NCBI GenBank assembly: GCA_934149305.1
Contig: CAKPEF010000002.1
Span: forward strand, 75,689-139,688
Length of the DNA: 64,000 nt
Source of the DNA: an uncultured Clostridia bacterium
Lineage (GTDB): Bacteria > Bacillota > Clostridia > TANB77 > UBA1234
Reading direction: 5' to 3'
The position numbers and the translations under genes were made by a program. The first letter of the stretch is position 1; each line of letters starts with the position of its first letter. Shown here one piece after another: positions 1 through 64,000 of this stretch. Under the pieces are notes generated by a model, which made no database searches, was not told the DNA's origin, and saw only the letters and a program-made list of their open reading frames with translations.

Positions 1-1
1 T

Positions 2-3000
2 TTTAAAGATGGAAGCGAAAATGAGCAAGTAATTAAAAAGAGTAACGAACCTATAAGATTAAAATACAAAGCAAGAGAAGGATATATTTTAGAGGGATGG
101 AGCAAGAGTGACACATCAGTTACTTCTGAATATATGCCAGGCAGTCTATTTAACGAAAATGCAGACACAGATTTGTATGCAGTATGGAAAGAGGGAGAAC
201 CTGCAATATATACAATAACATTTAACGCGAATGGTGGTAAGGGTGCTCCAAAGCCAATAAAGAAAACACAAAGATTACCAGTAACATTGCCATCAGGTGA
301 TGAACTACCAACAAAGACAGGTTCAACATTCGTAGCATGGAGCATATCATCAGACAAAGAAAATGTAGAAGAAAGATATGCAGAAGGCGCAGAATATACA
401 AAAGATAATAATGTGACATTATTTGCAATATGGCAAGAAAGTGATGTAAGAGTTGAAGCAGTTGTTGTTCCAGAGGGAGCAGGAAATGTAGTAGGAACAG
501 GCGTAAAAGAGGTAGGCAATATAGTTTATGTAACTGCTGTTGCAAATAAAGGGTACGCATTTGATAAATGGAAAGTTTTAAGTAATAATACAAAATTAGA
601 GAATACATATGCAGAAAAAACAAAATTTACAATGCCAGGTACCAAAGTAACATTGCAAGCAACATTTAAAGAGACAAGTTATGACTATGTAATAAAATAT
701 GATTCAAATGGTGGAAGTAATGCACCAAACACACAATATAAGAAGCAAAATCAAGATATAACGATAAGCACAATGTTACCAACTAGAAGTGGATATAAGT
801 TTACAGGTTGGGATGACACAGCCTTAGCAACAACAGTAAAATACCACCCTGGTGATACATATTCAAAAAATGCAAGTGCAATACTATATGCAGTATGGGA
901 AAAGAATACAGATGAAGTTACATTAACATTTGATTCAAATGGTGGAACAAAAGCACCAAAGAGTATAACAAAACCAAAAGACACAATAATATCAATACCT
1001 ACAGAAAAGCCAGTAAGAAACAACTTATTATTCTTGGGTTGGAGCGAAGATAAAGAAGCAACAGTTCCAGAGTACAGAATAAGCGATTCGTATACACTGG
1101 CAGAAAACGAAACACTTTATGCAGTATGGTCAGATTCAGAAAAAGCAGTAGTAAATATAACGGCAGGCGAAGAAAACGACAACTTAGTCCTATTTGGAAA
1201 TGCAGTAGATAACGGTGGAATAGTAAAATATGCATGGACAAATGAATTCTATTCTGAATCAAATCAAAACAAAATAAGTTGGGTAAGCCTAAGTAGCAGA
1301 CAAGATGAAGTATCAATCAAAAAAGATGTATTAAAATCAGGAATGCATTATTTCTATGTACAAGACATAGATGGAAATATATCATATGCATCAATAGATG
1401 TATATAAACTAACATTTAAGTCAGATGTAAACGGAAGTGTATTTGTAACAAAATATAAAGCTGCAGGATTTGGCATAGAGCTTACAAAGCAAAAACCAAA
1501 AAAGACAATGCAAGCATTTAAAGCATGGAAATCAGAAAAAGACAATAGAGTATATTCAAAACATGAAAAATACATATTAGATAGCGATGAAACATTCGTA
1601 CCAGTATGGGGGGATGCAATAGCATATATTCCATCAACAGACACATATTATTTATCGACACAAGAGGCAGTTGAAGCAATACCAACAGATTGCACAGATT
1701 ATGTGTTAATAAAACTAGTAGCAAATGATCCATCTGATGGAGTAACAATAAAAGCAGGACAAAAAGTATCGTTAAATACAGAAACATTTATGATAAACTC
1801 AAATAACACCACAATCAGCATAGAAGAAGGCGGAGCATTCAAATTAGTTGGAGGAACCGTAAAAGGCTCAAATTACGCCATAAGAAACTTTGGTAAGCTA
1901 GAAGTAAGTGGAGGAACAATAAATGCAAAATACGCGGTATATAACGCCAAAGAAATGGTAATGGGAGATAGTAGCATAGAATTTGCAAAAGATAGTGCAA
2001 AATTAGAAGGAACAAGAAGCTCATATATAAAAGCAAATGCAGAAGCAACACTTGCAATATATAACGGAAGCTTCACTGATTACAGAAACACAGAAACAGG
2101 TGGAACATATTCAGTAGATGTAACAGGAGCAACAATAAGAGATGGCTTCAAACTAAGAAAAATCGGTGATTCAACAACATCATCAATAATAACAACAATC
2201 GTACAAAAACTAAAAATAGCGCAAACAGTAGTAGCGGGAACAGAAGCGAAACCAGTAGAAAAGAAAATAACACTATCGTGTGACAACAACAACTTCACAT
2301 TCCAATATAGCCTAGATGGTGGAACAACATGGATAACAGGAAAAGAAGTAAATGTAATAGACAATGGAAAAGTATATGGAAGAATAGTAGATCAAGATGG
2401 AGTAGCAGACATAATCGACACAACAGTAAGTGATATAGTAGAACTAAAAGTCACATTTGATGCTCAAGGAAAGGTAACAAATCCATCACAAATAAGTGTA
2501 AAATATAAGAGAACTTATGGAGATAAACTACCTGCAATCAACGACAGTAGCTTGGATTACTACTTTTTAGGGTGGTATACGGCTTCAACAGGAGGAACAC
2601 AGGTGAAAAATACGGATAATGTAACAATAGCAACGGATCACACGTTATATGCGCAGTGGAAGGCGAAGTATGCGACTGTCACATATAGCCCAGGAGCATA
2701 TGCATCAAGTTTAAGTGCAAATTGTTGTATAAATGGAACTTGGAGCGGATACTATGCATCTGGTTCATATACTGGAAGTAGTCCACAACAAATGATTTTA
2801 ATAGGAAATACATACAGAACAGTATTTGTTACAAAAGAAAATTATGAAACTTATATAAAGAGTGGAGGAACAGCTACAGAAGATGGAAAGTACTATGCAG
2901 TAAATAGAGGAATGCCAAGCAATCCTAGTTCAAACGACTATAGATACGAATTCGAATGTTGGCGTGACGCAAACGGAAACAAAATCACAAGTAGTTCTGT

Positions 3001-3574
3001 AGTTTCAATTACAGGAGATCATACAATAACTGCTTCATGGAGCAAGGTAAGCTGTAAGTGCTCAAAATGTTCAAAAACATATTTAACAGATTGTAATTGC
3101 ACAAACAGTATATGTAGCAAATGTAGTGGTAATGTGTGCACATATCACTGCCCAGGCCACACATATTATTGCTCATGTAGTGCATGTTCTAATGAAGTTT
3201 CTACGAGTGGAGCAAGATGCTCATCATGTAGTTCAAACGATTGTAGTACTTGTGGAAGTTGTTATAATTGTTGCCCAGGACATAGCTCAGGAGGGGGAAG
3301 TTCTGGTGGCGGAAACACTTGTACATTCTGTTCTGGAAGCGGAGTAGTTGCCGCAACAATAGAAGTGGTTTCTTCATATAATACAGGTTCGCCATGTTCT
3401 TGTGGAAATAGTGATTTGTACCTTGAAGAAAGATGCACAGGTTGCGGTTCAACATATTCAAATTCACATGCAACGTGTATTGTATGTGGTGGCAGTTGGG
3501 GACCATGGAAACAACAACATGCTAATTGTAAAGTGAAGTGTGGGCATTGTAATGGTACGGGCCAAAGTAACTAA
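2..3574 (+). CDS. large secreted surface protein, 5-prime partial (frame open from nt 2). It has many Listeria-Bacteroides (InlB B-type / Flg_new) repeats ending in LYAxW and a Cys-rich C-terminal module with DnaJ-like CxxCxGxG motifs
   Basis: The ORF is open to the window edge. It contains repeated GYxFxGW...LYAVW units and a C-terminus CKVKCGHCNGTG with many CxxC pairs. No LPXTG motif is present. Confidence 0.7.
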   Translation, partial: FKDGSENEQVIKKSNEPIRLKYKAREGYILEGWSKSDTSVTSEYMPGSLFNENADTDLYAVWKEGEPAIYTITFNANGGKGAPKPIKKTQRLPVTLPSGDELPTKTGSTFVAWSISSDKENVEERYAEGAEYTKDNNVTLFAIWQESDVRVEAVVVPEGAGNVVGTGVKEVGNIVYVTAVANKGYAFDKWKVLSNNTKLENTYAEKTKFTMPGTKVTLQATFKETSYDYVIKYDSNGGSNAPNTQYKKQNQDITISTMLPTRSGYKFTGWDDTALATTVKYHPGDTYSKNASAILYAVWEKNTDEVTLTFDSNGGTKAPKSITKPKDTIISIPTEKPVRNNLLFLGWSEDKEATVPEYRISDSYTLAENETLYAVWSDSEKAVVNITAGEENDNLVLFGNAVDNGGIVKYAWTNEFYSESNQNKISWVSLSSRQDEVSIKKDVLKSGMHYFYVQDIDGNISYASIDVYKLTFKSDVNGSVFVTKYKAAGFGIELTKQKPKKTMQAFKAWKSEKDNRVYSKHEKYILDSDETFVPVWGDAIAYIPSTDTYYLSTQEAVEAIPTDCTDYVLIKLVANDPSDGVTIKAGQKVSLNTETFMINSNNTTISIEEGGAFKLVGGTVKGSNYAIRNFGKLEVSGGTINAKYAVYNAKEMVMGDSSIEFAKDSAKLEGTRSSYIKANAEATLAIYNGSFTDYRNTETGGTYSVDVTGATIRDGFKLRKIGDSTTSSIITTIVQKLKIAQTVVAGTEAKPVEKKITLSCDNNNFTFQYSLDGGTTWITGKEVNVIDNGKVYGRIVDQDGVADIIDTTVSDIVELKVTFDAQGKVTNPSQISVKYKRTYGDKLPAINDSSLDYYFLGWYTASTGGTQVKNTDNVTIATDHTLYAQWKAKYATVTYSPGAYASSLSANCCINGTWSGYYASGSYTGSSPQQMILIGNTYRTVFVTKENYETYIKSGGTATEDGKYYAVNRGMPSNPSSNDYRYEFECWRDANGNKITSSSVVSITGDHTITASWSKVSCKCSKCSKTYLTDCNCTNSICSKCSGNVCTYHCPGHTYYCSCSACSNEVSTSGARCSSCSSNDCSTCGSCYNCCPGHSSGGGSSGGGNTCTFCSGSGVVAATIEVVSSYNTGSPCSCGNSDLYLEERCTGCGSTYSNSHATCIVCGGSWGPWKQQHANCKVKCGHCNGTGQSN
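2581..2660. repeat. left arm of an ~80-bp inverted repeat inside the surface protein gene (3 mismatches to the 4531-4610 arm)
   Basis: Direct comparison: tcaacaggaggaacacaggtgaaaaatacggataatgtaacaatagcaacggatcacacgttatatgcgcagtggaaggc matches the reverse complement of 4531-4610. Confidence 0.85.
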
Positions 3575-3600
3575 TATGTTTTTCTAAACATAAAATTTAA

Positions 3601-3640
3601 AGCTGAATGAAATTTTTCAGAATTTCATTCAGCTTTTATA
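3601..3640 (+). terminator. rho-independent terminator of the surface protein gene, usable in both orientations
   Basis: Perfect 14-bp stem agctgaatgaaatt/aatttcattcagct, flanked by A-rich upstream and T-rich downstream. Confidence 0.8.
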
Positions 3641-3950
3641 TTGAATATTGTTATATGAGTATTTCAAAAACAGAAAAAAATTTTTTATATAGAATGCCAC
3701 AACTAAAATATATTTTTTAGCACCATTTTATTAAAATCGCAAATCTATTTGAGATAAAAATGATTTTCTTCAATTTTTTCGTACTTGTTTTATGAAAATA
3801 TTCAATTTTTATTGACTTGAACATAAACAAATGATAATTTATTCCAAAAAGCAATTTTTCAATGAACTGCGCCCCAAAAGTTAAACAAAAATGTTTAATA
3901 ATGATATAAATGTTAAGGCACTTCTCAGAAATTGAGAGGTGCCTGTATTT

Positions 3951-4612
3951 TTATATTGTTCCTTTTCCGTGACATCTTCCACATGTTTTTGTGTGAGTGC
4001 CACCTCCGGTAACGGAATAAGTTTTGTGACAGCTTCCACATGTTCCATTATTACTATAGTCGGTTGCATATCCACATTTATTGCATACCAGTCTTGCAGT
4101 ACCAACACTATTTGAACCGCAAGTGCACAAACCATTTGAAGATGTTCCCTCGACAACAAATGTCCCACAAGCTATACTGCCGGTTCCTTTGCAATCTGGG
4201 CATTGAGTTGTTGTACTTCCGCCACCAGTACTTCCACCTCCGCTAGATGTAGGAGTTGGTGTAGGAGTTGGTGTAGGAGTTGATGTTGGCGTAGGTGTAG
4301 GCGTTGGTCTTAGTGTCCAATGAGCATACAATGTGTGGTTTGTTATTGTAGTAACAGTTGTATTACTAGTTATATGACTTCCTCCACTTCTACTTGTATA
4401 CCAATCATCGAAATCATACCCAGATCTTGATGGTGTTGGTAGTGAACCATATTTTTGATTTATTGTTACTGTCTTTGAGGAAGTTGATACACTTCCTCCG
4501 TTTGCATCGAAACTAACTGTAACTGTTTTTGCCTTCCAGTGTGCATATAACGTGTGATCCGTTGCTATTGTTACATTATCAGTATTTTTCACCTGTGTTC
4601 CTCCTGTTGAAA
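3951..4612 (-). pseudogene. promoterless, start-less paralogous C-terminal cassette of the surface protein (two B-repeats + PT-rich linker + Cys-rich CxxCxGxG module), inverted relative to the expressed gene
   Basis: Minus-strand frame encodes STGGTQVKNTDNVTIATDHTLYAHWKAK..., matching residues encoded at 2586-2660. The ORF-track extension to 4790 runs through tRNA-His and is artefactual. Confidence 0.6.
4531..4610. repeat. right arm of the inverted repeat (pairs with 2581-2660)
   Basis: Reverse complement equals the 2581-2660 segment apart from 3 mismatches. Confidence 0.85.
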
Positions 4613-4674
4613 AGAAAAATAGTCCAGAGCAACCTATGTTAAAAAATGGCAAAAAACTTGTTTGTAAATAATTA

Positions 4675-4703
4675 TTGACAAGCGTGGAAAAATAAGTTAC
4701 AAT
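4675..4703 (+). promoter_or_regulatory. sigma-A type promoter for the tRNA-His/tRNA-Gln operon
   Basis: TTGACA, 17-nt spacer, TACAAT; lies 20 nt upstream of tRNA-His. Confidence 0.6.
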
Positions 4704-4723
4704 ATATCTTGCATTGGAAAGAC

Positions 4724-4801
4724 GGTGGATGTAGCTCAGTTGGTTAGAGCGCCAGGTTGTGGCCCTGGAGGCCGTGGGTTCGAGTCCCATCTTTCACCCC
4801 A
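4724..4801 (+). tRNA. tRNA-His (anticodon GTG) with encoded G-1
   Basis: Cloverleaf folded by hand. Anticodon loop is ttGTGgc, extra 5-prime G pairs with discriminator C73, CCA is encoded. Confidence 0.8.
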
Positions 4802-4812
4802 TAATTTAATAT

Positions 4813-4888
4813 TGGGCTGTAGCCAAGTGGTAAGGCACCAGACTTTGACTCTGGCATTTCGGCGGTTCGAATCCTCCCAGCCCAGCCA
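4813..4888 (+). tRNA. tRNA-Gln (anticodon TTG)
   Basis: Acceptor tgggctg/cagccca, anticodon loop ctTTGac, T-loop GGTTCGAATCC, CCA is encoded. Confidence 0.8.
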
Positions 4889-4892
4889 AAAA

Positions 4893-4935
4893 GAAGCTGT
4901 TTTAGAGTAATAACTCTAAAGCAGTTTTTTTATAT
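4893..4935 (+). terminator. rho-independent terminator after the tRNA pair
   Basis: Stem ctgttttagagt/actctaaagcag followed by a T7 run. Confidence 0.7.
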
Positions 4936-5187
4936 GTCACAATGGGGTGGTAGCCAAAATTATTTTGGGCAGAACCTAATTTTAAAAGCGGACTTTAAGT
5001 ATAACTTTTGAAATTTATTAAAAAATTTTTCGAAGCAGCAAAATGTCCGCAAATGTGCAGGTATCCATATTTTTAGGTGAAAATAATTTTTGTGTCGAAA
5101 GATGTCGAGCAATTTTAGTTGTAAATTGTATATAAATGGTATAGAACTAAGTTGTACGAAAATTTGGGAAAAGAGGGAGATTTTGTA

Positions 5188-6547
5188 ATGAACAATATGA
5201 TTGAAATGCAAAATTTGCTTGGTGCAAATGAAGTATTTAAATGGATAGCAAGCACTGTGATATTTTCAATTTTGTATTCGTTATTAAATATATATGTTTT
5301 TAAAACTTTACTAAATGTGAAGATTAAGTCTAATACAATTGTTTACTTATTGTTAGCAGATTCGCTTTTCAAAGCACTTTGTTCTATATTTATTCCAGCA
5401 CCGTATTATAGGATTATTAATATGTTTTTTACGGTCGTATTATTTAGATTGTTTACTCGGACAGAATATAGAAAAATGCATTATTAGTGAAGCTGCTAAT
5501 TTTATTGTAATAATATGCTCAGAAACTATATTTTTGGAGTTGTTTATGAATGTTTTTGAGTATGTAGATTCATATGTAAGCGGAATGTATGATTTTAAAT
5601 ATAAGACTTGTGTTGTTGCTTCAATTTTTTTGGTAAAACTTATTATATATCTATGGTTAAGGTATAAAAATGTTGTTGTTAAAATTAGTGATCATTTTAG
5701 AGCAAGAATAAGAAATTCTTTGATAGTGGTTTCTGTTCTTGAGGTAATGCTAATATTCTTTAATTTTGTTGAGATGGCGATATATATATCTGATTTTCCA
5801 TATAGCATACTTGTACTAGATATTTTTGCTTTAGCTATATTTTTCAATTATAGCATAAAACACATATTAAAGTGTGCAAGGCTAGAAGAACAAGACGTTA
5901 TTATTGAAAATTTGGAGGCGTATAATAAAACATTATCAATAATGTATGATAGAATTCGCTGTTTTAAACATGATTTTTCTAATTTTGTGCAAGCACTTGA
6001 TGGATACGCAAAGACAGATGATATGAGCGGAATAAAAACTATGACTAAGTCTGTACTTAAAGAATGTAAATCAGTAAATAATATGGGAATATTAAATCCA
6101 AAAGTAATAAACAATCCCGCAATATACAGTATAATAACAAACAAATATTATGTTGCTATTGAAAAGATGGTGCAGATGAACATAGAGGTGATGTTTGATT
6201 TAAAAGAAATAAGTGCAGATGCGTATGAACTTTGTGTTATATTTGGAATCCTTTTAGATAACGCAGTAGAAGCTGCGGAAGAAAGTGAAGAAAAGATTGT
6301 AAATATTAGATTTGAAAAAAATAAGAAAAATGTAAAAACAATTTTAGTTGAAAACTCATACAAAAATAAAAATGTAGATATAGGTCAAATATTTGAAAAA
6401 GGTTATAGTACAAAAGAGGTTAAAGGCAAAAAGGGCGAAAGAGGAATTGGCCTTTGGAATGTGAGAAGAATGTTAAGTCATTCAAGTAAGCTTAATTTAT
6501 TAACTTCAAAAGGCGAATTTTTTAGACAAGTGATAGAAGTTTATTAA
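5188..6547 (+). CDS. AgrC/ComD-like GHKL sensor histidine kinase (polytopic N-terminus, HATPase C-terminus). It is interrupted by an in-frame CGG at 5458-5460, after which the frame moves +1. It is given as two ORFs in the track (5152-5487 and 5534-6547)
   Basis: C-terminus GERGIGLWNVRRMLS is typical of AgrC-family HATPase_c_5. The region 5459-5533 is open in the downstream frame. The joined length (~450 aa) fits the family. Confidence 0.6.
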
Positions 6548-6739
6548 GCGATAATTCCGGCTTGATAATAATATTTTGTTTAGATATAATTGTTATAAGG
6601 TTGTGTAAACTAATTTATGAAAAAAGATGAAACATGCTGCAATCATGTGGCTTAAGTGTGCTCCATAAAAACTAATTGACAGAGTTACACTAAAATATTA
6701 GAATTAGTGTACACAACTTTTTATAATAAGGGGGAGCAT

Positions 6740-8333
6740 ATGTCTAAAAAACGTATTATTATTTGGTTAATTATTGGTATTATATTTTCTATTGGAATTT
6801 CAATAATGCTATATGTATTCATTCCTAAAAAATTAAAGATAAATATTAAACTTCCAAAAGAATTTGAATTTGAAATATCAAATTTTGATAATTATGTTCT
6901 TATAGAAAGTGATGAACTAACTATACACTATTCAGAAGATAGGTCTCCATATGAAGATACTTTTTGGTATATAGATTATTATCAAAATAGGTTTTATACG
7001 AATGAAGACTATTTAAAAGAAAATAATATAACCTTACACGAAAATAGAATAGCTTCAATCAATCGGTAATAAAACATCAATTTTATCACTTACAAAACAC
7101 TATGAAAATTTAGATGATACTACATATACTTATGTTTTTATTCAAACTGATGGGCAAAACTACACAAGGTTTATGTTTAAAACAACTATGAATTATGATG
7201 AAAGGTATGTAAAACTTTATGAGGATATAATAAATTCATATTCTGCTAGCAAGAAAGACACATTAAGAACAACGGCGATATATTATTCTAATAAAGTTAT
7301 GAGGAAGATATTTCATAAAAATGAATTCTTCAAGGCATACCAAACTGAAAAACTAGACTTAAAGCCGATTGCAAATCCAAACTGGGATGAAAAAACAAAA
7401 GAACTTTACCAAAAGTTTTTGAGCTCTAATAAAATCACATGGGGAATATTCACAGTAAATGATGTTGAAAAGGCTATGAGTGAGAAAGTACCAGATATAG
7501 AAGAAAAGTTAGATTATAAATTTGATATTATACTTGTTTATAATCACCTTGGAAATCCACTTCAGGTAGAAGAAATGAAGAAAATACATGAAGAAAATAG
7601 AATAATAGAGCTTACAGTTCAAACTTGTGTAAATAACAATACAAGATTATTTGGATATACGCCTATTTTTGATATATTAGATGGAAAAAAAGATGAGCAA
7701 ATTCGCACACTTGCAAAAGAGATAAAAGAATTTGGAAATCCGGTCTTGTTTAGATTAAATAATGAAATGAATACAGATTGGACAAGCTATTCTGGAATAA
7801 TTGCGCTTAGCGATTCAACTATTTATAAAGATGTATGGAAATATATATACAACATTTTTGAAGAAGAAAATGTGGCAAATTGCATTTGGATTTATAATCC
7901 AAACGACAACAATTATCCACCATCTATATGGAATAACTTTTTGTGCTATTATCCAGGTAACGAATATGTGCAAATGCTTGGTATTACGGGATATAACACT
8001 GGAACATATTATGAAAAACAAAATGCAGAACGCTTTAGAGAATTTAAAGAAATATATGATGATATAAATGGAAAGTATAAAGATATATTTAGTAAGTTTC
8101 CTTGGATTATCACAGAGTTTGCATCTAGCTCAATTGGTGGTGACAAAGCAAAATGGATAGAGAATATGTTTAAAAATATTGAGAATTACCCTAATATAAA
8201 AGCAGCAGTTTGGTTTAGCAATGCCGATTACGACCCAGCATATGAAAACAATACAAAAGTTTCAAGACCTTATTGGTTAGATGAAACAGATGAAACCATA
8301 GAAGCATTTAAAAAAGGAATACATAAAGACTAA
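6740..8333 (+). CDS. membrane-anchored GH26-like glycoside hydrolase. The N-terminal signal-anchor segment (6740-7063) is joined to the catalytic domain (7173-8333) across an in-frame CGG at 7064-7066 followed by a +1 frame
   Basis: GH26 motifs RLNNEMN and ITEFA are present. Frame 0 from 7065 to 7172 has no stop codon. The N-terminal TM segment would supply the otherwise missing export signal. Confidence 0.55.
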
Positions 8334-8551
8334 TAAAAAGGCCCGTATTATTTATTTGATGCAGTTTTTTTAATATAAAATAAATTATGTGAAGATTTTG
8401 TGAATTTTAGCACTCGACACTTGACAGTGCTAAAATTAGAGTTATAATAAAAAATGTAAAAAGTTGAAAGACTTATTACAACAATCAAATTAAATATGTG
8501 CTACTTTAAGTTAAGAGTGTCAACACATAAAAATAAAAAGGAGAGATTTAT

Positions 8552-8974
8552 ATGATGATGATACCAAGAAGAAATGATTTTGATGTGATAGGAGATATGT
8601 TTAGAGATCCATTTTTCACTGAACATGAAACAAGAGTTATGAAGACAGATATTAGAGAAAATAAAGATAATTATTTAATAGATATTGACTTGCCAGGATA
8701 TAGCAAAGACAATATTAAAATATCAGTAGAAGATGGTTATTTAACAGTACAAGCTTCAATTGATTCAAATCATGAAGAAAAAGAACATGGAAAATTTGTC
8801 AGAAGAGAAAGATATACAGGCAGTTGTTCAAGAAGCTTTTATGTAGGCGATGAAGTAAAGAGTGAGGATATAAAAGCATCATTTAAAAATGGTATATTAT
8901 GCTTAGCAGTACCAAAGAAAGAAGAAACAAAGAAATTGCCAGAAAAGAAATATGTAGAAATTATAGAAGAATAA
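8552..8974 (+). CDS. Hsp20 / alpha-crystallin small heat shock protein
   Basis: The alpha-crystallin domain is recognisable (DNYLIDIDLPGYSKDNIKISVEDGYLTV ... GILCLAVPK). Confidence 0.85.
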   Translation: MMMIPRRNDFDVIGDMFRDPFFTEHETRVMKTDIRENKDNYLIDIDLPGYSKDNIKISVEDGYLTVQASIDSNHEEKEHGKFVRRERYTGSCSRSFYVGDEVKSEDIKASFKNGILCLAVPKKEETKKLPEKKYVEIIEE

Positions 8975-8986
8975 GCATAAACAAAA

Positions 8987-9020
8987 GGCCAGTGAGTCTA
9001 AAACCCACTGGCTTTTGTTT
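8987..9020 (+). terminator. rho-independent terminator
   Basis: Stem gccagtg/cactggc followed by a T-run. Confidence 0.6.
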
Positions 9021-9052
9021 TAGCAGACATTTTAAAGAAAGGTTTTGATGAT

Positions 9053-9571
9053 ATGAAATATGTTTTTGTATCAGATATACATGGAAGCGTTGAAGGACTT
9101 CGAAAGGTTATTGATATTTATAAAAAAGAAAACGCGGATAAACTTGTTATCTTGGGCGATACTGCCTCTGGCATGAATGCAGAGGACAATAGAGAACTTG
9201 CACAAATGTTAAATGACATGAAAAACAATGTCGAAGTAATAAGAGGAAACTGCGATACTATTTCTTTTGAAGAAATGATAGATTTTGAAATGTATGACAT
9301 GGATATTTTATATATAAATGGTAAGTTTGTTACTATAACACACGGTCATTACTATAACGCATATAATCTTCCAGAAAACCATGGCGAAATATTTATACAA
9401 GGACATACGCATATTCCAATTCTAGCAAAACAAAATGGACTTATTTTAGCAAATCCAGGTTCTATAACAAGGCCAAGAGGAACAGATTTAAGATGCTATA
9501 TTTTAATAGATGAAAGTAAAATTTGCTTAAAAACATTAGATGGAAAAACAATTAAAGAATTGACCTTTTAA
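9053..9571 (+). CDS. YfcE-like metallophosphoesterase
   Basis: DIHGS, GD, GNCD, THGH and GHTH metal-binding motifs. Confidence 0.8.
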   Translation: MKYVFVSDIHGSVEGLRKVIDIYKKENADKLVILGDTASGMNAEDNRELAQMLNDMKNNVEVIRGNCDTISFEEMIDFEMYDMDILYINGKFVTITHGHYYNAYNLPENHGEIFIQGHTHIPILAKQNGLILANPGSITRPRGTDLRCYILIDESKICLKTLDGKTIKELTF

Positions 9572-9646
9572 TATTTATAAAGTATAATTTCCTTGTAAGT
9601 AAAAAGTGTGTTTGAAAATTTGACTTTTATTAAAGGAGGATACTTT

Positions 9647-10228
9647 ATGAAGCGCACGATCAAGGATATATCGCGGAGGGAAATGTATGCAATGGCACAG
9701 GAATATGCAGAAACTGATTATCTACTTTCAGGGAACTATTTTGCGGAAAGATATGAGATAAGCACTTCTACATTTTATGCCGTCTTGCATAAGGCAATTT
9801 CAGAATCGCTAGTCTCTATTGAGATTGCGAGAAAAATCACTCAAAAAGCAGCATACAATACAGGAAGACACGGTGGAGAAGCGGCTAAGACTAGAATATT
9901 CAGGGTATACCAGGACTATATAAGAGAGCGTGAAACATATAGGTTTGATAGAGAAGAGGCTAAAAAATGGGTGAGACTTTATATAGATTCAGAAGATGAT
10001 ATCGAAGCATTTGCTAAGAAAAAACTTTTGAATCTAAAAATACTAAAGCGGGCACTTTATGATGTAGTGACAAACAGTTGGCTTGGTGCAGAGTACGTAG
10101 AAAGGCTAAGAGAAAAGACCGTTATTCAAAACACTACATACTTTGAAAGGGCTTTCGAAAAGGTAAAAAACGGTGAGGAACTAAGCGAAAATGAACAAAA
10201 AATTTTGAGGATTTTTGAGATAAAATAA
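9647..10228 (+). CDS. hypothetical protein. The start is moved to the ATG with a strong RBS (AAAGGAGGA); it contains an in-frame CGG at 9674
   Basis: ORF track frame. The RBS-supported start gives MKRTIKDISRREMYA. Confidence 0.45.
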   Translation: MKRTIKDISRREMYAMAQEYAETDYLLSGNYFAERYEISTSTFYAVLHKAISESLVSIEIARKITQKAAYNTGRHGGEAAKTRIFRVYQDYIRERETYRFDREEAKKWVRLYIDSEDDIEAFAKKKLLNLKILKRALYDVVTNSWLGAEYVERLREKTVIQNTTYFERAFEKVKNGEELSENEQKILRIFEIK

Positions 10229-10235
10229 CTAACAA

Positions 10236-10268
10236 AAACTGGCTTGTAAATAACGAGCCAGTTTTTGT
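10236..10268 (+). terminator. rho-independent terminator
   Basis: Stem ctggct/agccag followed by tttttgtgggtttt. Confidence 0.6.
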
Positions 10269-10343
10269 GGGTTTTATAGCATTTAAGGTTGAAATTTACA
10301 TAATTATGTGATATAGTATTAAAAAAATAATTGGAGGCTTGTT

Positions 10344-10820
10344 ATGATAATTTATGGCAAAAACTGTATTCTTCGGGCGTTTGATTTAAAAGATGTTAAA
10401 TCTTTTTATGCTATTGCACATGATGACGATGTAAAGTCTTTTGTGCCATATGCATATCCAGAAAATATGCATGAGGCATTTGAAAATGTCTATGCATACT
10501 CTTGTGGCGATATGAAAAATGATTTTTATCTTGTAATAGAAAGAGATGGCGAAATAGTTGGCGCAATAATTTCTGTGCGGACAAATGAAGATTCATTAGA
10601 TACATCAGCATTTATATCGAAAAATTATAGAGGAATGGGTATAATGACAGATGCAATGAATACATTTGTAAAATGGATAAAAGAAAACACTAATTACAAG
10701 AAGTTAGTAATGACAATTGATTTGAAAAATGTCGCATCTAATCACCAAATCAAGAAGATCGGTGGAATTTTTATGATGGAAAAAGATTCATATAATGTCT
10801 ACAATGTATTTGTTAGATAA
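10344..10820 (+). CDS. GNAT family N-acetyltransferase (RimJ/RimL-like). It contains two in-frame CGG codons (10374, 10578) that read through as Arg
   Basis: The N-terminal ILRAFDLKDVKSFYAI segment and the overall GNAT fold pattern. Confidence 0.7.
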   Translation: MIIYGKNCILRAFDLKDVKSFYAIAHDDDVKSFVPYAYPENMHEAFENVYAYSCGDMKNDFYLVIERDGEIVGAIISVRTNEDSLDTSAFISKNYRGMGIMTDAMNTFVKWIKENTNYKKLVMTIDLKNVASNHQIKKIGGIFMMEKDSYNVYNVFVR

Positions 10821-10825
10821 GAAAA

Positions 10826-10862
10826 AACAGATGGTGATTACAAATTGCCATCTGTTTTTTTT
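10826..10862 (+). terminator. rho-independent terminator
   Basis: Stem cagatgg/ccatctg followed by a T8 run. Confidence 0.7.
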
Positions 10863-10924
10863 GAAATAATTAGAGTATAATTAGATATAGAGATATAGCA
10901 AATTAACATATAGAAAAATATAAA

Positions 10925-11170
10925 ATATGCTACAAACATGTAGCTTAAGCTTAAGTGTGCTCCATAAAAAATACTGAATACAACCATTATAAAGGTAGTA
11001 TAAACTGCTTTGTAAAAAATGCAAAATAGCTACAATCATGTAGAGGAGCACAGTGTGCTCCATAAAAAATACTGAATACAACCATTATAAAGGTAGTAAA
11101 AACTGCTTTGTAAAAAAATGCAAAATAGCTACAATCATGTAGAGGAGCTTAGGTGTGCTCCATAAAACCC
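10925..11170 (+). repeat. tandem array (3 units, ~110 bp period) of the dispersed GGAGC-hairpin intergenic repeat
   Basis: The unit ...aaaatgcaaaatagctacaatcatgtagaggagc(acag/ttag)gtgtgctccataaaaaatactgaatacaaccattataaaggtagta... is repeated. Confidence 0.8.
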
Positions 11171-11237
11171 AATTGATAATAACATACCAGAACAAAGTTG
11201 AAAAAATATTACAATTAGAGAACAGGGAGGTTTAGAT

Positions 11238-11960
11238 ATGAAAATAGGGTTAATTTCAGATGTACATGGCAATATTTTAGCACTTGAAAAAGTATTTGAA
11301 AAATTCGATGAAATAGGTGTCGATGCGGTACTATGTGCAGGAGATATTATTGGATTAGGTCCATTCCCAGAAGAGGTTGTACAATTTCTGAAAAACAAGA
11401 AAAATATATATCAAGTTAGAGGAAACCATGAAGGATACTTATTAGATGGTATACCAAAAATAATTCATGGGAGACCGATGAATGATACAGAAACCAATCA
11501 TCATAGATGGCAACATAGTAGACTAAGCGAAGATTCGATAAACTTTTTAAAAACGCTTCCTAAAGTTCAAAATCTAGAATTTAATGGTAAGAAAATTTAT
11601 ATGACACATTATCCAATAAGCAAATTTGGAATATATAAAAACTTTATTAGAGAGCCAACACTAGAAGAAAGTCAAAAACTTTTAGAAGAGGTAGATGCAG
11701 ATATTTGTATTTATGGGCATACACATATTTTTAGCAAAAATATTGATGATAAAAAGATGTATATAAATCTAGGTGCAACGGGATGTCCGGCAGATAACAT
11801 TTTTGCAAATGCTGGTATAATAAATATAAGTGGTGGAAATGTGGAATATTCACCAATAAAAATAGAGTATGATGTGCAAAGTGTAATAGAAGAAATAAGA
11901 AAGCTTAAGTATCCATTCTATGAAAGTGTAATACATATTTTTTATGGCGAAAAGGAGTAA
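11238..11960 (+). CDS. calcineurin-like metallophosphoesterase
   Basis: DVHGN, GD, GNHE and GHTH motifs. Confidence 0.75.
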   Translation: MKIGLISDVHGNILALEKVFEKFDEIGVDAVLCAGDIIGLGPFPEEVVQFLKNKKNIYQVRGNHEGYLLDGIPKIIHGRPMNDTETNHHRWQHSRLSEDSINFLKTLPKVQNLEFNGKKIYMTHYPISKFGIYKNFIREPTLEESQKLLEEVDADICIYGHTHIFSKNIDDKKMYINLGATGCPADNIFANAGIINISGGNVEYSPIKIEYDVQSVIEEIRKLKYPFYESVIHIFYGEKE

Positions 11961-11964
11961 TTAA

Positions 11965-12879
11965 ATGCAAGACAGATACAATCATCTAAACAAATATTTA
12001 AAAAACAAATTTGGAGAAAGAGTCTTGAAAATATGCATAGATGGTGGTTTTACATGCCCAAATCGTGACGGAAAATGCGGTTATGGCGGATGCATTTTTT
12101 GTGGTAGCTTTGGTAGTGGTGAACATTTAAATGCAAAAGAAAGCATAAGTAATCAAGTAAAAAATCATCTTAATTCGTATAGAGGTGAAAGAGCAAATAA
12201 ATTTATAGCGTATTTTCAAAACTTTACAAATACATATGATGACATAGGGGTATTAAAGCAAAAATATGATGCTGCACTAATAGATGAAAGAGTGATAGGA
12301 CTAGAAATTGCCACAAGGCCAGATTGCATAGATGAAAAAATAGCAAAATTATTGCATGAATATAAAGAAAAATATTATGTGGTAGTAGAACTTGGACTAC
12401 AAACATCAAACGATAAAACAGGTAAATTGATAAACAGAGGATACGACAGTGTCACTTTTACAAATGCAGTGAGTATTTTAAATAAATACGATATCGATGT
12501 GATAACTCACATAATGGTAGGCTTGCCTGGCGAAAGCAAAGAAGATTTACTAAACACAGCGAATTTTATAAATAAACATGAAATTCAAGGAGTAAAAATA
12601 CATTCAACATATATTATAAAAAATACTAAATTAGAAGAAATGTTTAAAATGGGAGAATACAAACCATTAGAACTAGAAGAATATATAAATCTTGCATGTT
12701 TTGTAATCGCTAATTTAAATCCAAAGTTTATTATACATAGAATATCTGGTGATGCACCGAAAGATATGCTTGTTGCTCCAAGTTGGAACTTACATAAAAA
12801 ATGGATAATGAATGGAATAGAAAAAAAGCTAATAGAGGAAGATATTTATCAGGGAAAATATTATAATAAAAATCAATAA
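11965..12879 (+). CDS. radical SAM protein, TIGR01212 (YhcC-like) family
   Basis: CPNRDGKCGYGGCIFC cluster and family-typical length. Confidence 0.7.
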   Translation: MQDRYNHLNKYLKNKFGERVLKICIDGGFTCPNRDGKCGYGGCIFCGSFGSGEHLNAKESISNQVKNHLNSYRGERANKFIAYFQNFTNTYDDIGVLKQKYDAALIDERVIGLEIATRPDCIDEKIAKLLHEYKEKYYVVVELGLQTSNDKTGKLINRGYDSVTFTNAVSILNKYDIDVITHIMVGLPGESKEDLLNTANFINKHEIQGVKIHSTYIIKNTKLEEMFKMGEYKPLELEEYINLACFVIANLNPKFIIHRISGDAPKDMLVAPSWNLHKKWIMNGIEKKLIEEDIYQGKYYNKNQ

Positions 12880-12920
12880 GTGGAGAATAAAACAATACAC
12901 TACATAAAAGGAGGAATCTT

Positions 12921-13556
12921 ATGGACTTTGTATTTACATTTTTAGAAGGTATAGCGAGTTTTATATCGCCGTGTTTACTGCCAATGCTACCGATATATAT
13001 ATCATATTTTGCTGGTGATGATAAAAACAATTTAAAGAAAAAAGTAATAAATTCGATTGGCTTTGTACTTGGCTTCACTACAATATTTATTACACTCGCA
13101 GTATTCGCAAGTGGATTTGGTGCGCTTATAAATTCTAATATAAAATATATAAAGATTTTATTTGGAATTATGATAATTATTTTTGGGCTAAACTATATAG
13201 AGATTATAAATATAAAATTTTTAAATAAATCAAAAGGTATAAAATCCGAAACTAAAAATCTAAATTTTATAAAATCATTTATATTTGGTGTAATGTTTTC
13301 AATAAGTTGGACACCTTGTATAGGAATGTTTCTAAGTAGTGCATTATTACTAATAGCAAAACATAGTGATATGCTAAAAGGAATACTTCTAATGTTAACA
13401 TACTCATTGGGACTTGCAATACCATTTATATTATCTGTATTTTTAATAGAAGCATTAAAAAACGCCTTTAATACAATAAAAAAACATTATAAAATAGTAA
13501 AAATAATATCAGGAATTATACTAATAGCAATGGGAATATATACAATATTTTGGTAG
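12921..13556 (+). CDS. ccdA: CcdA/DsbD-family cytochrome c-type biogenesis / thiol-disulfide transfer membrane protein
   Basis: ISPCLLPMLPIYISY motif and polytopic membrane profile. Confidence 0.7.
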   Translation: MDFVFTFLEGIASFISPCLLPMLPIYISYFAGDDKNNLKKKVINSIGFVLGFTTIFITLAVFASGFGALINSNIKYIKILFGIMIIIFGLNYIEIINIKFLNKSKGIKSETKNLNFIKSFIFGVMFSISWTPCIGMFLSSALLLIAKHSDMLKGILLMLTYSLGLAIPFILSVFLIEALKNAFNTIKKHYKIVKIISGIILIAMGIYTIFW

Positions 13557-13576
13557 TAACAATAAAATATGTTGTA

Positions 13577-13612
13577 AAAAATGTAGCTTAAGCTTAGGTG
13601 TGCTCCATAAAA
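13577..13612 (+). repeat. single copy of the GGAGC-hairpin intergenic repeat
   Basis: tgtagcttaagcttaggtgtgctccataaaagc. Confidence 0.7.
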
Positions 13613-13655
13613 GCAATTGATGGCAGTACACAAAAATAAATAAAAGGAGATTTTT

Positions 13656-14117
13656 ATGAGTGAAAAAAAACAATTGATAATACTAATACTAGTGGTAGTC
13701 TCGATATTTGTGGTATCGAGCGTTGTATTAAAAACAAATGATGATATGGAAATAAAAAAAGAAATAATGGAGTCAGGAGATATAAAAGAAACCGACGGAG
13801 AAGTAAAACATATATCTTCAAATGAATTTGAAAGTGAAGTTTTAAAATCTGAAAACGTAGTTTTAGTAGATTTTTATGCCACATGGTGTGGACCGTGCAA
13901 AACAGTTGCACCAATACTAGAAGAAATAGCAAAAGAAGATAGAAAAATAAAGATAGTAAAAGTTGATGTGGATGAATCAGAAGACATATCAGCAGAGTAT
14001 AATGTAATGTACATTCCAACATTAGTAATCATAAAAGATGGTGAAGAAGTAGATAGAATAGTAGGAGCAGCAAAAAAAGCTGAAATTCAAAAAATGATTG
14101 AAATACATTGTAAATAA
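13656..14117 (+). CDS. membrane-anchored thioredoxin-family protein (extracytoplasmic, likely partner of CcdA)
   Basis: N-terminal TM helix and a WCGPC active site. Confidence 0.75.
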
Positions 14118-14227
14118 TAGAAAAAGTTACTACTATGAAAAAAAGCATATTGTTCACTTATAGATTTGACTTTTGTAGAAAAAGAGATTATTATAGTACA
14201 AGAAATACAAAAATGGGAGGTCTCACA

Positions 14228-14740
14228 ATGAAGAAAGTAGATTTAAAAAAAGACATTGATATAAATGAGGTAAAAACAAAATCAAAAAGTTTTATGAAAG
14301 AATTTAAAGAATTTGCAATGAAAGGAAATGTTGTAGATTTAGCAATAGGTATGGTTATAGGCTCTGCATTTACTAGCATAGTTAATTCATTGGTAAATGA
14401 CATAATAACACCTTTAATTGGAGCAATAACTGGTGGACTTGACTTTTCAGAGTGGTTTATATCACTAGATGGAACCAAATATGCTTCACTTGCAGAAGCG
14501 AAAGATGCTGGAGCAGCAATACTTACATATGGAAACTTTATAACAGCTGTATTAAACTTTTTAATAGTAGCATTTGCAATATTTATAGTATTCAAAAAAA
14601 TATTGGTTCCACATCATAAAAAAGAAAAAGTAGCAGAAGTTACTCCTGCACCAGTTACTGAAAAAGAATGTCCTTATTGTAAATCGGTAATAAACATAAA
14701 TGCAACAAGATGCCCACATTGCACATCAGAACTAAAATAA
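14228..14740 (+). CDS. mscL: large-conductance mechanosensitive channel MscL with an unusual C-terminal CxxC...CxxC zinc-ribbon tail
   Basis: [23 protein letters not shown] core. The start is chosen at the RBS-supported ATG. The C-terminus is [18 protein letters not shown]. Confidence 0.75.
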
Positions 14741-14767
14741 AAGATTAAAAGCAAAACTCAAAATAAA

Positions 14768-14805
14768 AAAGATTTGTGCTTATATTAAAACACAAATCTT
14801 TTTAA
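14768..14805. terminator. bidirectional terminator between mscL and the serpin gene
   Basis: Stem aagatttgtg/cacaaatctt with A-run upstream and T-run downstream. Confidence 0.65.
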
Positions 14806-14816
14806 ATCATCAAATA

Positions 14817-16007
14817 TTATTTTGTAAAGGCATATTCGCCTAAGAATAAAATCTCACCAGAAACTTCGTCTCTGATAAAATAAGTAAAAGGTCTATTAGC
14901 TTTAAACTCTTTTATTTCCTCAGGCATTGGCAATGAATTCTTTGTCATTAAAATAACTGTTGCGGCAGCAGCCTCGGTGCCATTCTCGTCTACCTCAATA
15001 AATGTTTTATGGATAACATCAGATATGTGTGCTTCTACATTATCAAACATATTAGAAAAGTCTGCAGCATTTGTAAAAGCAATATTTATTCCCATTTGTT
15101 TTAAAACATCAACAAAACTTTTTGTAAATTCTGTTCTAAACTTTGGCATACTTACAGAAACTTTTTTGTATTCCATTTTGCTGATAATATCATTTATATC
15201 AACATCTTTATCATCATCATTAAGTAAAATGTACATCGCAATATCTCTGCCAGAGTAATTCATTTTAAGCATTTGAACTCCATCATTTTCATAATATCCA
15301 AAGTGTTTTGTTTGGTTCATAAAATCAATTTCAGATTTGTTTCCGTTTCTATCTGTAAAAGTATCCTTTTTAGTATTTGCTGTGTCAAACTGATTTTCAA
15401 AAGAACCTTTAAAATAAATAGTGTTAACAAGTGCAGATAAAAAGCCTGCAGGCCTTTCTGCTGGCAAGACATTAGTTATTTTATTGTTCGTTTCTTTAGC
15501 AATGAAATCATTGATTTTACTAGCGATGATGTCGGCATTTTCTTCCATTGCAACACCTTTGTAAAAATCAGAAATTATTTTTTTGTAAGTATCTTTAAAA
15601 TTAGCACCCATTGCCTCAGTTTTGTTTAACCAAATAGAATTAGCAACATTTAAATTAACATCCTTATTAGAATTATATCTAGTAATAATATCGTTTGCTT
15701 TTTGATTGTATTCATCAATGCTAGAAACACCAAGAGCGCTTAAAATCTCTTTTTGAGTGTAACCATTTGCACCGTTTGCAGCCATCATCATGGCCATTTT
15801 AATACTAAAAGGTGAAATCATATAGTTTTGGTCTTTAGGCATATATTTCATAAAATCAAAATCACTCTCATATGAAGAAGAAATCTCATAACTCATATCA
15901 CCAGAATAAATATCACCAGAACTTGGCTTAATGACATCAGTATCACCTTTCATTGTGCAACCTCCTAACATAAATAAACTAACTAAAATACTAAGTGCTT
16001 TAATCAT
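14817..16007 (-). CDS. serpin (serine protease inhibitor) lipoprotein
   Basis: Lipobox LGGC. Serpin hinge GTEAAAAT of the reactive-centre loop and a conserved C-terminal region. Confidence 0.75.
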   Translation of the reverse strand: MIKALSILVSLFMLGGCTMKGDTDVIKPSSGDIYSGDMSYEISSSYESDFDFMKYMPKDQNYMISPFSIKMAMMMAANGANGYTQKEILSALGVSSIDEYNQKANDIITRYNSNKDVNLNVANSIWLNKTEAMGANFKDTYKKIISDFYKGVAMEENADIIASKINDFIAKETNNKITNVLPAERPAGFLSALVNTIYFKGSFENQFDTANTKKDTFTDRNGNKSEIDFMNQTKHFGYYENDGVQMLKMNYSGRDIAMYILLNDDDKDVDINDIISKMEYKKVSVSMPKFRTEFTKSFVDVLKQMGINIAFTNAADFSNMFDNVEAHISDVIHKTFIEVDENGTEAAAATVILMTKNSLPMPEEIKEFKANRPFTYFIRDEVSGEILFLGEYAFTK

Positions 16008-16239
16008 AAAAAAACCTCCTTAAAAATAGCTTATATAAATTGGACAACTAAAAAAATGTAAAGTCTCGACTTTTAATAATACAAAAACTCTAAACATACT
16101 TAAAGTATAACATAGTGTTTACAAGAAAAGAAGAATAATATAAAATTATAAATAATAAAGTCACAAGAGATATAAATTGGCTGAAAAATATATCAATGCA
16201 AAATAATGGAAAGTAATTTAAAACGCAATTAGTAATAGT

Positions 16240-16475
16240 GGCACATGAAATGTAGCGGAGCACAGCGTGCTCCATAAAAGTATGTCGGCACCAACATGAT
16301 GAAACACAGTTTAAACCAATACCACAATTAGTAATAATGGCACACAAAAAGTAGCGGAGCTTAAGTGTGCTCCATAGAAAATATGTTGGCGACAATATAA
16401 CAAAACACAAATTCCACAATTGATAATAGGACACATAAAATGTAGCGGAGCTTAGGTGTGCTCCATAAAAAAGAG
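16240..16475 (+). repeat. tandem triplet (~73-bp period) of the GGAGC-hairpin repeat, immediately upstream of 16494
   Basis: Three units ...ccacaattagtaata.tggcacaNaaaa.gtagcggagc....gtgtgctccataaaa... Confidence 0.85.
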
Positions 16476-16493
16476 AAAAGGGGGGGAAGTTTA

Positions 16494-17345
16494 ATGGAAA
16501 TAAATGATGCAGATTCAAATCAAAATAATGAATTAGGTATAAATAATATAATAATACTTAAACCATATGAGCCAACAAATTATCGAAGGATAGTAAATGT
16601 TGTTTCTGATATTGGGTACAAGACTTTTTTCATTATCGCAATTATTGCACTGATTTGTACGATTAGAAGACATGAAAAAAATAAGAAAAATGAGGAAGCC
16701 AAAAAAAGCATAACACGAGGAGTTGTTCTTACAATAATATTTTTTATAATTTCAATTTTTGTATGGCTTGTCCATGTAGCAACAGAGTGTCTTACTGAAA
16801 AACCAATAATCTATCTATATCCAGAAGAAGAAACCAATATAGAAGTAAAATTAGGCAAGAAAGAAAATATAACATGTTCGTATCCAAAGTATGAAAACGG
16901 ATGGAAGGTTGTAGCAAATCCAAACGGAGATTTAAAATACATAGAAAATGGTAAAAACTTATATGCCCTATATTATGAAGCAAAGACAGAAAAAGAAAAT
17001 AAAGTAGAAAAAGAGGGCTTTGTAGTAAAAGGCGAAGATAGTGCCAATTTCTTAGAAGAAAAACTTGAAATATTAGGACTAAATGAAAGAGAGTCTGAAG
17101 AATTTATAGTATACTGGCTACCAAAGCTAGAAGCAAATAAATATAACTACATAAGATTTTTAAACAAAGAAGAAATAGAAGAAAACATGCCACTAGAAAT
17201 AGAGCCAAAACCAGATACACAAATAAGAGTTTTAATGACATTTAAGGGACTAAATAAAGAAATAAAAGTAGAAGAACAACAATTAACAAGAGTAGAAAGA
17301 AAAGGATATACAGTAGTAGAATGGGGCGGAAGCGAAATAAAATAA
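16494..17345 (+). CDS. hypothetical membrane-anchored protein (paralog A1). The C-terminal ~190 aa are identical to the 19414 product
   Basis: Start moved to the ATG after the RBS AAAAGGGGGGG; the track extension MLHKKEK lies inside the repeat. Two N-terminal TM helices. Confidence 0.6.
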   Translation: MEINDADSNQNNELGINNIIILKPYEPTNYRRIVNVVSDIGYKTFFIIAIIALICTIRRHEKNKKNEEAKKSITRGVVLTIIFFIISIFVWLVHVATECLTEKPIIYLYPEEETNIEVKLGKKENITCSYPKYENGWKVVANPNGDLKYIENGKNLYALYYEAKTEKENKVEKEGFVVKGEDSANFLEEKLEILGLNERESEEFIVYWLPKLEANKYNYIRFLNKEEIEENMPLEIEPKPDTQIRVLMTFKGLNKEIKVEEQQLTRVERKGYTVVEWGGSEIK

Positions 17346-17367
17346 AAAATAAAATAGGGGGAAAAAC

Positions 17368-17775
17368 ATGGAACTAAAAGCAGTGAAAAATGAAACTAAA
17401 AAAGAATATTTAACTAAAAAAGAGCAATATCAAAAAATAAAAAACAAAGCTGGAAAGATAGGAATAAGTACAACATTGATGTTTTTGGCAAGCAAGACAA
17501 GTTATGCGGTGGAAGGGGACCCTATGAGACTTGATGGTGCTTTACCTTATGAGCCACCAGTATATCTTAGAATTACGGGTCTTATTAGATGGGGATTTAT
17601 ATTTGCAGGAATAATTTCGTTAATTATAACTTTAACAATAGCTATAATAAATAGAAAAAAAGAAGATGTGAAGAAGAAAATAAAAAAAGGCTTAATAATT
17701 ACTGTTGCACTTTTCGGAATGAGTATTATATTGCAGATAGTTTATACTTTATTAGAGAAAAATATGTATTATTAG
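17368..17775 (+). CDS. small membrane protein, family B (conserved leader MELKAVKNETKKEYLTKKEQYQKIKNKAGKIGI..., variable body, two TM helices)
   Basis: Three paralogs in the window share the first ~45 aa and then diverge. Confidence 0.55.
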   Translation: MELKAVKNETKKEYLTKKEQYQKIKNKAGKIGISTTLMFLASKTSYAVEGDPMRLDGALPYEPPVYLRITGLIRWGFIFAGIISLIITLTIAIINRKKEDVKKKIKKGLIITVALFGMSIILQIVYTLLEKNMYY

Positions 17776-17961
17776 AAAATCAATTACAATCCAAGATTTA
17801 GTATTCCTGCTAGACCAAACTTTAAGTTTCAGAAAATATTTAATTTAAAAAAGTTAATACATTTGATTTTTGAAAATGATATAAAAAATACCTTATAGCC
17901 CATACAAAATAAATGTATATATAGTTATAAATTAAAAAATAAAAGGGGAGTAGATGTAATA

Positions 17962-18246
17962 ATGTATGAAGGATATGGAATAATCGAACCAGTAGATGAT
18001 ATGGTAGAACATAATTGCAAAGTACAAAGTATTGAAAAAATTTTTAGCATTGTAAGTAATAGTCTTTTTATAATATTCATCATAACAATGATTTTAACGA
18101 TTATAAGAGATATTAAAAACAAAAAGAGACCAGATGGTGAAAAAAGAAATTTTATAATTGACATTATTCTTGTAGTTTCATGCATAATATGTTTTTGCAC
18201 TGCAATTTTATGTTTTTGGCTTGCAAATGTATACGAGTGTAATTGA
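17962..18246 (+). CDS. hypothetical small membrane protein
   Basis: ORF preceded by an RBS; hydrophobic. Confidence 0.35.
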   Translation: MYEGYGIIEPVDDMVEHNCKVQSIEKIFSIVSNSLFIIFIITMILTIIRDIKNKKRPDGEKRNFIIDIILVVSCIICFCTAILCFWLANVYECN

Positions 18247-18445
18247 ATGTGGATTTATATTTGCAGGAATAATTTCGTTAATTATAACTTTAACAATAGC
18301 TATAATAAATAGAAAAAAAGAAGATGTGAAAAAGAAAATCAAAAAAGGCTTAATAATTACTGTTGTACTTTGGGGAATGGCAGTTATATTAGGAATAGCA
18401 ATTAATTTACTAAAAAATAAAATAGGGGGAAAAACATGGAACTAA
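18221..18445 (+). pseudogene. truncated remnant of a family-B gene (matches the 3-prime half of 17368-17775, lacks the leader)
   Basis: Identical from ggatttatatttgcaggaataatttcg onward; upstream sequence is unrelated. Confidence 0.5.
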
Positions 18446-19071
18446 AAGCAGTGAAAAATGAAACTAAAAAAGAATATTTAACTAGAAAAGAGCACTATCA
18501 AAAAATAAAAAACAAAGCTGGAAAAATAGGAATAGGCACAATATTGATGTTTATGGCAAGTAACATAAGTTATGCATTGCCAGGAGATGGTATAGATATT
18601 GCAGGTATTGCACCTATTTATACGACACCTGTATGGGTTAAGATTGTTGGTCTTGCTCAATGGATATTGATGTTTGTAGGAATAATTTTTTTGGTTGTAA
18701 ACTCTATAAAATTCATAGTAAACAGAGAGAAAGAAGACGCTGATAAAAAATTAAATCGTAATTTAATAGTAACAATATTATTATTTTCAATAGCATATTT
18801 TTTAAAAATAGTTGAGATGTGTTGTACAAATGGTAAAATGTACGGACCTAATTGCATTGAGTATGGACAGATGCATATTCATTATAGTCCTATTTATATT
18901 CTTTTGCAAAATATCATCGACATGCTTATACTCATAGCTTCTAGCGCTTTTGTAACAATGGTTTTAAAAAGTATAGTAAGAAAAAAAGCATATATAGTCG
19001 ATGCAGTAGAAATAATAATATTGTTTGTGTTAGCGGCTATTATTGGATGGGTAGTCCCATTTATACAATAG
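18436..19071 (+). CDS. family-B small membrane protein with an extended C-terminal region (paralog B2)
   Basis: Shares the MELKAVKNETKKEYLTRKEHYQKIKNKAGKIGIG leader. Confidence 0.55.
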   Translation: MELKAVKNETKKEYLTRKEHYQKIKNKAGKIGIGTILMFMASNISYALPGDGIDIAGIAPIYTTPVWVKIVGLAQWILMFVGIIFLVVNSIKFIVNREKEDADKKLNRNLIVTILLFSIAYFLKIVEMCCTNGKMYGPNCIEYGQMHIHYSPIYILLQNIIDMLILIASSAFVTMVLKSIVRKKAYIVDAVEIIILFVLAAIIGWVVPFIQ

Positions 19072-19169
19072 TATAAATACAGTTTAAGTTTGTTTAGGAA
19101 AGAATAACATTAACATATAAGCATATCGAAATGACTGTAAAAACACCACAATTGGTAATAGGGCACATA

Positions 19170-19395
19170 AAAATGTAGCGGAGCACAGCGTGCTCCATAA
19201 AAGTATGTCGGCACCAACATGATGAAACACAGTTTAAACCAACACCACAATTAGTAATAGTGGCACACAAAAAGTAGCGGAGCTTAAGTGTGCTCCATAG
19301 AAAATATGTTGGCGACAATATAACAAAACACAAATTCCACAATTGATAATAGGACACATAAAATATAGCGGAGCTTAGGTGTGCTCCATAAAAAA
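19170..19395 (+). repeat. tandem triplet of the GGAGC-hairpin repeat upstream of 19414
   Basis: Nearly identical to the 16240-16475 array. Confidence 0.85.
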
Positions 19396-19413
19396 GAAAA
19401 AGGGGGAATCTTA

Positions 19414-20277
19414 ATGGAAATAAATGAGGCAGATTTAAATCAAAAAAATGAATTAGATATAAATAATATAACGATAGCTGAAATACCTAAAGCAACCAAT
19501 TATCGAAGGATAATAAATATTGTTTCTAATATTGGATGCAATATTTTTTTCATTATTGCAATTATTGCACTGATTCTCACAATTAAGAGACATATAAAAA
19601 ATAAAAAAAATGAAGAAAAAAAGAGCATAGTACTTGGAATTGTTTTAACAGTAATATTTTTTTGTGTTTCACTAGTAGCGTGGGTGGTATATTTAGAAAC
19701 CAATTGGATAAATTATTCGCAAGCGGTTAAAAAACCAATAATCTACCTGTATCCAGAAGAAGAAACCAATATAGAAGTAAAGTTAGGCAAGAAAGAAAAT
19801 ATAACATGCTCGTATCCAAAGTATGAAAACGGATGGAAGGTTGTAGCAAATCCAAACGGAGATTTAAAATACATAGAAAATGGTAAAAACTTATATGCCC
19901 TATATTATGAAGCAAAGACAGAAAAAGAAAATAAAGTAGAAAAAGAGGGCTTTGTAGTAAAAGGCGAAGATAGTGCCAATTTCTTAGAAGAAAAACTTGA
20001 AATATTAGGACTAAATGAAAGAGAGTCTGAAGAATTTATAGTATACTGGCTACCAAAGCTAGAAGCAAATAAATATAACTACATAAGATTTTTAAACAAA
20101 GAAGAAATAGAAGAAAACATGCCACTAGAAATAGAGCCAAAACCAGATACACAAATAAGAGTTTTAATGACATTTAAGGGACTAAATAAAGAAATAAAAG
20201 TAGAAGAACAACAATTAACAAGAGTAGAAAGAAAAGGATATACAGTAGTAGAATGGGGCGGAAGCGAAATAAAATAA
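19414..20277 (+). CDS. hypothetical membrane-anchored protein (paralog A2)
   Basis: C-terminal domain identical to A1; N-terminal TM region diverged. Confidence 0.6.
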   Translation: MEINEADLNQKNELDINNITIAEIPKATNYRRIINIVSNIGCNIFFIIAIIALILTIKRHIKNKKNEEKKSIVLGIVLTVIFFCVSLVAWVVYLETNWINYSQAVKKPIIYLYPEEETNIEVKLGKKENITCSYPKYENGWKVVANPNGDLKYIENGKNLYALYYEAKTEKENKVEKEGFVVKGEDSANFLEEKLEILGLNERESEEFIVYWLPKLEANKYNYIRFLNKEEIEENMPLEIEPKPDTQIRVLMTFKGLNKEIKVEEQQLTRVERKGYTVVEWGGSEIK

Positions 20278-20299
20278 AAAATAAAATAGGGGGAAAAAC

Positions 20300-20710
20300 A
20301 TGGAACTAAAAGCAGTGAAAAATGAAACTAAAAAAGAATATTTAACTAAAAAAGAGCAATATCAAAAAATAAAAAACAAAGCCGGAAAAATAGGAATAGG
20401 CACAATGTTGATGTTCTTGGCAAGTGGGACAAGTTATGCATTGCCAGTAGATGTTACAAATATTACGCCGCTCGCAGGTGCTATGCCTATTGGTATGCCA
20501 CCTGCATGGTTTAGAGTTACCCATTGGTTATTAAGATTGGCAGGAATAATTTCTTTGATTATAACATTAATAGAAGTTATAGCGAGTTACATGCAAGAAG
20601 ATGCAAAAAAGAAAATCAAGAAAGATATAATAATCACAGTTGTCATCTTTGTGGTGGTTGTCATATTTGACATAGTATGTGCTTTATTAAAAAATCAAAT
20701 GTGGTGGTAA
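20300..20710 (+). CDS. family-B small membrane protein (paralog B3)
   Basis: Conserved leader followed by a variable body. Confidence 0.55.
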   Translation: MELKAVKNETKKEYLTKKEQYQKIKNKAGKIGIGTMLMFLASGTSYALPVDVTNITPLAGAMPIGMPPAWFRVTHWLLRLAGIISLIITLIEVIASYMQEDAKKKIKKDIIITVVIFVVVVIFDIVCALLKNQMWW

Positions 20711-20713
20711 ATT

Positions 20714-21805
20714 ATGAATTATACATTATATTTAACAGAAAAATGCAACTTGAATTGCAAGTACTGCTTTGAGGGGACAAAAGGTGAAAATGAACTTACT
20801 TTTGAAGATGTAAAAACAATAATGGATAGAGAGGTAGAGCTCGGCAGCAAAAATTGCATCTTAACTTTATTTGGAGGAGAGCCTCTTTTAAAAAAAGATT
20901 TGATTTTTGATATTGTAAATTATGCTAAAAAACTAGAAAAAGAAAATAAGATTAGATTTAAATATAGTATTACAACAAATGGAACTCTTATAGATGAAGC
21001 TTTTTTAAAACTTGCAAAGGAAAATGATTTTTTAATAGGTTATAGTTTAGATGGTGAAAAAGAAACGCAAAATAAAAACAGAATAAATTATAACGGCGAC
21101 GGAACATATGATGTGGTATTTGAAAATGCAAAAAAATTATTAAAGAATGTTAAAACGGTTGTAGCGATGCCTGTTATAACTAAAAATAATTATACAGATA
21201 TGACAAAGAATGTTGAACATCTTTTTGATATAGGTTTTAAAGCTGTAAATTGTGCGTTCGATTATATCGCAGACTGGCAAGATGATGATTTGCCAATATT
21301 AAAAAATGAATATACTAAACTTGCAGATATCTATTATCAGAGACTAAAAAAAGGAGAAAAATTATATCTTCAACCATTTGATAATAAAATATCAGACTAT
21401 ATAAAAGAGCAAGATTGCAATGAAAAATGCATGTTAGGCTTAAAACATGTGGATGTATCGAGCTATAAAAAAATATATCCATGTACTCAATTTGTTGGAA
21501 GAGAAGAATATGAAATTGGAAACATAGAAACAGGAATAGACAAATCAAAAAGAGAAAATTTGATAAAAAAATTACAAACAGATGGAAACGATATTTGCAA
21601 AGAATGTGAAATAAAAAAGCGTTGCAAGCACACATGCGGATGCTTAAATATATTAACCACTGGAGACCCGAAAGAAGTATCACCACTAATATGTGAGACA
21701 GAAAGAATGATAATAGAAATATCAGACAAACTTGCAGAAAGGCTGTATAAAGAAAAGGTGCAAACCTTTTATGAAAAAGAATATTTAGGATATGAAATAA
21801 TTTAG
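20714..21805 (+). CDS. radical SAM enzyme with a C-terminal SPASM/twitch Cys cluster (anSME / peptide-maturase family)
   Basis: CNLNCKYC radical SAM motif at the N-terminus; C-terminal CKECEIKKRCKHTCGC cluster. Start is 4 nt after the B3 stop. Confidence 0.7.
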   Translation: MNYTLYLTEKCNLNCKYCFEGTKGENELTFEDVKTIMDREVELGSKNCILTLFGGEPLLKKDLIFDIVNYAKKLEKENKIRFKYSITTNGTLIDEAFLKLAKENDFLIGYSLDGEKETQNKNRINYNGDGTYDVVFENAKKLLKNVKTVVAMPVITKNNYTDMTKNVEHLFDIGFKAVNCAFDYIADWQDDDLPILKNEYTKLADIYYQRLKKGEKLYLQPFDNKISDYIKEQDCNEKCMLGLKHVDVSSYKKIYPCTQFVGREEYEIGNIETGIDKSKRENLIKKLQTDGNDICKECEIKKRCKHTCGCLNILTTGDPKEVSPLICETERMIIEISDKLAERLYKEKVQTFYEKEYLGYEII

Positions 21806-21965
21806 TAACCAGATATAAAATTCTTCATAAAATATTTATATAAATATTTTATGGAGAATTTTTATAGTTTGTCAGCAGATTGTGCAAGAATACATACCCC
21901 CTATTGATTTATAGGCGTTTTTGTAGTATACTTTTAGCATATTATGGCAGAGAAGGGGTAATTAT

Positions 21966-24359
21966 ATGGAATATAATCACATAGAAATAGAGAAAAAATG
22001 GCAAAAATATTGGGAAGATAATAAAACATTTAAAACAGATGCTTGGGATTTTTCTAAACCCAAGTATTATGCATTAGACATGTTTCCTTATCCATCAGGT
22101 GTAGGTCTTCATGCTGGTCACCCAGAGGGATATACTGCAACTGATATTGTTTCTCGTATGAAGAGAATGCAGGGCTTCAATGTTTTACACCCAATGGGAT
22201 TTGATTCATTTGGACTTCCGGCAGAACAATACGCAATTGATACAGGTAACAATCCTAATACATTCACATTAGAAAATATTGAAACTTTCAGAACTCAGCT
22301 TAAGAAACTTGGCTTTAGTTATGATTGGGATAGAGAAATAATGACTAGTGATCCAAGCTATTATAAATGGACACAATGGATTTTCAAAAGACTTGTAGAA
22401 GATGGTCTTGCTAGATGTGTGGAAATGCCTGTTAACTGGTGTGAAGAGCTTGGCACAGTTCTTGCCAATGATGAGGTAATCGATGGCAAGAGTGAAAGAG
22501 GCGGTTTTCCAGTTGTTCGTAAAAATATGAAACAATGGATAATAGATATTCCTAAATATGCAGAGAGATTGTTAGATGGTCTTGAAGAGATAGATTGGCC
22601 TCTTTCAACAAAAGAAATTCAAAGAAATTGGATTGGTAAGAGCGTAGGAGCACATGTTAAATTTAAAGTTGATGGAACCGCAAAAGATTTCACAGTATTC
22701 ACAACTAGATGTGATACACTTTTTGGTGCGACATATTGTGTGCTTTCACCAGAACATGAGCTAATAGATGAGATTACAACACTTGAGCAAAAAGATGCTG
22801 TAAAAAAATATAAAGAAGAATGTGCAAAGAAATCTGAAATCGAGAGAACAGAATTAAACAAAGAAAAAACAGGTGTATTCACAGGCAGTTATGCTATAAA
22901 TCCTGTTAACGGCGAAAAAATTCCAATATGGATAAGCGATTATGTTTTGGTTACATATGGAACTGGTGCAATAATGGCTGTTCCAGCACATGATGAAAGA
23001 GACTATGCATTTGCTAAGAAATTTGATTTAAAAATCATTCCTGTAATAGAGGGCGGAGACATTGAAAAAGAAGCATACACAGGCGATGGAGTTCATATAA
23101 ACTCAGGATTTTTAAACGGCTTAAATAAAGAAGAAAGTATAGAAAAAATGATTGCTTGGCTTGAAGAAAATAAGCTTGGAGCAAAGAAAATAAATTACAA
23201 AATTCGTGAATGGATTTTCGCAAGACAAAGATATTGGGGAGAGCCAATGCCTGTTGTACATATGGAGGATGGCGATATAGTTTGTTTAAGTGATGACGAG
23301 CTTCCACTTATTTTGCCAAACATATCAGATTACAAGAGCCACAATGGTGAACCACCACTTTGCAATGCAAAAGATTGGGTAGAAGTTTCTATAAATGGCA
23401 AAAAAGGCAAGAGAGACACAAATACAATGCCAGGAAGTGCAGGTTCTAGCTGGTATTTCTTAAGATACATAGACCCACATAACGATAAAGAATTGGCAGA
23501 TAAAAAACTTATGGAACATTGGATGCCAGTTGATTTATATATTGGTGGTCCAGAGCACGCAGTAGGTCATTTACTATATTCTAGAATGTGGAACAATTAT
23601 TTATTTGATAAAGGAATTGTTCCCGTTAAAGAGCCATTTAAAAAGCTTGTACACCAAGGAATGATACTTGGAGCAAATGGAATAAAAATGGGTAAAAGAT
23701 ATCCTAAATATTGCGTAAATCCACTTGATGTTATTAGAGATTATGGTGCTGACACGCTTAGAATTTATGAAATGTTTATGGGACCTCTTGCAGCTGATAA
23801 GCCTTGGAACGACAGAGGAGTTGAGGGCGCTCATAAATTCTTAGACAGAGTATTTAGAATATTTGCAGACGGAAAAGTAAAAGATGTAGAAAACAAAAAT
23901 CTTGAAAAAATTTATCATCAAACAGTTAAAAAAGTTACAGATGATTATGAAAAATTATCATTCAATACTGCAATTAGCCAAATGATGATATTTATAAATG
24001 CAGTATATAAAGAAGATGTTTTACCAAAAGAATATGCAGAAGGATTTGTAAAATTACTAAATCCAATTTGCCCATTTATAACAGAAGAATTATGGGAGAT
24101 GCTTGGTCATACTGGCACAATTACTTACGAGCCATGGCCAAAATATGATGAAGAAAAAACAATAGAAGATGAAATAGAAGTTCCAGTTCAAGTAAACGGA
24201 AAACTTAGAGGAACAGTTATTGTAGCAAAAGAGGCTACTAGTGAAGATGTTGAAAAGGTAGCATTTGAAAACGAAGAAATCTTAAAATTTATAGAAGGAA
24301 AAGAAGTCGTTAAAAAAATATATGTACCAGGAAGAATCTTCACAGTTGTAGTAAAATAA
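21966..24359 (+). CDS. leuS: leucine--tRNA ligase
   Basis: [17 protein letters not shown]-terminus, PYPSGxGLHAGH motif, ~800 aa. Confidence 0.9.
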
Positions 24360-24381
24360 TAAATAATGAGGTGAAGAATAT

Positions 24382-25488
24382 ATGAGCAGAAAGATTATAC
24401 TAACAGGAGATAGACCAACAGGGCACTTACATATAGGACATTATGTGGGTTCTTTAAAACAAAGAGTTTTACTTCAAGAAAAAGGCGATTATGAAAAAAT
24501 GTTTATAATGATAGCCGATACACAAGCTTTAACAGATAATGCGGGAAATCCGCAAAAAGTTAGAGATAATGTTCTAGAAGTTATGCTAGATTATTTATCT
24601 GTTGGACTTGATCCGCAAAAAGTTACATTTTTTGTTCAATCAGAAATAAGAGCATTGCCAGAACTAATGGCATATTATATGAATTTGGTTACACTTTCAA
24701 GGCTTCTTAGAAACCCTACAGTTAAATCAGAAATAAAATTTAGAGGCTTTGATAACGAAAATAAAGGTATACCAGTTGGATTTGCAAATTATCCAATTAG
24801 CCAAGCGGCTGATATAACTGCATTCAAAGCAACACTTATACCTGTTGGTGAAGACCAACTTCCAATGATTGAACAAGCAAGAGAAATTGTTAGAAGCTTT
24901 AATAACACATACCAAAAAGAAATTTTGGTTGAGCCAGATGCTTACATACCAGAAAACAAAATTTGTTCAAGATTGCCAGGAACAGATGGAAATGCAAAAA
25001 TGAGTAAATCGCTTAATAATTGCATTTATCTATGTGATGACAAAGAAACAGTAAAAGCTAAAATAAGAAATATGTATACAGATCCAAATCATATAAAGGT
25101 AACAGATCCGGGAAATGTAGAGGGAAATGTGGTATTCACATATTTAGATGCATTTTCTACAGATGAACATTTTGAAAAATATTTACCAGAGTACAAAAAC
25201 TTAGATGAATTAAAAGCCCACTACAGAAGAGGTGGACTTGGGGATGTTAAAATCAAAAACTTCTTAAACATGATAATGGAAGAAATATTAGAACCAATGA
25301 GAGAAAGAAGAAAGTACTACGAAGCAAGACTTCCAGAGGTTCTAAAAATGCTTAAAAACGGAACAGAAGAAGCAGAGAAAGTAGCGGATGAAACATTGGC
25401 AGAAGTAAAAGAAGCGATGGGCATAAATTATTTTAACGATGAAGAATTCTTAAAAGAACAAATTGAAAAGCATAATAAAAATAACTAA
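24382..25488 (+). CDS. trpS: tryptophan--tRNA ligase (class I, TGDRPTGxLHIGHY type)
   Basis: HIGH-like LHIGHY and KMSKS motifs; 368 aa. Confidence 0.7.
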   Translation: MSRKIILTGDRPTGHLHIGHYVGSLKQRVLLQEKGDYEKMFIMIADTQALTDNAGNPQKVRDNVLEVMLDYLSVGLDPQKVTFFVQSEIRALPELMAYYMNLVTLSRLLRNPTVKSEIKFRGFDNENKGIPVGFANYPISQAADITAFKATLIPVGEDQLPMIEQAREIVRSFNNTYQKEILVEPDAYIPENKICSRLPGTDGNAKMSKSLNNCIYLCDDKETVKAKIRNMYTDPNHIKVTDPGNVEGNVVFTYLDAFSTDEHFEKYLPEYKNLDELKAHYRRGGLGDVKIKNFLNMIMEEILEPMRERRKYYEARLPEVLKMLKNGTEEAEKVADETLAEVKEAMGINYFNDEEFLKEQIEKHNKNN

Positions 25489-25536
25489 AAAATGAAGCTT
25501 TAAGTAATGAAAATTTTGCATTAAAATATATTAAAA

Positions 25537-25558
25537 GGCGAGACTTTAAAGTCTCGCC
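25537..25558. terminator. bidirectional terminator shared by trpS and the convergent regulator gene
   Basis: Stem ggcgagac/gtctcgcc with loop tttaaa. Confidence 0.7.
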
Positions 25559-25564
25559 TAATAT

Positions 25565-26647
25565 TTAGCTTTTGAATTCTGCGTATTCATCATCAAATCT
25601 TTCAATGAATACAATATTCAAATCTTTTTCTATCTTTTCTTTATTATTCAATATTTCTGGCACAAACAAGTCAACTAAAGTAGGATCGAATTGTACACCT
25701 TTACATGCTTTTAATTCATCTAAAGCTTTGTATAGAGTAAATCTTGGGCGATAGCTTCTATCTGATGTCATAGCATCAAAAGAATCGGCTACACAGACAA
25801 TTCTTGCGCTTAGTGGTATATCTTCACCTTTAAGACCAGATGGGTAACCACGGCCATCATAGCGCTCGTGGTGATGCTTAACCATTGGTATTATATTGTC
25901 AAATATTTTGGCAGGCTTTAATATATGCTCACCAATCGATGGGTGATTTTTAATATCGTGATATTCATCATCAGTTAGTTTACCTGCTTTTTGAAGAATA
26001 GCATCAGGAATACCAATTTTACCAATATCGTGGAACAATCCACCATCTCTAATAAGCTCAACTTCTTCATCAGGAAGTCCTAAAGCCTTTGCAAGTAATA
26101 CTGAGTAGTAAGAAACTCTGTCTGAATGATTTTTAGTATAAGAATCCTTTGCATCAACAGCAAGTCTTAAAGACTCCATTGTGCCTTTATATGCAGACTT
26201 TAAATCGGCATAAGCAGTCTCAAGCTTTTGATTTATATCGTTTATTATTCTCATTTGTGTTACTGATTTTAGGCCTGATTCTATAAGAAGAAGTAATTGG
26301 TCGAATTTATCTGTTTTTTCGCAATACCCTTGAATATCTAATCTCTTAATTGTTTCTAATGGTGGTGCTAAGTCTTTGTGACCAGTAAGTAGCAATATGT
26401 ATAAGTTTTTGTTGAATTTTCTTATTTCTTCAACTACTTGATCTCCATGTATAGGCATCATTAAAAAGTCTAATAACATTAAGTCAAAATGCTCATTTCG
26501 AACCAATTCGATGGCCTTTAATGGGTCGGTAACACCTGTTATATTATAATGATTTAAAAAGATTTTTAGAGAGTCAATGATTCCTTGTTCATCATCAACA
26601 ACTAAAATTTTATAATTTTCTTTTTGCACAGAATCTTTTAATCGCAT
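25565..26647 (-). CDS. response regulator with REC + HD-GYP (c-di-GMP phosphodiesterase) domains, RpfG-like
   Basis: N-terminal REC (VVDDE...), HD (LFHDIGK) and GYP (HHERYDGRGYP). Confidence 0.8.
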   Translation of the reverse strand: MRLKDSVQKENYKILVVDDEQGIIDSLKIFLNHYNITGVTDPLKAIELVRNEHFDLMLLDFLMMPIHGDQVVEEIRKFNKNLYILLLTGHKDLAPPLETIKRLDIQGYCEKTDKFDQLLLLIESGLKSVTQMRIINDINQKLETAYADLKSAYKGTMESLRLAVDAKDSYTKNHSDRVSYYSVLLAKALGLPDEEVELIRDGGLFHDIGKIGIPDAILQKAGKLTDDEYHDIKNHPSIGEHILKPAKIFDNIIPMVKHHHERYDGRGYPSGLKGEDIPLSARIVCVADSFDAMTSDRSYRPRFTLYKALDELKACKGVQFDPTLVDLFVPEILNNKEKIEKDLNIVFIERFDDEYAEFKS

Positions 26648-26851
26648 ATGCGAGCCTCCTCTATTGTGAAATGTAATAAACTGTAAGCATTCACTTGTGG
26701 GGTTATAAAAAAATTATAACATTTCTATTTTTTTCGTCAATATGTAAATTATAGTGATAAATATCTATTTTAAAGTTGAAATATATACAATAAATGTTAT
26801 ATAATAACCAATATATAGGAACCTCAAAATTATCACTAGAGGAGGATATAA

Positions 26852-28837
26852 ATGAAAAAAGAACATTTTAAGCTAAAGGGAATACTTTTATATAACATAT
26901 TTTTTATAATATCATCTATCGTATTTTATTATTTAATTCCAATAATTTTAAATTATCCGCCAGATTCTATCAATAATGAATTTGAACGTGGAATTGATGA
27001 CGGCATGTTATTTAATGTTCAATTTACGATGATTATTATTTCAGTAATGATAATCTTTAATATGTTTTTTGTATATCAAGTTTCAAAAGTTAGCAAATAT
27101 AAAAAATATATAAATAAAGATGACGAATATAGCAAGAAGGCAATCGAAAAAATAAGAAAAAGATGTTTTACATCTCCATATAAGATATATGCGGTACATG
27201 CACTTGTTCCAAGTTTGGCAATTGGTTTTATTTTGTTTTTTACAGGTGCTGAAATGGTACTTACATTAAGAGTTGTTTTGCTTATTTTTGCATTTACCCT
27301 AGTTTTGGCATTACTATCATACATATCAGCTAAAGAAATTTTCACAACCGTGTTAAAAGAAATAAAGAATCAAACAAAATATGAGAAAAAGATAAATATC
27401 GGATATAAGTGGAAAATATTCTTTTTGATTTATCCACTTATGATGGCAACGATATTTTTATTTGCTTTTTCAACGAATTCTATGCTTGCCAGTGAAAGCG
27501 GAGATTTCATATACGAAAATTATAATTCACAAATGAATTTCATAAATTTCGATGAAGCCAAGACACTTGACGAATATAAACAAAAGTTGCATGAAATAGC
27601 TAAACATTCGACTTTAGATGAATTATTTATAATAACCGAAGATGAAGTGCTATATTCTGACAAGGAGAAAACGGGAATAGATAATTTCTTTAAAAGATAT
27701 ACATTTTACAATGCTAATGATGGAAGAACTTATGGATATTATGCGTCTAAAATTCAAGGCGTTTGTAAAATTTATGAGATTAATGGTCAGAAAATAGCGG
27801 TTGGAATAATGTATAATACAGAAACAATAGAGTATGTTAAAATAATTATATTTACAAGTATTGCGCTATTGCTTATGTGTGCGTTTTTTATGCAGTATTT
27901 TTCAAAAGATATTTGTGAACAGGTAATTATTGTTGCCAACAATATGCAAAAAATTGCAAATGAAAAAACAATAGATTACGACCAGAAGATGCCAGTTTTG
28001 TCTAATGATGAAGTGGGCGATTTGGTAGTATCTTTTAATAAAATATTAGATTTAGAGAAAAAACATGCATTGCAAGTACAAAAAAATCAAGAAATAATTG
28101 TCGAGCAAGAAAGACTTTCTTCACTCGGACAAATGATAGGAGGGATAGCACATAATTTAAAAACCCCAATAATGTCTATATCTGGTGCTTCACAAGCATT
28201 AAGTGAATTGATAAATGAGTATGATATGTCAATATCTAATCCAGTGGTTACGAGTGAGGACCATCATGATATTGCAAAAGATATGAACGAGTGGAATGAT
28301 AAGATTAAGGTTTATCTAGAATACATGGGTGAAATAATTGATGCTGTAAAAGGACAAGCAGTTACGATGAATGCTTCAAATATAACCGAATTCACCATTG
28401 GAGAACTTGTAGCACGTGTTAAAATTTTAATGAAAGAGCAATTGCTTCATAGAAATTGTACGTTGGATGTAAATATTAATCTAGATAAGAATGCAACAAT
28501 TTATGGCGAAATCAGTGCACTTGTACAAGTTATAAACAACTTAGTTATAAATGCAATAGATGCTTACGAAGGAAAAACGGGAAAGATCAATTTAGATGTT
28601 TCGTGTGATGAAGACAAATATTATATTACTGTAGAAGATTATGCAGGAGGAATTCCCAAATCAGTACAAGAAAAATTATTTAAAAAAATGATAACCACAA
28701 AAGGCAAAAATGGCACGGGCTTAGGCCTATATATGTGTTATTCAACAATCAAAGGAAAATTTAATGGAGATATGTTTTTTGAAACTAAAGAAGGCATAGG
28801 AACAAAGTTCACGATTGTTTTAAATAAGAATAAGTAA
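26852..28837 (+). CDS. membrane sensor histidine kinase
   Basis: H-box GGIAHNLKTP and HATPase G-boxes GTGLGL; polytopic N-terminus. Confidence 0.8.
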   Translation: MKKEHFKLKGILLYNIFFIISSIVFYYLIPIILNYPPDSINNEFERGIDDGMLFNVQFTMIIISVMIIFNMFFVYQVSKVSKYKKYINKDDEYSKKAIEKIRKRCFTSPYKIYAVHALVPSLAIGFILFFTGAEMVLTLRVVLLIFAFTLVLALLSYISAKEIFTTVLKEIKNQTKYEKKINIGYKWKIFFLIYPLMMATIFLFAFSTNSMLASESGDFIYENYNSQMNFINFDEAKTLDEYKQKLHEIAKHSTLDELFIITEDEVLYSDKEKTGIDNFFKRYTFYNANDGRTYGYYASKIQGVCKIYEINGQKIAVGIMYNTETIEYVKIIIFTSIALLLMCAFFMQYFSKDICEQVIIVANNMQKIANEKTIDYDQKMPVLSNDEVGDLVVSFNKILDLEKKHALQVQKNQEIIVEQERLSSLGQMIGGIAHNLKTPIMSISGASQALSELINEYDMSISNPVVTSEDHHDIAKDMNEWNDKIKVYLEYMGEIIDAVKGQAVTMNASNITEFTIGELVARVKILMKEQLLHRNCTLDVNINLDKNATIYGEISALVQVINNLVINAIDAYEGKTGKINLDVSCDEDKYYITVEDYAGGIPKSVQEKLFKKMITTKGKNGTGLGLYMCYSTIKGKFNGDMFFETKEGIGTKFTIVLNKNK

Positions 28838-28854
28838 TATAAGGGGGAAAAATT

Positions 28855-31800
28855 ATGTTTAGTTTAACAGAGCCACAAAAGAATGTAATTGAAACGGATC
28901 AATTTTTTAAAAACACTTCAATTTCAAATATTGGAGGTTATTCGAGATTTTTAGACAGAGTAGATTTGGAACTAATGAAAAAAGCCATAAATAAATTAAT
29001 CGAAAATGCAGATGGGCTAAGACTTAGGCTAAAAAATGATAATGGTGAAATAAGTCAGTATATAGAGCCTTACAGAGAAGAAAAAATTGAGATTATTAAA
29101 TTGGATGGAGAAAACCCTATGGTCCAAAGCGAGAAATGGATGAGAAAACCATTTGGCTTTACATCTAAATTGTATGACTTTAAATTGGTTGAATTAGATG
29201 GCGAAGAAGGAATTTTCATAAAACTACATCATGCAATATCTGATGCATGGTCTATGGCAATTGTTTATTCGAAGGTTCTTATGTATTACGAGGCTTTGTT
29301 AAACGGAGAAGAAATACAAAATGATATACCTTCATATACTTTATTTTTAGAGAGTGAAAAAGAATATTTTAACTCAAAAAACTATGAAAGAGATGAAGAA
29401 TATTGGAATGAAAAATATAATGAAAAACCAACTTTTGTTTCACTTGCAAGTAAAAAAGGAGTAATAAGCGTAGCAGCTTCAAGAAAATCATTTATTATAT
29501 CAAAAGAAGAAAAGAAAGTAATAGAAGACTTTTGCACAGAAAATGGGATTTCTATGGCAGTATTTTTTGAAGCAGTTGTTTCTTTGTATGCTTCGAGAAC
29601 TAATAATGCTGATGATATTACACTTTGTACGATAGGTGTAAATAGATCAGGAAAAACCGAAAAGAAAATAGTAGGTATGTTTAATAATATTTTACCAATG
29701 ACAGTTAAAATTGATTGGAATTCGGATTTTAAAAATTTATGTAATAGCATTACAAAGGCACATTTTGAAATCTTTAGACATCAAAAATATCCGTACCAAA
29801 AAATAATGCATGCTATTAGCGAAAAACACGGAAGTTCTAATATTTATGATATAATGGTATCTTTTCAAAATGCAAAATATGATGAAAATATAAAAACAAA
29901 ATACAAAACAGAATGGATTTTTAATGGTTGTGCAGAACTTAGCTTTATGATGAATATAGCTGATATGGAAGGTGCGGGCGTATTAGATGTAAATATAGAT
30001 TATAAAGATGAAGCATTCACGGAAAATGAAATAGAGAAAATATATGCAAGACTTATGCATATAGTACAGCAAGTAATAAGGAAAAAAGAAATATCATTTA
30101 AAGATATAGAGGTTGTTACTGATGATGAGAAATTAGAAATATTGAAAAAATTTAATGATACTAAAAAAGATTATCCAAAAGAAAAGAGAATATATGACTT
30201 TTTAGAAGAGAATGTTATGAAATTTCCTCAAAAAGATGCATTATATTTTGAGGAAAATAAGATGTCATATTGTGAGTTTAATCAAAAAGTAAATTCACTT
30301 GCAAACTATATCATAAGCAAAAATGTAAAGCATAATTCAATAATAGGAATTATGCAAGAACGTTCATTTGAAATGCTTATAAGTATTTATGCAGCATTAA
30401 AAGCTGGCTGTGCATATATGCCTATGGACCCACATTTTCCAAACGATAGAATAGAATTCATGTTAGAAGATAGTGAAGCACCTATTGTTCTTACTAATTC
30501 AAAATGGTTGGACAAGTTAACGATGGCAAAAGAATGCGTGGAAGTAGATAAGTTTGATTATGAAAAATATTCAAAAGAAAATCCTAAAATAGATGTATCT
30601 TCAAAAGATGTGGCATATGTAATTTATACATCAGGTTCTACTGGAAAACCAAAAGGTGCGCAAATACAACATCATAGTGCAATAAACAGAATAAAATGGA
30701 TGCATGAACATTATCCTCTTTTGAAAGATGATGTAATACTTCAAAAAACCCCATATACTTTTGATGTGTCAGTATGGGAACTATTTTGGTGGAGCATGTA
30801 TGGCGGTAGCTTGAAAATACTTATACCAGAAGGACACAAGGATCCATTAGAAATAATAAATGCAATAGAAGATAAAAATGTAACACATATGCATTTTGTA
30901 CCATCTATGTTAATGGCATTTTTACAGTATATAAAAATAAATAAGAATCAAATTTCAAGATTAAAAACATTAAAATATGTTTTTGCAAGTGGTGAGGCTC
31001 TTCAAAGTGAACACGTAAAAGATTTTTATAACTTGCTAGGTCAAAATGGAACAATACTTATAAATTTGTATGGACCAACTGAATGTACGGTTGATGTTTC
31101 GTGTTATGAATGTCCTAAAGAAAACATACCAAGTATAATTCCGATAGGCAAGCCTATTGATAACACACAACTTTTGATATTAGATAAAGCTAATAAATTG
31201 TTGCCAGTCGGTGTTGCAGGAGAACTTATAATAAGTGGTGTGTTAGTAGGAAAAGGATACATAAAAAGAGATGAACTAACAAACGAAAAATTTATAAAGA
31301 ATGAATATTATGACTCTGAAAAAATGTATAAAACAGGTGACTTAGCAAGATGGCTTCCTGATGGAAACATTGAATACTTAGGAAGAATAGATAATCAAAT
31401 TAAAATTAGAGGTTTAAGAGTTGAACTTGGTGACATAGAAAATACTATACTTAAATATGCTTCTATAGCTGAAACTGTTGTTACAGTGTTCGAAAACATG
31501 GGAGAAAAATACTTGTGTGCATACTTTACAGCAACCGAAGAAATAGCAATACCAAAACTAAAAGAAGAGCTATCAAAAGAATTACCGGACTATATGGTAC
31601 CAACATATTATGTGCAATTGGACAAAATGCCATTAAATCATAATGGAAAAATAGATAGAAAAGCTTTACCAAAGCCAGATACAAATATCGAAGAAAAATA
31701 TATTGCACCTCAAAACGAGTTAGAAAAGAAATTACAAGAATGTGCCGAAAGAGCTTTAAAGAGAAAAAATATAAGCGTTGAGAGTGATTTGCTTTTATCT

Positions 31801-33066
31801 GGTCTTACATCACTAGGAGTTATTGCATTAATCACAGAATTATCTAACATGGGTATAGAGGTTAAAGTGCAAGACTTTTATAGAGGAAAGAGCATAAGAA
31901 AACTAGCCAATATCTTGTTAGGTGATGATAAAAAAGATGAAGATTATAAAGATGATGAAAATTATAAAGATATATCAGACATAAAAGATATAGTGGTAGA
32001 AACGAAGAATGATGGGGATATACTATTAACAGGTGTAACAGGATTTCTTGGAATTCATTTGCTAGAAGAACTATATAAAACAACAAATAGAAAAATTTAT
32101 TGTATTATTAGAAAAAAAGAAAAATATGATGAATTCTTGAAAACATATACAAGTATTCCAAAAGAAAATGACAGGGTAATAACATTAAATGGTGATATAA
32201 CTAATGAAAAATTAGGCTTGGATGATAATGTGTACGAGAAATTGACACATGACGTTTCTATTGTAATTCATTCAGCTGCTAATGTTTCATACTTCTGTTC
32301 ATTTGAGAAAGCAAGAGCAATTAATTACATTGGGACATGCAATGTAATTGAGTTTGCTAAATTAAGTAATGCAAAATTACATCATATTTCAACGATGAGT
32401 GTTTCGGGAGATGTACTTACTAAGCAAACTATGGAATATCCAAATTTGACGGAAGATAAGTTATATATAGGACAACTATATAAAGAAAATGTTTATGCAT
32501 ATACAAAATATTTAGCTGAAAAAGAGGTTATAAAAAATATAAGAGAGAAGAAATTATCAGCATCAATATATCGTTTGCCAAACTTAACTTGGAGAATGAA
32601 AGATGGAAAGTTCCAAAAGAATTATGAAGAAAACGATTTATATATTTTGACAAAAGTAATGGCAAGAATGAATAAAATACCATTGGAAATAAAGAATGAA
32701 AATATTTTATTGGCACCAATAGATGATTTAGCAAGAGCAATAGTATTACTAATAAATAAAAAGACTCAAAATGAGGTATATCATCTAGTTAGTTCATCAA
32801 GCCCAACAATAGAAGGATATATAAAAATGCTTACTGATGCGGAGACAGTACCAATTGCAGAAATGTACAAAATACTATTAGATAATTATCAAGATAAAGA
32901 AATGCAATTTGTATCGATGTATGTAAAAGGAATTTTAAATGATGCAGAGAAAATGGTAGTACACGTACATTATGAAAAAACGGAAAAAGAGTTAGAAGAA
33001 TTAGGATTTAAATGGGGAAAAATCGATAAAGAATACGTAGAAAAGATAAAACAAATAGGTAAATAA
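28855..33066 (+). CDS. single-module nonribosomal peptide synthetase, C-A-T-R (condensation, adenylation, thiolation, terminal NAD(P)H thioester reductase)
   Basis: C domain HHAISDAWS; A domain YTSGSTGKPKG, NLYGPTE, YKTGD, GRIDNQIKIRG; carrier Ser in LSGLTSLG; R domain TGVTGFLG Rossmann motif. Confidence 0.85.
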   Translation: MFSLTEPQKNVIETDQFFKNTSISNIGGYSRFLDRVDLELMKKAINKLIENADGLRLRLKNDNGEISQYIEPYREEKIEIIKLDGENPMVQSEKWMRKPFGFTSKLYDFKLVELDGEEGIFIKLHHAISDAWSMAIVYSKVLMYYEALLNGEEIQNDIPSYTLFLESEKEYFNSKNYERDEEYWNEKYNEKPTFVSLASKKGVISVAASRKSFIISKEEKKVIEDFCTENGISMAVFFEAVVSLYASRTNNADDITLCTIGVNRSGKTEKKIVGMFNNILPMTVKIDWNSDFKNLCNSITKAHFEIFRHQKYPYQKIMHAISEKHGSSNIYDIMVSFQNAKYDENIKTKYKTEWIFNGCAELSFMMNIADMEGAGVLDVNIDYKDEAFTENEIEKIYARLMHIVQQVIRKKEISFKDIEVVTDDEKLEILKKFNDTKKDYPKEKRIYDFLEENVMKFPQKDALYFEENKMSYCEFNQKVNSLANYIISKNVKHNSIIGIMQERSFEMLISIYAALKAGCAYMPMDPHFPNDRIEFMLEDSEAPIVLTNSKWLDKLTMAKECVEVDKFDYEKYSKENPKIDVSSKDVAYVIYTSGSTGKPKGAQIQHHSAINRIKWMHEHYPLLKDDVILQKTPYTFDVSVWELFWWSMYGGSLKILIPEGHKDPLEIINAIEDKNVTHMHFVPSMLMAFLQYIKINKNQISRLKTLKYVFASGEALQSEHVKDFYNLLGQNGTILINLYGPTECTVDVSCYECPKENIPSIIPIGKPIDNTQLLILDKANKLLPVGVAGELIISGVLVGKGYIKRDELTNEKFIKNEYYDSEKMYKTGDLARWLPDGNIEYLGRIDNQIKIRGLRVELGDIENTILKYASIAETVVTVFENMGEKYLCAYFTATEEIAIPKLKEELSKELPDYMVPTYYVQLDKMPLNHNGKIDRKALPKPDTNIEEKYIAPQNELEKKLQECAERALKRKNISVESDLLLSGLTSLGVIALITELSNMGIEVKVQDFYRGKSIRKLANILLGDDKKDEDYKDDENYKDISDIKDIVVETKNDGDILLTGVTGFLGIHLLEELYKTTNRKIYCIIRKKEKYDEFLKTYTSIPKENDRVITLNGDITNEKLGLDDNVYEKLTHDVSIVIHSAANVSYFCSFEKARAINYIGTCNVIEFAKLSNAKLHHISTMSVSGDVLTKQTMEYPNLTEDKLYIGQLYKENVYAYTKYLAEKEVIKNIREKKLSASIYRLPNLTWRMKDGKFQKNYEENDLYILTKVMARMNKIPLEIKNENILLAPIDDLARAIVLLINKKTQNEVYHLVSSSSPTIEGYIKMLTDAETVPIAEMYKILLDNYQDKEMQFVSMYVKGILNDAEKMVVHVHYEKTEKELEELGFKWGKIDKEYVEKIKQIGK

Positions 33067-33359
33067 TAAAAAGAATCTTTTGTAAATCATTTAAAATAGT
33101 CGGAATAAAAAATAGAATCTAAATTGTTATTAAAAATAATATGAATCATTTTAAATTAGCTAGTCTAATAAAGATGATACATATTAAAAGTATAACAGTG
33201 AGGATTCTATTTTTGTGTGAAAACAACATATTAATTCTCATAAGCTACTAAAATGCTCTAAAAATGATTTTGCGTATTAAATGTTAAATAATAGGCCTGC
33301 AAGTATAAAACTAAGAAAAACGGCAAAAATTTACCTTAGGAGGTATATTATGGAGTCGT

Positions 33360-34502
33360 ATGGATATAGAGAAAGAAAAAATGGTAATTTTTTTAAGTAT
33401 ATACTAGTAATATTAGCTACAGCAGCAATAACTTTATACATTAACAATGCTATGCAAAAAGCAAGTGAAATAGATGACTTTGCCAAGAGACTAAGTAGCA
33501 GTGGAGAAAACACGGTAAAAGAAGAAATAACAGAGTTTAGTGCTACTAAGACAAGCAATTATATCGAAAGAGCAATGCAAAGCACAGTTGGAATAGGGCT
33601 TATAAAACCTAGTGGCACAAGTGTTTTTGATTTGGATTTAGCTAGAAAATGGGGTCTTCGGAACTGGGATAATAGTATCAGAAAAAGGATATATATTAAC
33701 AAATCAACATTTGGCACAAAAAGTTGGAGCTAAGATTGTCGTAACGCTAAACACGGGCAAATCAGTACAGGGAAAAATAGTTTGGGTGGAAGAAAACATA
33801 GACCTAAGCTTAATAAAAGTAGAAGAAAAAGGTTTGACACCTGCAATATTAGGCGATTCAAACGATATATTAGTTGGCGATGAGGTAATAGCAATCGGAA
33901 ATCCGCTTGGAGCCGAATTTCAAGGAACGACAACAAAAGGCATAGTAAGCGGTTTAGATAGAACAATAATGTTTGAAGAGAATAATGAAAAAGTATATAT
34001 GGAAGGCTTAATTCAAACAGATGCAAGTATAAATCCAGGAAACAGCGGTGGACCGCTAATAAATGCAAGGGGCGAAGTAATTGGAATAAACACAGTTAAA
34101 ATCACATCAGCAGAGGGGATAGGTTTTGCTGTACCAATAAACTTAATAAAGAATGTGATAAATTCTTATGTTTTAGAAGATAAATTCGATGAGGCATATT
34201 TAGGGCTTTATGCGTATGATAATGGAGCAATAAAATACATGGAAAATAAGAACAACTTTGAAAAAGGAATATATATCGTAAGCGTTGACAAAATAGGACC
34301 ATGTGGAAAGGTGGGAGTAGCAAAAGGCGATATATTAACAAAAATTGATGGAAAGGAAATAAATAAGATGACAAAATTAAGAGAATATTTATATTCGAAA
34401 AAGCCAGGTGAAAAAGTTGTTTTAACACTTGAAAACTCAAGCTTAAAAGAAGTAGAAGTGGAACTTCGGAAAGAAAAAATAAAAGAGATGTTAAAAAGTT
34501 AA
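33360..34502 (+). CDS. htrA: HtrA/DegP-family serine protease with a PDZ domain, interrupted by an in-frame CGG at 33659-33661 followed by a +1 frame. Given as two ORFs in the track; the second in-frame CGG at 34467 sits near the C-terminus
   Basis: TM anchor; His-box region GTGIIVSEKGYILTNQHL; Ser site GNSGGPL; PDZ. Deleting the C of the CGG yields WGLGTGIIVS. Confidence 0.65.
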
Positions 34503-34536
34503 AGGTATAGCAAAAACACTAGCTATACCCTTAATA

Positions 34537-34613
<77 letters not shown>

Positions 34614-34711
34614 ATCACAAGTATATTATACAATGATTTTTTAAAAAAGCAATAACTTAAATTAAAATCTATTGAAAATTATCGAAATCTATACTATAAT
34701 TTGTTTGCAAT

Positions 34712-34788
34712 GCGTTCGTAGCTCAGTTGGATAGAGCGCTCCCCTCCTAAGGGAGAGGTCGGAGGTTCAATTCCCCTCGGACGCACCA
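34712..34788 (+). tRNA. tRNA-Arg (anticodon CCT)
   Basis: Acceptor gcgttcg/cggacgc; anticodon loop ctCCTaa; CCA is encoded. Confidence 0.8.
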
Positions 34789-34917
34789 ATGACGTATCTG
34801 TTCGAACTAATGGAACAGAATTGATACAAAATCAATCAGAAAATAAAATCTGGTTGATTTTTACGAAAAAATATTGTGATTTGTGAACAAAGCAAACGAA
34901 TACGAGGAGGAGTAAAA

Positions 34918-35832
34918 ATGAAAAATAATATAAAGGCGGTTGCTACCGCAAGCCTAGCTGGATTTATATTAGGAACAACATTGACTGTATCTGCTGGTAC
35001 ATGGATACAAGCATATAGAAATGACGAGATAAAAATAACTTTGAATGGAAAAGAACAAACATTTAGAGATGCTACAACAAATGAAATAGAGCTACCAATT
35101 ACATATAATAATAGAACATATTTACCACTTAGAAGTTTAGCTACATTACTTGGAATAAGTGTGGATTATGATGCAAATACAAAAACAGCTATATTAGAAA
35201 CTAAAAATGATGGAAAATTGCGCCCAGAGACTATAGGAGAATTTTGCGATATAGAGGAAGAAAGTGGCTTAGTTTATTATGGACCGGATAAAAGTTTGTA
35301 TGGCTTTGAAGATGAAATTGGCCCTGGATGCTCTGTGTGGTGTGCTGTACAGGATGGTGAAAGCAAAGCAAAGGCATCTTCAACATTAAAGCCTCAAGCT
35401 GGTTTTTCTTATGAAGCTTCAAATATAACAAATGACCTTAGAAAAAATGCGTGGGTAGAAGGTGCAGATGGCTATGGTATAGGCGAATATATAGAACTAT
35501 CACAAAAGTATGTTGTAGCTGATAAGAACTATGGTATTGATTTTATGAGCTTGTGTATAGTAAATGGATATGCAGAAAATAGTGAAAAATGGAAAAACAA
35601 TAGTAGGGTAAAGGAACTAAAAATGTACTATAATGGAGAGTATATTGCTAATATTGAATTAAAGGATACTATTAAGCCACAATATATAGACATAAGTTCA
35701 TTTGGCTTACATGCTAAATCTGGCAAAGAAGCTAAATTTAAATTTGAGATTGTTGATGTATATAAAGGTGAAAAATATGAGGATACTGCTATAACAGGCA
35801 TCTGTTTCGATATTTATACACCTAATCACTAA
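34918..35832 (+). CDS. secreted protein with a copper-amine-oxidase-like N-terminal (stalk) domain
   Basis: Signal peptide; NGKEQTF...LPLRSLATLLGISVDYD motif typical of Cu_amine_oxidN1. Start chosen at the RBS-supported ATG. Confidence 0.55.
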   Translation: MKNNIKAVATASLAGFILGTTLTVSAGTWIQAYRNDEIKITLNGKEQTFRDATTNEIELPITYNNRTYLPLRSLATLLGISVDYDANTKTAILETKNDGKLRPETIGEFCDIEEESGLVYYGPDKSLYGFEDEIGPGCSVWCAVQDGESKAKASSTLKPQAGFSYEASNITNDLRKNAWVEGADGYGIGEYIELSQKYVVADKNYGIDFMSLCIVNGYAENSEKWKNNSRVKELKMYYNGEYIANIELKDTIKPQYIDISSFGLHAKSGKEAKFKFEIVDVYKGEKYEDTAITGICFDIYTPNH

Positions 35833-35860
35833 TAATATAAAATGTAATATTTCTATTATA

Positions 35861-35888
35861 AAAACTAGGAGTGCGTTCCTAGTTTTTT
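35861..35888 (+). terminator. rho-independent terminator
   Basis: Stem ctagga/tcctag followed by a T6 run. Confidence 0.65.
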
Positions 35889-35974
35889 ATTGTGTTTAAA
35901 GCTGAACAGTAACTGATAGTTGGTTACTCTTCAGCTTTAAAAACTAGAAGTATATATAGAAGATAATTGTGCTT

Positions 35975-36010
35975 TGCAAAATGTAGCGGAGCACAGTGTG
36001 CTCCATAAAA
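35975..36010 (+). repeat. copy of the GGAGC-hairpin repeat (perfect GGAGCAC-AGT-GTGCTCC palindrome variant)
   Basis: aaaatgtagcggagcacagtgtgctccataaaaatac. Confidence 0.75.
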
Positions 36011-36124
36011 ATACTACTGTTCAGGATTGACCATAAATTAAGTCTGAACAGTAACGATAGCTGAGAAAAATTAAGTTGCAATTGTTTTAATACGGCAGAT
36101 ATGATAAAATCTCAACATAAGTGA

Positions 36125-36622
<498 letters not shown>

Positions 36623-36699
36623 ATTTGACAAATGCAAAATAATGTGTTACCATATAAATACAATAAAAATGTTTGAAAATCCGATGTTCAAGCGTAATC

Positions 36700-36732
36700 G
36701 TATGTGTACTGTGAATGCACATACTTTTTTTT
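36700..36732 (+). terminator. rho-independent terminator
   Basis: Stem gtatgtg/cacatac followed by a T8 run. Confidence 0.7.
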
Positions 36733-36788
36733 GCTCAAAAATAGAGTAGACCTGTGAAATCTACCCTATCGACTATGTAGTATTTACC

Positions 36789-36920
36789 TTAGTCTTTGTC
36801 TGTCTTGTCTTCATTTACTTTTTGGGTATCTTGCTGAATTTGTTGTTGTAATTGAAAGTTCTTTTCTTTTTCAGCAATTAGCATGTCAACTAAACGAAGA
36901 ACGGTATCTCCGATCTTCAA
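36789..36920 (-). CDS. possible small protein (43 aa) with a TTG start and strong RBS; not in the ORF track
   Basis: GGGAGGTTATAGTC TTG ... KIGDTVLRLVDMLIAEKEKNFQLQQQIQQDTQKVNEDKTDKD. Confidence 0.3.
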   Translation of the reverse strand: MKIGDTVLRLVDMLIAEKEKNFQLQQQIQQDTQKVNEDKTDKD

Positions 36921-37104
36921 GACTATAACCTCCCTTCCGTCTTCAGTAAAGACTACCTTTTGACAAGAAAGGTTGGTGATATTCTACAATGATTTTGACT
37001 TAAATACAAGCGAACATTTTGAAATTCTTGATAAATATTTGCTTTCTTGGTTACTATTCGGCTTAAAAAATAAAAAGGCATGTATCGAATGCAATTATAT
37101 TTTA

Positions 37105-37145
37105 TAAAAATGTCGAGGAGCTTAGGTGTGCTCCATAAAAAATTA
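37105..37145 (+). repeat. copy of the GGAGC-hairpin repeat
   Basis: aaaaatgtcgaggagcttaggtgtgctccataaaaaatt. Confidence 0.75.
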
Positions 37146-37300
37146 TAATTCAGCATTTGCTATAAATTAAGGTTGAATAATGACAATTTGTTAAGTTATG
37201 ATTTTTTTAAAGAATAAAAAAAGTCGAAAAGTTTGACAAAAAGCAAAAAAGTTAGTACACTTATAATTAGTGTACTAACTTTTTTAATATTGAATAGGAG

Positions 37301-37721
37301 ATGATACATATGGATCTTGAAGAAGTTCTAAGAAGAATGTTACAAAGAAAATATCACATATTAGAAATGAGACTTCAAAAGTATAACCTAGTTAAAGGTC
37401 AAGCTGATTTATTAGTTGTTATAAGAGAAAACGATGGCTTAACTCAAAACGAACTTGCGAATATATTAGGCATAAAAGGTTCTTCTATGAGTGCAAGGCT
37501 AAATAAATTGGAACAATATGATTATATTAGTAGAGTGACAGATGAAGAAAATTTAAAAAAGAAGAGAATTTATATAACTAAGTCACGGAAAGATTGCAAG
37601 TATCCAATGTAAAAGAATATTGAAAGAAATCGATGAATTGATGTATGAAGGATTTTCGAAAAAAGATATAAAAACATTTGAAAAGTATATAGAAAGAATG
37701 CTAAAGAACTTAAGAGCATAA
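37301..37721 (+). CDS. MarR-family transcriptional regulator, interrupted by an in-frame CGG at 37586-37588 followed by a +1 frame (the track shows only the first 103 aa)
   Basis: Winged-helix segment GLTQNELANILGIKGSSMSARLNKLEQYDYISR; the downstream frame encodes the C-terminal helix KRILKEIDELMYEGFSKKDIKTFEKYIERMLKNLRA. Confidence 0.6.
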
Positions 37722-37898
37722 GAAATAAAAACTTAGAAATTAAAAATTTTCGATTTTCAAATACCGAGCAAAGCCTATGTGGCATATGTGATTATTTTTG
37801 AATAATATAAAAGAATAAAAGAAATTTTTTATTTACCATGAATATTACCTGGATTTTATAAATAAAATAAGCCTACCGTATGGTAGGCTTTAACTTAC

Positions 37899-38219
37899 TT
37901 ATTTCTTTTTAGCTACTGGTTTTTTAGCAACTACTTTTTTAGCTACTGGTTTAGCAGCAACCTTTTTAGCAGCTGGTTTAGCAGCAACTTTCTTAGCTAC
38001 TGGTTTAGCAGCAACTTTTTTAGCAGCTGGTTTAGCAGCAACTTTCTTAGCAGCTGGTTTAGCAGCAACTTTTGTAGCTGGCTTAGCAGCAACTTTCTTA
38101 GCTACTGGTTTAGCAGCAGCTTTTTTAGCTACTGGTTTAGCGGCAGCTTTTTTAGCTACTGGTTTAGCAGCAACTTTCTTTGCAGCTGGTTTAGCAGCAA
38201 CTTTCTTTGCAACTGGCAT
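37899..38219 (-). CDS. Lys/Ala/Pro-rich tandem-repeat basic protein (histone H1-tail-like / AlgP-like), 106 aa
   Basis: MPVAKKVAAKPAAKKVAAKPVAKK... encoded by ~30-nt DNA repeats; RBS AAGAAGGGGGGG upstream. Confidence 0.6.
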   Translation of the reverse strand: MPVAKKVAAKPAAKKVAAKPVAKKAAAKPVAKKAAAKPVAKKVAAKPATKVAAKPAAKKVAAKPAAKKVAAKPVAKKVAAKPAAKKVAAKPVAKKVVAKKPVAKKK

Positions 38220-38694
38220 GTTATTGCCCCCCCTTCTTTTGTAAAACAATATGTTTTTATAAAAATCATGAAGTAACTTTTTTAATGACACACGAAAAGT
38301 GTATCTTAAGAAAAGTGTATAAATATAATTGCCTTTTGAGCAATAACTGTAAATCTATAAAAAGATTTACACTTTCCTCATAACAAAAATATAACTAATT
38401 TCGATATTTTTTGCAATAGTATTTTGAAAAAAAATTGCACTCAAAAATAATTAGCATACTAATTATTAGTAAGCTAATTATTTTGTTATGCATAAAATGA
38501 GAATTGTGGCAAAGATAAGAAAAAATATACATTTAAAAAAATTTTTTAACTTTTTTCATATAACAAGAAAATTTATTAAATTCTTTCATATTATCCAATA
38601 ATAATTAAATATAAAAATTAAAAATCTTATCTTCATAGATAGCTAATATTTTTGAAAAAATTGTTACTATTCAACCTTAATTTATGACAGATGC

Positions 38695-38735
38695 TGAATT
38701 ATAATTTTTTATGGAGCATACCTAAGTTCCTCTAC
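38695..38735 (-). repeat. reverse-oriented copy of the GGAGC-hairpin repeat
   Basis: Reverse complement reads atgtagaggaacttaggtatgctccataaaaaa. Confidence 0.65.
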
Positions 38736-38884
38736 ATTTTTTATCCATAATTACATTCAATGTATATTTTTGTTTTTGAAGACTAAATAGTAACTGAAGA
38801 CTTAATAATAACAAAAAATTTTAAGAAAATATACTAGTAATTTGAATTCTATTGTAATATAATGAAAACGAAGGTGGTGAAGTA

Positions 38885-40033
38885 ATGCAATACGACAAAC
38901 TACTTAACGAAGACAAGAGAAAATTATTAAGTTTGGTCAAACACGAATGTGTGAAGCTTGATTTTTCTAAGCTTACAAATGTCCTTGATAATAATTATGC
39001 TGAGCCGTTATGGATGGATGTTTCAGTTTTACTTTATGCGCTTAATATTCAAAATCCAGATATAACAGTATTTAACATATTGCTAAAAAAACTTTCTAAA
39101 CCTTTTGCAAGATTTTACTTTAAAGATGGCGAAAAAAGGTATATTGCTACCACAAATGAACTACTTATGAAGCAGTATTTATGGTATCAAATTACAAATG
39201 AACCTCAAGAGTATTACATAAATGTTCAATATATTCCACAAAAAGACTACATAAAACAATTGCTAAACTTAGATAAGTTCACTAATTGTGGGATATATGT
39301 AAAACATATTACAGAAGATAAATTTTTATTAACACCTATAAACAAAGAAATCTCTAATATTGACGAGGCAGAGATTGTATACAATGAGTTAATAGAAGTA
39401 CAAGATTTATTTAAAAGTTTAAAACTTTCAACCAAAAATTTCTTGGAGCATTATTCTGTTGCAAACAATCTAGCAAAAGATAAAAGAATGATAGCAACGC
39501 TTAGTAATATGCTTAGCTTATTTAGTTGTGAGTTTGTGCTAGAGAATGATTACATAACTATACCAAATACAAATTTGGTAATTAGAAACGAAGATGATGC
39601 TATGGTTTGTCAAGCAAAGGTAATCGATGCATATCATTTCTTTAGAAATGTAATAAACACACAAGATAAAAAGGATATAGTTAGTGAAATTTATAATCAA
39701 AAAATATCTTTAGACATAAAAAGACAGTTTGAGGAGCACTTGCAAGAATATATAAAGGCGATAAAAAATAAAGAGCTTATCGATTGGATTGTCACAATTT
39801 CAAAAGAGAGCAAATATACATTAAAAATAAATTTCGATGAGCAAGGCGTTTTTTATATAGATGGTGCTATTATAGTCACAGAGCAAGATGCAAAAGAGTA
39901 TTACATTGATTATATGGAAAAAAAGAAAGAAAAGCTTGCAATGGCTGTATACAATAACAACATTGTAAATAAACTTAAAAAGGTTTGGAATATTTTCAAA
40001 TCAAAATTTACAAAAATTTCGTTTGGTAAATAA
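38885..40033 (+). CDS. hypothetical protein
   Basis: Long ORF with RBS; no recognisable motifs. Confidence 0.5.
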   Translation: MQYDKLLNEDKRKLLSLVKHECVKLDFSKLTNVLDNNYAEPLWMDVSVLLYALNIQNPDITVFNILLKKLSKPFARFYFKDGEKRYIATTNELLMKQYLWYQITNEPQEYYINVQYIPQKDYIKQLLNLDKFTNCGIYVKHITEDKFLLTPINKEISNIDEAEIVYNELIEVQDLFKSLKLSTKNFLEHYSVANNLAKDKRMIATLSNMLSLFSCEFVLENDYITIPNTNLVIRNEDDAMVCQAKVIDAYHFFRNVINTQDKKDIVSEIYNQKISLDIKRQFEEHLQEYIKAIKNKELIDWIVTISKESKYTLKINFDEQGVFYIDGAIIVTEQDAKEYYIDYMEKKKEKLAMAVYNNNIVNKLKKVWNIFKSKFTKISFGK

Positions 40034-40119
40034 AAAATTATACTAGACAAGCAAAATATTTTGTGCTAAAATATGCTTGTCTAGTAGAGATATAAAGTAT
40101 ATAATCAAGCCATAAGGTG

Positions 40120-40225
40120 TGTTTATATGAATGATGTGCAATATTAGCCTATGAACCTCGTCAGGTCCGGAAGGAAGCAGCGATAAGTAGATACTTTTAT
40201 GTGCAACATCATTCATATAAGTATA
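40120..40225 (+). ncRNA. ffs: signal recognition particle RNA (small 4.5S-type)
   Basis: Conserved GUCAGGUCCGGAAGGAAGCAGC domain IV motif, closed by a 14-bp helix tatatgaatgatgt/acatcattcatata. It sits in the canonical position upstream of dnaX. Confidence 0.8.
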
Positions 40226-40319
40226 TCTTGTGGTAATTTTTTTATACAAAAGAAAATTTAAAATCTTACAAGTAAAATAGAAAAAGATATAGATTTAAAT
40301 ATTAAGAAAGGAGAAATTT

Positions 40320-41750
40320 ATGTCGTATAAGGCTTTATATAGAACTTTTAGACCACTTGTTTTTTCAGATGTAATAGGACAAGAACATATAACTGATACA
40401 TTAAAAAATCAAATCCAAACAGGCAGGGTGGCACATGCATATTTGTTTAGTGGAGGCAGGGGAAGCGGAAAAACTTCAACAGCAAAAATCTTGGCAAGAG
40501 CTGTAAATTGCTTGAATCCTAAAAATGGCGAGCCATGCAATGAGTGTGAAATATGCAAAGCAGCAATTGACGGTGCACTTACTGATATTAGCGAAATTGA
40601 TGCAGCATCTAATAATGGTGTTGATAATATAAGAGATATAAGAGAAGAAGTTGAATATGTTCCAACAAATTCAAAGTATAGAGTTTATATAATAGATGAG
40701 GTGCATATGCTTTCAACTGGTGCTTTCAATGCACTTTTAAAAACTCTTGAGGAGCCACCTAAACATGTTATATTTATTTTGGCAACAACGGAACCTCAAA
40801 AACTTCCGGTTACAATTCTTTCGAGATGTCAAAGATTTGATTTTAGAAGATTGTCAGTAGAGAACATAATGAAGAGATTAAGGTACATTTGTAGCCAAAT
40901 AAATGTTGAACCAGAAGAGAACGCGTTAAAGTTAATAGCTAAAATGGCAGATGGTGCAATGCGTGATGCAATAAGTTTATTAGATAGATGTGTCGCAGAT
41001 GGCGAGGCGCAAATAACAGAAAAAGCAGTAAGAGAGTTAGTAGGCGTACCGGAGTTTGAATATTTATCTAGAATGGTGGAAAACATAGTAAAACACGATA
41101 CTAGCGGTATGCTAGAATTATCACAGAAAATTATAGATGAAGGTAAGGACTTAGAATTTTATATTTGGGAGTTAATAAAATTTATCAGAGATATTGTTGT
41201 ATTGGAGGCAACTAATGATAAAAATCTATATGGAGAAGAAGAGCTAAAAAAGATACAAGAAATAATAAAAATCTCAAGTCAGGCAGAACTTTTAAATTTA
41301 ATTCCAACGCTTTCAGAGCTTCAAAACGATATGAAATGGGCAATAGATAAAGATATTATGTTTGAAACTGGACTTTTAAAAATTACTATAAATAAAAATA
41401 TAGATACCATAATACAAAAAAATAATACTATCGAAAGAAAAACAGAAGCGGTGCCAGAAAAAATAGTGCCAGTTAGTGAAAAAGTCATACCAGAAGTATC
41501 TTCTTCTACTGAAGATTTAAAAACAAAAGTATTGACAAATCTAAAAGAAAATCGCAAAATGATAATGCATACTATTTTATCTACAGCACAGTTTCAAAAG
41601 GTTGATGAGGATTTGATTCATATAATATTTAACAAAAATATTGATGATGTTAATAAGCAATACATGCAAAAAGAAGATAGCAAGATGCTTATCAAAGAAG
41701 TTGTAAAGAATACAGAAGGTAAAGAAATGAAGATAAAATATGTTTTTTAA
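40320..41750 (+). CDS. dnaX: DNA polymerase III subunit gamma/tau
   Basis: AAA+ motifs GRVAHAYLFSGGRGSGKTS; zinc module CNECEIC. Confidence 0.9.
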   Translation: MSYKALYRTFRPLVFSDVIGQEHITDTLKNQIQTGRVAHAYLFSGGRGSGKTSTAKILARAVNCLNPKNGEPCNECEICKAAIDGALTDISEIDAASNNGVDNIRDIREEVEYVPTNSKYRVYIIDEVHMLSTGAFNALLKTLEEPPKHVIFILATTEPQKLPVTILSRCQRFDFRRLSVENIMKRLRYICSQINVEPEENALKLIAKMADGAMRDAISLLDRCVADGEAQITEKAVRELVGVPEFEYLSRMVENIVKHDTSGMLELSQKIIDEGKDLEFYIWELIKFIRDIVVLEATNDKNLYGEEELKKIQEIIKISSQAELLNLIPTLSELQNDMKWAIDKDIMFETGLLKITINKNIDTIIQKNNTIERKTEAVPEKIVPVSEKVIPEVSSSTEDLKTKVLTNLKENRKMIMHTILSTAQFQKVDEDLIHIIFNKNIDDVNKQYMQKEDSKMLIKEVVKNTEGKEMKIKYVF

Positions 41751-41774
41751 AATAAAAAATAGGAGGAATTTATT

Positions 41775-42119
41775 ATGTCAAGATTTGGTGGATATCCAGG
41801 AATGGGTGGAGGAAATATGAATCAGCTATTAAAACAAGCACAAAAAATGCAAGCTGATATGCTTAAAACACAAGAGGATATAGAAGCAAAAGAAGTTGAG
41901 GTTACAAGTGGTGGTGGTGCAATAACACTTGTTATGACAGGTAAAAAGAGAATTAAATCTATAAAAATCAAAAAAGAAGTTGTAGATAGCGATGATGTAG
42001 AAATGTTAGAAGATTTAATAATGACTGCTGTAAATGAAGGAATTGCAAAAATAGAAGATGTTGCAGAAAATGAGATGAAAAAATATAACATACCAGGCGG
42101 TCTTGGTGGTTTAATGTAA
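41775..42119 (+). CDS. ybaB: YbaB/EbfC nucleoid-associated protein
   Basis: NMNQLLKQAQKMQADM...VTSGGGAITLVMTG. Confidence 0.85.
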   Translation: MSRFGGYPGMGGGNMNQLLKQAQKMQADMLKTQEDIEAKEVEVTSGGGAITLVMTGKKRIKSIKIKKEVVDSDDVEMLEDLIMTAVNEGIAKIEDVAENEMKKYNIPGGLGGLM

Positions 42120-42159
42120 GTATAAGTGATTGAAAATAGAAAAGCGGAGGATTAAAAAT

Positions 42160-42756
42160 ATGGCTTTTAGTGCATCAATAGAAAAGTTAATAGAAGAATT
42201 TGAAAAATTACCAAGCATTGGTCACAAGACAGCCGTTAGACTTGCTTTTTATGTGCTAAATATGCCACTTGATGATGCAAAAAAATTCTCGGAAACAATA
42301 ATTGAGGCGAGAGAAAAGTTAAAATATTGTTCGATTTGTGGGAATATAACAGATGAAGATCCATGCACGATATGTTCAAATACTAAGAGAAATAAAGAAC
42401 TTGTTTGTGTGGTAGAAGATGTTAGAGATATAATACCAATTGAGAGAACGCATGAATATACAGGAGTTTATCATGTACTTCATGGCGTGATTTCTCCAAT
42501 GAATGGTGTAGGACCAAATGATATAAACTTAAAAGACTTAATGACAAGAATAGGAAGTGGCGAAATAAAAGAGTTGATACTTGCAACAAACCCGAATGTT
42601 GAGGGGGAAGCAACAGCAATGTATATTTCAAAACTTGTAAAACCTTTTAACATTAAAACAACCAGAATTGCACACGGAATACCAATAGGTGGCGATTTAG
42701 AGTACACAGATGAGGTGACTCTTGCAAAAGCATTAGAAAATAGAAGAGAGATATAA
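42160..42756 (+). CDS. recR: recombination protein RecR
   Basis: HhH N-terminus [17 protein letters not shown]; C4 zinc finger [16 protein letters not shown]; Toprim domain. Start at the RBS-supported ATG. Confidence 0.85.
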
Positions 42757-42759
42757 AAA

Positions 42760-42808
42760 TAAGACTATATATTTTTCAATCTTTATGAAAAATATATAGT
42801 CTTATTTG
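42760..42808 (+). terminator. rho-independent terminator
   Basis: Long AT stem taagactatatattttt.../...aaaaatatatagtctta. Confidence 0.55.
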
Positions 42809-42927
42809 TTTTATTATATATAAATATATTTTTTGGCGGTAAATTGTAGAAGCATGATTTGTATTGTACGCTGGTTATTGACAAAATTAAACGGATATTT
42901 TTATAATAAAATAAGAGGTGATTTACT

Positions 42928-44148
42928 ATGATGACTCCAAATGAATTGTGGGAAAAAATTCAGTACTATAAGCTTAGTGGCAGAACAGATTATATTGATT
43001 TAGAGAAACAGTATAATAATGAGAAAGTGAGAAGCAAAACTGCACATGATGAAGCAAGAGAAACTGCTGGAAAGATTCGAGAGATGATGGATAATGGGGA
43101 ATATAATAGAATAATGAAAATAACCGATTATTATACGGGTATGAATGAAAGAGAAAAGTTAGCTATTAAATTTTCTGAACTAATGTCTTTCTTTGAAAAA
43201 ATAACTCCAAATTGGGCAGAAAATTATAATAAAAAAGAAGAAGAAAGAACAAACAATATGTCTGCTAAGATAGATGAAAGTGAAATTTCAATTGATAAAA
43301 TTGTAAGTGATGCTAATGAATTACCAAATGGATTATATCTAAACATAGATTCTGAAAATTTACGCTCAATAAGAATTACTGCATTAACAATGTTTTATGC
43401 TAATAAAATTGCACATCAATCTCGTTACTTAAGAGAAAGCATTTTATCACATCACTTAAATTATGAAATTAAAAGTAATGAGATATTGGAAAAAAATATA
43501 AAAGACGGAAGATTTAAAGAAATATCAAATAAGCTAAAAAATTATTATATGAGTAAATTTGAATATAAAGAAGAAAGAGATAGAGGTGCGAGTGAAGAAG
43601 ATTTAAAGATAAGATTGTCGGATTATAGTATGCGCCTAAAAGTTTTGGAAGAATGTGGAATCGATAGAGAGGATAAATTTATTTTACGAAGTAAAGCTTT
43701 ATCAACTTTAATTACTTCAGAGAAAGATGCTTTTTCTATAAAGGATATAGCGATGAAAGATTTGGTTAATCAATTAAGTAAACAAAGCGATATTTTATAT
43801 GGAGTAAAAAAAGATAATGAAGGAAAAGAAATTTTAGTCGTAGATTTACCAGGGTATGGACAATTTTCAGTGCACACTAAGGCTGAGAACTGCATGAGAA
43901 AAGAAAAAATTCCTCAATATCCATATGAAGTATATGGAGTTGATATAGGTAATGTTTTATTATTAGAAACAAAATCACCAACAATGAATTATATTCTTAA
44001 TAAGTATACTAAAAAAGCAAAAATAGTGAATGAATTAATTAAGTTAGGTGATATAGGTGAAGCACATCAAATTGCTGTAAAATTAGGATATAATAAAAAT
44101 ACACTTAGAAAAATACATAGTGAGATTGATTTAAATCAATCAGTATAA
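42928..44148 (+). CDS. hypothetical protein
   Basis: ORF with RBS GAGGTG; no known motifs. Confidence 0.5.
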   Translation: MMTPNELWEKIQYYKLSGRTDYIDLEKQYNNEKVRSKTAHDEARETAGKIREMMDNGEYNRIMKITDYYTGMNEREKLAIKFSELMSFFEKITPNWAENYNKKEEERTNNMSAKIDESEISIDKIVSDANELPNGLYLNIDSENLRSIRITALTMFYANKIAHQSRYLRESILSHHLNYEIKSNEILEKNIKDGRFKEISNKLKNYYMSKFEYKEERDRGASEEDLKIRLSDYSMRLKVLEECGIDREDKFILRSKALSTLITSEKDAFSIKDIAMKDLVNQLSKQSDILYGVKKDNEGKEILVVDLPGYGQFSVHTKAENCMRKEKIPQYPYEVYGVDIGNVLLLETKSPTMNYILNKYTKKAKIVNELIKLGDIGEAHQIAVKLGYNKNTLRKIHSEIDLNQSV

Positions 44149-44158
44149 AATTTGGGGA

Positions 44159-44536
44159 GTGATACGAATGGTAATAAGCGAATGTAGTACTTTGTTGAAA
44201 GATGATTTTCTAAGAGATAAAGTTGAAAAAATATCCAACAAAATCGAAGAGAATGATATAGAGACTGCATATAAAACAGCTCAACTTTTGATAAATTATA
44301 TAAATATGGATTTTTTACAGAAAAAATATAATATAATCAAATTAGAAGATTCTCAAATGTCAAATATATTAAAAATATATTTGACAAGGGAAGAAGAGTT
44401 ATTTAGAAAAAATAATTATATAAATAACATTTATATAGATGTATCTGAAAGAAGGCCTTGTAAAGAAGATGTTATAGAGTTATTATACGCTGCTGAGGAT
44501 ATTTGTAGAAGCAAAAAAGAAAAATATGGAATATAA
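44159..44536 (+). CDS. hypothetical protein
   Basis: ORF tightly following the previous gene. Confidence 0.45.
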   Translation: MIRMVISECSTLLKDDFLRDKVEKISNKIEENDIETAYKTAQLLINYINMDFLQKKYNIIKLEDSQMSNILKIYLTREEELFRKNNYINNIYIDVSERRPCKEDVIELLYAAEDICRSKKEKYGI

Positions 44537-44632
44537 AAGTATTTACATAATACAAAAATTGTGGTATAATACTAAGCAGTTGATAAAATATTTTAATAGT
44601 TATTGCTACAGTAGCAGGAAAGGGTTCATTAT

Positions 44633-44860
44633 ATGAATAAGTATTGTGAGCTTGAGTCTAGACTTGAGAAAATTGCCTTTGAAAGACCCAAAATGGAAGG
44701 CGATAGTGTCCGGTGCTATTTATTTTTAGCGGGAGAAGCACACAGGCTTTTGGGAAAGCTTGATCAGGTAAGACTTATGGATTTGCCTGAAGATTTCGAG
44801 TTGTCTTTTATCGAGAAACAGGTAGAAGATATCGAAAAAAGAATAAAGAAGATTTGTTAA
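44633..44860 (+). CDS. hypothetical small protein (contains an in-frame CGG at 44711)
   Basis: ORF with RBS GGAAAGGG. Confidence 0.4.
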   Translation: MNKYCELESRLEKIAFERPKMEGDSVRCYLFLAGEAHRLLGKLDQVRLMDLPEDFELSFIEKQVEDIEKRIKKIC

Positions 44861-44862
44861 AA

Positions 44863-44906
44863 AAGAAACTGATCGCACAGTATTTTGGCGATCAGTTTCT
44901 TTTTAT
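44863..44906 (+). terminator. rho-independent terminator
   Basis: 13-bp stem agaaactgatcgc/gcgatcagtttct followed by a T-run. Confidence 0.8.
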
Positions 44907-44978
44907 ATATGAAAAACAGCACATTTTACATTTATTGGAAAGTCAGTAAAGCTAATATTGTACTTTTTGAGAAATTTT

Positions 44979-46868
44979 TTATATCTGATTTTCTATTAAA
45001 TATTCCCATTCTTTATATAATTCAGTTATTTTTGTATTTATTTCTTCGATTTCGCTTGTGACTTCCATTGCTTTTTGATAGTCGCTCGAGTATTCTGGAG
45101 TTTCTAAAAGAGCATTTAAAGAATTTAATTTGTTGTTTAATTCTTCCATTTCTGATTCTATTTTTTTAATCTTATTTTCAATTTTTCTTTTGGCTGCTTC
45201 TTGCTCTTTTTTCTCTTTGTATGACAAGGCATTCTGACTCACAGTGTTTTCTTTTTTTATCTCATTTTTTACAAAGTTTGATATAAAAAAGTCATAATTT
45301 CCTTTGAATTCGGATAGTTTTTGATTATCAATATAGTAGATTTTTGTTGCTAATTTGTTTATGAAAAATCTATCGTGAGAAACAATCAAAAGTGTACCAT
45401 CGTAATCTAGTAGTGCACTTTCTAAAGCCTCTCGCGATGGAATATCTAAATGGTTTGTTGGTTCATCTAGTATTAAAAAGTTAGATTCTGAAAGCATTAA
45501 GTTAAGTAATGATAATCTTGCTTTTTCACCACCGCTTAAATCATTTACATTTTTAAATACATCTTCGCCTTTAAATAAAAACGCTGCAAGTGCGCTTCTT
45601 ATCTCGGTTTGAGTAAGTTTTGGATACATGTCCCACATGTACTCTAAAACATTTTTATTAGAAAAGGTTATATTAGAGGTTTGCTTATAGTATGCAATTT
45701 TTATATTTCCGCCAACATCTATAATTCCGCTATCTAATGGTATTTCTTTCATAACCATGTTTAAAATTGTTGTTTTACCAGAGCCATTGGGACCAAGCAA
45801 AAATACTCTTTCTTTTTTATATACTATAAATGAAGCTTTATTTAATAATGTTTTTTCACCAAAAGATTTTGAAATCTCATTCGCAACAACAACTTCTTTG
45901 TTACCACCAGATATTGTTTTGAATTTAAAGTGTATTGTATCTAATTCATCAGGTGGTTTTACCATATCGTTTTCGATTCTATCTATTGATTTTTGTTTGT
46001 TTCTTATTATTTTATAATTTCTCTCTTGACTCCATGTTACCTGCTGAGCTATTATTCCTTCAATTCGTTCTATTTCTTTTTGCTGCAAATTATATTTTTT
46101 AGTCATTGCAGTTTCTTTTTCTTTCTTTAGTTCAAGATATTTTGAGTAATTTCCAGAATAACTACTAAGTACATGGTTTTCAAGTTCTATTGTTTCATTT
46201 GTTACTTTGTCTAAAAAGTATCTGTCATGGGAAATTACAATAAAACTTCCCTTATAATTCATTAAAAAGTTTTCTAACCATTCGATAGATTCTATATCTA
46301 AATTGTTGGTTGGTTCATCTAAAAGTAGCAAATTTGAATCGCTGAGTAATAATTTTGCTAGTGCTATTTTTGTTTTTTGACCACCACTCAAATTTGCTAG
46401 ATTAAGAGACAATTCATTTTCTGTAAAACCAAGGCCGAGTAAGGTTGAACGCGTTAAATTTTTATATGTATAACCTCCGTTATTTTTATAGCTATTTATA
46501 ATTTCTTCTTGTCTTTTTATTAAAGCCGCAGTGTGATTTTCTAAAAGTTCATGATTTATTTTATCAAGTTCTCCTTCAAGTTTAATAAGGTTATTAAAAA
46601 CGCTAAGTGTGTCATCGTATATATTAATATTTTCGTTTGCATTTATGAATTGGTCTACATACGCTATTTTAGTTGATTTAGATATAAATATATCGCCTCC
46701 ATCTTGCTTTAATCTGTTTGCAATTATTTTAAAAAGTGTTGTTTTTCCACTTCCATTTGCACCAACAAATCCTATTTTATGGTTGTTTTCTATATTTAAA
46801 GATACATCTTTTAGTATAAGATCGCTTCCAAAATATTTAGTTATATTGCTTAAACTAAGTAGTGCCAT
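44979..46868 (-). CDS. ABC-F family ATPase (two ABC domains, C-terminal coiled coil; Uup/EttA-like)
   Basis: Two Walker A (GANGSGKTT, GPNGSGKTT) and two signature LSGGQ/LSGGE motifs. Start at the RBS-supported MALLSLSNITKYF. Confidence 0.8.
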   Translation of the reverse strand: MALLSLSNITKYFGSDLILKDVSLNIENNHKIGFVGANGSGKTTLFKIIANRLKQDGGDIFISKSTKIAYVDQFINANENINIYDDTLSVFNNLIKLEGELDKINHELLENHTAALIKRQEEIINSYKNNGGYTYKNLTRSTLLGLGFTENELSLNLANLSGGQKTKIALAKLLLSDSNLLLLDEPTNNLDIESIEWLENFLMNYKGSFIVISHDRYFLDKVTNETIELENHVLSSYSGNYSKYLELKKEKETAMTKKYNLQQKEIERIEGIIAQQVTWSQERNYKIIRNKQKSIDRIENDMVKPPDELDTIHFKFKTISGGNKEVVVANEISKSFGEKTLLNKASFIVYKKERVFLLGPNGSGKTTILNMVMKEIPLDSGIIDVGGNIKIAYYKQTSNITFSNKNVLEYMWDMYPKLTQTEIRSALAAFLFKGEDVFKNVNDLSGGEKARLSLLNLMLSESNFLILDEPTNHLDIPSREALESALLDYDGTLLIVSHDRFFINKLATKIYYIDNQKLSEFKGNYDFFISNFVKNEIKKENTVSQNALSYKEKKEQEAAKRKIENKIKKIESEMEELNNKLNSLNALLETPEYSSDYQKAMEVTSEIEEINTKITELYKEWEYLIENQI

Positions 46869-46978
46869 ATTGTTTCTCCTTTTCTTAATTACTAAGGATA
46901 TAATAAATAAAAAAGCAGAAAAAGTCAATTGATTCCAAGTGATAAATAGTGTAATATATAGTTAAAAGGAGCGATTAT

Positions 46979-47563
46979 ATGACAAAGAAAAAGTTGAAAG
47001 CCGTTTTTATATTATGCGTTTTAGTGCTTATTGTACTAATTTTTGTTACTAGCTGTAATAATGGGAATGTAATTCAAAATAATAATGAAGAAAATAGAGG
47101 AGATACAAATGTTGCTATAGTTAAAGATCTAGGAAAATATGATTATAACAACCTTACTGAAGAACAAAAGAATGAAATAAGAAGCAAATATGAAGTTATA
47201 AACTTCACAGATGAGGGACTCAAAATATATGATACAGTAAACAAAAGTAAGCTAAAAGAGACCATAACAAGCAAATGGCCTGAGAATGAGATTGGCAAAT
47301 TTATACCAGAGGCAACATATAGTGAATTAGATAAAATAGAGTATGGCGAAAACTTCATAAATGTGTTTTTTGATGGTGCGTCAAAGGGGGATGCAAAAGA
47401 TTATTTAAAAAAACTAAAGAAGGCGGACTTTAAAGAAAACCAAAAGACAGATGATGGCAAAGCGATGTTACAATACACTATTTATAATGAAAATGGGGAT
47501 AGAGTTATAGTAAGATACATGAAAGCAAGCAAAAAACTAGAGATTAGAGCAGAAAAGAATTAG
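46979..47563 (+). CDS. hypothetical lipoprotein
   Basis: Signal peptide with lipobox VTSC. Confidence 0.55.
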   Translation: MTKKKLKAVFILCVLVLIVLIFVTSCNNGNVIQNNNEENRGDTNVAIVKDLGKYDYNNLTEEQKNEIRSKYEVINFTDEGLKIYDTVNKSKLKETITSKWPENEIGKFIPEATYSELDKIEYGENFINVFFDGASKGDAKDYLKKLKKADFKENQKTDDGKAMLQYTIYNENGDRVIVRYMKASKKLEIRAEKN

Positions 47564-47672
47564 TCTTTTATCCACTTTTTCTGTCGATATGTGTTGAAAT
47601 TTAGGCAAAATCAGTATATAATGTTGAAAAAATTGAATAAACAAACCAAAAATGATTATCGGAGGTAACTTT

Positions 47673-48821
47673 ATGAAAGAGGCAAGAGAAATTTTTGATG
47701 AACAGTATGAAATCGAAAAAGCCATGTACATGTACCAAGCTTATCCGTGTCTTAGAAATGAGATAAACAGCTATGTTTCTTTGATAAAGGAACGGGTAAT
47801 TGGCCAAGAAAAGGCAATAAAAAATTTGGTGTATGTAACATATTATAACCAGTATCTGAATTACATTGAAAGTTATACAGAGGAAAGCGGTGGAAAGCGC
47901 GAATCAATGATGATTGTGGCACCGACTGGTTCTGGTAAATCAACAATGTTTAAGGCGCTTGAGGATGCTTTTAATCTTCCTGTATATCGTGCTAATGTTA
48001 CAGCTGTAACATCAGCCGGATATGTTGGCGAAAAGGTTGAAACAATGCTACTTGGACTTATTGACAAGGCAGGTGGTGATATCGAAAAGGCAGAAGAAGG
48101 GGTATTACTTATTGATGAAATAGACAAAAAAATAATATCTACAACTTCTGAAAGAGATGTTGCTGGAAAAGCAGTTCAGCAAGAATTGCTTAAATTTTTT
48201 GATGATGCAACAATTACTGTAACAAAACCTCATGCTTTAAAAACTGGTGAGACTGTTATGGAAAAAATCAAATTCCATACTGGCAGATTGACAATTGTTT
48301 TTGCCGGCGCATGTGTGGGCCTTGAGGAAATACGCCAGAAAAGACTTAAAAAGCAACCTATAGGTTTTGTAAGTGAAGAAACTTTAGAGAAAACAGGTGA
48401 GTATATACCTGAAGATTTAGTAGAATATGGCTTTATTCCTGAATTAGTCGGAAGAATAAACCACATTGAGGAACTAAAAAAACTCACAGAGCAAGACATC
48501 ATAGATATCATGTTTTTCTCAAAAGAATCAAGTATGCAAGAAAAAATGCGTATTTTGCGTTCGCTTGGGGTTAACAAGGTCGTGGTTGACTCAGTGCTTT
48601 GGGAACGGATTGCCACCATGGTAGCATTTGGAACGCTTGGTGTACGCGAATTGGATAATACCATAAGCAATCTATTTAGACCAATAATTTACAATGCATT
48701 TGGACACACAAGTGATGGAGAATTAAAAATTGATGCAAATGGCAACTACGAGCTTTCGTATCCTTGCGAGGAAAAAACATACAAAGGAAAAAGTTTAGAT
48801 TTTGAAGAATTAGAAGATTAA
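47673..48821 (+). CDS. ClpX-like AAA+ ATPase lacking the N-terminal zinc-binding domain (contains an in-frame CGG at 47793 read as Arg)
   Basis: VIGQEKAIK, GPTGSGKST, AGYVGE, IDEIDKK and sensor motifs. Start at the RBS (GGAGG)-supported ATG. Confidence 0.65.
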   Translation: MKEAREIFDEQYEIEKAMYMYQAYPCLRNEINSYVSLIKERVIGQEKAIKNLVYVTYYNQYLNYIESYTEESGGKRESMMIVAPTGSGKSTMFKALEDAFNLPVYRANVTAVTSAGYVGEKVETMLLGLIDKAGGDIEKAEEGVLLIDEIDKKIISTTSERDVAGKAVQQELLKFFDDATITVTKPHALKTGETVMEKIKFHTGRLTIVFAGACVGLEEIRQKRLKKQPIGFVSEETLEKTGEYIPEDLVEYGFIPELVGRINHIEELKKLTEQDIIDIMFFSKESSMQEKMRILRSLGVNKVVVDSVLWERIATMVAFGTLGVRELDNTISNLFRPIIYNAFGHTSDGELKIDANGNYELSYPCEEKTYKGKSLDFEELED

Positions 48822-48826
48822 AACAA

Positions 48827-48855
48827 AAACCAACCCATTCGGGTTGGTTTTTAAT
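48827..48855. terminator. bidirectional terminator
   Basis: Stem aaccaaccc/gggttggtt. Confidence 0.75.
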
Positions 48856-48859
48856 ATAC

Positions 48860-50182
48860 TTATGCTTTTATTTTTTGCTTTTTATCTTTAGATGGTGATG
48901 CTGAATCACTTTTCTTCATCCAATCCTTACCATCAACTATTCTTGCGGCAAGCATTGAAGAAGCACTGTCACCAACAACATTTAAAACAGTTGCAGGTGC
49001 ATCTATAATTGTAGCAATTGTTGTAAGTATAGGAACTGCTGTAAGCGGATATCCAAGCATCGTGATAATCATTGTCTCAGATATTGTTCCACCACCTATA
49101 GGAACTGCAGTTACAAGAAGTGTAGCAATTAGGGAAATACCTAATATTTGAAGCACACCACCTGCTGTATATACATTTGTTCCAAATAAGCATACCAAAA
49201 ACATTGCTTTAAATACAGAGCCGATTATAGAACCATCTTTATGAAAATTAGTTCCAAGAGGAATCAAAGTTTCAGCGATATCATCAGAAACACCTATATT
49301 TTTAGAAGTTTGCATATTAACTGGAATCGATGCAGCACTAGAGCATGTTGCAAGTGCTGTAAATGTTGCTGGTAAAATAAATTTCCAAAATCTCTTAAAA
49401 CCTTCTACACCTCCTGCAATGACAGCATATAGTGAATAAATAAAAAAGAAGCAGAAAATACAAGCAACAGTGTAAATTCCAAATACTTTTGCATACCCAA
49501 CCACAATGATTGTGCCAATCTTGCCAACGAATGCTGCAAAGTAGCAACCAAGTCCTATAGGCGCATAGTACATTATGATTGTTATAATTTTCATAATTAT
49601 TTCTGTTAAAGATTCTAAAACATTTTGCACAGGTTTTGCTTTCTCTCCGACCATTCTCATAGCACAACCGAACATTATAGAGAATACTACGATTGGGATG
49701 ATATTATCTTTTGATAGCAGTTTTGAAAAATCAGTTACTGTTAAAGCATCAACAGTTCTTTTTAAAAAATTTCTATCTTCTGGTTGCGCTTCTTCACCAC
49801 CAAGTTCAGCAAGGATTGCTGAACCTTTTTCACCTGAAACAAGCTCAAAAGGAAAAGTGAAAACAAGACCGATTAAGACTGCAACTAATGATGTTATAAC
49901 GAATACAAGTACAGTTGTACCCAGTATTTTGCCAACTCTTTTAGGTTGACTGATTTTTGAAATAGAAGTTGAAATTGTCAAAAAGATAAGTGGAACAATC
50001 ACCACAAACATTAAGTTCATGAAAATGTTACCAAGCGGTGTTAAAACCTCATCGATAAACTTCAAATAAAATTCTGGCGATGAACCATTTACTCCATTTG
50101 ATAAAAAAACTCCGACAATAGCACCTATAATTATAGATCCTACCAGGATGAGCGTTTGCTTGTAATTTTTAAGAAACGTCAT
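48860..50182 (-). CDS. dicarboxylate/amino acid:cation symporter (DAACS family)
   Basis: Family-typical N-terminus and polytopic profile; 440 aa. Confidence 0.7.
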   Translation of the reverse strand: MTFLKNYKQTLILVGSIIIGAIVGVFLSNGVNGSSPEFYLKFIDEVLTPLGNIFMNLMFVVIVPLIFLTISTSISKISQPKRVGKILGTTVLVFVITSLVAVLIGLVFTFPFELVSGEKGSAILAELGGEEAQPEDRNFLKRTVDALTVTDFSKLLSKDNIIPIVVFSIMFGCAMRMVGEKAKPVQNVLESLTEIIMKIITIIMYYAPIGLGCYFAAFVGKIGTIIVVGYAKVFGIYTVACIFCFFFIYSLYAVIAGGVEGFKRFWKFILPATFTALATCSSAASIPVNMQTSKNIGVSDDIAETLIPLGTNFHKDGSIIGSVFKAMFLVCLFGTNVYTAGGVLQILGISLIATLLVTAVPIGGGTISETMIITMLGYPLTAVPILTTIATIIDAPATVLNVVGDSASSMLAARIVDGKDWMKKSDSASPSKDKKQKIKA

Positions 50183-50349
50183 AAAAAATACCTCCTTTAT
50201 TAAATTATACTGCCATTATATAAAGTTTCTTTTTAAAAATCAATACAAAATTATAAAATTTGAAATCATAGGTTATGTATGATAGAATAAAGGCATCAAT
50301 TAAATTTATGCAAATTTATAAATTATAGAACCTAAAAAGGAGAGAGAAT

Positions 50350-50979
50350 ATGTTAGATAATGTAAAACTTCCATGCCATAGTAGCATAAAAATAGAGGGA
50401 AGCAAAACGATATATGTAGACCCTTTTATGATAGATAAAGATTATAGTGATGCAGATTATATTTTTTGCACGCATGGGCATTATGATCATTTTTCAGAAG
50501 AAGATATATTAAAAGTAATGAATGAAAAGACTAAAATAATTACCGTTGAGTGCACACACGGAATGGCTAGAGGTTTGTTTCAAGATGAAAACAAAATCAT
50601 TATAGTAGAGCCCAATAATGAATATGAAATTGATGATATAAAATTTAAAACAACTCCAGCATACAATAAAGAAAAAATGTATCATCAAAAGAAAGAAAAT
50701 TGGGTTGGCTATATAATAGAATTAGATGGTCTTAAATATTATATAGCAGGAGATACAGATGCTATTGATGAACTATTAAACATAGAATGTGATGTAGCAT
50801 TTTTGCCTGTAGGTGGAAAATACACGATGGATTATAAAGAAGCCGCATATTTGGCAAACGAAATCACGGCTGATGTTGTAATTCCAACTCATTATGGAAG
50901 CATTGTCGGCGAAAAAGAAGATGGCGAAAAGTTTGCTAAACTAGTTAATGGAAAGGAAGTTAAGGTTTATATAAAATAA
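50350..50979 (+). CDS. MBL-fold metallo-hydrolase
   Basis: HGHYDH metal-binding motif. Confidence 0.65.
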   Translation: MLDNVKLPCHSSIKIEGSKTIYVDPFMIDKDYSDADYIFCTHGHYDHFSEEDILKVMNEKTKIITVECTHGMARGLFQDENKIIIVEPNNEYEIDDIKFKTTPAYNKEKMYHQKKENWVGYIIELDGLKYYIAGDTDAIDELLNIECDVAFLPVGGKYTMDYKEAAYLANEITADVVIPTHYGSIVGEKEDGEKFAKLVNGKEVKVYIK

Positions 50980-51719
50980 TGAGAAATATAAAAATAATAA
51001 TAGAATATGACGGGAAAAATTTTGCTGGGTGGCAAATTCAACCTGGCAAAGCAAGTATACAAGGAGAAATGCAAAGAGCATTAAAAGATGTAACAGGAGA
51101 AGATATTGAAATAATAGCTTCAGGCAGAACTGATGCGGGTGTTCATGCGTATGGACAAACGGCTAATTTTAAAACAAATTCGAAAGTGCCAATTCAAAAA
51201 ATACCTTATGCATTAAATGCCAAACTTCCTAAGAGCATAGTTGTAAAATCTGCAGAAGAAGTTGATGAAAGATTTCATTCAAGATATAATGCAAAAGGAA
51301 AAACATATAAATATATTATAAACAATAACGAATTTCCATCAGCATTAGATAGATATAGAGAGTTTTATATGCCAAGCCATTTAGATAAAGAGGCTATGAG
51401 AAGAGCATTAAAGAAATTTGAAGGAGAGCATGATTTTAAAGGTTTTAAATCATCAGGTGGCAGCCCTAAAAAAACTACTGTTAGAACAATAACAAAGGCA
51501 GAAATGAGAGAACACGATGGAAAAATAGAAATAGAACTAACAGGAGATGGTTTTTTATATAATATGGTGCGAATAATCTGCGGAACGATAGTAGATGTCG
51601 GACTTGGAAAAATAAATGAAAATGAAATAGAAAATATAATACTTTCAGGCGACAGAACTAGAGCTGGCAAGACATTGCCACCACATGGTTTATACTTGAT
51701 GAAAGTTTACTATAAATAA
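50979..51719 (+). CDS. truA: tRNA pseudouridine(38-40) synthase
   Basis: IEYDGKNFAGWQIQ and RTDAGVHA motifs. Confidence 0.85.
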   Translation: MRNIKIIIEYDGKNFAGWQIQPGKASIQGEMQRALKDVTGEDIEIIASGRTDAGVHAYGQTANFKTNSKVPIQKIPYALNAKLPKSIVVKSAEEVDERFHSRYNAKGKTYKYIINNNEFPSALDRYREFYMPSHLDKEAMRRALKKFEGEHDFKGFKSSGGSPKKTTVRTITKAEMREHDGKIEIELTGDGFLYNMVRIICGTIVDVGLGKINENEIENIILSGDRTRAGKTLPPHGLYLMKVYYK

Positions 51720-51763
51720 CTAGAAAGGAGAATAGCATAACATTAAAGTTATGCTTAAATTTT

Positions 51764-52582
51764 ATGGATTTATCTAATGAGATTGTTGTTCAAGAAAATA
51801 TAAATGGTGTTGAAGTTTTAAGATTTAGAAAGTTATTAGAATATCCAAATTTAAAGCATGCATATGCATTAAAACCGTTTAATTTTAGAAGATTAGAGGG
51901 AGAAGATTCAAAATATAATGAGTATGAGAAATTCTTAAAAGCAGTAGAAATAAATCCTATAACACTTGTAAAACCAAATCAAACACATAGTGACAATATT
52001 CTGAAAATTGAAAAAAAGCAAAATGAAAATTTGCCAGATATATATTTAGAATATTTGGATGGAGTTGATGCGAGCATAACAAACAAACCTCAAATAACAC
52101 TTGCATCAACAAATGCAGACTGTATTTTAATAATGTTTTATGATAAAAATAAAAATGTAATAGCAAATGTGCATTCGGGTTGGAGAGGTACATTTCAAAA
52201 GATAGCACAAAAAACAGTAAAGAAAATGAAAGAAGACTACAACTCAAATCCAGAGGATATAATAGCTTGCATATGTCCGGCAATCAGAGTGTGCCACTTT
52301 GAAGTGGATACAGATGTTAAAGAAGAATGTGAAAGAATATTCAAATACACTAATAGATTAGATGAAATAATAAAACTTGGAAGAGTATTTGAAGAAAAAC
52401 AAAAATACAATATAGACACAATACTAATAAATAAAATATTGCTAAAAGAAGAAGGATTAAAAGAAGAAAATATATTAGATTCTGGCATTTGTAGTGTATG
52501 TTCATCAGAAAAAGTACATTCAAGAAGAGTAGAAGGAGCAAACTTTGGAGTCGGAAGTGCAGTGATTGCTTTGGATTTTTAG
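51764..52582 (+). CDS. pgeF: YfiH/PgeF (DUF152) laccase-domain peptidoglycan editing factor
   Basis: HSGWRGT motif and conserved His/Cys positions. Confidence 0.7.
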   Translation: MDLSNEIVVQENINGVEVLRFRKLLEYPNLKHAYALKPFNFRRLEGEDSKYNEYEKFLKAVEINPITLVKPNQTHSDNILKIEKKQNENLPDIYLEYLDGVDASITNKPQITLASTNADCILIMFYDKNKNVIANVHSGWRGTFQKIAQKTVKKMKEDYNSNPEDIIACICPAIRVCHFEVDTDVKEECERIFKYTNRLDEIIKLGRVFEEKQKYNIDTILINKILLKEEGLKEENILDSGICSVCSSEKVHSRRVEGANFGVGSAVIALDF

Positions 52583-52636
52583 AACATAGTTGATTTCAGG
52601 AGTAATACTGGTTCAAGTGATAATTTCAAAAATAAA

Positions 52637-52668
52637 AAGAAGCGGTTTGCATTCCGCTTCTTTTTATT
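52637..52668. terminator. terminator hairpin
   Basis: Stem gaagcgg/ccgcttc followed by a T-run. Confidence 0.7.
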
Positions 52669-53107
52669 TTTTATATATTTTTTGCATTAGTGCTTCTTGA
52701 AGTACTTGTGAAAAGTTTATATTTAATGATTCTGCTTTTGTATTAAGCCATTGAGGAATAGTTAAATTTTTTCTAACAGATTTGTTACTCCATTTTTGTG
52801 CAAATTCATCTAAATCTACCAATACTAAAGTTTTAAATGAACTGATTACATCTTTATCATCTATTTCCCAGTTTTTTTGGACTTCCTTTAGATCAATATC
52901 TTCAATATTACTTTGTTTTGGTATTTTGTTTTTGCTTACATCATCTAAATCCTCTAATATATATGTGGCAATTAAATCTTGTGCCATATATAAGGCCTCT
53001 TCTAATGTTTTACCAAAAGTATTATTTGTATCTAGGTCTGGAACAAAAGCCATATATTCTTCTTTTGTTTGAAAAATACAAACGGGATAAATAACTTTCA
53101 TGTTCAC
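52664..53107 (-). CDS. hicB: HicB-family antitoxin
   Basis: N-terminus VIYPVCIFQTKEEYMAFVPDL...TLEEALYMAQDLI fits HicB. Confidence 0.6.
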   Translation of the reverse strand: MNMKVIYPVCIFQTKEEYMAFVPDLDTNNTFGKTLEEALYMAQDLIATYILEDLDDVSKNKIPKQSNIEDIDLKEVQKNWEIDDKDVISSFKTLVLVDLDEFAQKWSNKSVRKNLTIPQWLNTKAESLNINFSQVLQEALMQKIYKK

Positions 53108-53141
53108 ACCTCCTAATATATATTTACAAGCAAGGTCTATT

Positions 53142-53322
53142 TTAGCCTTGCTTGTTTAAGTATGCTGTTAAGGGTTTTTTGAGGCAATCACCAGCATGTT
53201 TTGGTATAGTTACCTTGCCGTGGCTTGCTTGAATGTTTATATTGATAATGAGAACTTTTTGAAGCCCCTATACAATACCATCCATCCTCCCTTAACAGCT
53301 TATCTACTTGTCGGAAATTCAT
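53142..53322 (-). CDS. hicA: HicA-family toxin, interrupted by an in-frame CGG (plus-strand ccg 53218-53220) followed by a +1 frame
   Basis: MNFRQVDKLLREDGWYCIGASKSSHYQYKHSSKP then, after dropping one C, GKVTIPKHAGDCLKKPLTAYLNKQG; RBS AAAGGAGGA. Confidence 0.55.
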
Positions 53323-53401
53323 GACTTTCCTCCTTTCGATAATTAAATTATAATACGCATTATACGTATTGTCAATGATATTATATGACAAAATAATATT
53401 T

Positions 53402-54163
53402 TTATTCAATTTCAAATTCTAACTGCTTTGCGTTTTCTTTAAATAGTTCAAAATCATCACTTGTGAAAAATTCTCTAGTACCATTTTCGGTATTTAAGTT
53501 TTGTATATTGTTTTCTTTTAAATATTTTATGGAGTCTAATGCAGACATAACACCTGCATTTATAAGCTTTACACCGTTTCCTATTTCTTTTTGTATTTTT
53601 TCTTCTAGAATAGGGTAGTGGGTACAACCTAAAATTAAAGATGTGATATTTGTTCCTTTAAATTTTGATATATATTCTTTTATTGCTAAATCAGCAATTT
53701 GTGTTTTTGCAAATCCTTCCTCAACAATTGGCACAAAAAGAGGACAAGCAAGAGATATAACATTCGAATTTGGATTATATTTTTTTATTGCATTTTCCCA
53801 AGCATTACTTTTTATTGTTCCTTTTGTTGCAATAACACCAACATTTTCGTCTTTTATGCTAGATGCTGTTGGAGTTATTATATTTTTTATTGGAATGTCA
53901 TATTCTTTGCAAATGGTGCTAAATGCTTGTGCACTGGCGGTTCCACAGGCGATAACAATCATTTTCACATTTTTTGAAATTAAAAATTCTACAATGTTTC
54001 TTGAAAATTCTATAATTTTTTCTTTAGATTTATCGCCATATGGAAGATGAGCTGTATCACCGTAATATATGTAATTTTCATTTGGCATTAGTTTTAAATA
54101 TTCTTTTAGAACAGTGAGTCCACCGCAACCTGAATCAAACATTCCTATTGGTCTTGTATCCAT
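53402..54163 (-). CDS. murI: glutamate racemase
   Basis: MDTRPIGMFDSGCGGLTVL and second catalytic Cys region GCTHYP. Confidence 0.85.
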   Translation of the reverse strand: MDTRPIGMFDSGCGGLTVLKEYLKLMPNENYIYYGDTAHLPYGDKSKEKIIEFSRNIVEFLISKNVKMIVIACGTASAQAFSTICKEYDIPIKNIITPTASSIKDENVGVIATKGTIKSNAWENAIKKYNPNSNVISLACPLFVPIVEEGFAKTQIADLAIKEYISKFKGTNITSLILGCTHYPILEEKIQKEIGNGVKLINAGVMSALDSIKYLKENNIQNLNTENGTREFFTSDDFELFKENAKQLEFEIE

Positions 54164-54292
54164 TTAAATCAATCTCCTTTTGATAAACTTAAGTTTATTA
54201 TACCATTGTTATATATATATTGCTATTTTTATATATTTATAATAAAATATCATTAAATGACCGATAATACAATAAAGAAGAGGAGGAGAATT

Positions 54293-54610
54293 ATGGTACA
54301 TCATATAGAACCGGGTCAAATAATTGATGAGGTATTAAAGAACGAAGGATTAGTAGTAGTAGATTTTTTTGCAACTTGGTGCGCACCATGTCAAATGTTT
54401 GCACCAGTGCTTGTTGAATTAGAAAAAAAATATGGTGATGAAGTTAAGTTTTATAAAGTGAACATTGATGAAAGTGAAGATGCTGCAATACGCTATGGCG
54501 TTTCATCAGTACCAACACTTATATTTTTTAAAAATGGCGAAGAAATAGATAGGCAAGTGGGATTCGCAGATGAAGATGAACTTTCAAATTGGATTGAAGA
54601 AATGAAATAG
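54293..54610 (+). CDS. trxA: thioredoxin
   Basis: WCAPC active site; 105 aa from the RBS-supported start. Confidence 0.85.
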   Translation: MVHHIEPGQIIDEVLKNEGLVVVDFFATWCAPCQMFAPVLVELEKKYGDEVKFYKVNIDESEDAAIRYGVSSVPTLIFFKNGEEIDRQVGFADEDELSNWIEEMK

Positions 54611-54627
54611 ATTTTGCTTATAAAAAA

Positions 54628-54664
54628 ATCGTAGTGGATATTACTTCACTACGATTTTTTGTGA
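54628..54664. terminator. bidirectional terminator between trxA and the convergent ABC gene
   Basis: Stem atcgtagtg/cactacgat followed by a T-run. Confidence 0.8.
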
Positions 54665-54672
54665 TATGAATA

Positions 54673-55345
54673 CTATTTATTTACTTCTGTTAAAACACCA
54701 TCTTGTATTCTTATTATTCTTTTTGCTTGCTCAGCAACACCGCTGTCATGTGTAATCAAAACGATCGTGTTTCCTTTTGAGTTTAATTCTTTAAATATTT
54801 CCATTACTTCTTTTCCTGATTTAGAATCAAGATTTCCGCGTAGGTTCATCGGCTAAAATAAGAGGAGGATTTGTTATTAAAGCTCTAGCTATTGCAACTC
54901 TTTGTTGTTGTCCACCAGAAAGCTCATTCGGAGTATGGTCTGCTCTTAGTTCGAGCCCAACACTTTTTAATGCTTTTAAAGCCCTTTCACGGCGCTCTTT
55001 TGCTGGTACATTTTGATATATTAAAGGCAATTCAACATTCTCGATTGCTGTTAACTTTGGGAGTAAGTTAAATCCTTGGAATACAAATCCTATTTTATTA
55101 TTTCTAATATCTGCAAGTTCGTCATCACTCATTTTTGAAATAGGCTTTCCATCTAAAATATATGTTCCTTCAGTAGGAACATCAAGGCAACCAAGCATAT
55201 TCATAAGTGTTGATTTTCCTGAACCAGATGGACCAATAATAGAAACAAATTCATGCTCTTCTATGTGAAGGTTTATATGGTTAAGTGCATAAACTTTGTT
55301 TTCTCCCATTTCATAAATTTTTGACATATCTTTTATATCTATCAT
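54673..55345 (-). CDS. MacB/LolD-type ABC transporter ATP-binding protein, interrupted by an in-frame CGG (plus-strand ccg 54836-54838) followed by a +1 frame. No permease gene is adjacent
   Basis: Walker [10 protein letters not shown], signature LSGGQQQR, Walker B ILADEPT, then out of frame [15 protein letters not shown]...ITHD. Confidence 0.65.
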
Positions 55346-55528
55346 AAAAATTCCTTTCAATTTAAGAACTTCTTAGGTTAAGTATAATCGTAAATACCCG
55401 AAAAATCAATAATTAAATAGCAGACTCTATAAAGGGGGAACCTAAAATCAAGTCTGCTATTAAAAGGTATTCACGATTACCTTAAGATTATATTACAATA
55501 CATTTGTGTAAGATTTGTGAATAGAATA

Positions 55529-57058
55529 TCAATTTTGTGTGTCGTTTCCTGAATGTGCTTTTTCTAATTCAAACCAAAATTCAACTCCGCCATCAACATT
55601 TTGTACACCGTAATTCATATGATGCTGTTTCATTATTGCACGAACTAATGAAAGACCGATACCACTTCCGCCAACCTCTCTATTTCTAGAAGAGTCTACT
55701 TTATAAAATCTATTCCAGATTCTTGGAATATCTTCATCAGCTATATTTTCTCCACTATTGAATACAGATATTCTAACAAGTCCGCTTGGTTTGTTATCGT
55801 CAATAGAAATTTTAATTTCTTTCTTGTTGTCTAAGTGTTTCAGAGCATTGTTAAAATAATTTGTTAGTACTTGTTCTATTCTAAAAGTATCACCTTTTAC
55901 TTCTAAATCTTTTTCATAATCAAATGTGACTTTGATTTCTTTTTCATTTAATAATATTTCTTGTTTTCTAATTAGGTTATTTATAAGTTCTGTTATATTA
56001 AAGTTTTGTATATTTAATTCATTTTTGCCATATTCAAGATTTGATAAATCAAGTAATCCTCTTGTAAGTTCAGCCATTTTATTTGCTTCATCAAGAATAA
56101 CATCAAGATAATATTTTCTGCTTTCTTCATCTTGTACGATTCCGTCGCATAATCCTTCTGCGTATCCTTGAATTAAGGCGATTGGCGTTTTTAATTCATG
56201 AGAAACATCAGATATAAATTGACTCCTCATTTCTGAAATTTTAGATGTTTCTTCAATATCTTTTTCTAATTCCATGTTTGCTTTTTTTAGTTCTTGTATT
56301 GTCTTCTCGAGATTAGAGGATAGTGCATTTATACTAGTTCCAAGCATTCCAATCTCGTCATCAGTTGTGACTTCATATTTTTGTGAGAAGTCAAGCTTAG
56401 ACATTTTTTGAGATATTTGATTAAGTTCTTTTAGTGGTTTAGTGAACGTATTAGAAATGATAAGAGCTATAATTCCACTAATTATTATGGCAGATGCACC
56501 GCCGATTATCAAAAATCTATTTGTTATAGAAACACTTTCTTTTATTGATTCCATCGGAGTTCTCATAAAAATATGAAAGTTGTTATCTAATTTACCAACT
56601 AAAAATACGAAATCTGAATTCAAACTGCTGTCTTTTATAACACCGGTATAATAATTATTTCCATTTTGAAAATTCTCTCTAAAATAATCATTATTTAGGT
56701 AAAGGCTAACATCTAATTTTGAAAGTAAAAATCTATTTCTAGTAAAATCTTTTGAAGTAGTATAAATCGTGATTTCACCACCATTTTGAACAACGATGTC
56801 AACATTACTCATTGAATCAATTTTTTCAAGTTCAGACTCTATATCCTTTGAATCAGTGTCATAGTCATAATTGCTATAGATTTTGTTTACTTGTGAATAT
56901 AAGTGGCTAAGATCGTGCTTTTTTGTATATATGTAAAATTCCTCAAGCACGAGAGTATTTAAAATCCAAATAATGCTCACAACAATAAAAACTAGTAAAG
57001 CAAAGCATAAAAATAATTTATCATTTACAGACTTTTTCATGCGTAACATTCCTTTCAA
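55529..57058 (-). CDS. sensor histidine kinase (HAMP, HisKA, HATPase)
   Basis: H-box SHELKTPIALIQGYAE; G-boxes GGSGIGL. Confidence 0.8.
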   Translation of the reverse strand: MKGMLRMKKSVNDKLFLCFALLVFIVVSIIWILNTLVLEEFYIYTKKHDLSHLYSQVNKIYSNYDYDTDSKDIESELEKIDSMSNVDIVVQNGGEITIYTTSKDFTRNRFLLSKLDVSLYLNNDYFRENFQNGNNYYTGVIKDSSLNSDFVFLVGKLDNNFHIFMRTPMESIKESVSITNRFLIIGGASAIIISGIIALIISNTFTKPLKELNQISQKMSKLDFSQKYEVTTDDEIGMLGTSINALSSNLEKTIQELKKANMELEKDIEETSKISEMRSQFISDVSHELKTPIALIQGYAEGLCDGIVQDEESRKYYLDVILDEANKMAELTRGLLDLSNLEYGKNELNIQNFNITELINNLIRKQEILLNEKEIKVTFDYEKDLEVKGDTFRIEQVLTNYFNNALKHLDNKKEIKISIDDNKPSGLVRISVFNSGENIADEDIPRIWNRFYKVDSSRNREVGGSGIGLSLVRAIMKQHHMNYGVQNVDGGVEFWFELEKAHSGNDTQN

Positions 57059-57060
57059 AA

Positions 57061-57729
57061 TTATTCAAATTTGTATCCTAGACCGCGAATTGTTTGAATG
57101 TGTTCGCCTTTTTTGCCCATTTTCTTTCTTAGCTTTTTAATATGACTATCTATTGTTCTAGAATCTCCATAATAATCATAATTCCATACATTATTTAAGA
57201 TTTTTTCTCTAGATAAAGCTACACCTTTGTTAGAAATTAAATATTGCAATAATTCAAATTCTTTCATACTTAAATCAGCATTTTGTCCATCGATTGTAAC
57301 AACGTGAGCAGATTCATCTATAACAATACCATCAAATTCTGTTATTTCTTTGTTTTCAGGATAACATCTTGCAAGTAGTGCTTCGACTCTAGCAACTAGA
57401 ATCTTTGGACTAAATGGTTTTGATATATATTCATCAACTCCAAGCTCAAAGCCAAATAATTCATCCCTTTCTTCGCCCCTTGCTGTAAGCATGATAACAG
57501 GAACTTTTGAAGTTTTTCTAAGCTCTCTAAGGGTTGCCCAACCATCTAAAACTGGCATCATGACATCTAACAAAATTAAGCTTATATCTTTGTTTTCTTC
57601 AAAAATATCAAGTGCCTTCTGACCATTTTCTGCCTCTAAAATTTCATAATTATTTGCAGACAAAAAGTCGTTTAAAAGCTTTCTCATTCTACTTTCATCG
57701 TCTACGACAAGTATTTTAAATTTTTTCAT
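57061..57729 (-). CDS. OmpR-family response regulator
   Basis: REC domain followed by a winged-helix C-terminus. Confidence 0.8.
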   Translation of the reverse strand: MKKFKILVVDDESRMRKLLNDFLSANNYEILEAENGQKALDIFEENKDISLILLDVMMPVLDGWATLRELRKTSKVPVIMLTARGEERDELFGFELGVDEYISKPFSPKILVARVEALLARCYPENKEITEFDGIVIDESAHVVTIDGQNADLSMKEFELLQYLISNKGVALSREKILNNVWNYDYYGDSRTIDSHIKKLRKKMGKKGEHIQTIRGLGYKFE

Positions 57730-57815
57730 AAATTCTCATTCCTTTCGTTAATACTTATTGAATTTTATAATTTTTATATGTTTTTTTAGTGAAAAAAACA
57801 TATATTTTAAGAAAA

Positions 57816-58493
57816 CTATTTTAATAAATAGATTTTAATAAGTGCTATCAAAAGCATGTGTAAAGGGTAAAAAACATAAAAATAATATTTTAACGATTTG
57901 CCTTTTTGGCCATTGTAAAACAAAATAAAAGGTAGTGCAAGTAGCATGTACATTTGTAATGTGCTGTTTCTTATAAGTAGGTAGGCAATTGCAATTGCTA
58001 GCATACCTGGCACCATGAGCCACTTTTTATCTTTGCAAAAATAAGACAAGATTACAATTAAGACTGCAAATATACCATAATCCATAGGAATTACAATCGA
58101 TATTAATGCTAAAAATATTGACACGACATAAAAAATAGGTGTTTCTTTACCTTTTTCTATGAAAAATAATGATAAAAGAGCAATAGTAAATGTAAAGCAT
58201 ATATTTAGTGAAAAATGTGAAATGTTTTCAGGTATAAGTGCTGGAATGAAATTTGCTGACGAGAGTAACAGTAAAAAGGGAATTTCTGAAACTATTCCGC
58301 AAAGCAACATTCTAAGAATATATTTTGATTTAGAATGTGTATGTTTAAAACCTACTCCGACTTGAAAAGCGAAAATAGGCATTGCAATTCTTCCTACAAT
58401 CCTCATGAGTCTATTATTATCAAAAAGAGCTAGACCTAAATGGTCTACAAACATTGTTATGCAAGCAACTAATTTTAAAGCGAAAGAAGACAT
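57816..58493 (-). CDS. TraX-family membrane protein (tentative)
   Basis: Polytopic; N-terminus LKLVACITMFVDHLG resembles TraX. Confidence 0.4.
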   Translation of the reverse strand: MSSFALKLVACITMFVDHLGLALFDNNRLMRIVGRIAMPIFAFQVGVGFKHTHSKSKYILRMLLCGIVSEIPFLLLLSSANFIPALIPENISHFSLNICFTFTIALLSLFFIEKGKETPIFYVVSIFLALISIVIPMDYGIFAVLIVILSYFCKDKKWLMVPGMLAIAIAYLLIRNSTLQMYMLLALPFILFYNGQKGKSLKYYFYVFYPLHMLLIALIKIYLLK

Positions 58494-58626
58494 AAAATAC
58501 CTCCATGTACATTTTTATAAATTTAATGATATCATGAAAAGTTTTTAATGTAAATAAAGTGAAAATTATAAATTCCTTATTGCAGAAATATGTAGATTTT
58601 TGTATATTAATGTGAGAGGTGTAAAC

Positions 58627-59481
58627 ATGGATAAAATTGAGCTAAAGAATGTTGAAGATTTTAATTTGACACATATTTTAGAATGTGGGCAATGTTTTAG
58701 ATGGAAAAAAGAAAACGACGGAAGTTACACTGGAGTTATAAAAGCTGGTGTTATGAATGTAAGTTCAAATGATGGAAAAGACATATGCTTCACATACGAG
58801 TTGTCAGGTGACGCAAATCAAATAATAGAAAATTATTTTGATTTAAAAAGAGACTATAAAAAAATAAAAGATGTTATATCTGTCGAAGATAAAAATATGA
58901 TAGAAGCGATAAAATATGGTTATGGGATAAGAATATTAAAGCAAGATCCATGGGAGATGCTAATAAGCTATATAATATCAGCCGCAAATAATATTCCAAG
59001 AATTTCAAAAACGATAGAAAATATCTCTAAAGAATATGGTAGAAAGATAAAATTTAGCAATAAAGAATATTATTTATTTCCTACATCTAAAGAGCTATCT
59101 AAGGCGAGCATAGAAGATTTTAGAAGACTCAATTTAGGCTTTAGAGACAAATATGTATATGGTGCGGTTCAAGATGTTGTGAGTGGAACAGTTGATTTAG
59201 AAAAGATAAACCAACTAAAATACAAAGAAGCCAAAAAGGAGTTAATGAAGATCAAAGGAGTTGGCTCAAAAGTGGCCGATTGCATACTTTTATTTTCAAT
59301 GAATAAAATAGAGGCTTTTCCAATAGACACATGGATAAAAAAGGTTATGACAGAATTGTATAGTACCCAAAACAGCTTAAAAGACATAGAAAAATGTGCT
59401 ACCGAGCGATTTGGTGAATACGCAGGAATAGCACAACAATATCTATTTTATTACATGAGAGAAAAAGATAAAGCAAAATAA
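58627..59481 (+). CDS. ogg: 8-oxoguanine DNA glycosylase (Ogg, HhH-GPD)
   Basis: OGG_N-like CGQCFRW and HhH KIKGVGSKVADCILLF with catalytic Lys/Asp. Confidence 0.7.
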   Translation: MDKIELKNVEDFNLTHILECGQCFRWKKENDGSYTGVIKAGVMNVSSNDGKDICFTYELSGDANQIIENYFDLKRDYKKIKDVISVEDKNMIEAIKYGYGIRILKQDPWEMLISYIISAANNIPRISKTIENISKEYGRKIKFSNKEYYLFPTSKELSKASIEDFRRLNLGFRDKYVYGAVQDVVSGTVDLEKINQLKYKEAKKELMKIKGVGSKVADCILLFSMNKIEAFPIDTWIKKVMTELYSTQNSLKDIEKCATERFGEYAGIAQQYLFYYMREKDKAK

Positions 59482-59484
59482 ATT

Positions 59485-59757
59485 TTAATCATTGTGATTT
59501 TTTATAACATTATTCGCTACATCAATGACTAAACCACCGATTGTAAACTCTGAAAATAGGGTTATTGCAGAATAAACAAGCGAAGTGCCCAAAGTATACA
59601 TACTTATTGTTTGAAGTACATTTTTATTGTACGCAATTAAGCTAATACCGATAATGCAAAGTGCTACAGATGTAATCGAGCCTGCAATTATAACATGCTT
59701 TGAAAATTTATTTATTGAATTTAACTTTTCCATAATTTTATTAAACATAATAACCAT
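59485..59757 (-). CDS. hypothetical small membrane protein
   Basis: ORF; hydrophobic. Confidence 0.35.
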   Translation of the reverse strand: MVIMFNKIMEKLNSINKFSKHVIIAGSITSVALCIIGISLIAYNKNVLQTISMYTLGTSLVYSAITLFSEFTIGGLVIDVANNVIKNHND

Positions 59758-60170
59758 CTCCTCATAAGTTTCAAGCTTACAATCTTTTCATTTGCTATAA
59801 CACAATTATAGCACGGTAAACATAAAAAATCAATCAGAAAAAGCTTGGAAAAGCTTGGTACACAAGGAATTAACTAAACAAATGCTACGGAAACACAGAT
59901 TACATAAAACAAAAAAATTTTTGAGATAAAAATCACTTTTTTTATATTTATAGCTAAAATTATAGGGAAATAAGCATTTGCACGCAACACACAGAAATAA
60001 GTTACTGCATAAAAAAGATGGAAAATTGGAAATTACTAGGAAATTGTTTGGGCCTATTGTGAAATTTAAGTAATATTAGAATGCTTTTAAATAGATGTCA
60101 CAGTGAAATTGGACATCTATTTTAGGCAAAAAAAATAAGTCGAGCTTGGCTCGACATATAAAAATAATTT

Positions 60171-60434
60171 TTATTTAATAGTATTAAGTGTTTTAGCAAG
60201 ACTTGCTTTTTTTCTAGAAGCTGTGTTTGCTTTAATTACACCTTTATTAGCAGCTTTATCTACAGCTTTAGTAGCAACTTTGAATTTTTCTATAGCTAAA
60301 TCTTTGTCGCCGGCTTCAACAGCAGCTTTAAAGTTTTTAGTTGCAGTTTTGTATGCAGTTTTTACAACAGCATTGTCTTCTGTTTTTGTTTTAATTGTAT
60401 TTACTCTTTTAATAGCAGATTTAATATTTGGCAT
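60171..60434 (-). CDS. rpsT: 30S ribosomal protein S20
   Basis: MPNIKSAIKRV N-terminus; the track ORF is over-extended upstream. Confidence 0.85.
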   Translation of the reverse strand: MPNIKSAIKRVNTIKTKTEDNAVVKTAYKTATKNFKAAVEAGDKDLAIEKFKVATKAVDKAANKGVIKANTASRKKASLAKTLNTIK

Positions 60435-60682
60435 TACTAGCACCTCCTTTTGTACGCATCGTAGACAATTTACGAAAACTAGTTTAGCACATATTTTTAC
60501 AAAAAGCAAGCATTATTTATACATATAAAGAGAACTAAAGTTCTGTATTTTTTTGCTAATGCTATTGACAATACAAAAAAACTCAAGTATAATAGCATAT
60601 GTTATGAAGAGGAGAGACTAATTGAGAAACGAGCACAAATAGTTAATAACAAAATGTTTAAGCTTCGGAAGGAGGGAAAAGA

Positions 60683-60856
60683 ATGTCAGGAATAAAAATT
60701 AGAGATAACGAATCTATAGATAATGCATTAAAAAGATTTAAGAGAGATTGCGCTAGAAGTGGAGTTTTACAAGAGGTTAGAAAGAGAGAACATTACGAAA
60801 AACCTAGTGTAAAAAGAAAGAAGAAATCTGAAGCTGCAAGAAAAAGAAAATTTTAA
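60683..60856 (+). CDS. rpsU: 30S ribosomal protein S21 (57 aa, absent from the ORF track)
   Basis: RBS GGAGGG; [57 protein letters not shown]. Confidence 0.85.
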
Positions 60857-60933
60857 TAATACATAAGTCTGTTAGGGGGTCGCATTCATGAGTGTGACCC
60901 TTTAAATTTAAATTAAAGGAGGTTTTTTATAGT

Positions 60934-61374
60934 ATGTTAAAAGAGAAGTTATTACAAGATTTTAAAGAAGCAATGAAAGAAAAAAATGAATTAAAGAAAA
61001 ATACCGTAATGATGGTTAGAGCAGCAGTATTACAAATCGAAAAAGACACGCAAAAAGAAGTTTTAGATGACCAAATTTTAGAGATAATTGCAAAAGAAGT
61101 TAAAAAGAGAAAAGAATCACTTGCAGACTACGAAAAAAGTGGCAGAGAAGATTTAATAAGACAAATAAATGATGAAATCGCAATCTTGAAAGAGTACTTG
61201 CCAGAAGAGCTTAGCGAAGAAGAAATTAGAAAAATAGTAGAGGAAGCAATAAAAGAAACAGGTGCTGAGACAATAAAAGATATGGGCAAAGTGATGCAGG
61301 CAGCAAAAGCAAAATCTGCTGGTAGAGCGGACAATAAAGTTATAAATGAAATTGTTAGAGAATTCTTAAAATAA
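60934..61374 (+). CDS. yqeY: GatB/YqeY domain protein
   Basis: Typical YqeY N-terminus; classical rpsU-yqeY linkage. Confidence 0.75.
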   Translation: MLKEKLLQDFKEAMKEKNELKKNTVMMVRAAVLQIEKDTQKEVLDDQILEIIAKEVKKRKESLADYEKSGREDLIRQINDEIAILKEYLPEELSEEEIRKIVEEAIKETGAETIKDMGKVMQAAKAKSAGRADNKVINEIVREFLK

Positions 61375-61383
61375 AATTTTAAA

Positions 61384-61420
61384 AGCAACCATAGCACAAG
61401 ATGCCGTGGTTGCTTTTTAT
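61384..61420 (+). terminator. rho-independent terminator
   Basis: Stem aagcaacca/tggttgctt followed by a T-run. Confidence 0.75.
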
Positions 61421-61573
61421 AATTTTATATACTTGATTAAAATGTTATCTTCTTTTTGCGTAAATCCTCAATATTAGTTGATTTTTATCATATTTTGTCT
61501 ATTGACAAAATACTACATAAATAGTAATCTAAAAGTGAGAGTTTAAGTAAATATAACAGGAAGGAGTATTCAT

Positions 61574-63169
61574 ATGGGGGTTAGTTTCAAAAAGATTTTT
61601 AGTGAAAATGAAGAAGAATTAGTTGTAAATAGAAGCCGAAATGCAATAAAAGCTTTGATTTATATGGCAATTGCAGTTGTATGTATAATAGTTATTGCAG
61701 TGGTAATTAAATATTCAGGAGACAAAGATGCGATAAGGAGAGACAAAATAATTCATGATATACAAGCGGTTAGAACGGCGGTAGAAAGCAGAGCTAAAGA
61801 TTACAAAATAAGTCCAACAACAGCAGAACTTGTGGGTACTAGCTTGAAAGAAAATCCAATCGTACTTACAATCAACGGTGTTGAAGAAGAATATAGATAT
61901 GGGTATTACTATGTTACTCCTGAAGAGTTAGCATCATTAACACAAGCATTGAATTTAAAAAGTGAAGCATATATCGTAAATTATGATACGTACGATGTAA
62001 TAAATTATAAAGGTATTGTATATGCCAGAGGAAGATATCATTCATATGATGATTTATTACTTATCAAAAGTGGAAAAAAACCTGCTAAAAAGCAAATTAT
62101 AAGAACAATTGAAGATTTAAATAATATTAGAAATGATCCATCAGGACATTATAAACTTTCAAGTAATTTAGATTTGTCTTCATATGAACTTGGCGAAGGT
62201 TGGAGACCAATACCACAATTTAGTGGCACACTTGATGGAAGAGGATATACAATAAGCAATTTAACAATAGCAAGACCTTCTTCAAGATATGTTGGACTTT
62301 TTGAAAATCTAACAGATACAGCCAGAGTTACTAACATAAAGTTTGAAAATGTTAGTGTAAGAGGTGGTGAATATGTTGGAACATTAGCAGGAAGCAACGC
62401 AGGAAATATTAGCAATGTAACAATTAGTAGCGGAAGTGTAAATGGACAAACAAATTACACTGGAGGATTAGTTGGGTCACACAACAATGGTATTATTTCA
62501 AATTGTGTAGTTTTATTGGATCAAATAAATGGTTATTCTTCGGTGGGTGGCGTAGTTGGAACATTATATTCTGGCACGCTAACAAAGAGTGGTGCAAAAA
62601 CAAGTATAAAAGGTAGGGAGTCAGTAGGCGGAGTTATTGGTATGGTAGCGATAGAGGATGCAACATATGTACAACAAGTATGTGCTAACACCCAAATAAC
62701 TGGTACAAACAGCTTGGGCGGTTTGATAGGAACACTTCAAATATTGACAGATGATAGAATAGAACTTGAAAACTCATATAGTAAGGGTACAATAAATGGC
62801 ACTCACAAAAATGCAGGTGGTTTAGTAGGAATGATAACAAGTGTTGGTGATGCTAACATATATTTTAACGCTTTATATGCAGATGTGGATATTCTAAATA
62901 AAGATGTTACATCAGGTGGATGTGTTGGTTATTTTGATGTTTCTGTAACATCAAATGCAATAGTAAAAGACTGTTTCTGGGAGAAAGATTTAGCTCCAGG
63001 AGAAGTACTTAGAGACATTGGTACAAAAGCTGCAAACTCAATTACATTTAGTTTTGATGATGAAACGCCAGAAGACATGAGGATTCGTAACACATTTGTA
63101 AATTGGAATTTTGATATTTGGGGTATAGATGAAAGAGTAAGAACTCCATATTTAAGATGGGAAGTTTAA
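61574..63169 (+). CDS. membrane-anchored protein with GLUG-like Gly-rich repeats (GGxVG)
   Basis: N-terminal TM; repeated GGLVG/GGVIG/GGLIG units. Confidence 0.5.
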   Translation: MGVSFKKIFSENEEELVVNRSRNAIKALIYMAIAVVCIIVIAVVIKYSGDKDAIRRDKIIHDIQAVRTAVESRAKDYKISPTTAELVGTSLKENPIVLTINGVEEEYRYGYYYVTPEELASLTQALNLKSEAYIVNYDTYDVINYKGIVYARGRYHSYDDLLLIKSGKKPAKKQIIRTIEDLNNIRNDPSGHYKLSSNLDLSSYELGEGWRPIPQFSGTLDGRGYTISNLTIARPSSRYVGLFENLTDTARVTNIKFENVSVRGGEYVGTLAGSNAGNISNVTISSGSVNGQTNYTGGLVGSHNNGIISNCVVLLDQINGYSSVGGVVGTLYSGTLTKSGAKTSIKGRESVGGVIGMVAIEDATYVQQVCANTQITGTNSLGGLIGTLQILTDDRIELENSYSKGTINGTHKNAGGLVGMITSVGDANIYFNALYADVDILNKDVTSGGCVGYFDVSVTSNAIVKDCFWEKDLAPGEVLRDIGTKAANSITFSFDDETPEDMRIRNTFVNWNFDIWGIDERVRTPYLRWEV

Positions 63170-63175
63170 AATTAA

Positions 63176-63203
63176 AAAGAGTCGCCAACTAGCGACTCTT
63201 TTG
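63176..63203 (+). terminator. rho-independent terminator
   Basis: Stem agagtcgc/gcgactct followed by a T-run. Confidence 0.75.
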
Positions 63204-63302
63204 CACAAATGTAATAAGTAAAAGATAAAAATGAAGTAATGGAGCTTAAGTTGGGCTTTGAAAAAAATATATTGCTTCAAACATATTAAGGAGGGATATA
63301 CC

Positions 63303-63773
63303 TTGAAAAGGCAAAAAGGTGTCTCAATGGTAACACTTGTAATTTCAATTGTGGTTATGATTATAATTTTATCTATCGTAATAAACTCTAGTATAAATAG
63401 TGTAAATGAAACCAACCTTACAAAGATAGACAACGAAATAGGAGATCTAAAAAATGCAGTAGCAATAAGAATAACAAACTATCAAAGAAATTCCACATTA
63501 TATCCAATAGTTGGTCAAAAAATAGGTGATAATGTTTTTGAATACATAAGGTCAATTGAGAGATTGAGTTCATCTGAAATTGGAGATATAATAGATGAAA
63601 TAGTAAAGGATTATTCGAGTGAAAATGCAGATTATTATAGATTAGTTGGAAAGACTGAGGCAGAAAAACTGGGAATCGAAAATGTAGAAAATGATCACTA
63701 TTATGTTGTTGATTATATAAACGGTGAAGTTTATGGCCCTGTAGATTCACAAATTGTAAGTAATGGAGGTTAG
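63303..63773 (+). CDS. pilin-like/pseudopilin protein with a class III (prepilin) type signal (TTG start)
   Basis: KRQKG/VSMVTLVISIVVMIIIL N-terminus; RBS AAGGAGGG. Confidence 0.5.
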   Translation: MKRQKGVSMVTLVISIVVMIIILSIVINSSINSVNETNLTKIDNEIGDLKNAVAIRITNYQRNSTLYPIVGQKIGDNVFEYIRSIERLSSSEIGDIIDEIVKDYSSENADYYRLVGKTEAEKLGIENVENDHYYVVDYINGEVYGPVDSQIVSNGG

Positions 63774-63777
63774 TGCT

Positions 63778-64000
63778 ATGATGAAAAATTCTAATGGAGT
63801 TACAATGATGAATTTAGTAATTACAATTGTAGTTATGATTATCTTAATTAGTGTGTCAGGATATTATTCGATAGATAGTATAAAAAATGCCTATACAAGC
63901 AGACAAAAAAGAGAATTCGCATCAGTAGTGGACTACACAGCAACGCTGAAAGCAAAGATGCTTGTGGATGAGTTTTCGCCATCGAACGAAACAATAATAA
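63778..64000 (+). CDS. second pilin-like protein, 3-prime partial at the window edge
   Basis: MMKNSNG/VTMMNLVITIVVMIILI prepilin-like N-terminus; RBS GGAGG. Confidence 0.5.
   Translation, partial: MMKNSNGVTMMNLVITIVVMIILISVSGYYSIDSIKNAYTSRQKREFASVVDYTATLKAKMLVDEFSPSNETII

What the first reader, a model, noticed from the sequence alone, without database searches (positions are those of the whole stretch)
28855..33066. Orphan single-module C-A-T-R NRPS (predicted amino-aldehyde or alcohol product) coupled to a two-component system with an HD-GYP regulator
The 1403-aa NRPS has a condensation (starter-like) domain, one adenylation domain, a carrier domain and a terminal NAD(P)H-dependent thioester reductase. 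This is the architecture of the gut-Firmicutes peptide-aldehyde or pyrazinone-type clusters, which release reactive aldehydes (protease inhibitors).

It starts 17 nt after the stop of a sensor kinase (26852-28837) and is divergent from a REC-HD-GYP response regulator (25565-26647). No PPTase, thioesterase or transporter gene is adjacent. An htrA protease gene follows.

A small BGC wired directly to a c-di-GMP-degrading regulator is unusual.
Basis: partly seen in the sequence, partly recalled or inferred. Interest (0 to 1): 0.65.

Follow-up and report, generated by a model that had tools for sequence, protein, structure and literature searches.

The report
Lipid-signal synthetase with matched sensor kinase
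A one-module peptide synthetase predicted to make a fatty-acyl serine aldehyde or alcohol belongs to a widespread, apparently undescribed three-gene cassette of gut Clostridia, in which the synthetase and the sensing half of the neighbouring kinase change together, so the product is most likely the kinase's own signal, read out through c-di-GMP breakdown.

Summary
The ORF at 28855-33066 is an intact 1403-aa C-A-T-R NRPS. It starts 17 nt after a 661-aa histidine kinase and lies divergent from a REC-HD-GYP regulator.

- **Predicted chemistry.** The A-domain code DVWHFSLVDK is the exact EntF serine code. All catalytic residues are conserved, and dN/dS is 0.09. The predicted product is N-acyl-serinal or N-acyl-serinol, not a dipeptide aldehyde or pyrazinone.
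- **Conserved coupling.** Of 44 kinase-family loci with enough flanking DNA, 43 have a C-A-T-R NRPS directly adjacent and 40 have the HD-GYP regulator.
- **Mosaic pattern.** Where cassettes carry different A-domain codes, the whole NRPS and the kinase sensor (residues 1-~400) are only about 25-40% identical. The kinase core, the regulator and the acyl ligase stay at 75-95%. This resembles agr and comQXP specificity groups.

Best reading (0.55): the NRPS makes a lipid signal that its cognate 6-TM kinase senses, with c-di-GMP hydrolysis as output, a logic like Rpf/DSF.

No acyl ligase, ACP or PPTase lies in this window; some relatives carry them at the locus.

Novelty: new variant of a known kind. 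Nothing has been tested biochemically.

The parts
25565..26647 (-). Response regulator, REC + HD-GYP (predicted c-di-GMP phosphodiesterase)
   Evidence: Pfam Response_reg 14-121 and HD_5 163-324. Asp60; HDIGK at 206; HHERYDGRGYP at 259. Orthologues next to the NRPS and kinase in other lineages are 73-81% identical.
26648..26851 (.). Divergent intergenic region with the two best promoter-like sites of the locus
   Evidence: The + strand has TTGAAA-18-TATAAT at 26776-26805 and the - strand has TTGACG-16-TATAAT at 26740-26713, both 11/12 matches. An AGGAGG ribosome-binding site precedes the kinase ATG. These are consensus matches only, not shown to function.
26852..28021 (+). Histidine kinase, sensor half (residues 1-390): six predicted TM helices, a ~120-aa extracytoplasmic alpha/beta domain (about 208-328) and HAMP
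   Evidence: Hydropathy analysis. AlphaFold model with pLDDT 81.6. No Pfam family. This half is hypervariable between cassettes with different NRPS specificity.
28112..28837 (+). Histidine kinase, conserved core (residues 421-661): DHp with His434 (HNLKTP) and the ATPase domain
   Evidence: Pfam HisKA and HATPase_c. His434 is invariant. The core is 75-95% identical between cassettes whose sensors are about 25% identical.
28838..28854 (+). 17-nt kinase-NRPS spacer with ribosome-binding site AAGGGGG
   Evidence: Sequence read directly. No terminator-like site between the two genes. Co-transcription is inferred, not shown.
28861..30141 (+). NRPS condensation domain (residues 3-429), N-terminal and therefore acting on an external acyl donor
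   Evidence: Pfam PF00668, E 1.8e-70. HHAISDA, with His126 and Asp130 invariant in 29 homologues. dN/dS 0.128.
30202..31650 (+). NRPS adenylation domain (residues 450-932), predicted L-serine
   Evidence: Stachelhaus code DVWHFSLVDK is the exact EntF Ser code (PMC3795760). Ser-type domains, including EntF, are among the best PDB matches to the pocket region. dN/dS 0.036.
31729..31911 (+). NRPS carrier (T) domain (residues 959-1019), Ser986
   Evidence: Pfam PP-binding 31.6 bits against a cut-off of 20.8. The motif is GLTSLG with an invariant Ser.
32026..33045 (+). NRPS terminal thioester reductase (residues 1058-1397)
   Evidence: NAD_binding_4, E 4e-42. It also resembles TIGR01746 (thioester reductase domain) at 148.7 bits, below that model's 213.35-bit cut-off. 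TGVTGFLG plus Thr1180/Tyr1214/Lys1218. Best PDB relatives are NRPS/PKS reductases 6vtj, MxaA 4u7w and AusA 4f6c.
33350..34502 (+). htrA (trypsin-like protease + PDZ) in two reading frames, with one extra base at 33659; a recurrent neighbour of the cassette
   Evidence: Alignment to intact orthologues. Pfam Trypsin_2 and PDZ. htrA lies near the cassette in about 20 of 39 kinase clusters. Whether it belongs to the system is open.

Best explanation
This is a signal-and-receptor cassette.

The NRPS loads L-serine. Its N-terminal C domain N-acylates the serine with a fatty or short acyl group. In this lineage the acyl group must come from an unlinked donor (acyl-CoA, acyl-ACP, or a ligase/ACP encoded elsewhere). 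The terminal reductase releases N-acyl-serinal, possibly reduced further to N-acyl-serinol.

This amphiphile reaches the membrane or the outside of the cell. There the six-helix sensor and extracytoplasmic domain of the co-transcribed histidine kinase recognise it. The kinase phosphorylates the REC-HD-GYP regulator, which changes c-di-GMP hydrolysis and so alters c-di-GMP-controlled behaviour.

Different lineages carry different synthetase/sensor pairs (Ser, Asn-like, Thr-like, Gly-like and others) on the same kinase core and regulator, that is, specificity groups.

Shown by sequence: the domain set, intact catalytic residues, the Ser code, purifying selection, conserved adjacency, and co-variation of NRPS and sensor.

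Inferred: the acyl donor, aldehyde versus alcohol, export, ligand recognition, and the direction of regulation.
For: **Chemistry.**
- C-A-T-R domains.
- The code DVWHFSLVDK equals the EntF Ser code. It is identical in 24 of 25 homologues down to 39% identity; the 25th differs at one position.
- The HHxxxD, carrier Ser and reductase T/Y/K residues are invariant.
- dN/dS against a 91%-identical relative is 0.087.
- Relatives at 41-60% identity place a fatty-acid-type AMP ligase and a 73-76-aa ACP beside the NRPS; two of them add an Sfp-type PPTase.

**Coupling.**
- Orthologous kinases (45-66% identical over their full length) and regulators (73-81%) sit beside the NRPS in four further lineages, in different gene orders.
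- Two distant kinase homologues chosen without knowing their context both had NRPS, kinase and HD-GYP regulator in a row.
- In 80 metagenome loci found with the kinase alone, 43 of 44 with at least 4.5 kb on both sides have the NRPS directly adjacent and 40 of 44 have the regulator. By kinase cluster at 70% identity, 34 of 35 testable clusters have the NRPS.

**Specificity co-variation.**
- Among 42 pairs with a kinase core at least 75% identical, 34 have NRPS identity below 50% and a mean sensor identity of 0.27.
- The other 8 have NRPS identity of at least 50% and a mean sensor identity of 0.76.
- The partial correlation of sensor with NRPS, given the core, is 0.44; 0 of 2000 permutations reached it.
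- The break lies at kinase residues ~390-420.
- In L123 versus L165 the acyl ligase is 85% identical, the regulator 86% and the DHp domain 88%. The A, T and R domains are 33-39% and the sensor 24-32%.
- The extracytoplasmic loop domain also co-varies, and a cytoplasmic enzyme cannot touch it.

**Other points.**
- The regulator has no DNA-binding domain.
- A 41%-identical Ser-code NRPS sits instead next to an AgrC-like kinase and a LytTR regulator.
- Precedents: DSF with RpfF/RpfC/RpfG (PMC6591275) and NRPS-made Pvf autoinducers (PMC10194917).
Against: - Nothing is biochemical. No product, ligand binding or phosphodiesterase activity has been shown.
- No acyl ligase, ACP or PPTase lies in this 64-kb window, so the acyl donor is unknown.
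- Three Ser-code relatives on mobile elements have no two-component system at all. The NRPS can therefore be useful without this kinase.
- In the 91% sister lineage the kinase is split by a 1-nt insertion in several contigs, while the NRPS stays under purifying selection.
- The regulator is missing from 4 of the 44 well-flanked loci.
- Co-variation would also arise if the kinase monitored the product for feedback or membrane homeostasis rather than for cell-to-cell signalling.
- Pairs in the co-variation analysis are not phylogenetically independent.
- The sensor model has no significant match to any known ligand-binding fold.
Confidence: 0.55

Rival explanations
1. First reader's model. The two-component system is the regulator of a small biosynthetic cluster. 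It senses some outside cue and controls, through c-di-GMP, production of a reactive acyl-amino aldehyde. The real targets of that aldehyde are proteases of the host or of competitors.
For: A terminal reductase and 28-36% identity to the bimodular R-terminated NRPSs of Clostridia, whose products are dipeptide aldehydes (PMC12327764). Tight operon-like linkage. A serine protease gene (htrA) is a frequent neighbour.
Against: The regulator has no DNA-binding output. No c-di-GMP riboswitch or any other Rfam element lies at the locus. An external-cue sensor has no reason to be replaced whenever the NRPS specificity changes, yet sensor and NRPS co-vary sharply. The module is single and Ser-specific, with polar head groups in relatives (Asn-like, Thr-like, Gly-like), unlike the hydrophobic P1 residues of the known protease inhibitors.
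Confidence: 0.2
2. Envelope-lipid homeostasis module. The product is a structural or protective membrane amphiphile. The kinase measures its level or membrane state as feedback, and HtrA handles envelope protein damage. No cell-to-cell communication is involved.
For: A six-TM sensor. htrA lies near the cassette in about 20 of 39 kinase clusters and in several arrangements. Co-variation of sensor and NRPS is equally expected for self-sensing.
Against: Structural lipids rarely diversify their head group between close lineages, yet at least 10 different codes were seen. The htrA linkage may be inherited chromosomal neighbourhood, since tadA, MarR and dnaX are also shared. The extracytoplasmic domain co-varies too.
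Confidence: 0.17
3. The C domain does not acylate. The enzyme releases free serinal, which dimerises to a pyrazine or dihydropyrazine, as with A-T-R enzymes such as PvfC-type systems.
For: No acyl donor genes in the window. Most cassettes lack an adjacent ligase or ACP. Pyrazine-type signals are known from NRPS reductive release (reference list of PMC10194917).
Against: The C domain keeps HHxxxD in every member and is under purifying selection (omega 0.128). Relatives place a fatty-acid ligase and an ACP directly beside the NRPS.
Confidence: 0.05
4. Decaying remnant. After loss of ligase, ACP and PPTase the NRPS is non-functional in this lineage.
For: The relative L090 has ligase, ACP and PPTase between the NRPS and htrA; the window has only 215-283 nt there. 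The neighbouring htrA is frameshifted. The sister lineage has a split kinase.
Against: A 4.2-kb ORF is intact in at least 11 independent contigs. All catalytic residues are kept. dN/dS is 0.087 overall and 0.036 in the A domain between two lineages that both lack the accessory genes.
Confidence: 0.03

Closest known systems
Rpf/DSF system of Xanthomonas and Lysobacter (RpfF synthase, RpfB acyl ligase, RpfC sensor kinase, RpfG REC-HD-GYP regulator)
   Same: A lipid-type signal synthase is clustered with a multi-pass membrane sensor kinase and a REC-HD-GYP regulator whose output is c-di-GMP hydrolysis. A fatty-acid ligase is a neighbour in some cassettes (PMC6591275; the HD-GYP nature of RpfG is from established knowledge).
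   Different: The synthase here is an NRPS, not a crotonase. The kinase is a plain HisKA kinase without the receiver and HPt domains of RpfC. The host is Clostridia rather than Proteobacteria. There is no sequence relationship beyond the generic domains.
agr (AgrB/D/C/A) and comQXPA specificity groups of Firmicutes
   Same: A contiguous hypervariable block comprises the signal-making gene(s) plus the N-terminal sensor of the kinase. It is flanked by a conserved kinase core and regulator. Variants exist between close lineages (this comparison to agr/com is from established knowledge; the pattern here comes).
   Different: The signals of those systems are ribosomal peptides. Their regulators bind DNA and autoinduce the operon. 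Here the signal would be an NRPS-made acyl-amino aldehyde or alcohol, and the output is enzymatic.
Bimodular R-terminated NRPSs of gut Clostridia (dipeptide aldehydes, pyrazinones, ruminopeptin)
   Same: Clostridial and gut-associated, with an N-terminal C domain and a terminal thioester reductase. They are homologous at 28-36% identity (PMC12327764).
   Different: They have two modules and make dipeptides; none of my sources mentions a linked kinase. This enzyme has one Ser module and an obligate kinase partner.
Ligase + ACP + C-A-T-R lipopeptide starters (ScoA-C and Rv0099-0101 isonitrile lipopeptides; MxcG of myxochelin; ColG-type serinol amides of cyanobacteria)
   Same: They share the same assembly logic: an acyl group on a carrier protein or as CoA ester, one amino acid, and reductive release to an aldehyde or alcohol. 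MxcG aligns over the full length (507 bits). The comparisons with ScoA and columbamide are from memory.
   Different: All scores are far below the family cut-offs (MxcG 507 versus 2300; AusA 656 versus 2500). They use other amino acids or tailoring steps. No sensor kinase is part of those clusters as I recall them.
N-acyl serinol and other N-acyl amides of human commensals (N-acyl synthase genes)
   Same: The predicted end product, N-acyl serinol, is the same compound class. That class is already known to act on human GPCRs and has been noted to resemble acyl-homoserine lactones (PMC10407893).
   Different: Those are made by single acyltransferase-type N-acyl synthases, not by an NRPS with reductive release, and are not linked to a bacterial receptor.

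Membership tests
NRPS module with terminal thioester reductase (C-A-T-R) | Condensation domain with the HHxxxDG active site | tested here: met
   PF00668, E 1.8e-70. HHAISDA, with G replaced by A; His126 and Asp130 invariant.
NRPS module with terminal thioester reductase (C-A-T-R) | Adenylation domain with core motifs, Asp235 and Lys517 equivalents | tested here: met
   PF00501, E 4e-81. YTSGSTGKPKG, NLYGPTE, YKTGD and NGKIDRK read. Asp637 and Lys932 invariant.
NRPS module with terminal thioester reductase (C-A-T-R) | Carrier domain with a phosphopantetheine-accepting Ser | tested here: met
   PF00550 at 31.6 bits, above the 20.8 cut-off. Ser986 invariant. The motif is LTS instead of the usual (D/H)S.
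NRPS module with terminal thioester reductase (C-A-T-R) | SDR-type reductase with a TGxxGxxG nucleotide site and a Thr/Tyr/Lys triad | tested here: met
   PF07993, E 4e-42. TGVTGFLG, Thr1180, Tyr1214 and Lys1218 conserved in all members.
NRPS module with terminal thioester reductase (C-A-T-R) | Holo-enzyme formation by a PPTase | tested here: not met
   No PPTase gene in the 64-kb window. Present at the locus in relatives L090 and L092. It must be encoded elsewhere, and the rest of the genome could not be read.
Named NRPS equivalogs (AusA, MxcG, EntF) | Score at or above the NCBIfam equivalog cut-off | tested here: not met
   AusA 656 versus 2500; MxcG 507 versus 2300; EntF 511 versus 2400.
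Serine-activating A domains (EntF type) | The ten-residue specificity code | tested here: met
   DVWHFSLVDK, 10 of 10 identical to EntF. Ser-type domains (8xjz with DVWHFSLID, and EntF) are among the best PDB matches to the pocket region.
Serine-activating A domains (EntF type) | Ser-dependent ATP-PPi exchange or loading | not testable with these tools
   Requires a biochemical assay.
Gut Clostridia dipeptide-aldehyde NRPS family | Two modules (C-A-T-C-A-T-R or A-T-C-A-T-R) giving a dipeptide | tested here: not met
   A single module of 1403 aa. The ~2400-aa homologues are only 28-36% identical.
HD-GYP response regulators (RpfG type) | Receiver domain with a phospho-acceptor Asp, plus the HD...HHExxDGxGYP metal and catalytic motifs | tested here: met
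   PF00072 and PF13487. Asp60, HDIGK at 206 and HHERYDGRGYP at 259. It also resembles the NosR-family c-di-GMP phosphodiesterase model of NCBIfam, at 200 bits against a 400-bit cut-off.
HD-GYP response regulators (RpfG type) | c-di-GMP hydrolysis | not testable with these tools
   Requires an enzyme assay.
Rpf/DSF system | Crotonase-family RpfF synthase and hybrid kinase RpfC (with receiver and HPt domains) | tested here: not met
   The synthase is an NRPS. The kinase has only HAMP, HisKA and HATPase_c. The resemblance is in logic, not in membership.
Specificity-group (pherotype) signal/receptor cassettes such as agr and comQXPA | Signal-making gene and kinase sensor co-vary as one hypervariable block beside a conserved kinase core and regulator | tested here: met
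   Sensor identity is about 0.25 when codes differ, even at 0.75-0.95 core identity. The break lies at kinase residues ~390-420.
Specificity-group (pherotype) signal/receptor cassettes such as agr and comQXPA | Cognate signal activates its own receptor and not others | not testable with these tools
   Needs synthetic ligands and kinase assays.
Specificity-group (pherotype) signal/receptor cassettes such as agr and comQXPA | Ribosomal peptide signal and a DNA-binding regulator that autoinduces the operon | tested here: not met
   The signal gene is an NRPS and the regulator is REC-HD-GYP. One distant relative (L099) does have an AgrC-like kinase and a LytTR regulator.
Ligase/ACP-primed lipopeptide initiation | Fatty-acid AMP ligase and free-standing ACP adjacent to the NRPS | tested here: not met
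   Absent from the window. Both are adjacent in L085, L090, L092, L096, L097, L099 and L106. About 10 of 39 kinase clusters have an adjacent ligase, but the ACP was detected in only one of them.

The most novel reading that the evidence does not exclude
Gut and rumen Clostridia carry a large, undescribed family of quorum-sensing-like systems. In each, a one-module NRPS makes an N-acyl amino aldehyde or alcohol, an anaerobe counterpart of acyl-homoserine lactones or DSF. The head group (Ser, Asn-like, Thr-like, Gly-like and others) defines a specificity group. A matching six-TM kinase reads it, and the output is c-di-GMP hydrolysis. The window holds the serine member. Because N-acyl serinols are already known to act on human GPCRs, the same molecules could serve both bacterial signalling and host cross-talk.
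Probability: 0.4. Interest if true: 0.88.

Novelty: new variant of a known kind. Interest (0 to 1): 0.76.

Why it matters
- **Native role of these NRPSs.** R-terminated NRPSs are among the most common biosynthetic genes of gut Clostridia, and their native role is unsettled. This gives a concrete, testable answer for the one-module branch: each enzyme comes with its own receptor.
- **Chemistry and output.** If correct, it adds a new chemical class of bacterial signals. It also gives the first NRPS-to-c-di-GMP signalling route in Firmicutes that I could find.
- **Population structure.** The system is naturally diversified into specificity groups, which bears on strain-level interactions in the gut.
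- **Ready assay.** Matched and mismatched synthetase/sensor pairs provide a ligand-receptor assay for products that have been hard to isolate from uncultured anaerobes.

Tried and rejected
- **Genome scan.** It returned only unrelated NRPSs (best 38% identity), so no species name was obtained.
- **Organism name.** Exact look-ups of LeuRS, DnaX, the NRPS and kinases gave only 'Clostridia bacterium' MAG names.
- **RNA elements.** Rfam at gathering thresholds found only 4 tRNAs and SRP RNA. No c-di-GMP or other riboswitch lies at the locus.
- **C-domain subtype.** Starter versus internal type could not be settled from PDB similarity. The LgrA internal C domain scores 97 bits; the starter C domains 4jn3 and 7c1h score 59-62 bits. 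I rely on its N-terminal position and on the ligase/ACP neighbours in relatives.
- **Sensor fold.** Foldseek of the sensor model against the PDB gave nothing significant (best E 0.36). There is only a faint PAS/PDC-like resemblance to the CpxA periplasmic domain.
- **Literature.** Searches for HD-GYP with NRPS, serinol with NRPS, and C-A-T-R with acyl ligase and serine found no description of this cassette. Subscription journals are not covered.
- **Pseudogene idea.** Rejected on dN/dS and intact motifs.
- **Aldehyde or alcohol.** Sequence cannot decide whether the reductase stops at the aldehyde.

Full report
**1. The observation**

The ORF list gives the genes exactly as described:
- Regulator at 25565-26647 (-, 360 aa).
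- Kinase at 26852-28837 (+, 661 aa).
- NRPS at 28855-33066 (+, 1403 aa), starting 17 nt after the kinase stop.

Pfam finds these domains:
- NRPS: Condensation (3-429), AMP-binding (450-802, with AMP-binding_C at 861-932), PP-binding (959-1019) and NAD_binding_4 (1058-1296).
- Kinase: HAMP, HisKA and HATPase_c.
- Regulator: Response_reg plus HD_5/HD.

The spacer carries a strong ribosome-binding site, AAGGGGG. No terminator-like site separates kinase and NRPS. The divergent intergenic region holds the two best promoter-like matches of the locus; these are consensus matches only.

The window is about 30% G+C. The same locus occurs in at least 11 metagenome contigs. The only organism names obtainable were 'Clostridia bacterium' MAGs.

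**2. Is the NRPS functional, and what does it make?**

More than 50 clusters of ~1400-aa homologues exist at 48-99% identity. In an alignment of 29 of them, the following residues are invariant:
- C-domain His126 and Asp130 (HHAISDA).
- A-domain Asp637 and Lys932.
- Carrier Ser986.
- Reductase Gly1060 (within TGxxGxxG), Tyr1214 and Lys1218. Thr1180 is kept in all but one member, which has Ser.

The ten specificity positions read DVWHFSLVDK. That is the exact code of the Ser-activating domain of EntF (PMC3795760). Ser-type domains, including EntF, are among the best PDB matches to the pocket region.

Of the 25 aligned sequences that are at least 39% identical, 24 have this exact code. The 25th differs at one position.

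Against a 91%-identical relative (L098), dN/dS is 0.087 for the NRPS. By domain it is C 0.128, A 0.036, T 0.019 and R 0.183. For comparison, leuS gives 0.023. The reductase resembles solved NRPS/PKS reductases (6vtj, MxaA, AusA).

A single Ser module headed by a C domain and ended by an active-looking reductase should give N-acyl-Ser-S-carrier. Release would then yield N-acyl-serinal, and possibly N-acyl-serinol after a second reduction. Sequence cannot tell which. Dipeptide aldehydes or pyrazinones are not possible from one module with a blocked amine.

**3. The missing acyl donor**

tblastn with the acyl ligase, ACP and PPTase of relatives finds nothing in the 64 kb except the NRPS's own A domain.

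Relatives do carry these genes at the locus:
- L090 (60% identical NRPS) reads leuS | regulator(-) | kinase | NRPS | ligase | ACP | PPTase | htrA. Apart from one extra gene here (tRNA-synt_1b, between leuS and the regulator), this is the window's order plus the three accessory genes.
- L085, L092, L096, L097, L099 and L106 also have ligase and ACP.

NCBIfam places the ligases with long- or medium-chain fatty-acid ligases and the PPTase with the AusB (Sfp) type, all below the cut-offs.

Most cassettes in the wider survey lack an adjacent ligase (about 10 of 39 clusters have one). Drawing the acyl group from general metabolism seems to be the rule rather than a defect of this locus.

**4. Is the link to the two-component system real?**

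*From the NRPS side:*
- Full-length orthologues of the kinase (45-66% identical) and regulator (73-81%) accompany the Ser-code NRPS in L088, L090 and L094.
- L085 has the kinase but no regulator within 10 kb.
- The order and orientation of the regulator vary, while LeuRS is about 82% identical between these genomes.

*From the kinase side:*
- The kinase has more than 120 full-length homologue clusters.
- Two distant ones (40-42% identical), chosen without knowing their context, both lie in NRPS(C-A-T-R) then kinase then REC-HD-GYP operons.
- A metagenome scan seeded only with kinase motifs returned 80 loci with kinases 34-98% identical to the window's, many labelled human gut.

Results of that survey:

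| Measure | Result |
|---|---|
| Loci with at least 4.5 kb on both sides | 44 |
| ... with a C-A-T-R NRPS directly adjacent to the kinase | 43 (the 44th has NRPS-ligase-ACP-kinase) |
| ... with the HD-GYP regulator | 40 |
| Kinase clusters at 70% identity, testable, with adjacent NRPS | 34 of 35 |
| Kinase clusters at 70% identity, testable, with regulator | 25 of 29 |
| Loci with order NRPS then kinase | 65 |
| Loci with order kinase then NRPS (the window's clade) | 3 |

This kinase family is therefore essentially always partnered with such an NRPS.

**5. The informative pattern: co-variation of specificity and sensor**

The A-domain code differs between lineages:
- Ser: DVWHFSLVDK.
- Asn-type: DLTKIGEVGK.
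- Thr-type: DFWNIGMVHK.
- Gly-like: DILQMGMVWK.
- Others that I cannot assign from sources: DSELTAEVCK, DAESIGTVCK, DVAYLGGICK, DIFQMAGIFK, DIFLIGLVYK, DAIFGGLMQK.

The Asn-type and Thr-type assignments follow PMC12283262.

Among non-redundant cassettes, pairs with the same code have a sensor identity that tracks the kinase-core identity: 0.29, 0.39, 0.50 and 0.75 across rising core bins. Pairs with different codes stay at about 0.25 whatever the core identity, including 0.247 at a core identity of 0.75-0.9 (n=21).

Two example pairs:

| Region | L160 vs L163 | L123 vs L165 |
|---|---|---|
| Kinase DHp | 0.88 | 0.88 |
| Kinase CA | 0.95 | 0.76 |
| Kinase TM1-5 | 0.24 | 0.27 |
| Kinase extracytoplasmic loop | 0.22 | 0.24 |
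| Kinase TM6/HAMP | 0.38 | 0.32 |
| NRPS domains | 0.29-0.40 | A, T, R 0.33-0.39; C 0.53 (0.70 in the first 60 residues) |
| htrA | 82% | 67% |
| Acyl ligase | not available | 85% |
| Regulator | not available | 86% |

In 30-residue windows, kinase identity jumps from 0.2-0.6 to 1.0 at residues 421-450.

Among 42 pairs with a core at least 0.75 identical:
- 34 have NRPS identity below 0.5 and a mean sensor identity of 0.27 (maximum 0.51).
- 8 have NRPS identity of at least 0.5 and a mean sensor identity of 0.76 (minimum 0.59).
- The partial rank correlation of sensor with NRPS, given the core, is 0.44, and 0 of 2000 matrix permutations reached it.

The variable unit is therefore [NRPS + kinase sensor]. 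The constant unit is [kinase core + regulator, plus ligase and htrA where present].

The sensor has six predicted TM helices and a confident alpha/beta domain between TM5 and TM6. By the positive-inside rule that domain faces outward. It co-varies as well, and a cytoplasmic enzyme cannot contact it.

This is the signature known from agr and comQXPA specificity groups (established knowledge). It is the main reason I read the kinase as the receptor of the NRPS product.

**6. Mechanism proposed**

The proposed sequence is:
1. An acyl donor is supplied (unlinked in this lineage).
2. The C domain makes N-acyl-Ser on the carrier.
3. The reductase releases the aldehyde or alcohol.
4. The amphiphile reaches the membrane or the exterior.
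5. The cognate sensor recognises it.
6. His434 phosphorylates Asp60 of the regulator.
7. HD-GYP activity and c-di-GMP levels change.

Steps 1-3 rest on domain logic with intact residues and on relatives' gene content. Steps 4-7 rest on conserved linkage and co-variation. The logic parallels DSF, with RpfF, RpfC and the HD-GYP regulator RpfG (PMC6591275). It also parallels NRPS-made Pvf autoinducers (PMC10194917). N-acyl amides, including N-acyl serinol, have been noted to resemble acyl-homoserine lactones and to act on human GPCRs (PMC10407893).

**7. Caveats**

- Three Ser-code NRPSs on mobile elements (resolvase or relaxase neighbours) have ligase and ACP but no two-component system.
- One distant Ser-code NRPS sits beside an AgrC-like kinase and a LytTR regulator instead. 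That again points to signalling, but through another receptor type.
- In the 91% sister lineage the kinase carries a 1-nt insertion, seen as 385-aa fragments in several clusters and contigs. Both halves still show low dN/dS against the window (0.13 and 0.06).
- Self-sensing for feedback or membrane homeostasis would give the same co-variation.
- Pairs are not phylogenetically independent.
- No family-level database model reaches its cut-off for the NRPS or the regulator. The sensor has no significant structural relative.
- I found no paper describing this cassette, but the searchable library omits most subscription journals.

**8. Verdict**

The NRPS on its own is a new member of a known kind. 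The conserved NRPS-kinase-HD-GYP cassette, with its specificity-group mosaic, is a new variant of known signalling designs and appears undescribed.

Confidence levels:
- N-acyl-Ser reductive chemistry: about 0.8.
- The kinase senses the product: about 0.55.
- Genuine cell-to-cell signalling: about 0.4.

Noticed in passing
window 33350-34502 (shift at 33659): htrA lies in two reading frames because of one extra base. The window reads AAA TGG GGT CTT C GGA ACT, whereas intact orthologues read AAA TGG GGC ATA GGA ACA. The same base is present in contigs identical to the window and in the 91% sister lineage. Both halves are under purifying selection (omega 0.11 and 0.04). The site, CUU-CGG-A preceded by UGGGGU, has CGG as the rarest Arg codon of the window (4 of 13025 codons). 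It resembles the known +1 frameshift sites of prfB and Ty1 (from memory). It is either a candidate programmed +1 frameshift or an old pseudogene.
   Followed up: partly
L098 6314-8300; proteins P0192-P0195: In the sister lineage (NRPS 91% identical) the partner kinase is split into 291 + 385 aa by a 1-nt insertion. The 385-aa fragment recurs in four protein clusters on about 11 contigs, so this is probably not an assembly error.
   Followed up: partly
L092, L096, L097: Ser-code NRPS copies (49-54% identical) sit on mobile elements with resolvase, relaxase or MobA neighbours. They carry ligase and ACP but no two-component system. L096 and L097 share a conserved 247-248-aa protein with no Pfam or NCBIfam hit. 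L092 adds a second 1962-aa NRPS ending in a thioesterase.
   Followed up: partly
L099 2109-18746: A 41%-identical Ser-code NRPS with ligase and ACP lies divergent from an AgrC-like kinase (HATPase_c_5) and a LytTR regulator. A type III CRISPR-Cas block (Cas10/Cmr-like) follows it.
   Followed up: no
L100 10014-11522: In one Asn-code cassette the regulator is 502 aa, with a DUF3369 domain inserted between REC and HD-GYP. NRPS, kinase and regulator abut with no intergenic gap.
   Followed up: no
window 31729-31911 (residues 983-988): The carrier-domain attachment motif is GLTSLG, with Thr before the Ser, throughout most of the Ser clade. The usual motif is (D/H)S. More distant cassettes have the usual IDSL.
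   Followed up: no
window 14817-16007 (-): A full-length serpin gene (Pfam Serpin, E 3e-86), which is unusual in bacteria.
   Followed up: no
window 134-3574 (+) and 3951-4790 (-): Large proteins with Listeria-Bacteroides repeats (Flg_new). The second ORF overlaps tRNA-His at 4725-4801 and may not be a real gene.
   Followed up: no
window 5534-6547 (+); 55529-57729 (-): Two further signalling loci: a GHKL/HATPase_c_5 (AgrC/LytS-like) kinase, and a classical HAMP-HisKA kinase with an OmpR-type regulator.
   Followed up: no
window 34537-34613 (-) and 34712-34788 (+); L098 14272-21749: Two tRNA-Arg genes (anticodons ACG and CCT) lie just after htrA. In the sister lineage an integrase plus a Phage_CRI/G2P replication gene and many small ORFs (filamentous-phage-like) are inserted downstream of htrA.
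   Followed up: no
window 34876-35832 (+): A protein combining a copper-amine-oxidase N-terminal (cell-wall-associated) domain with an NAD-glycohydrolase translocation F5/8 type C domain.
   Followed up: no
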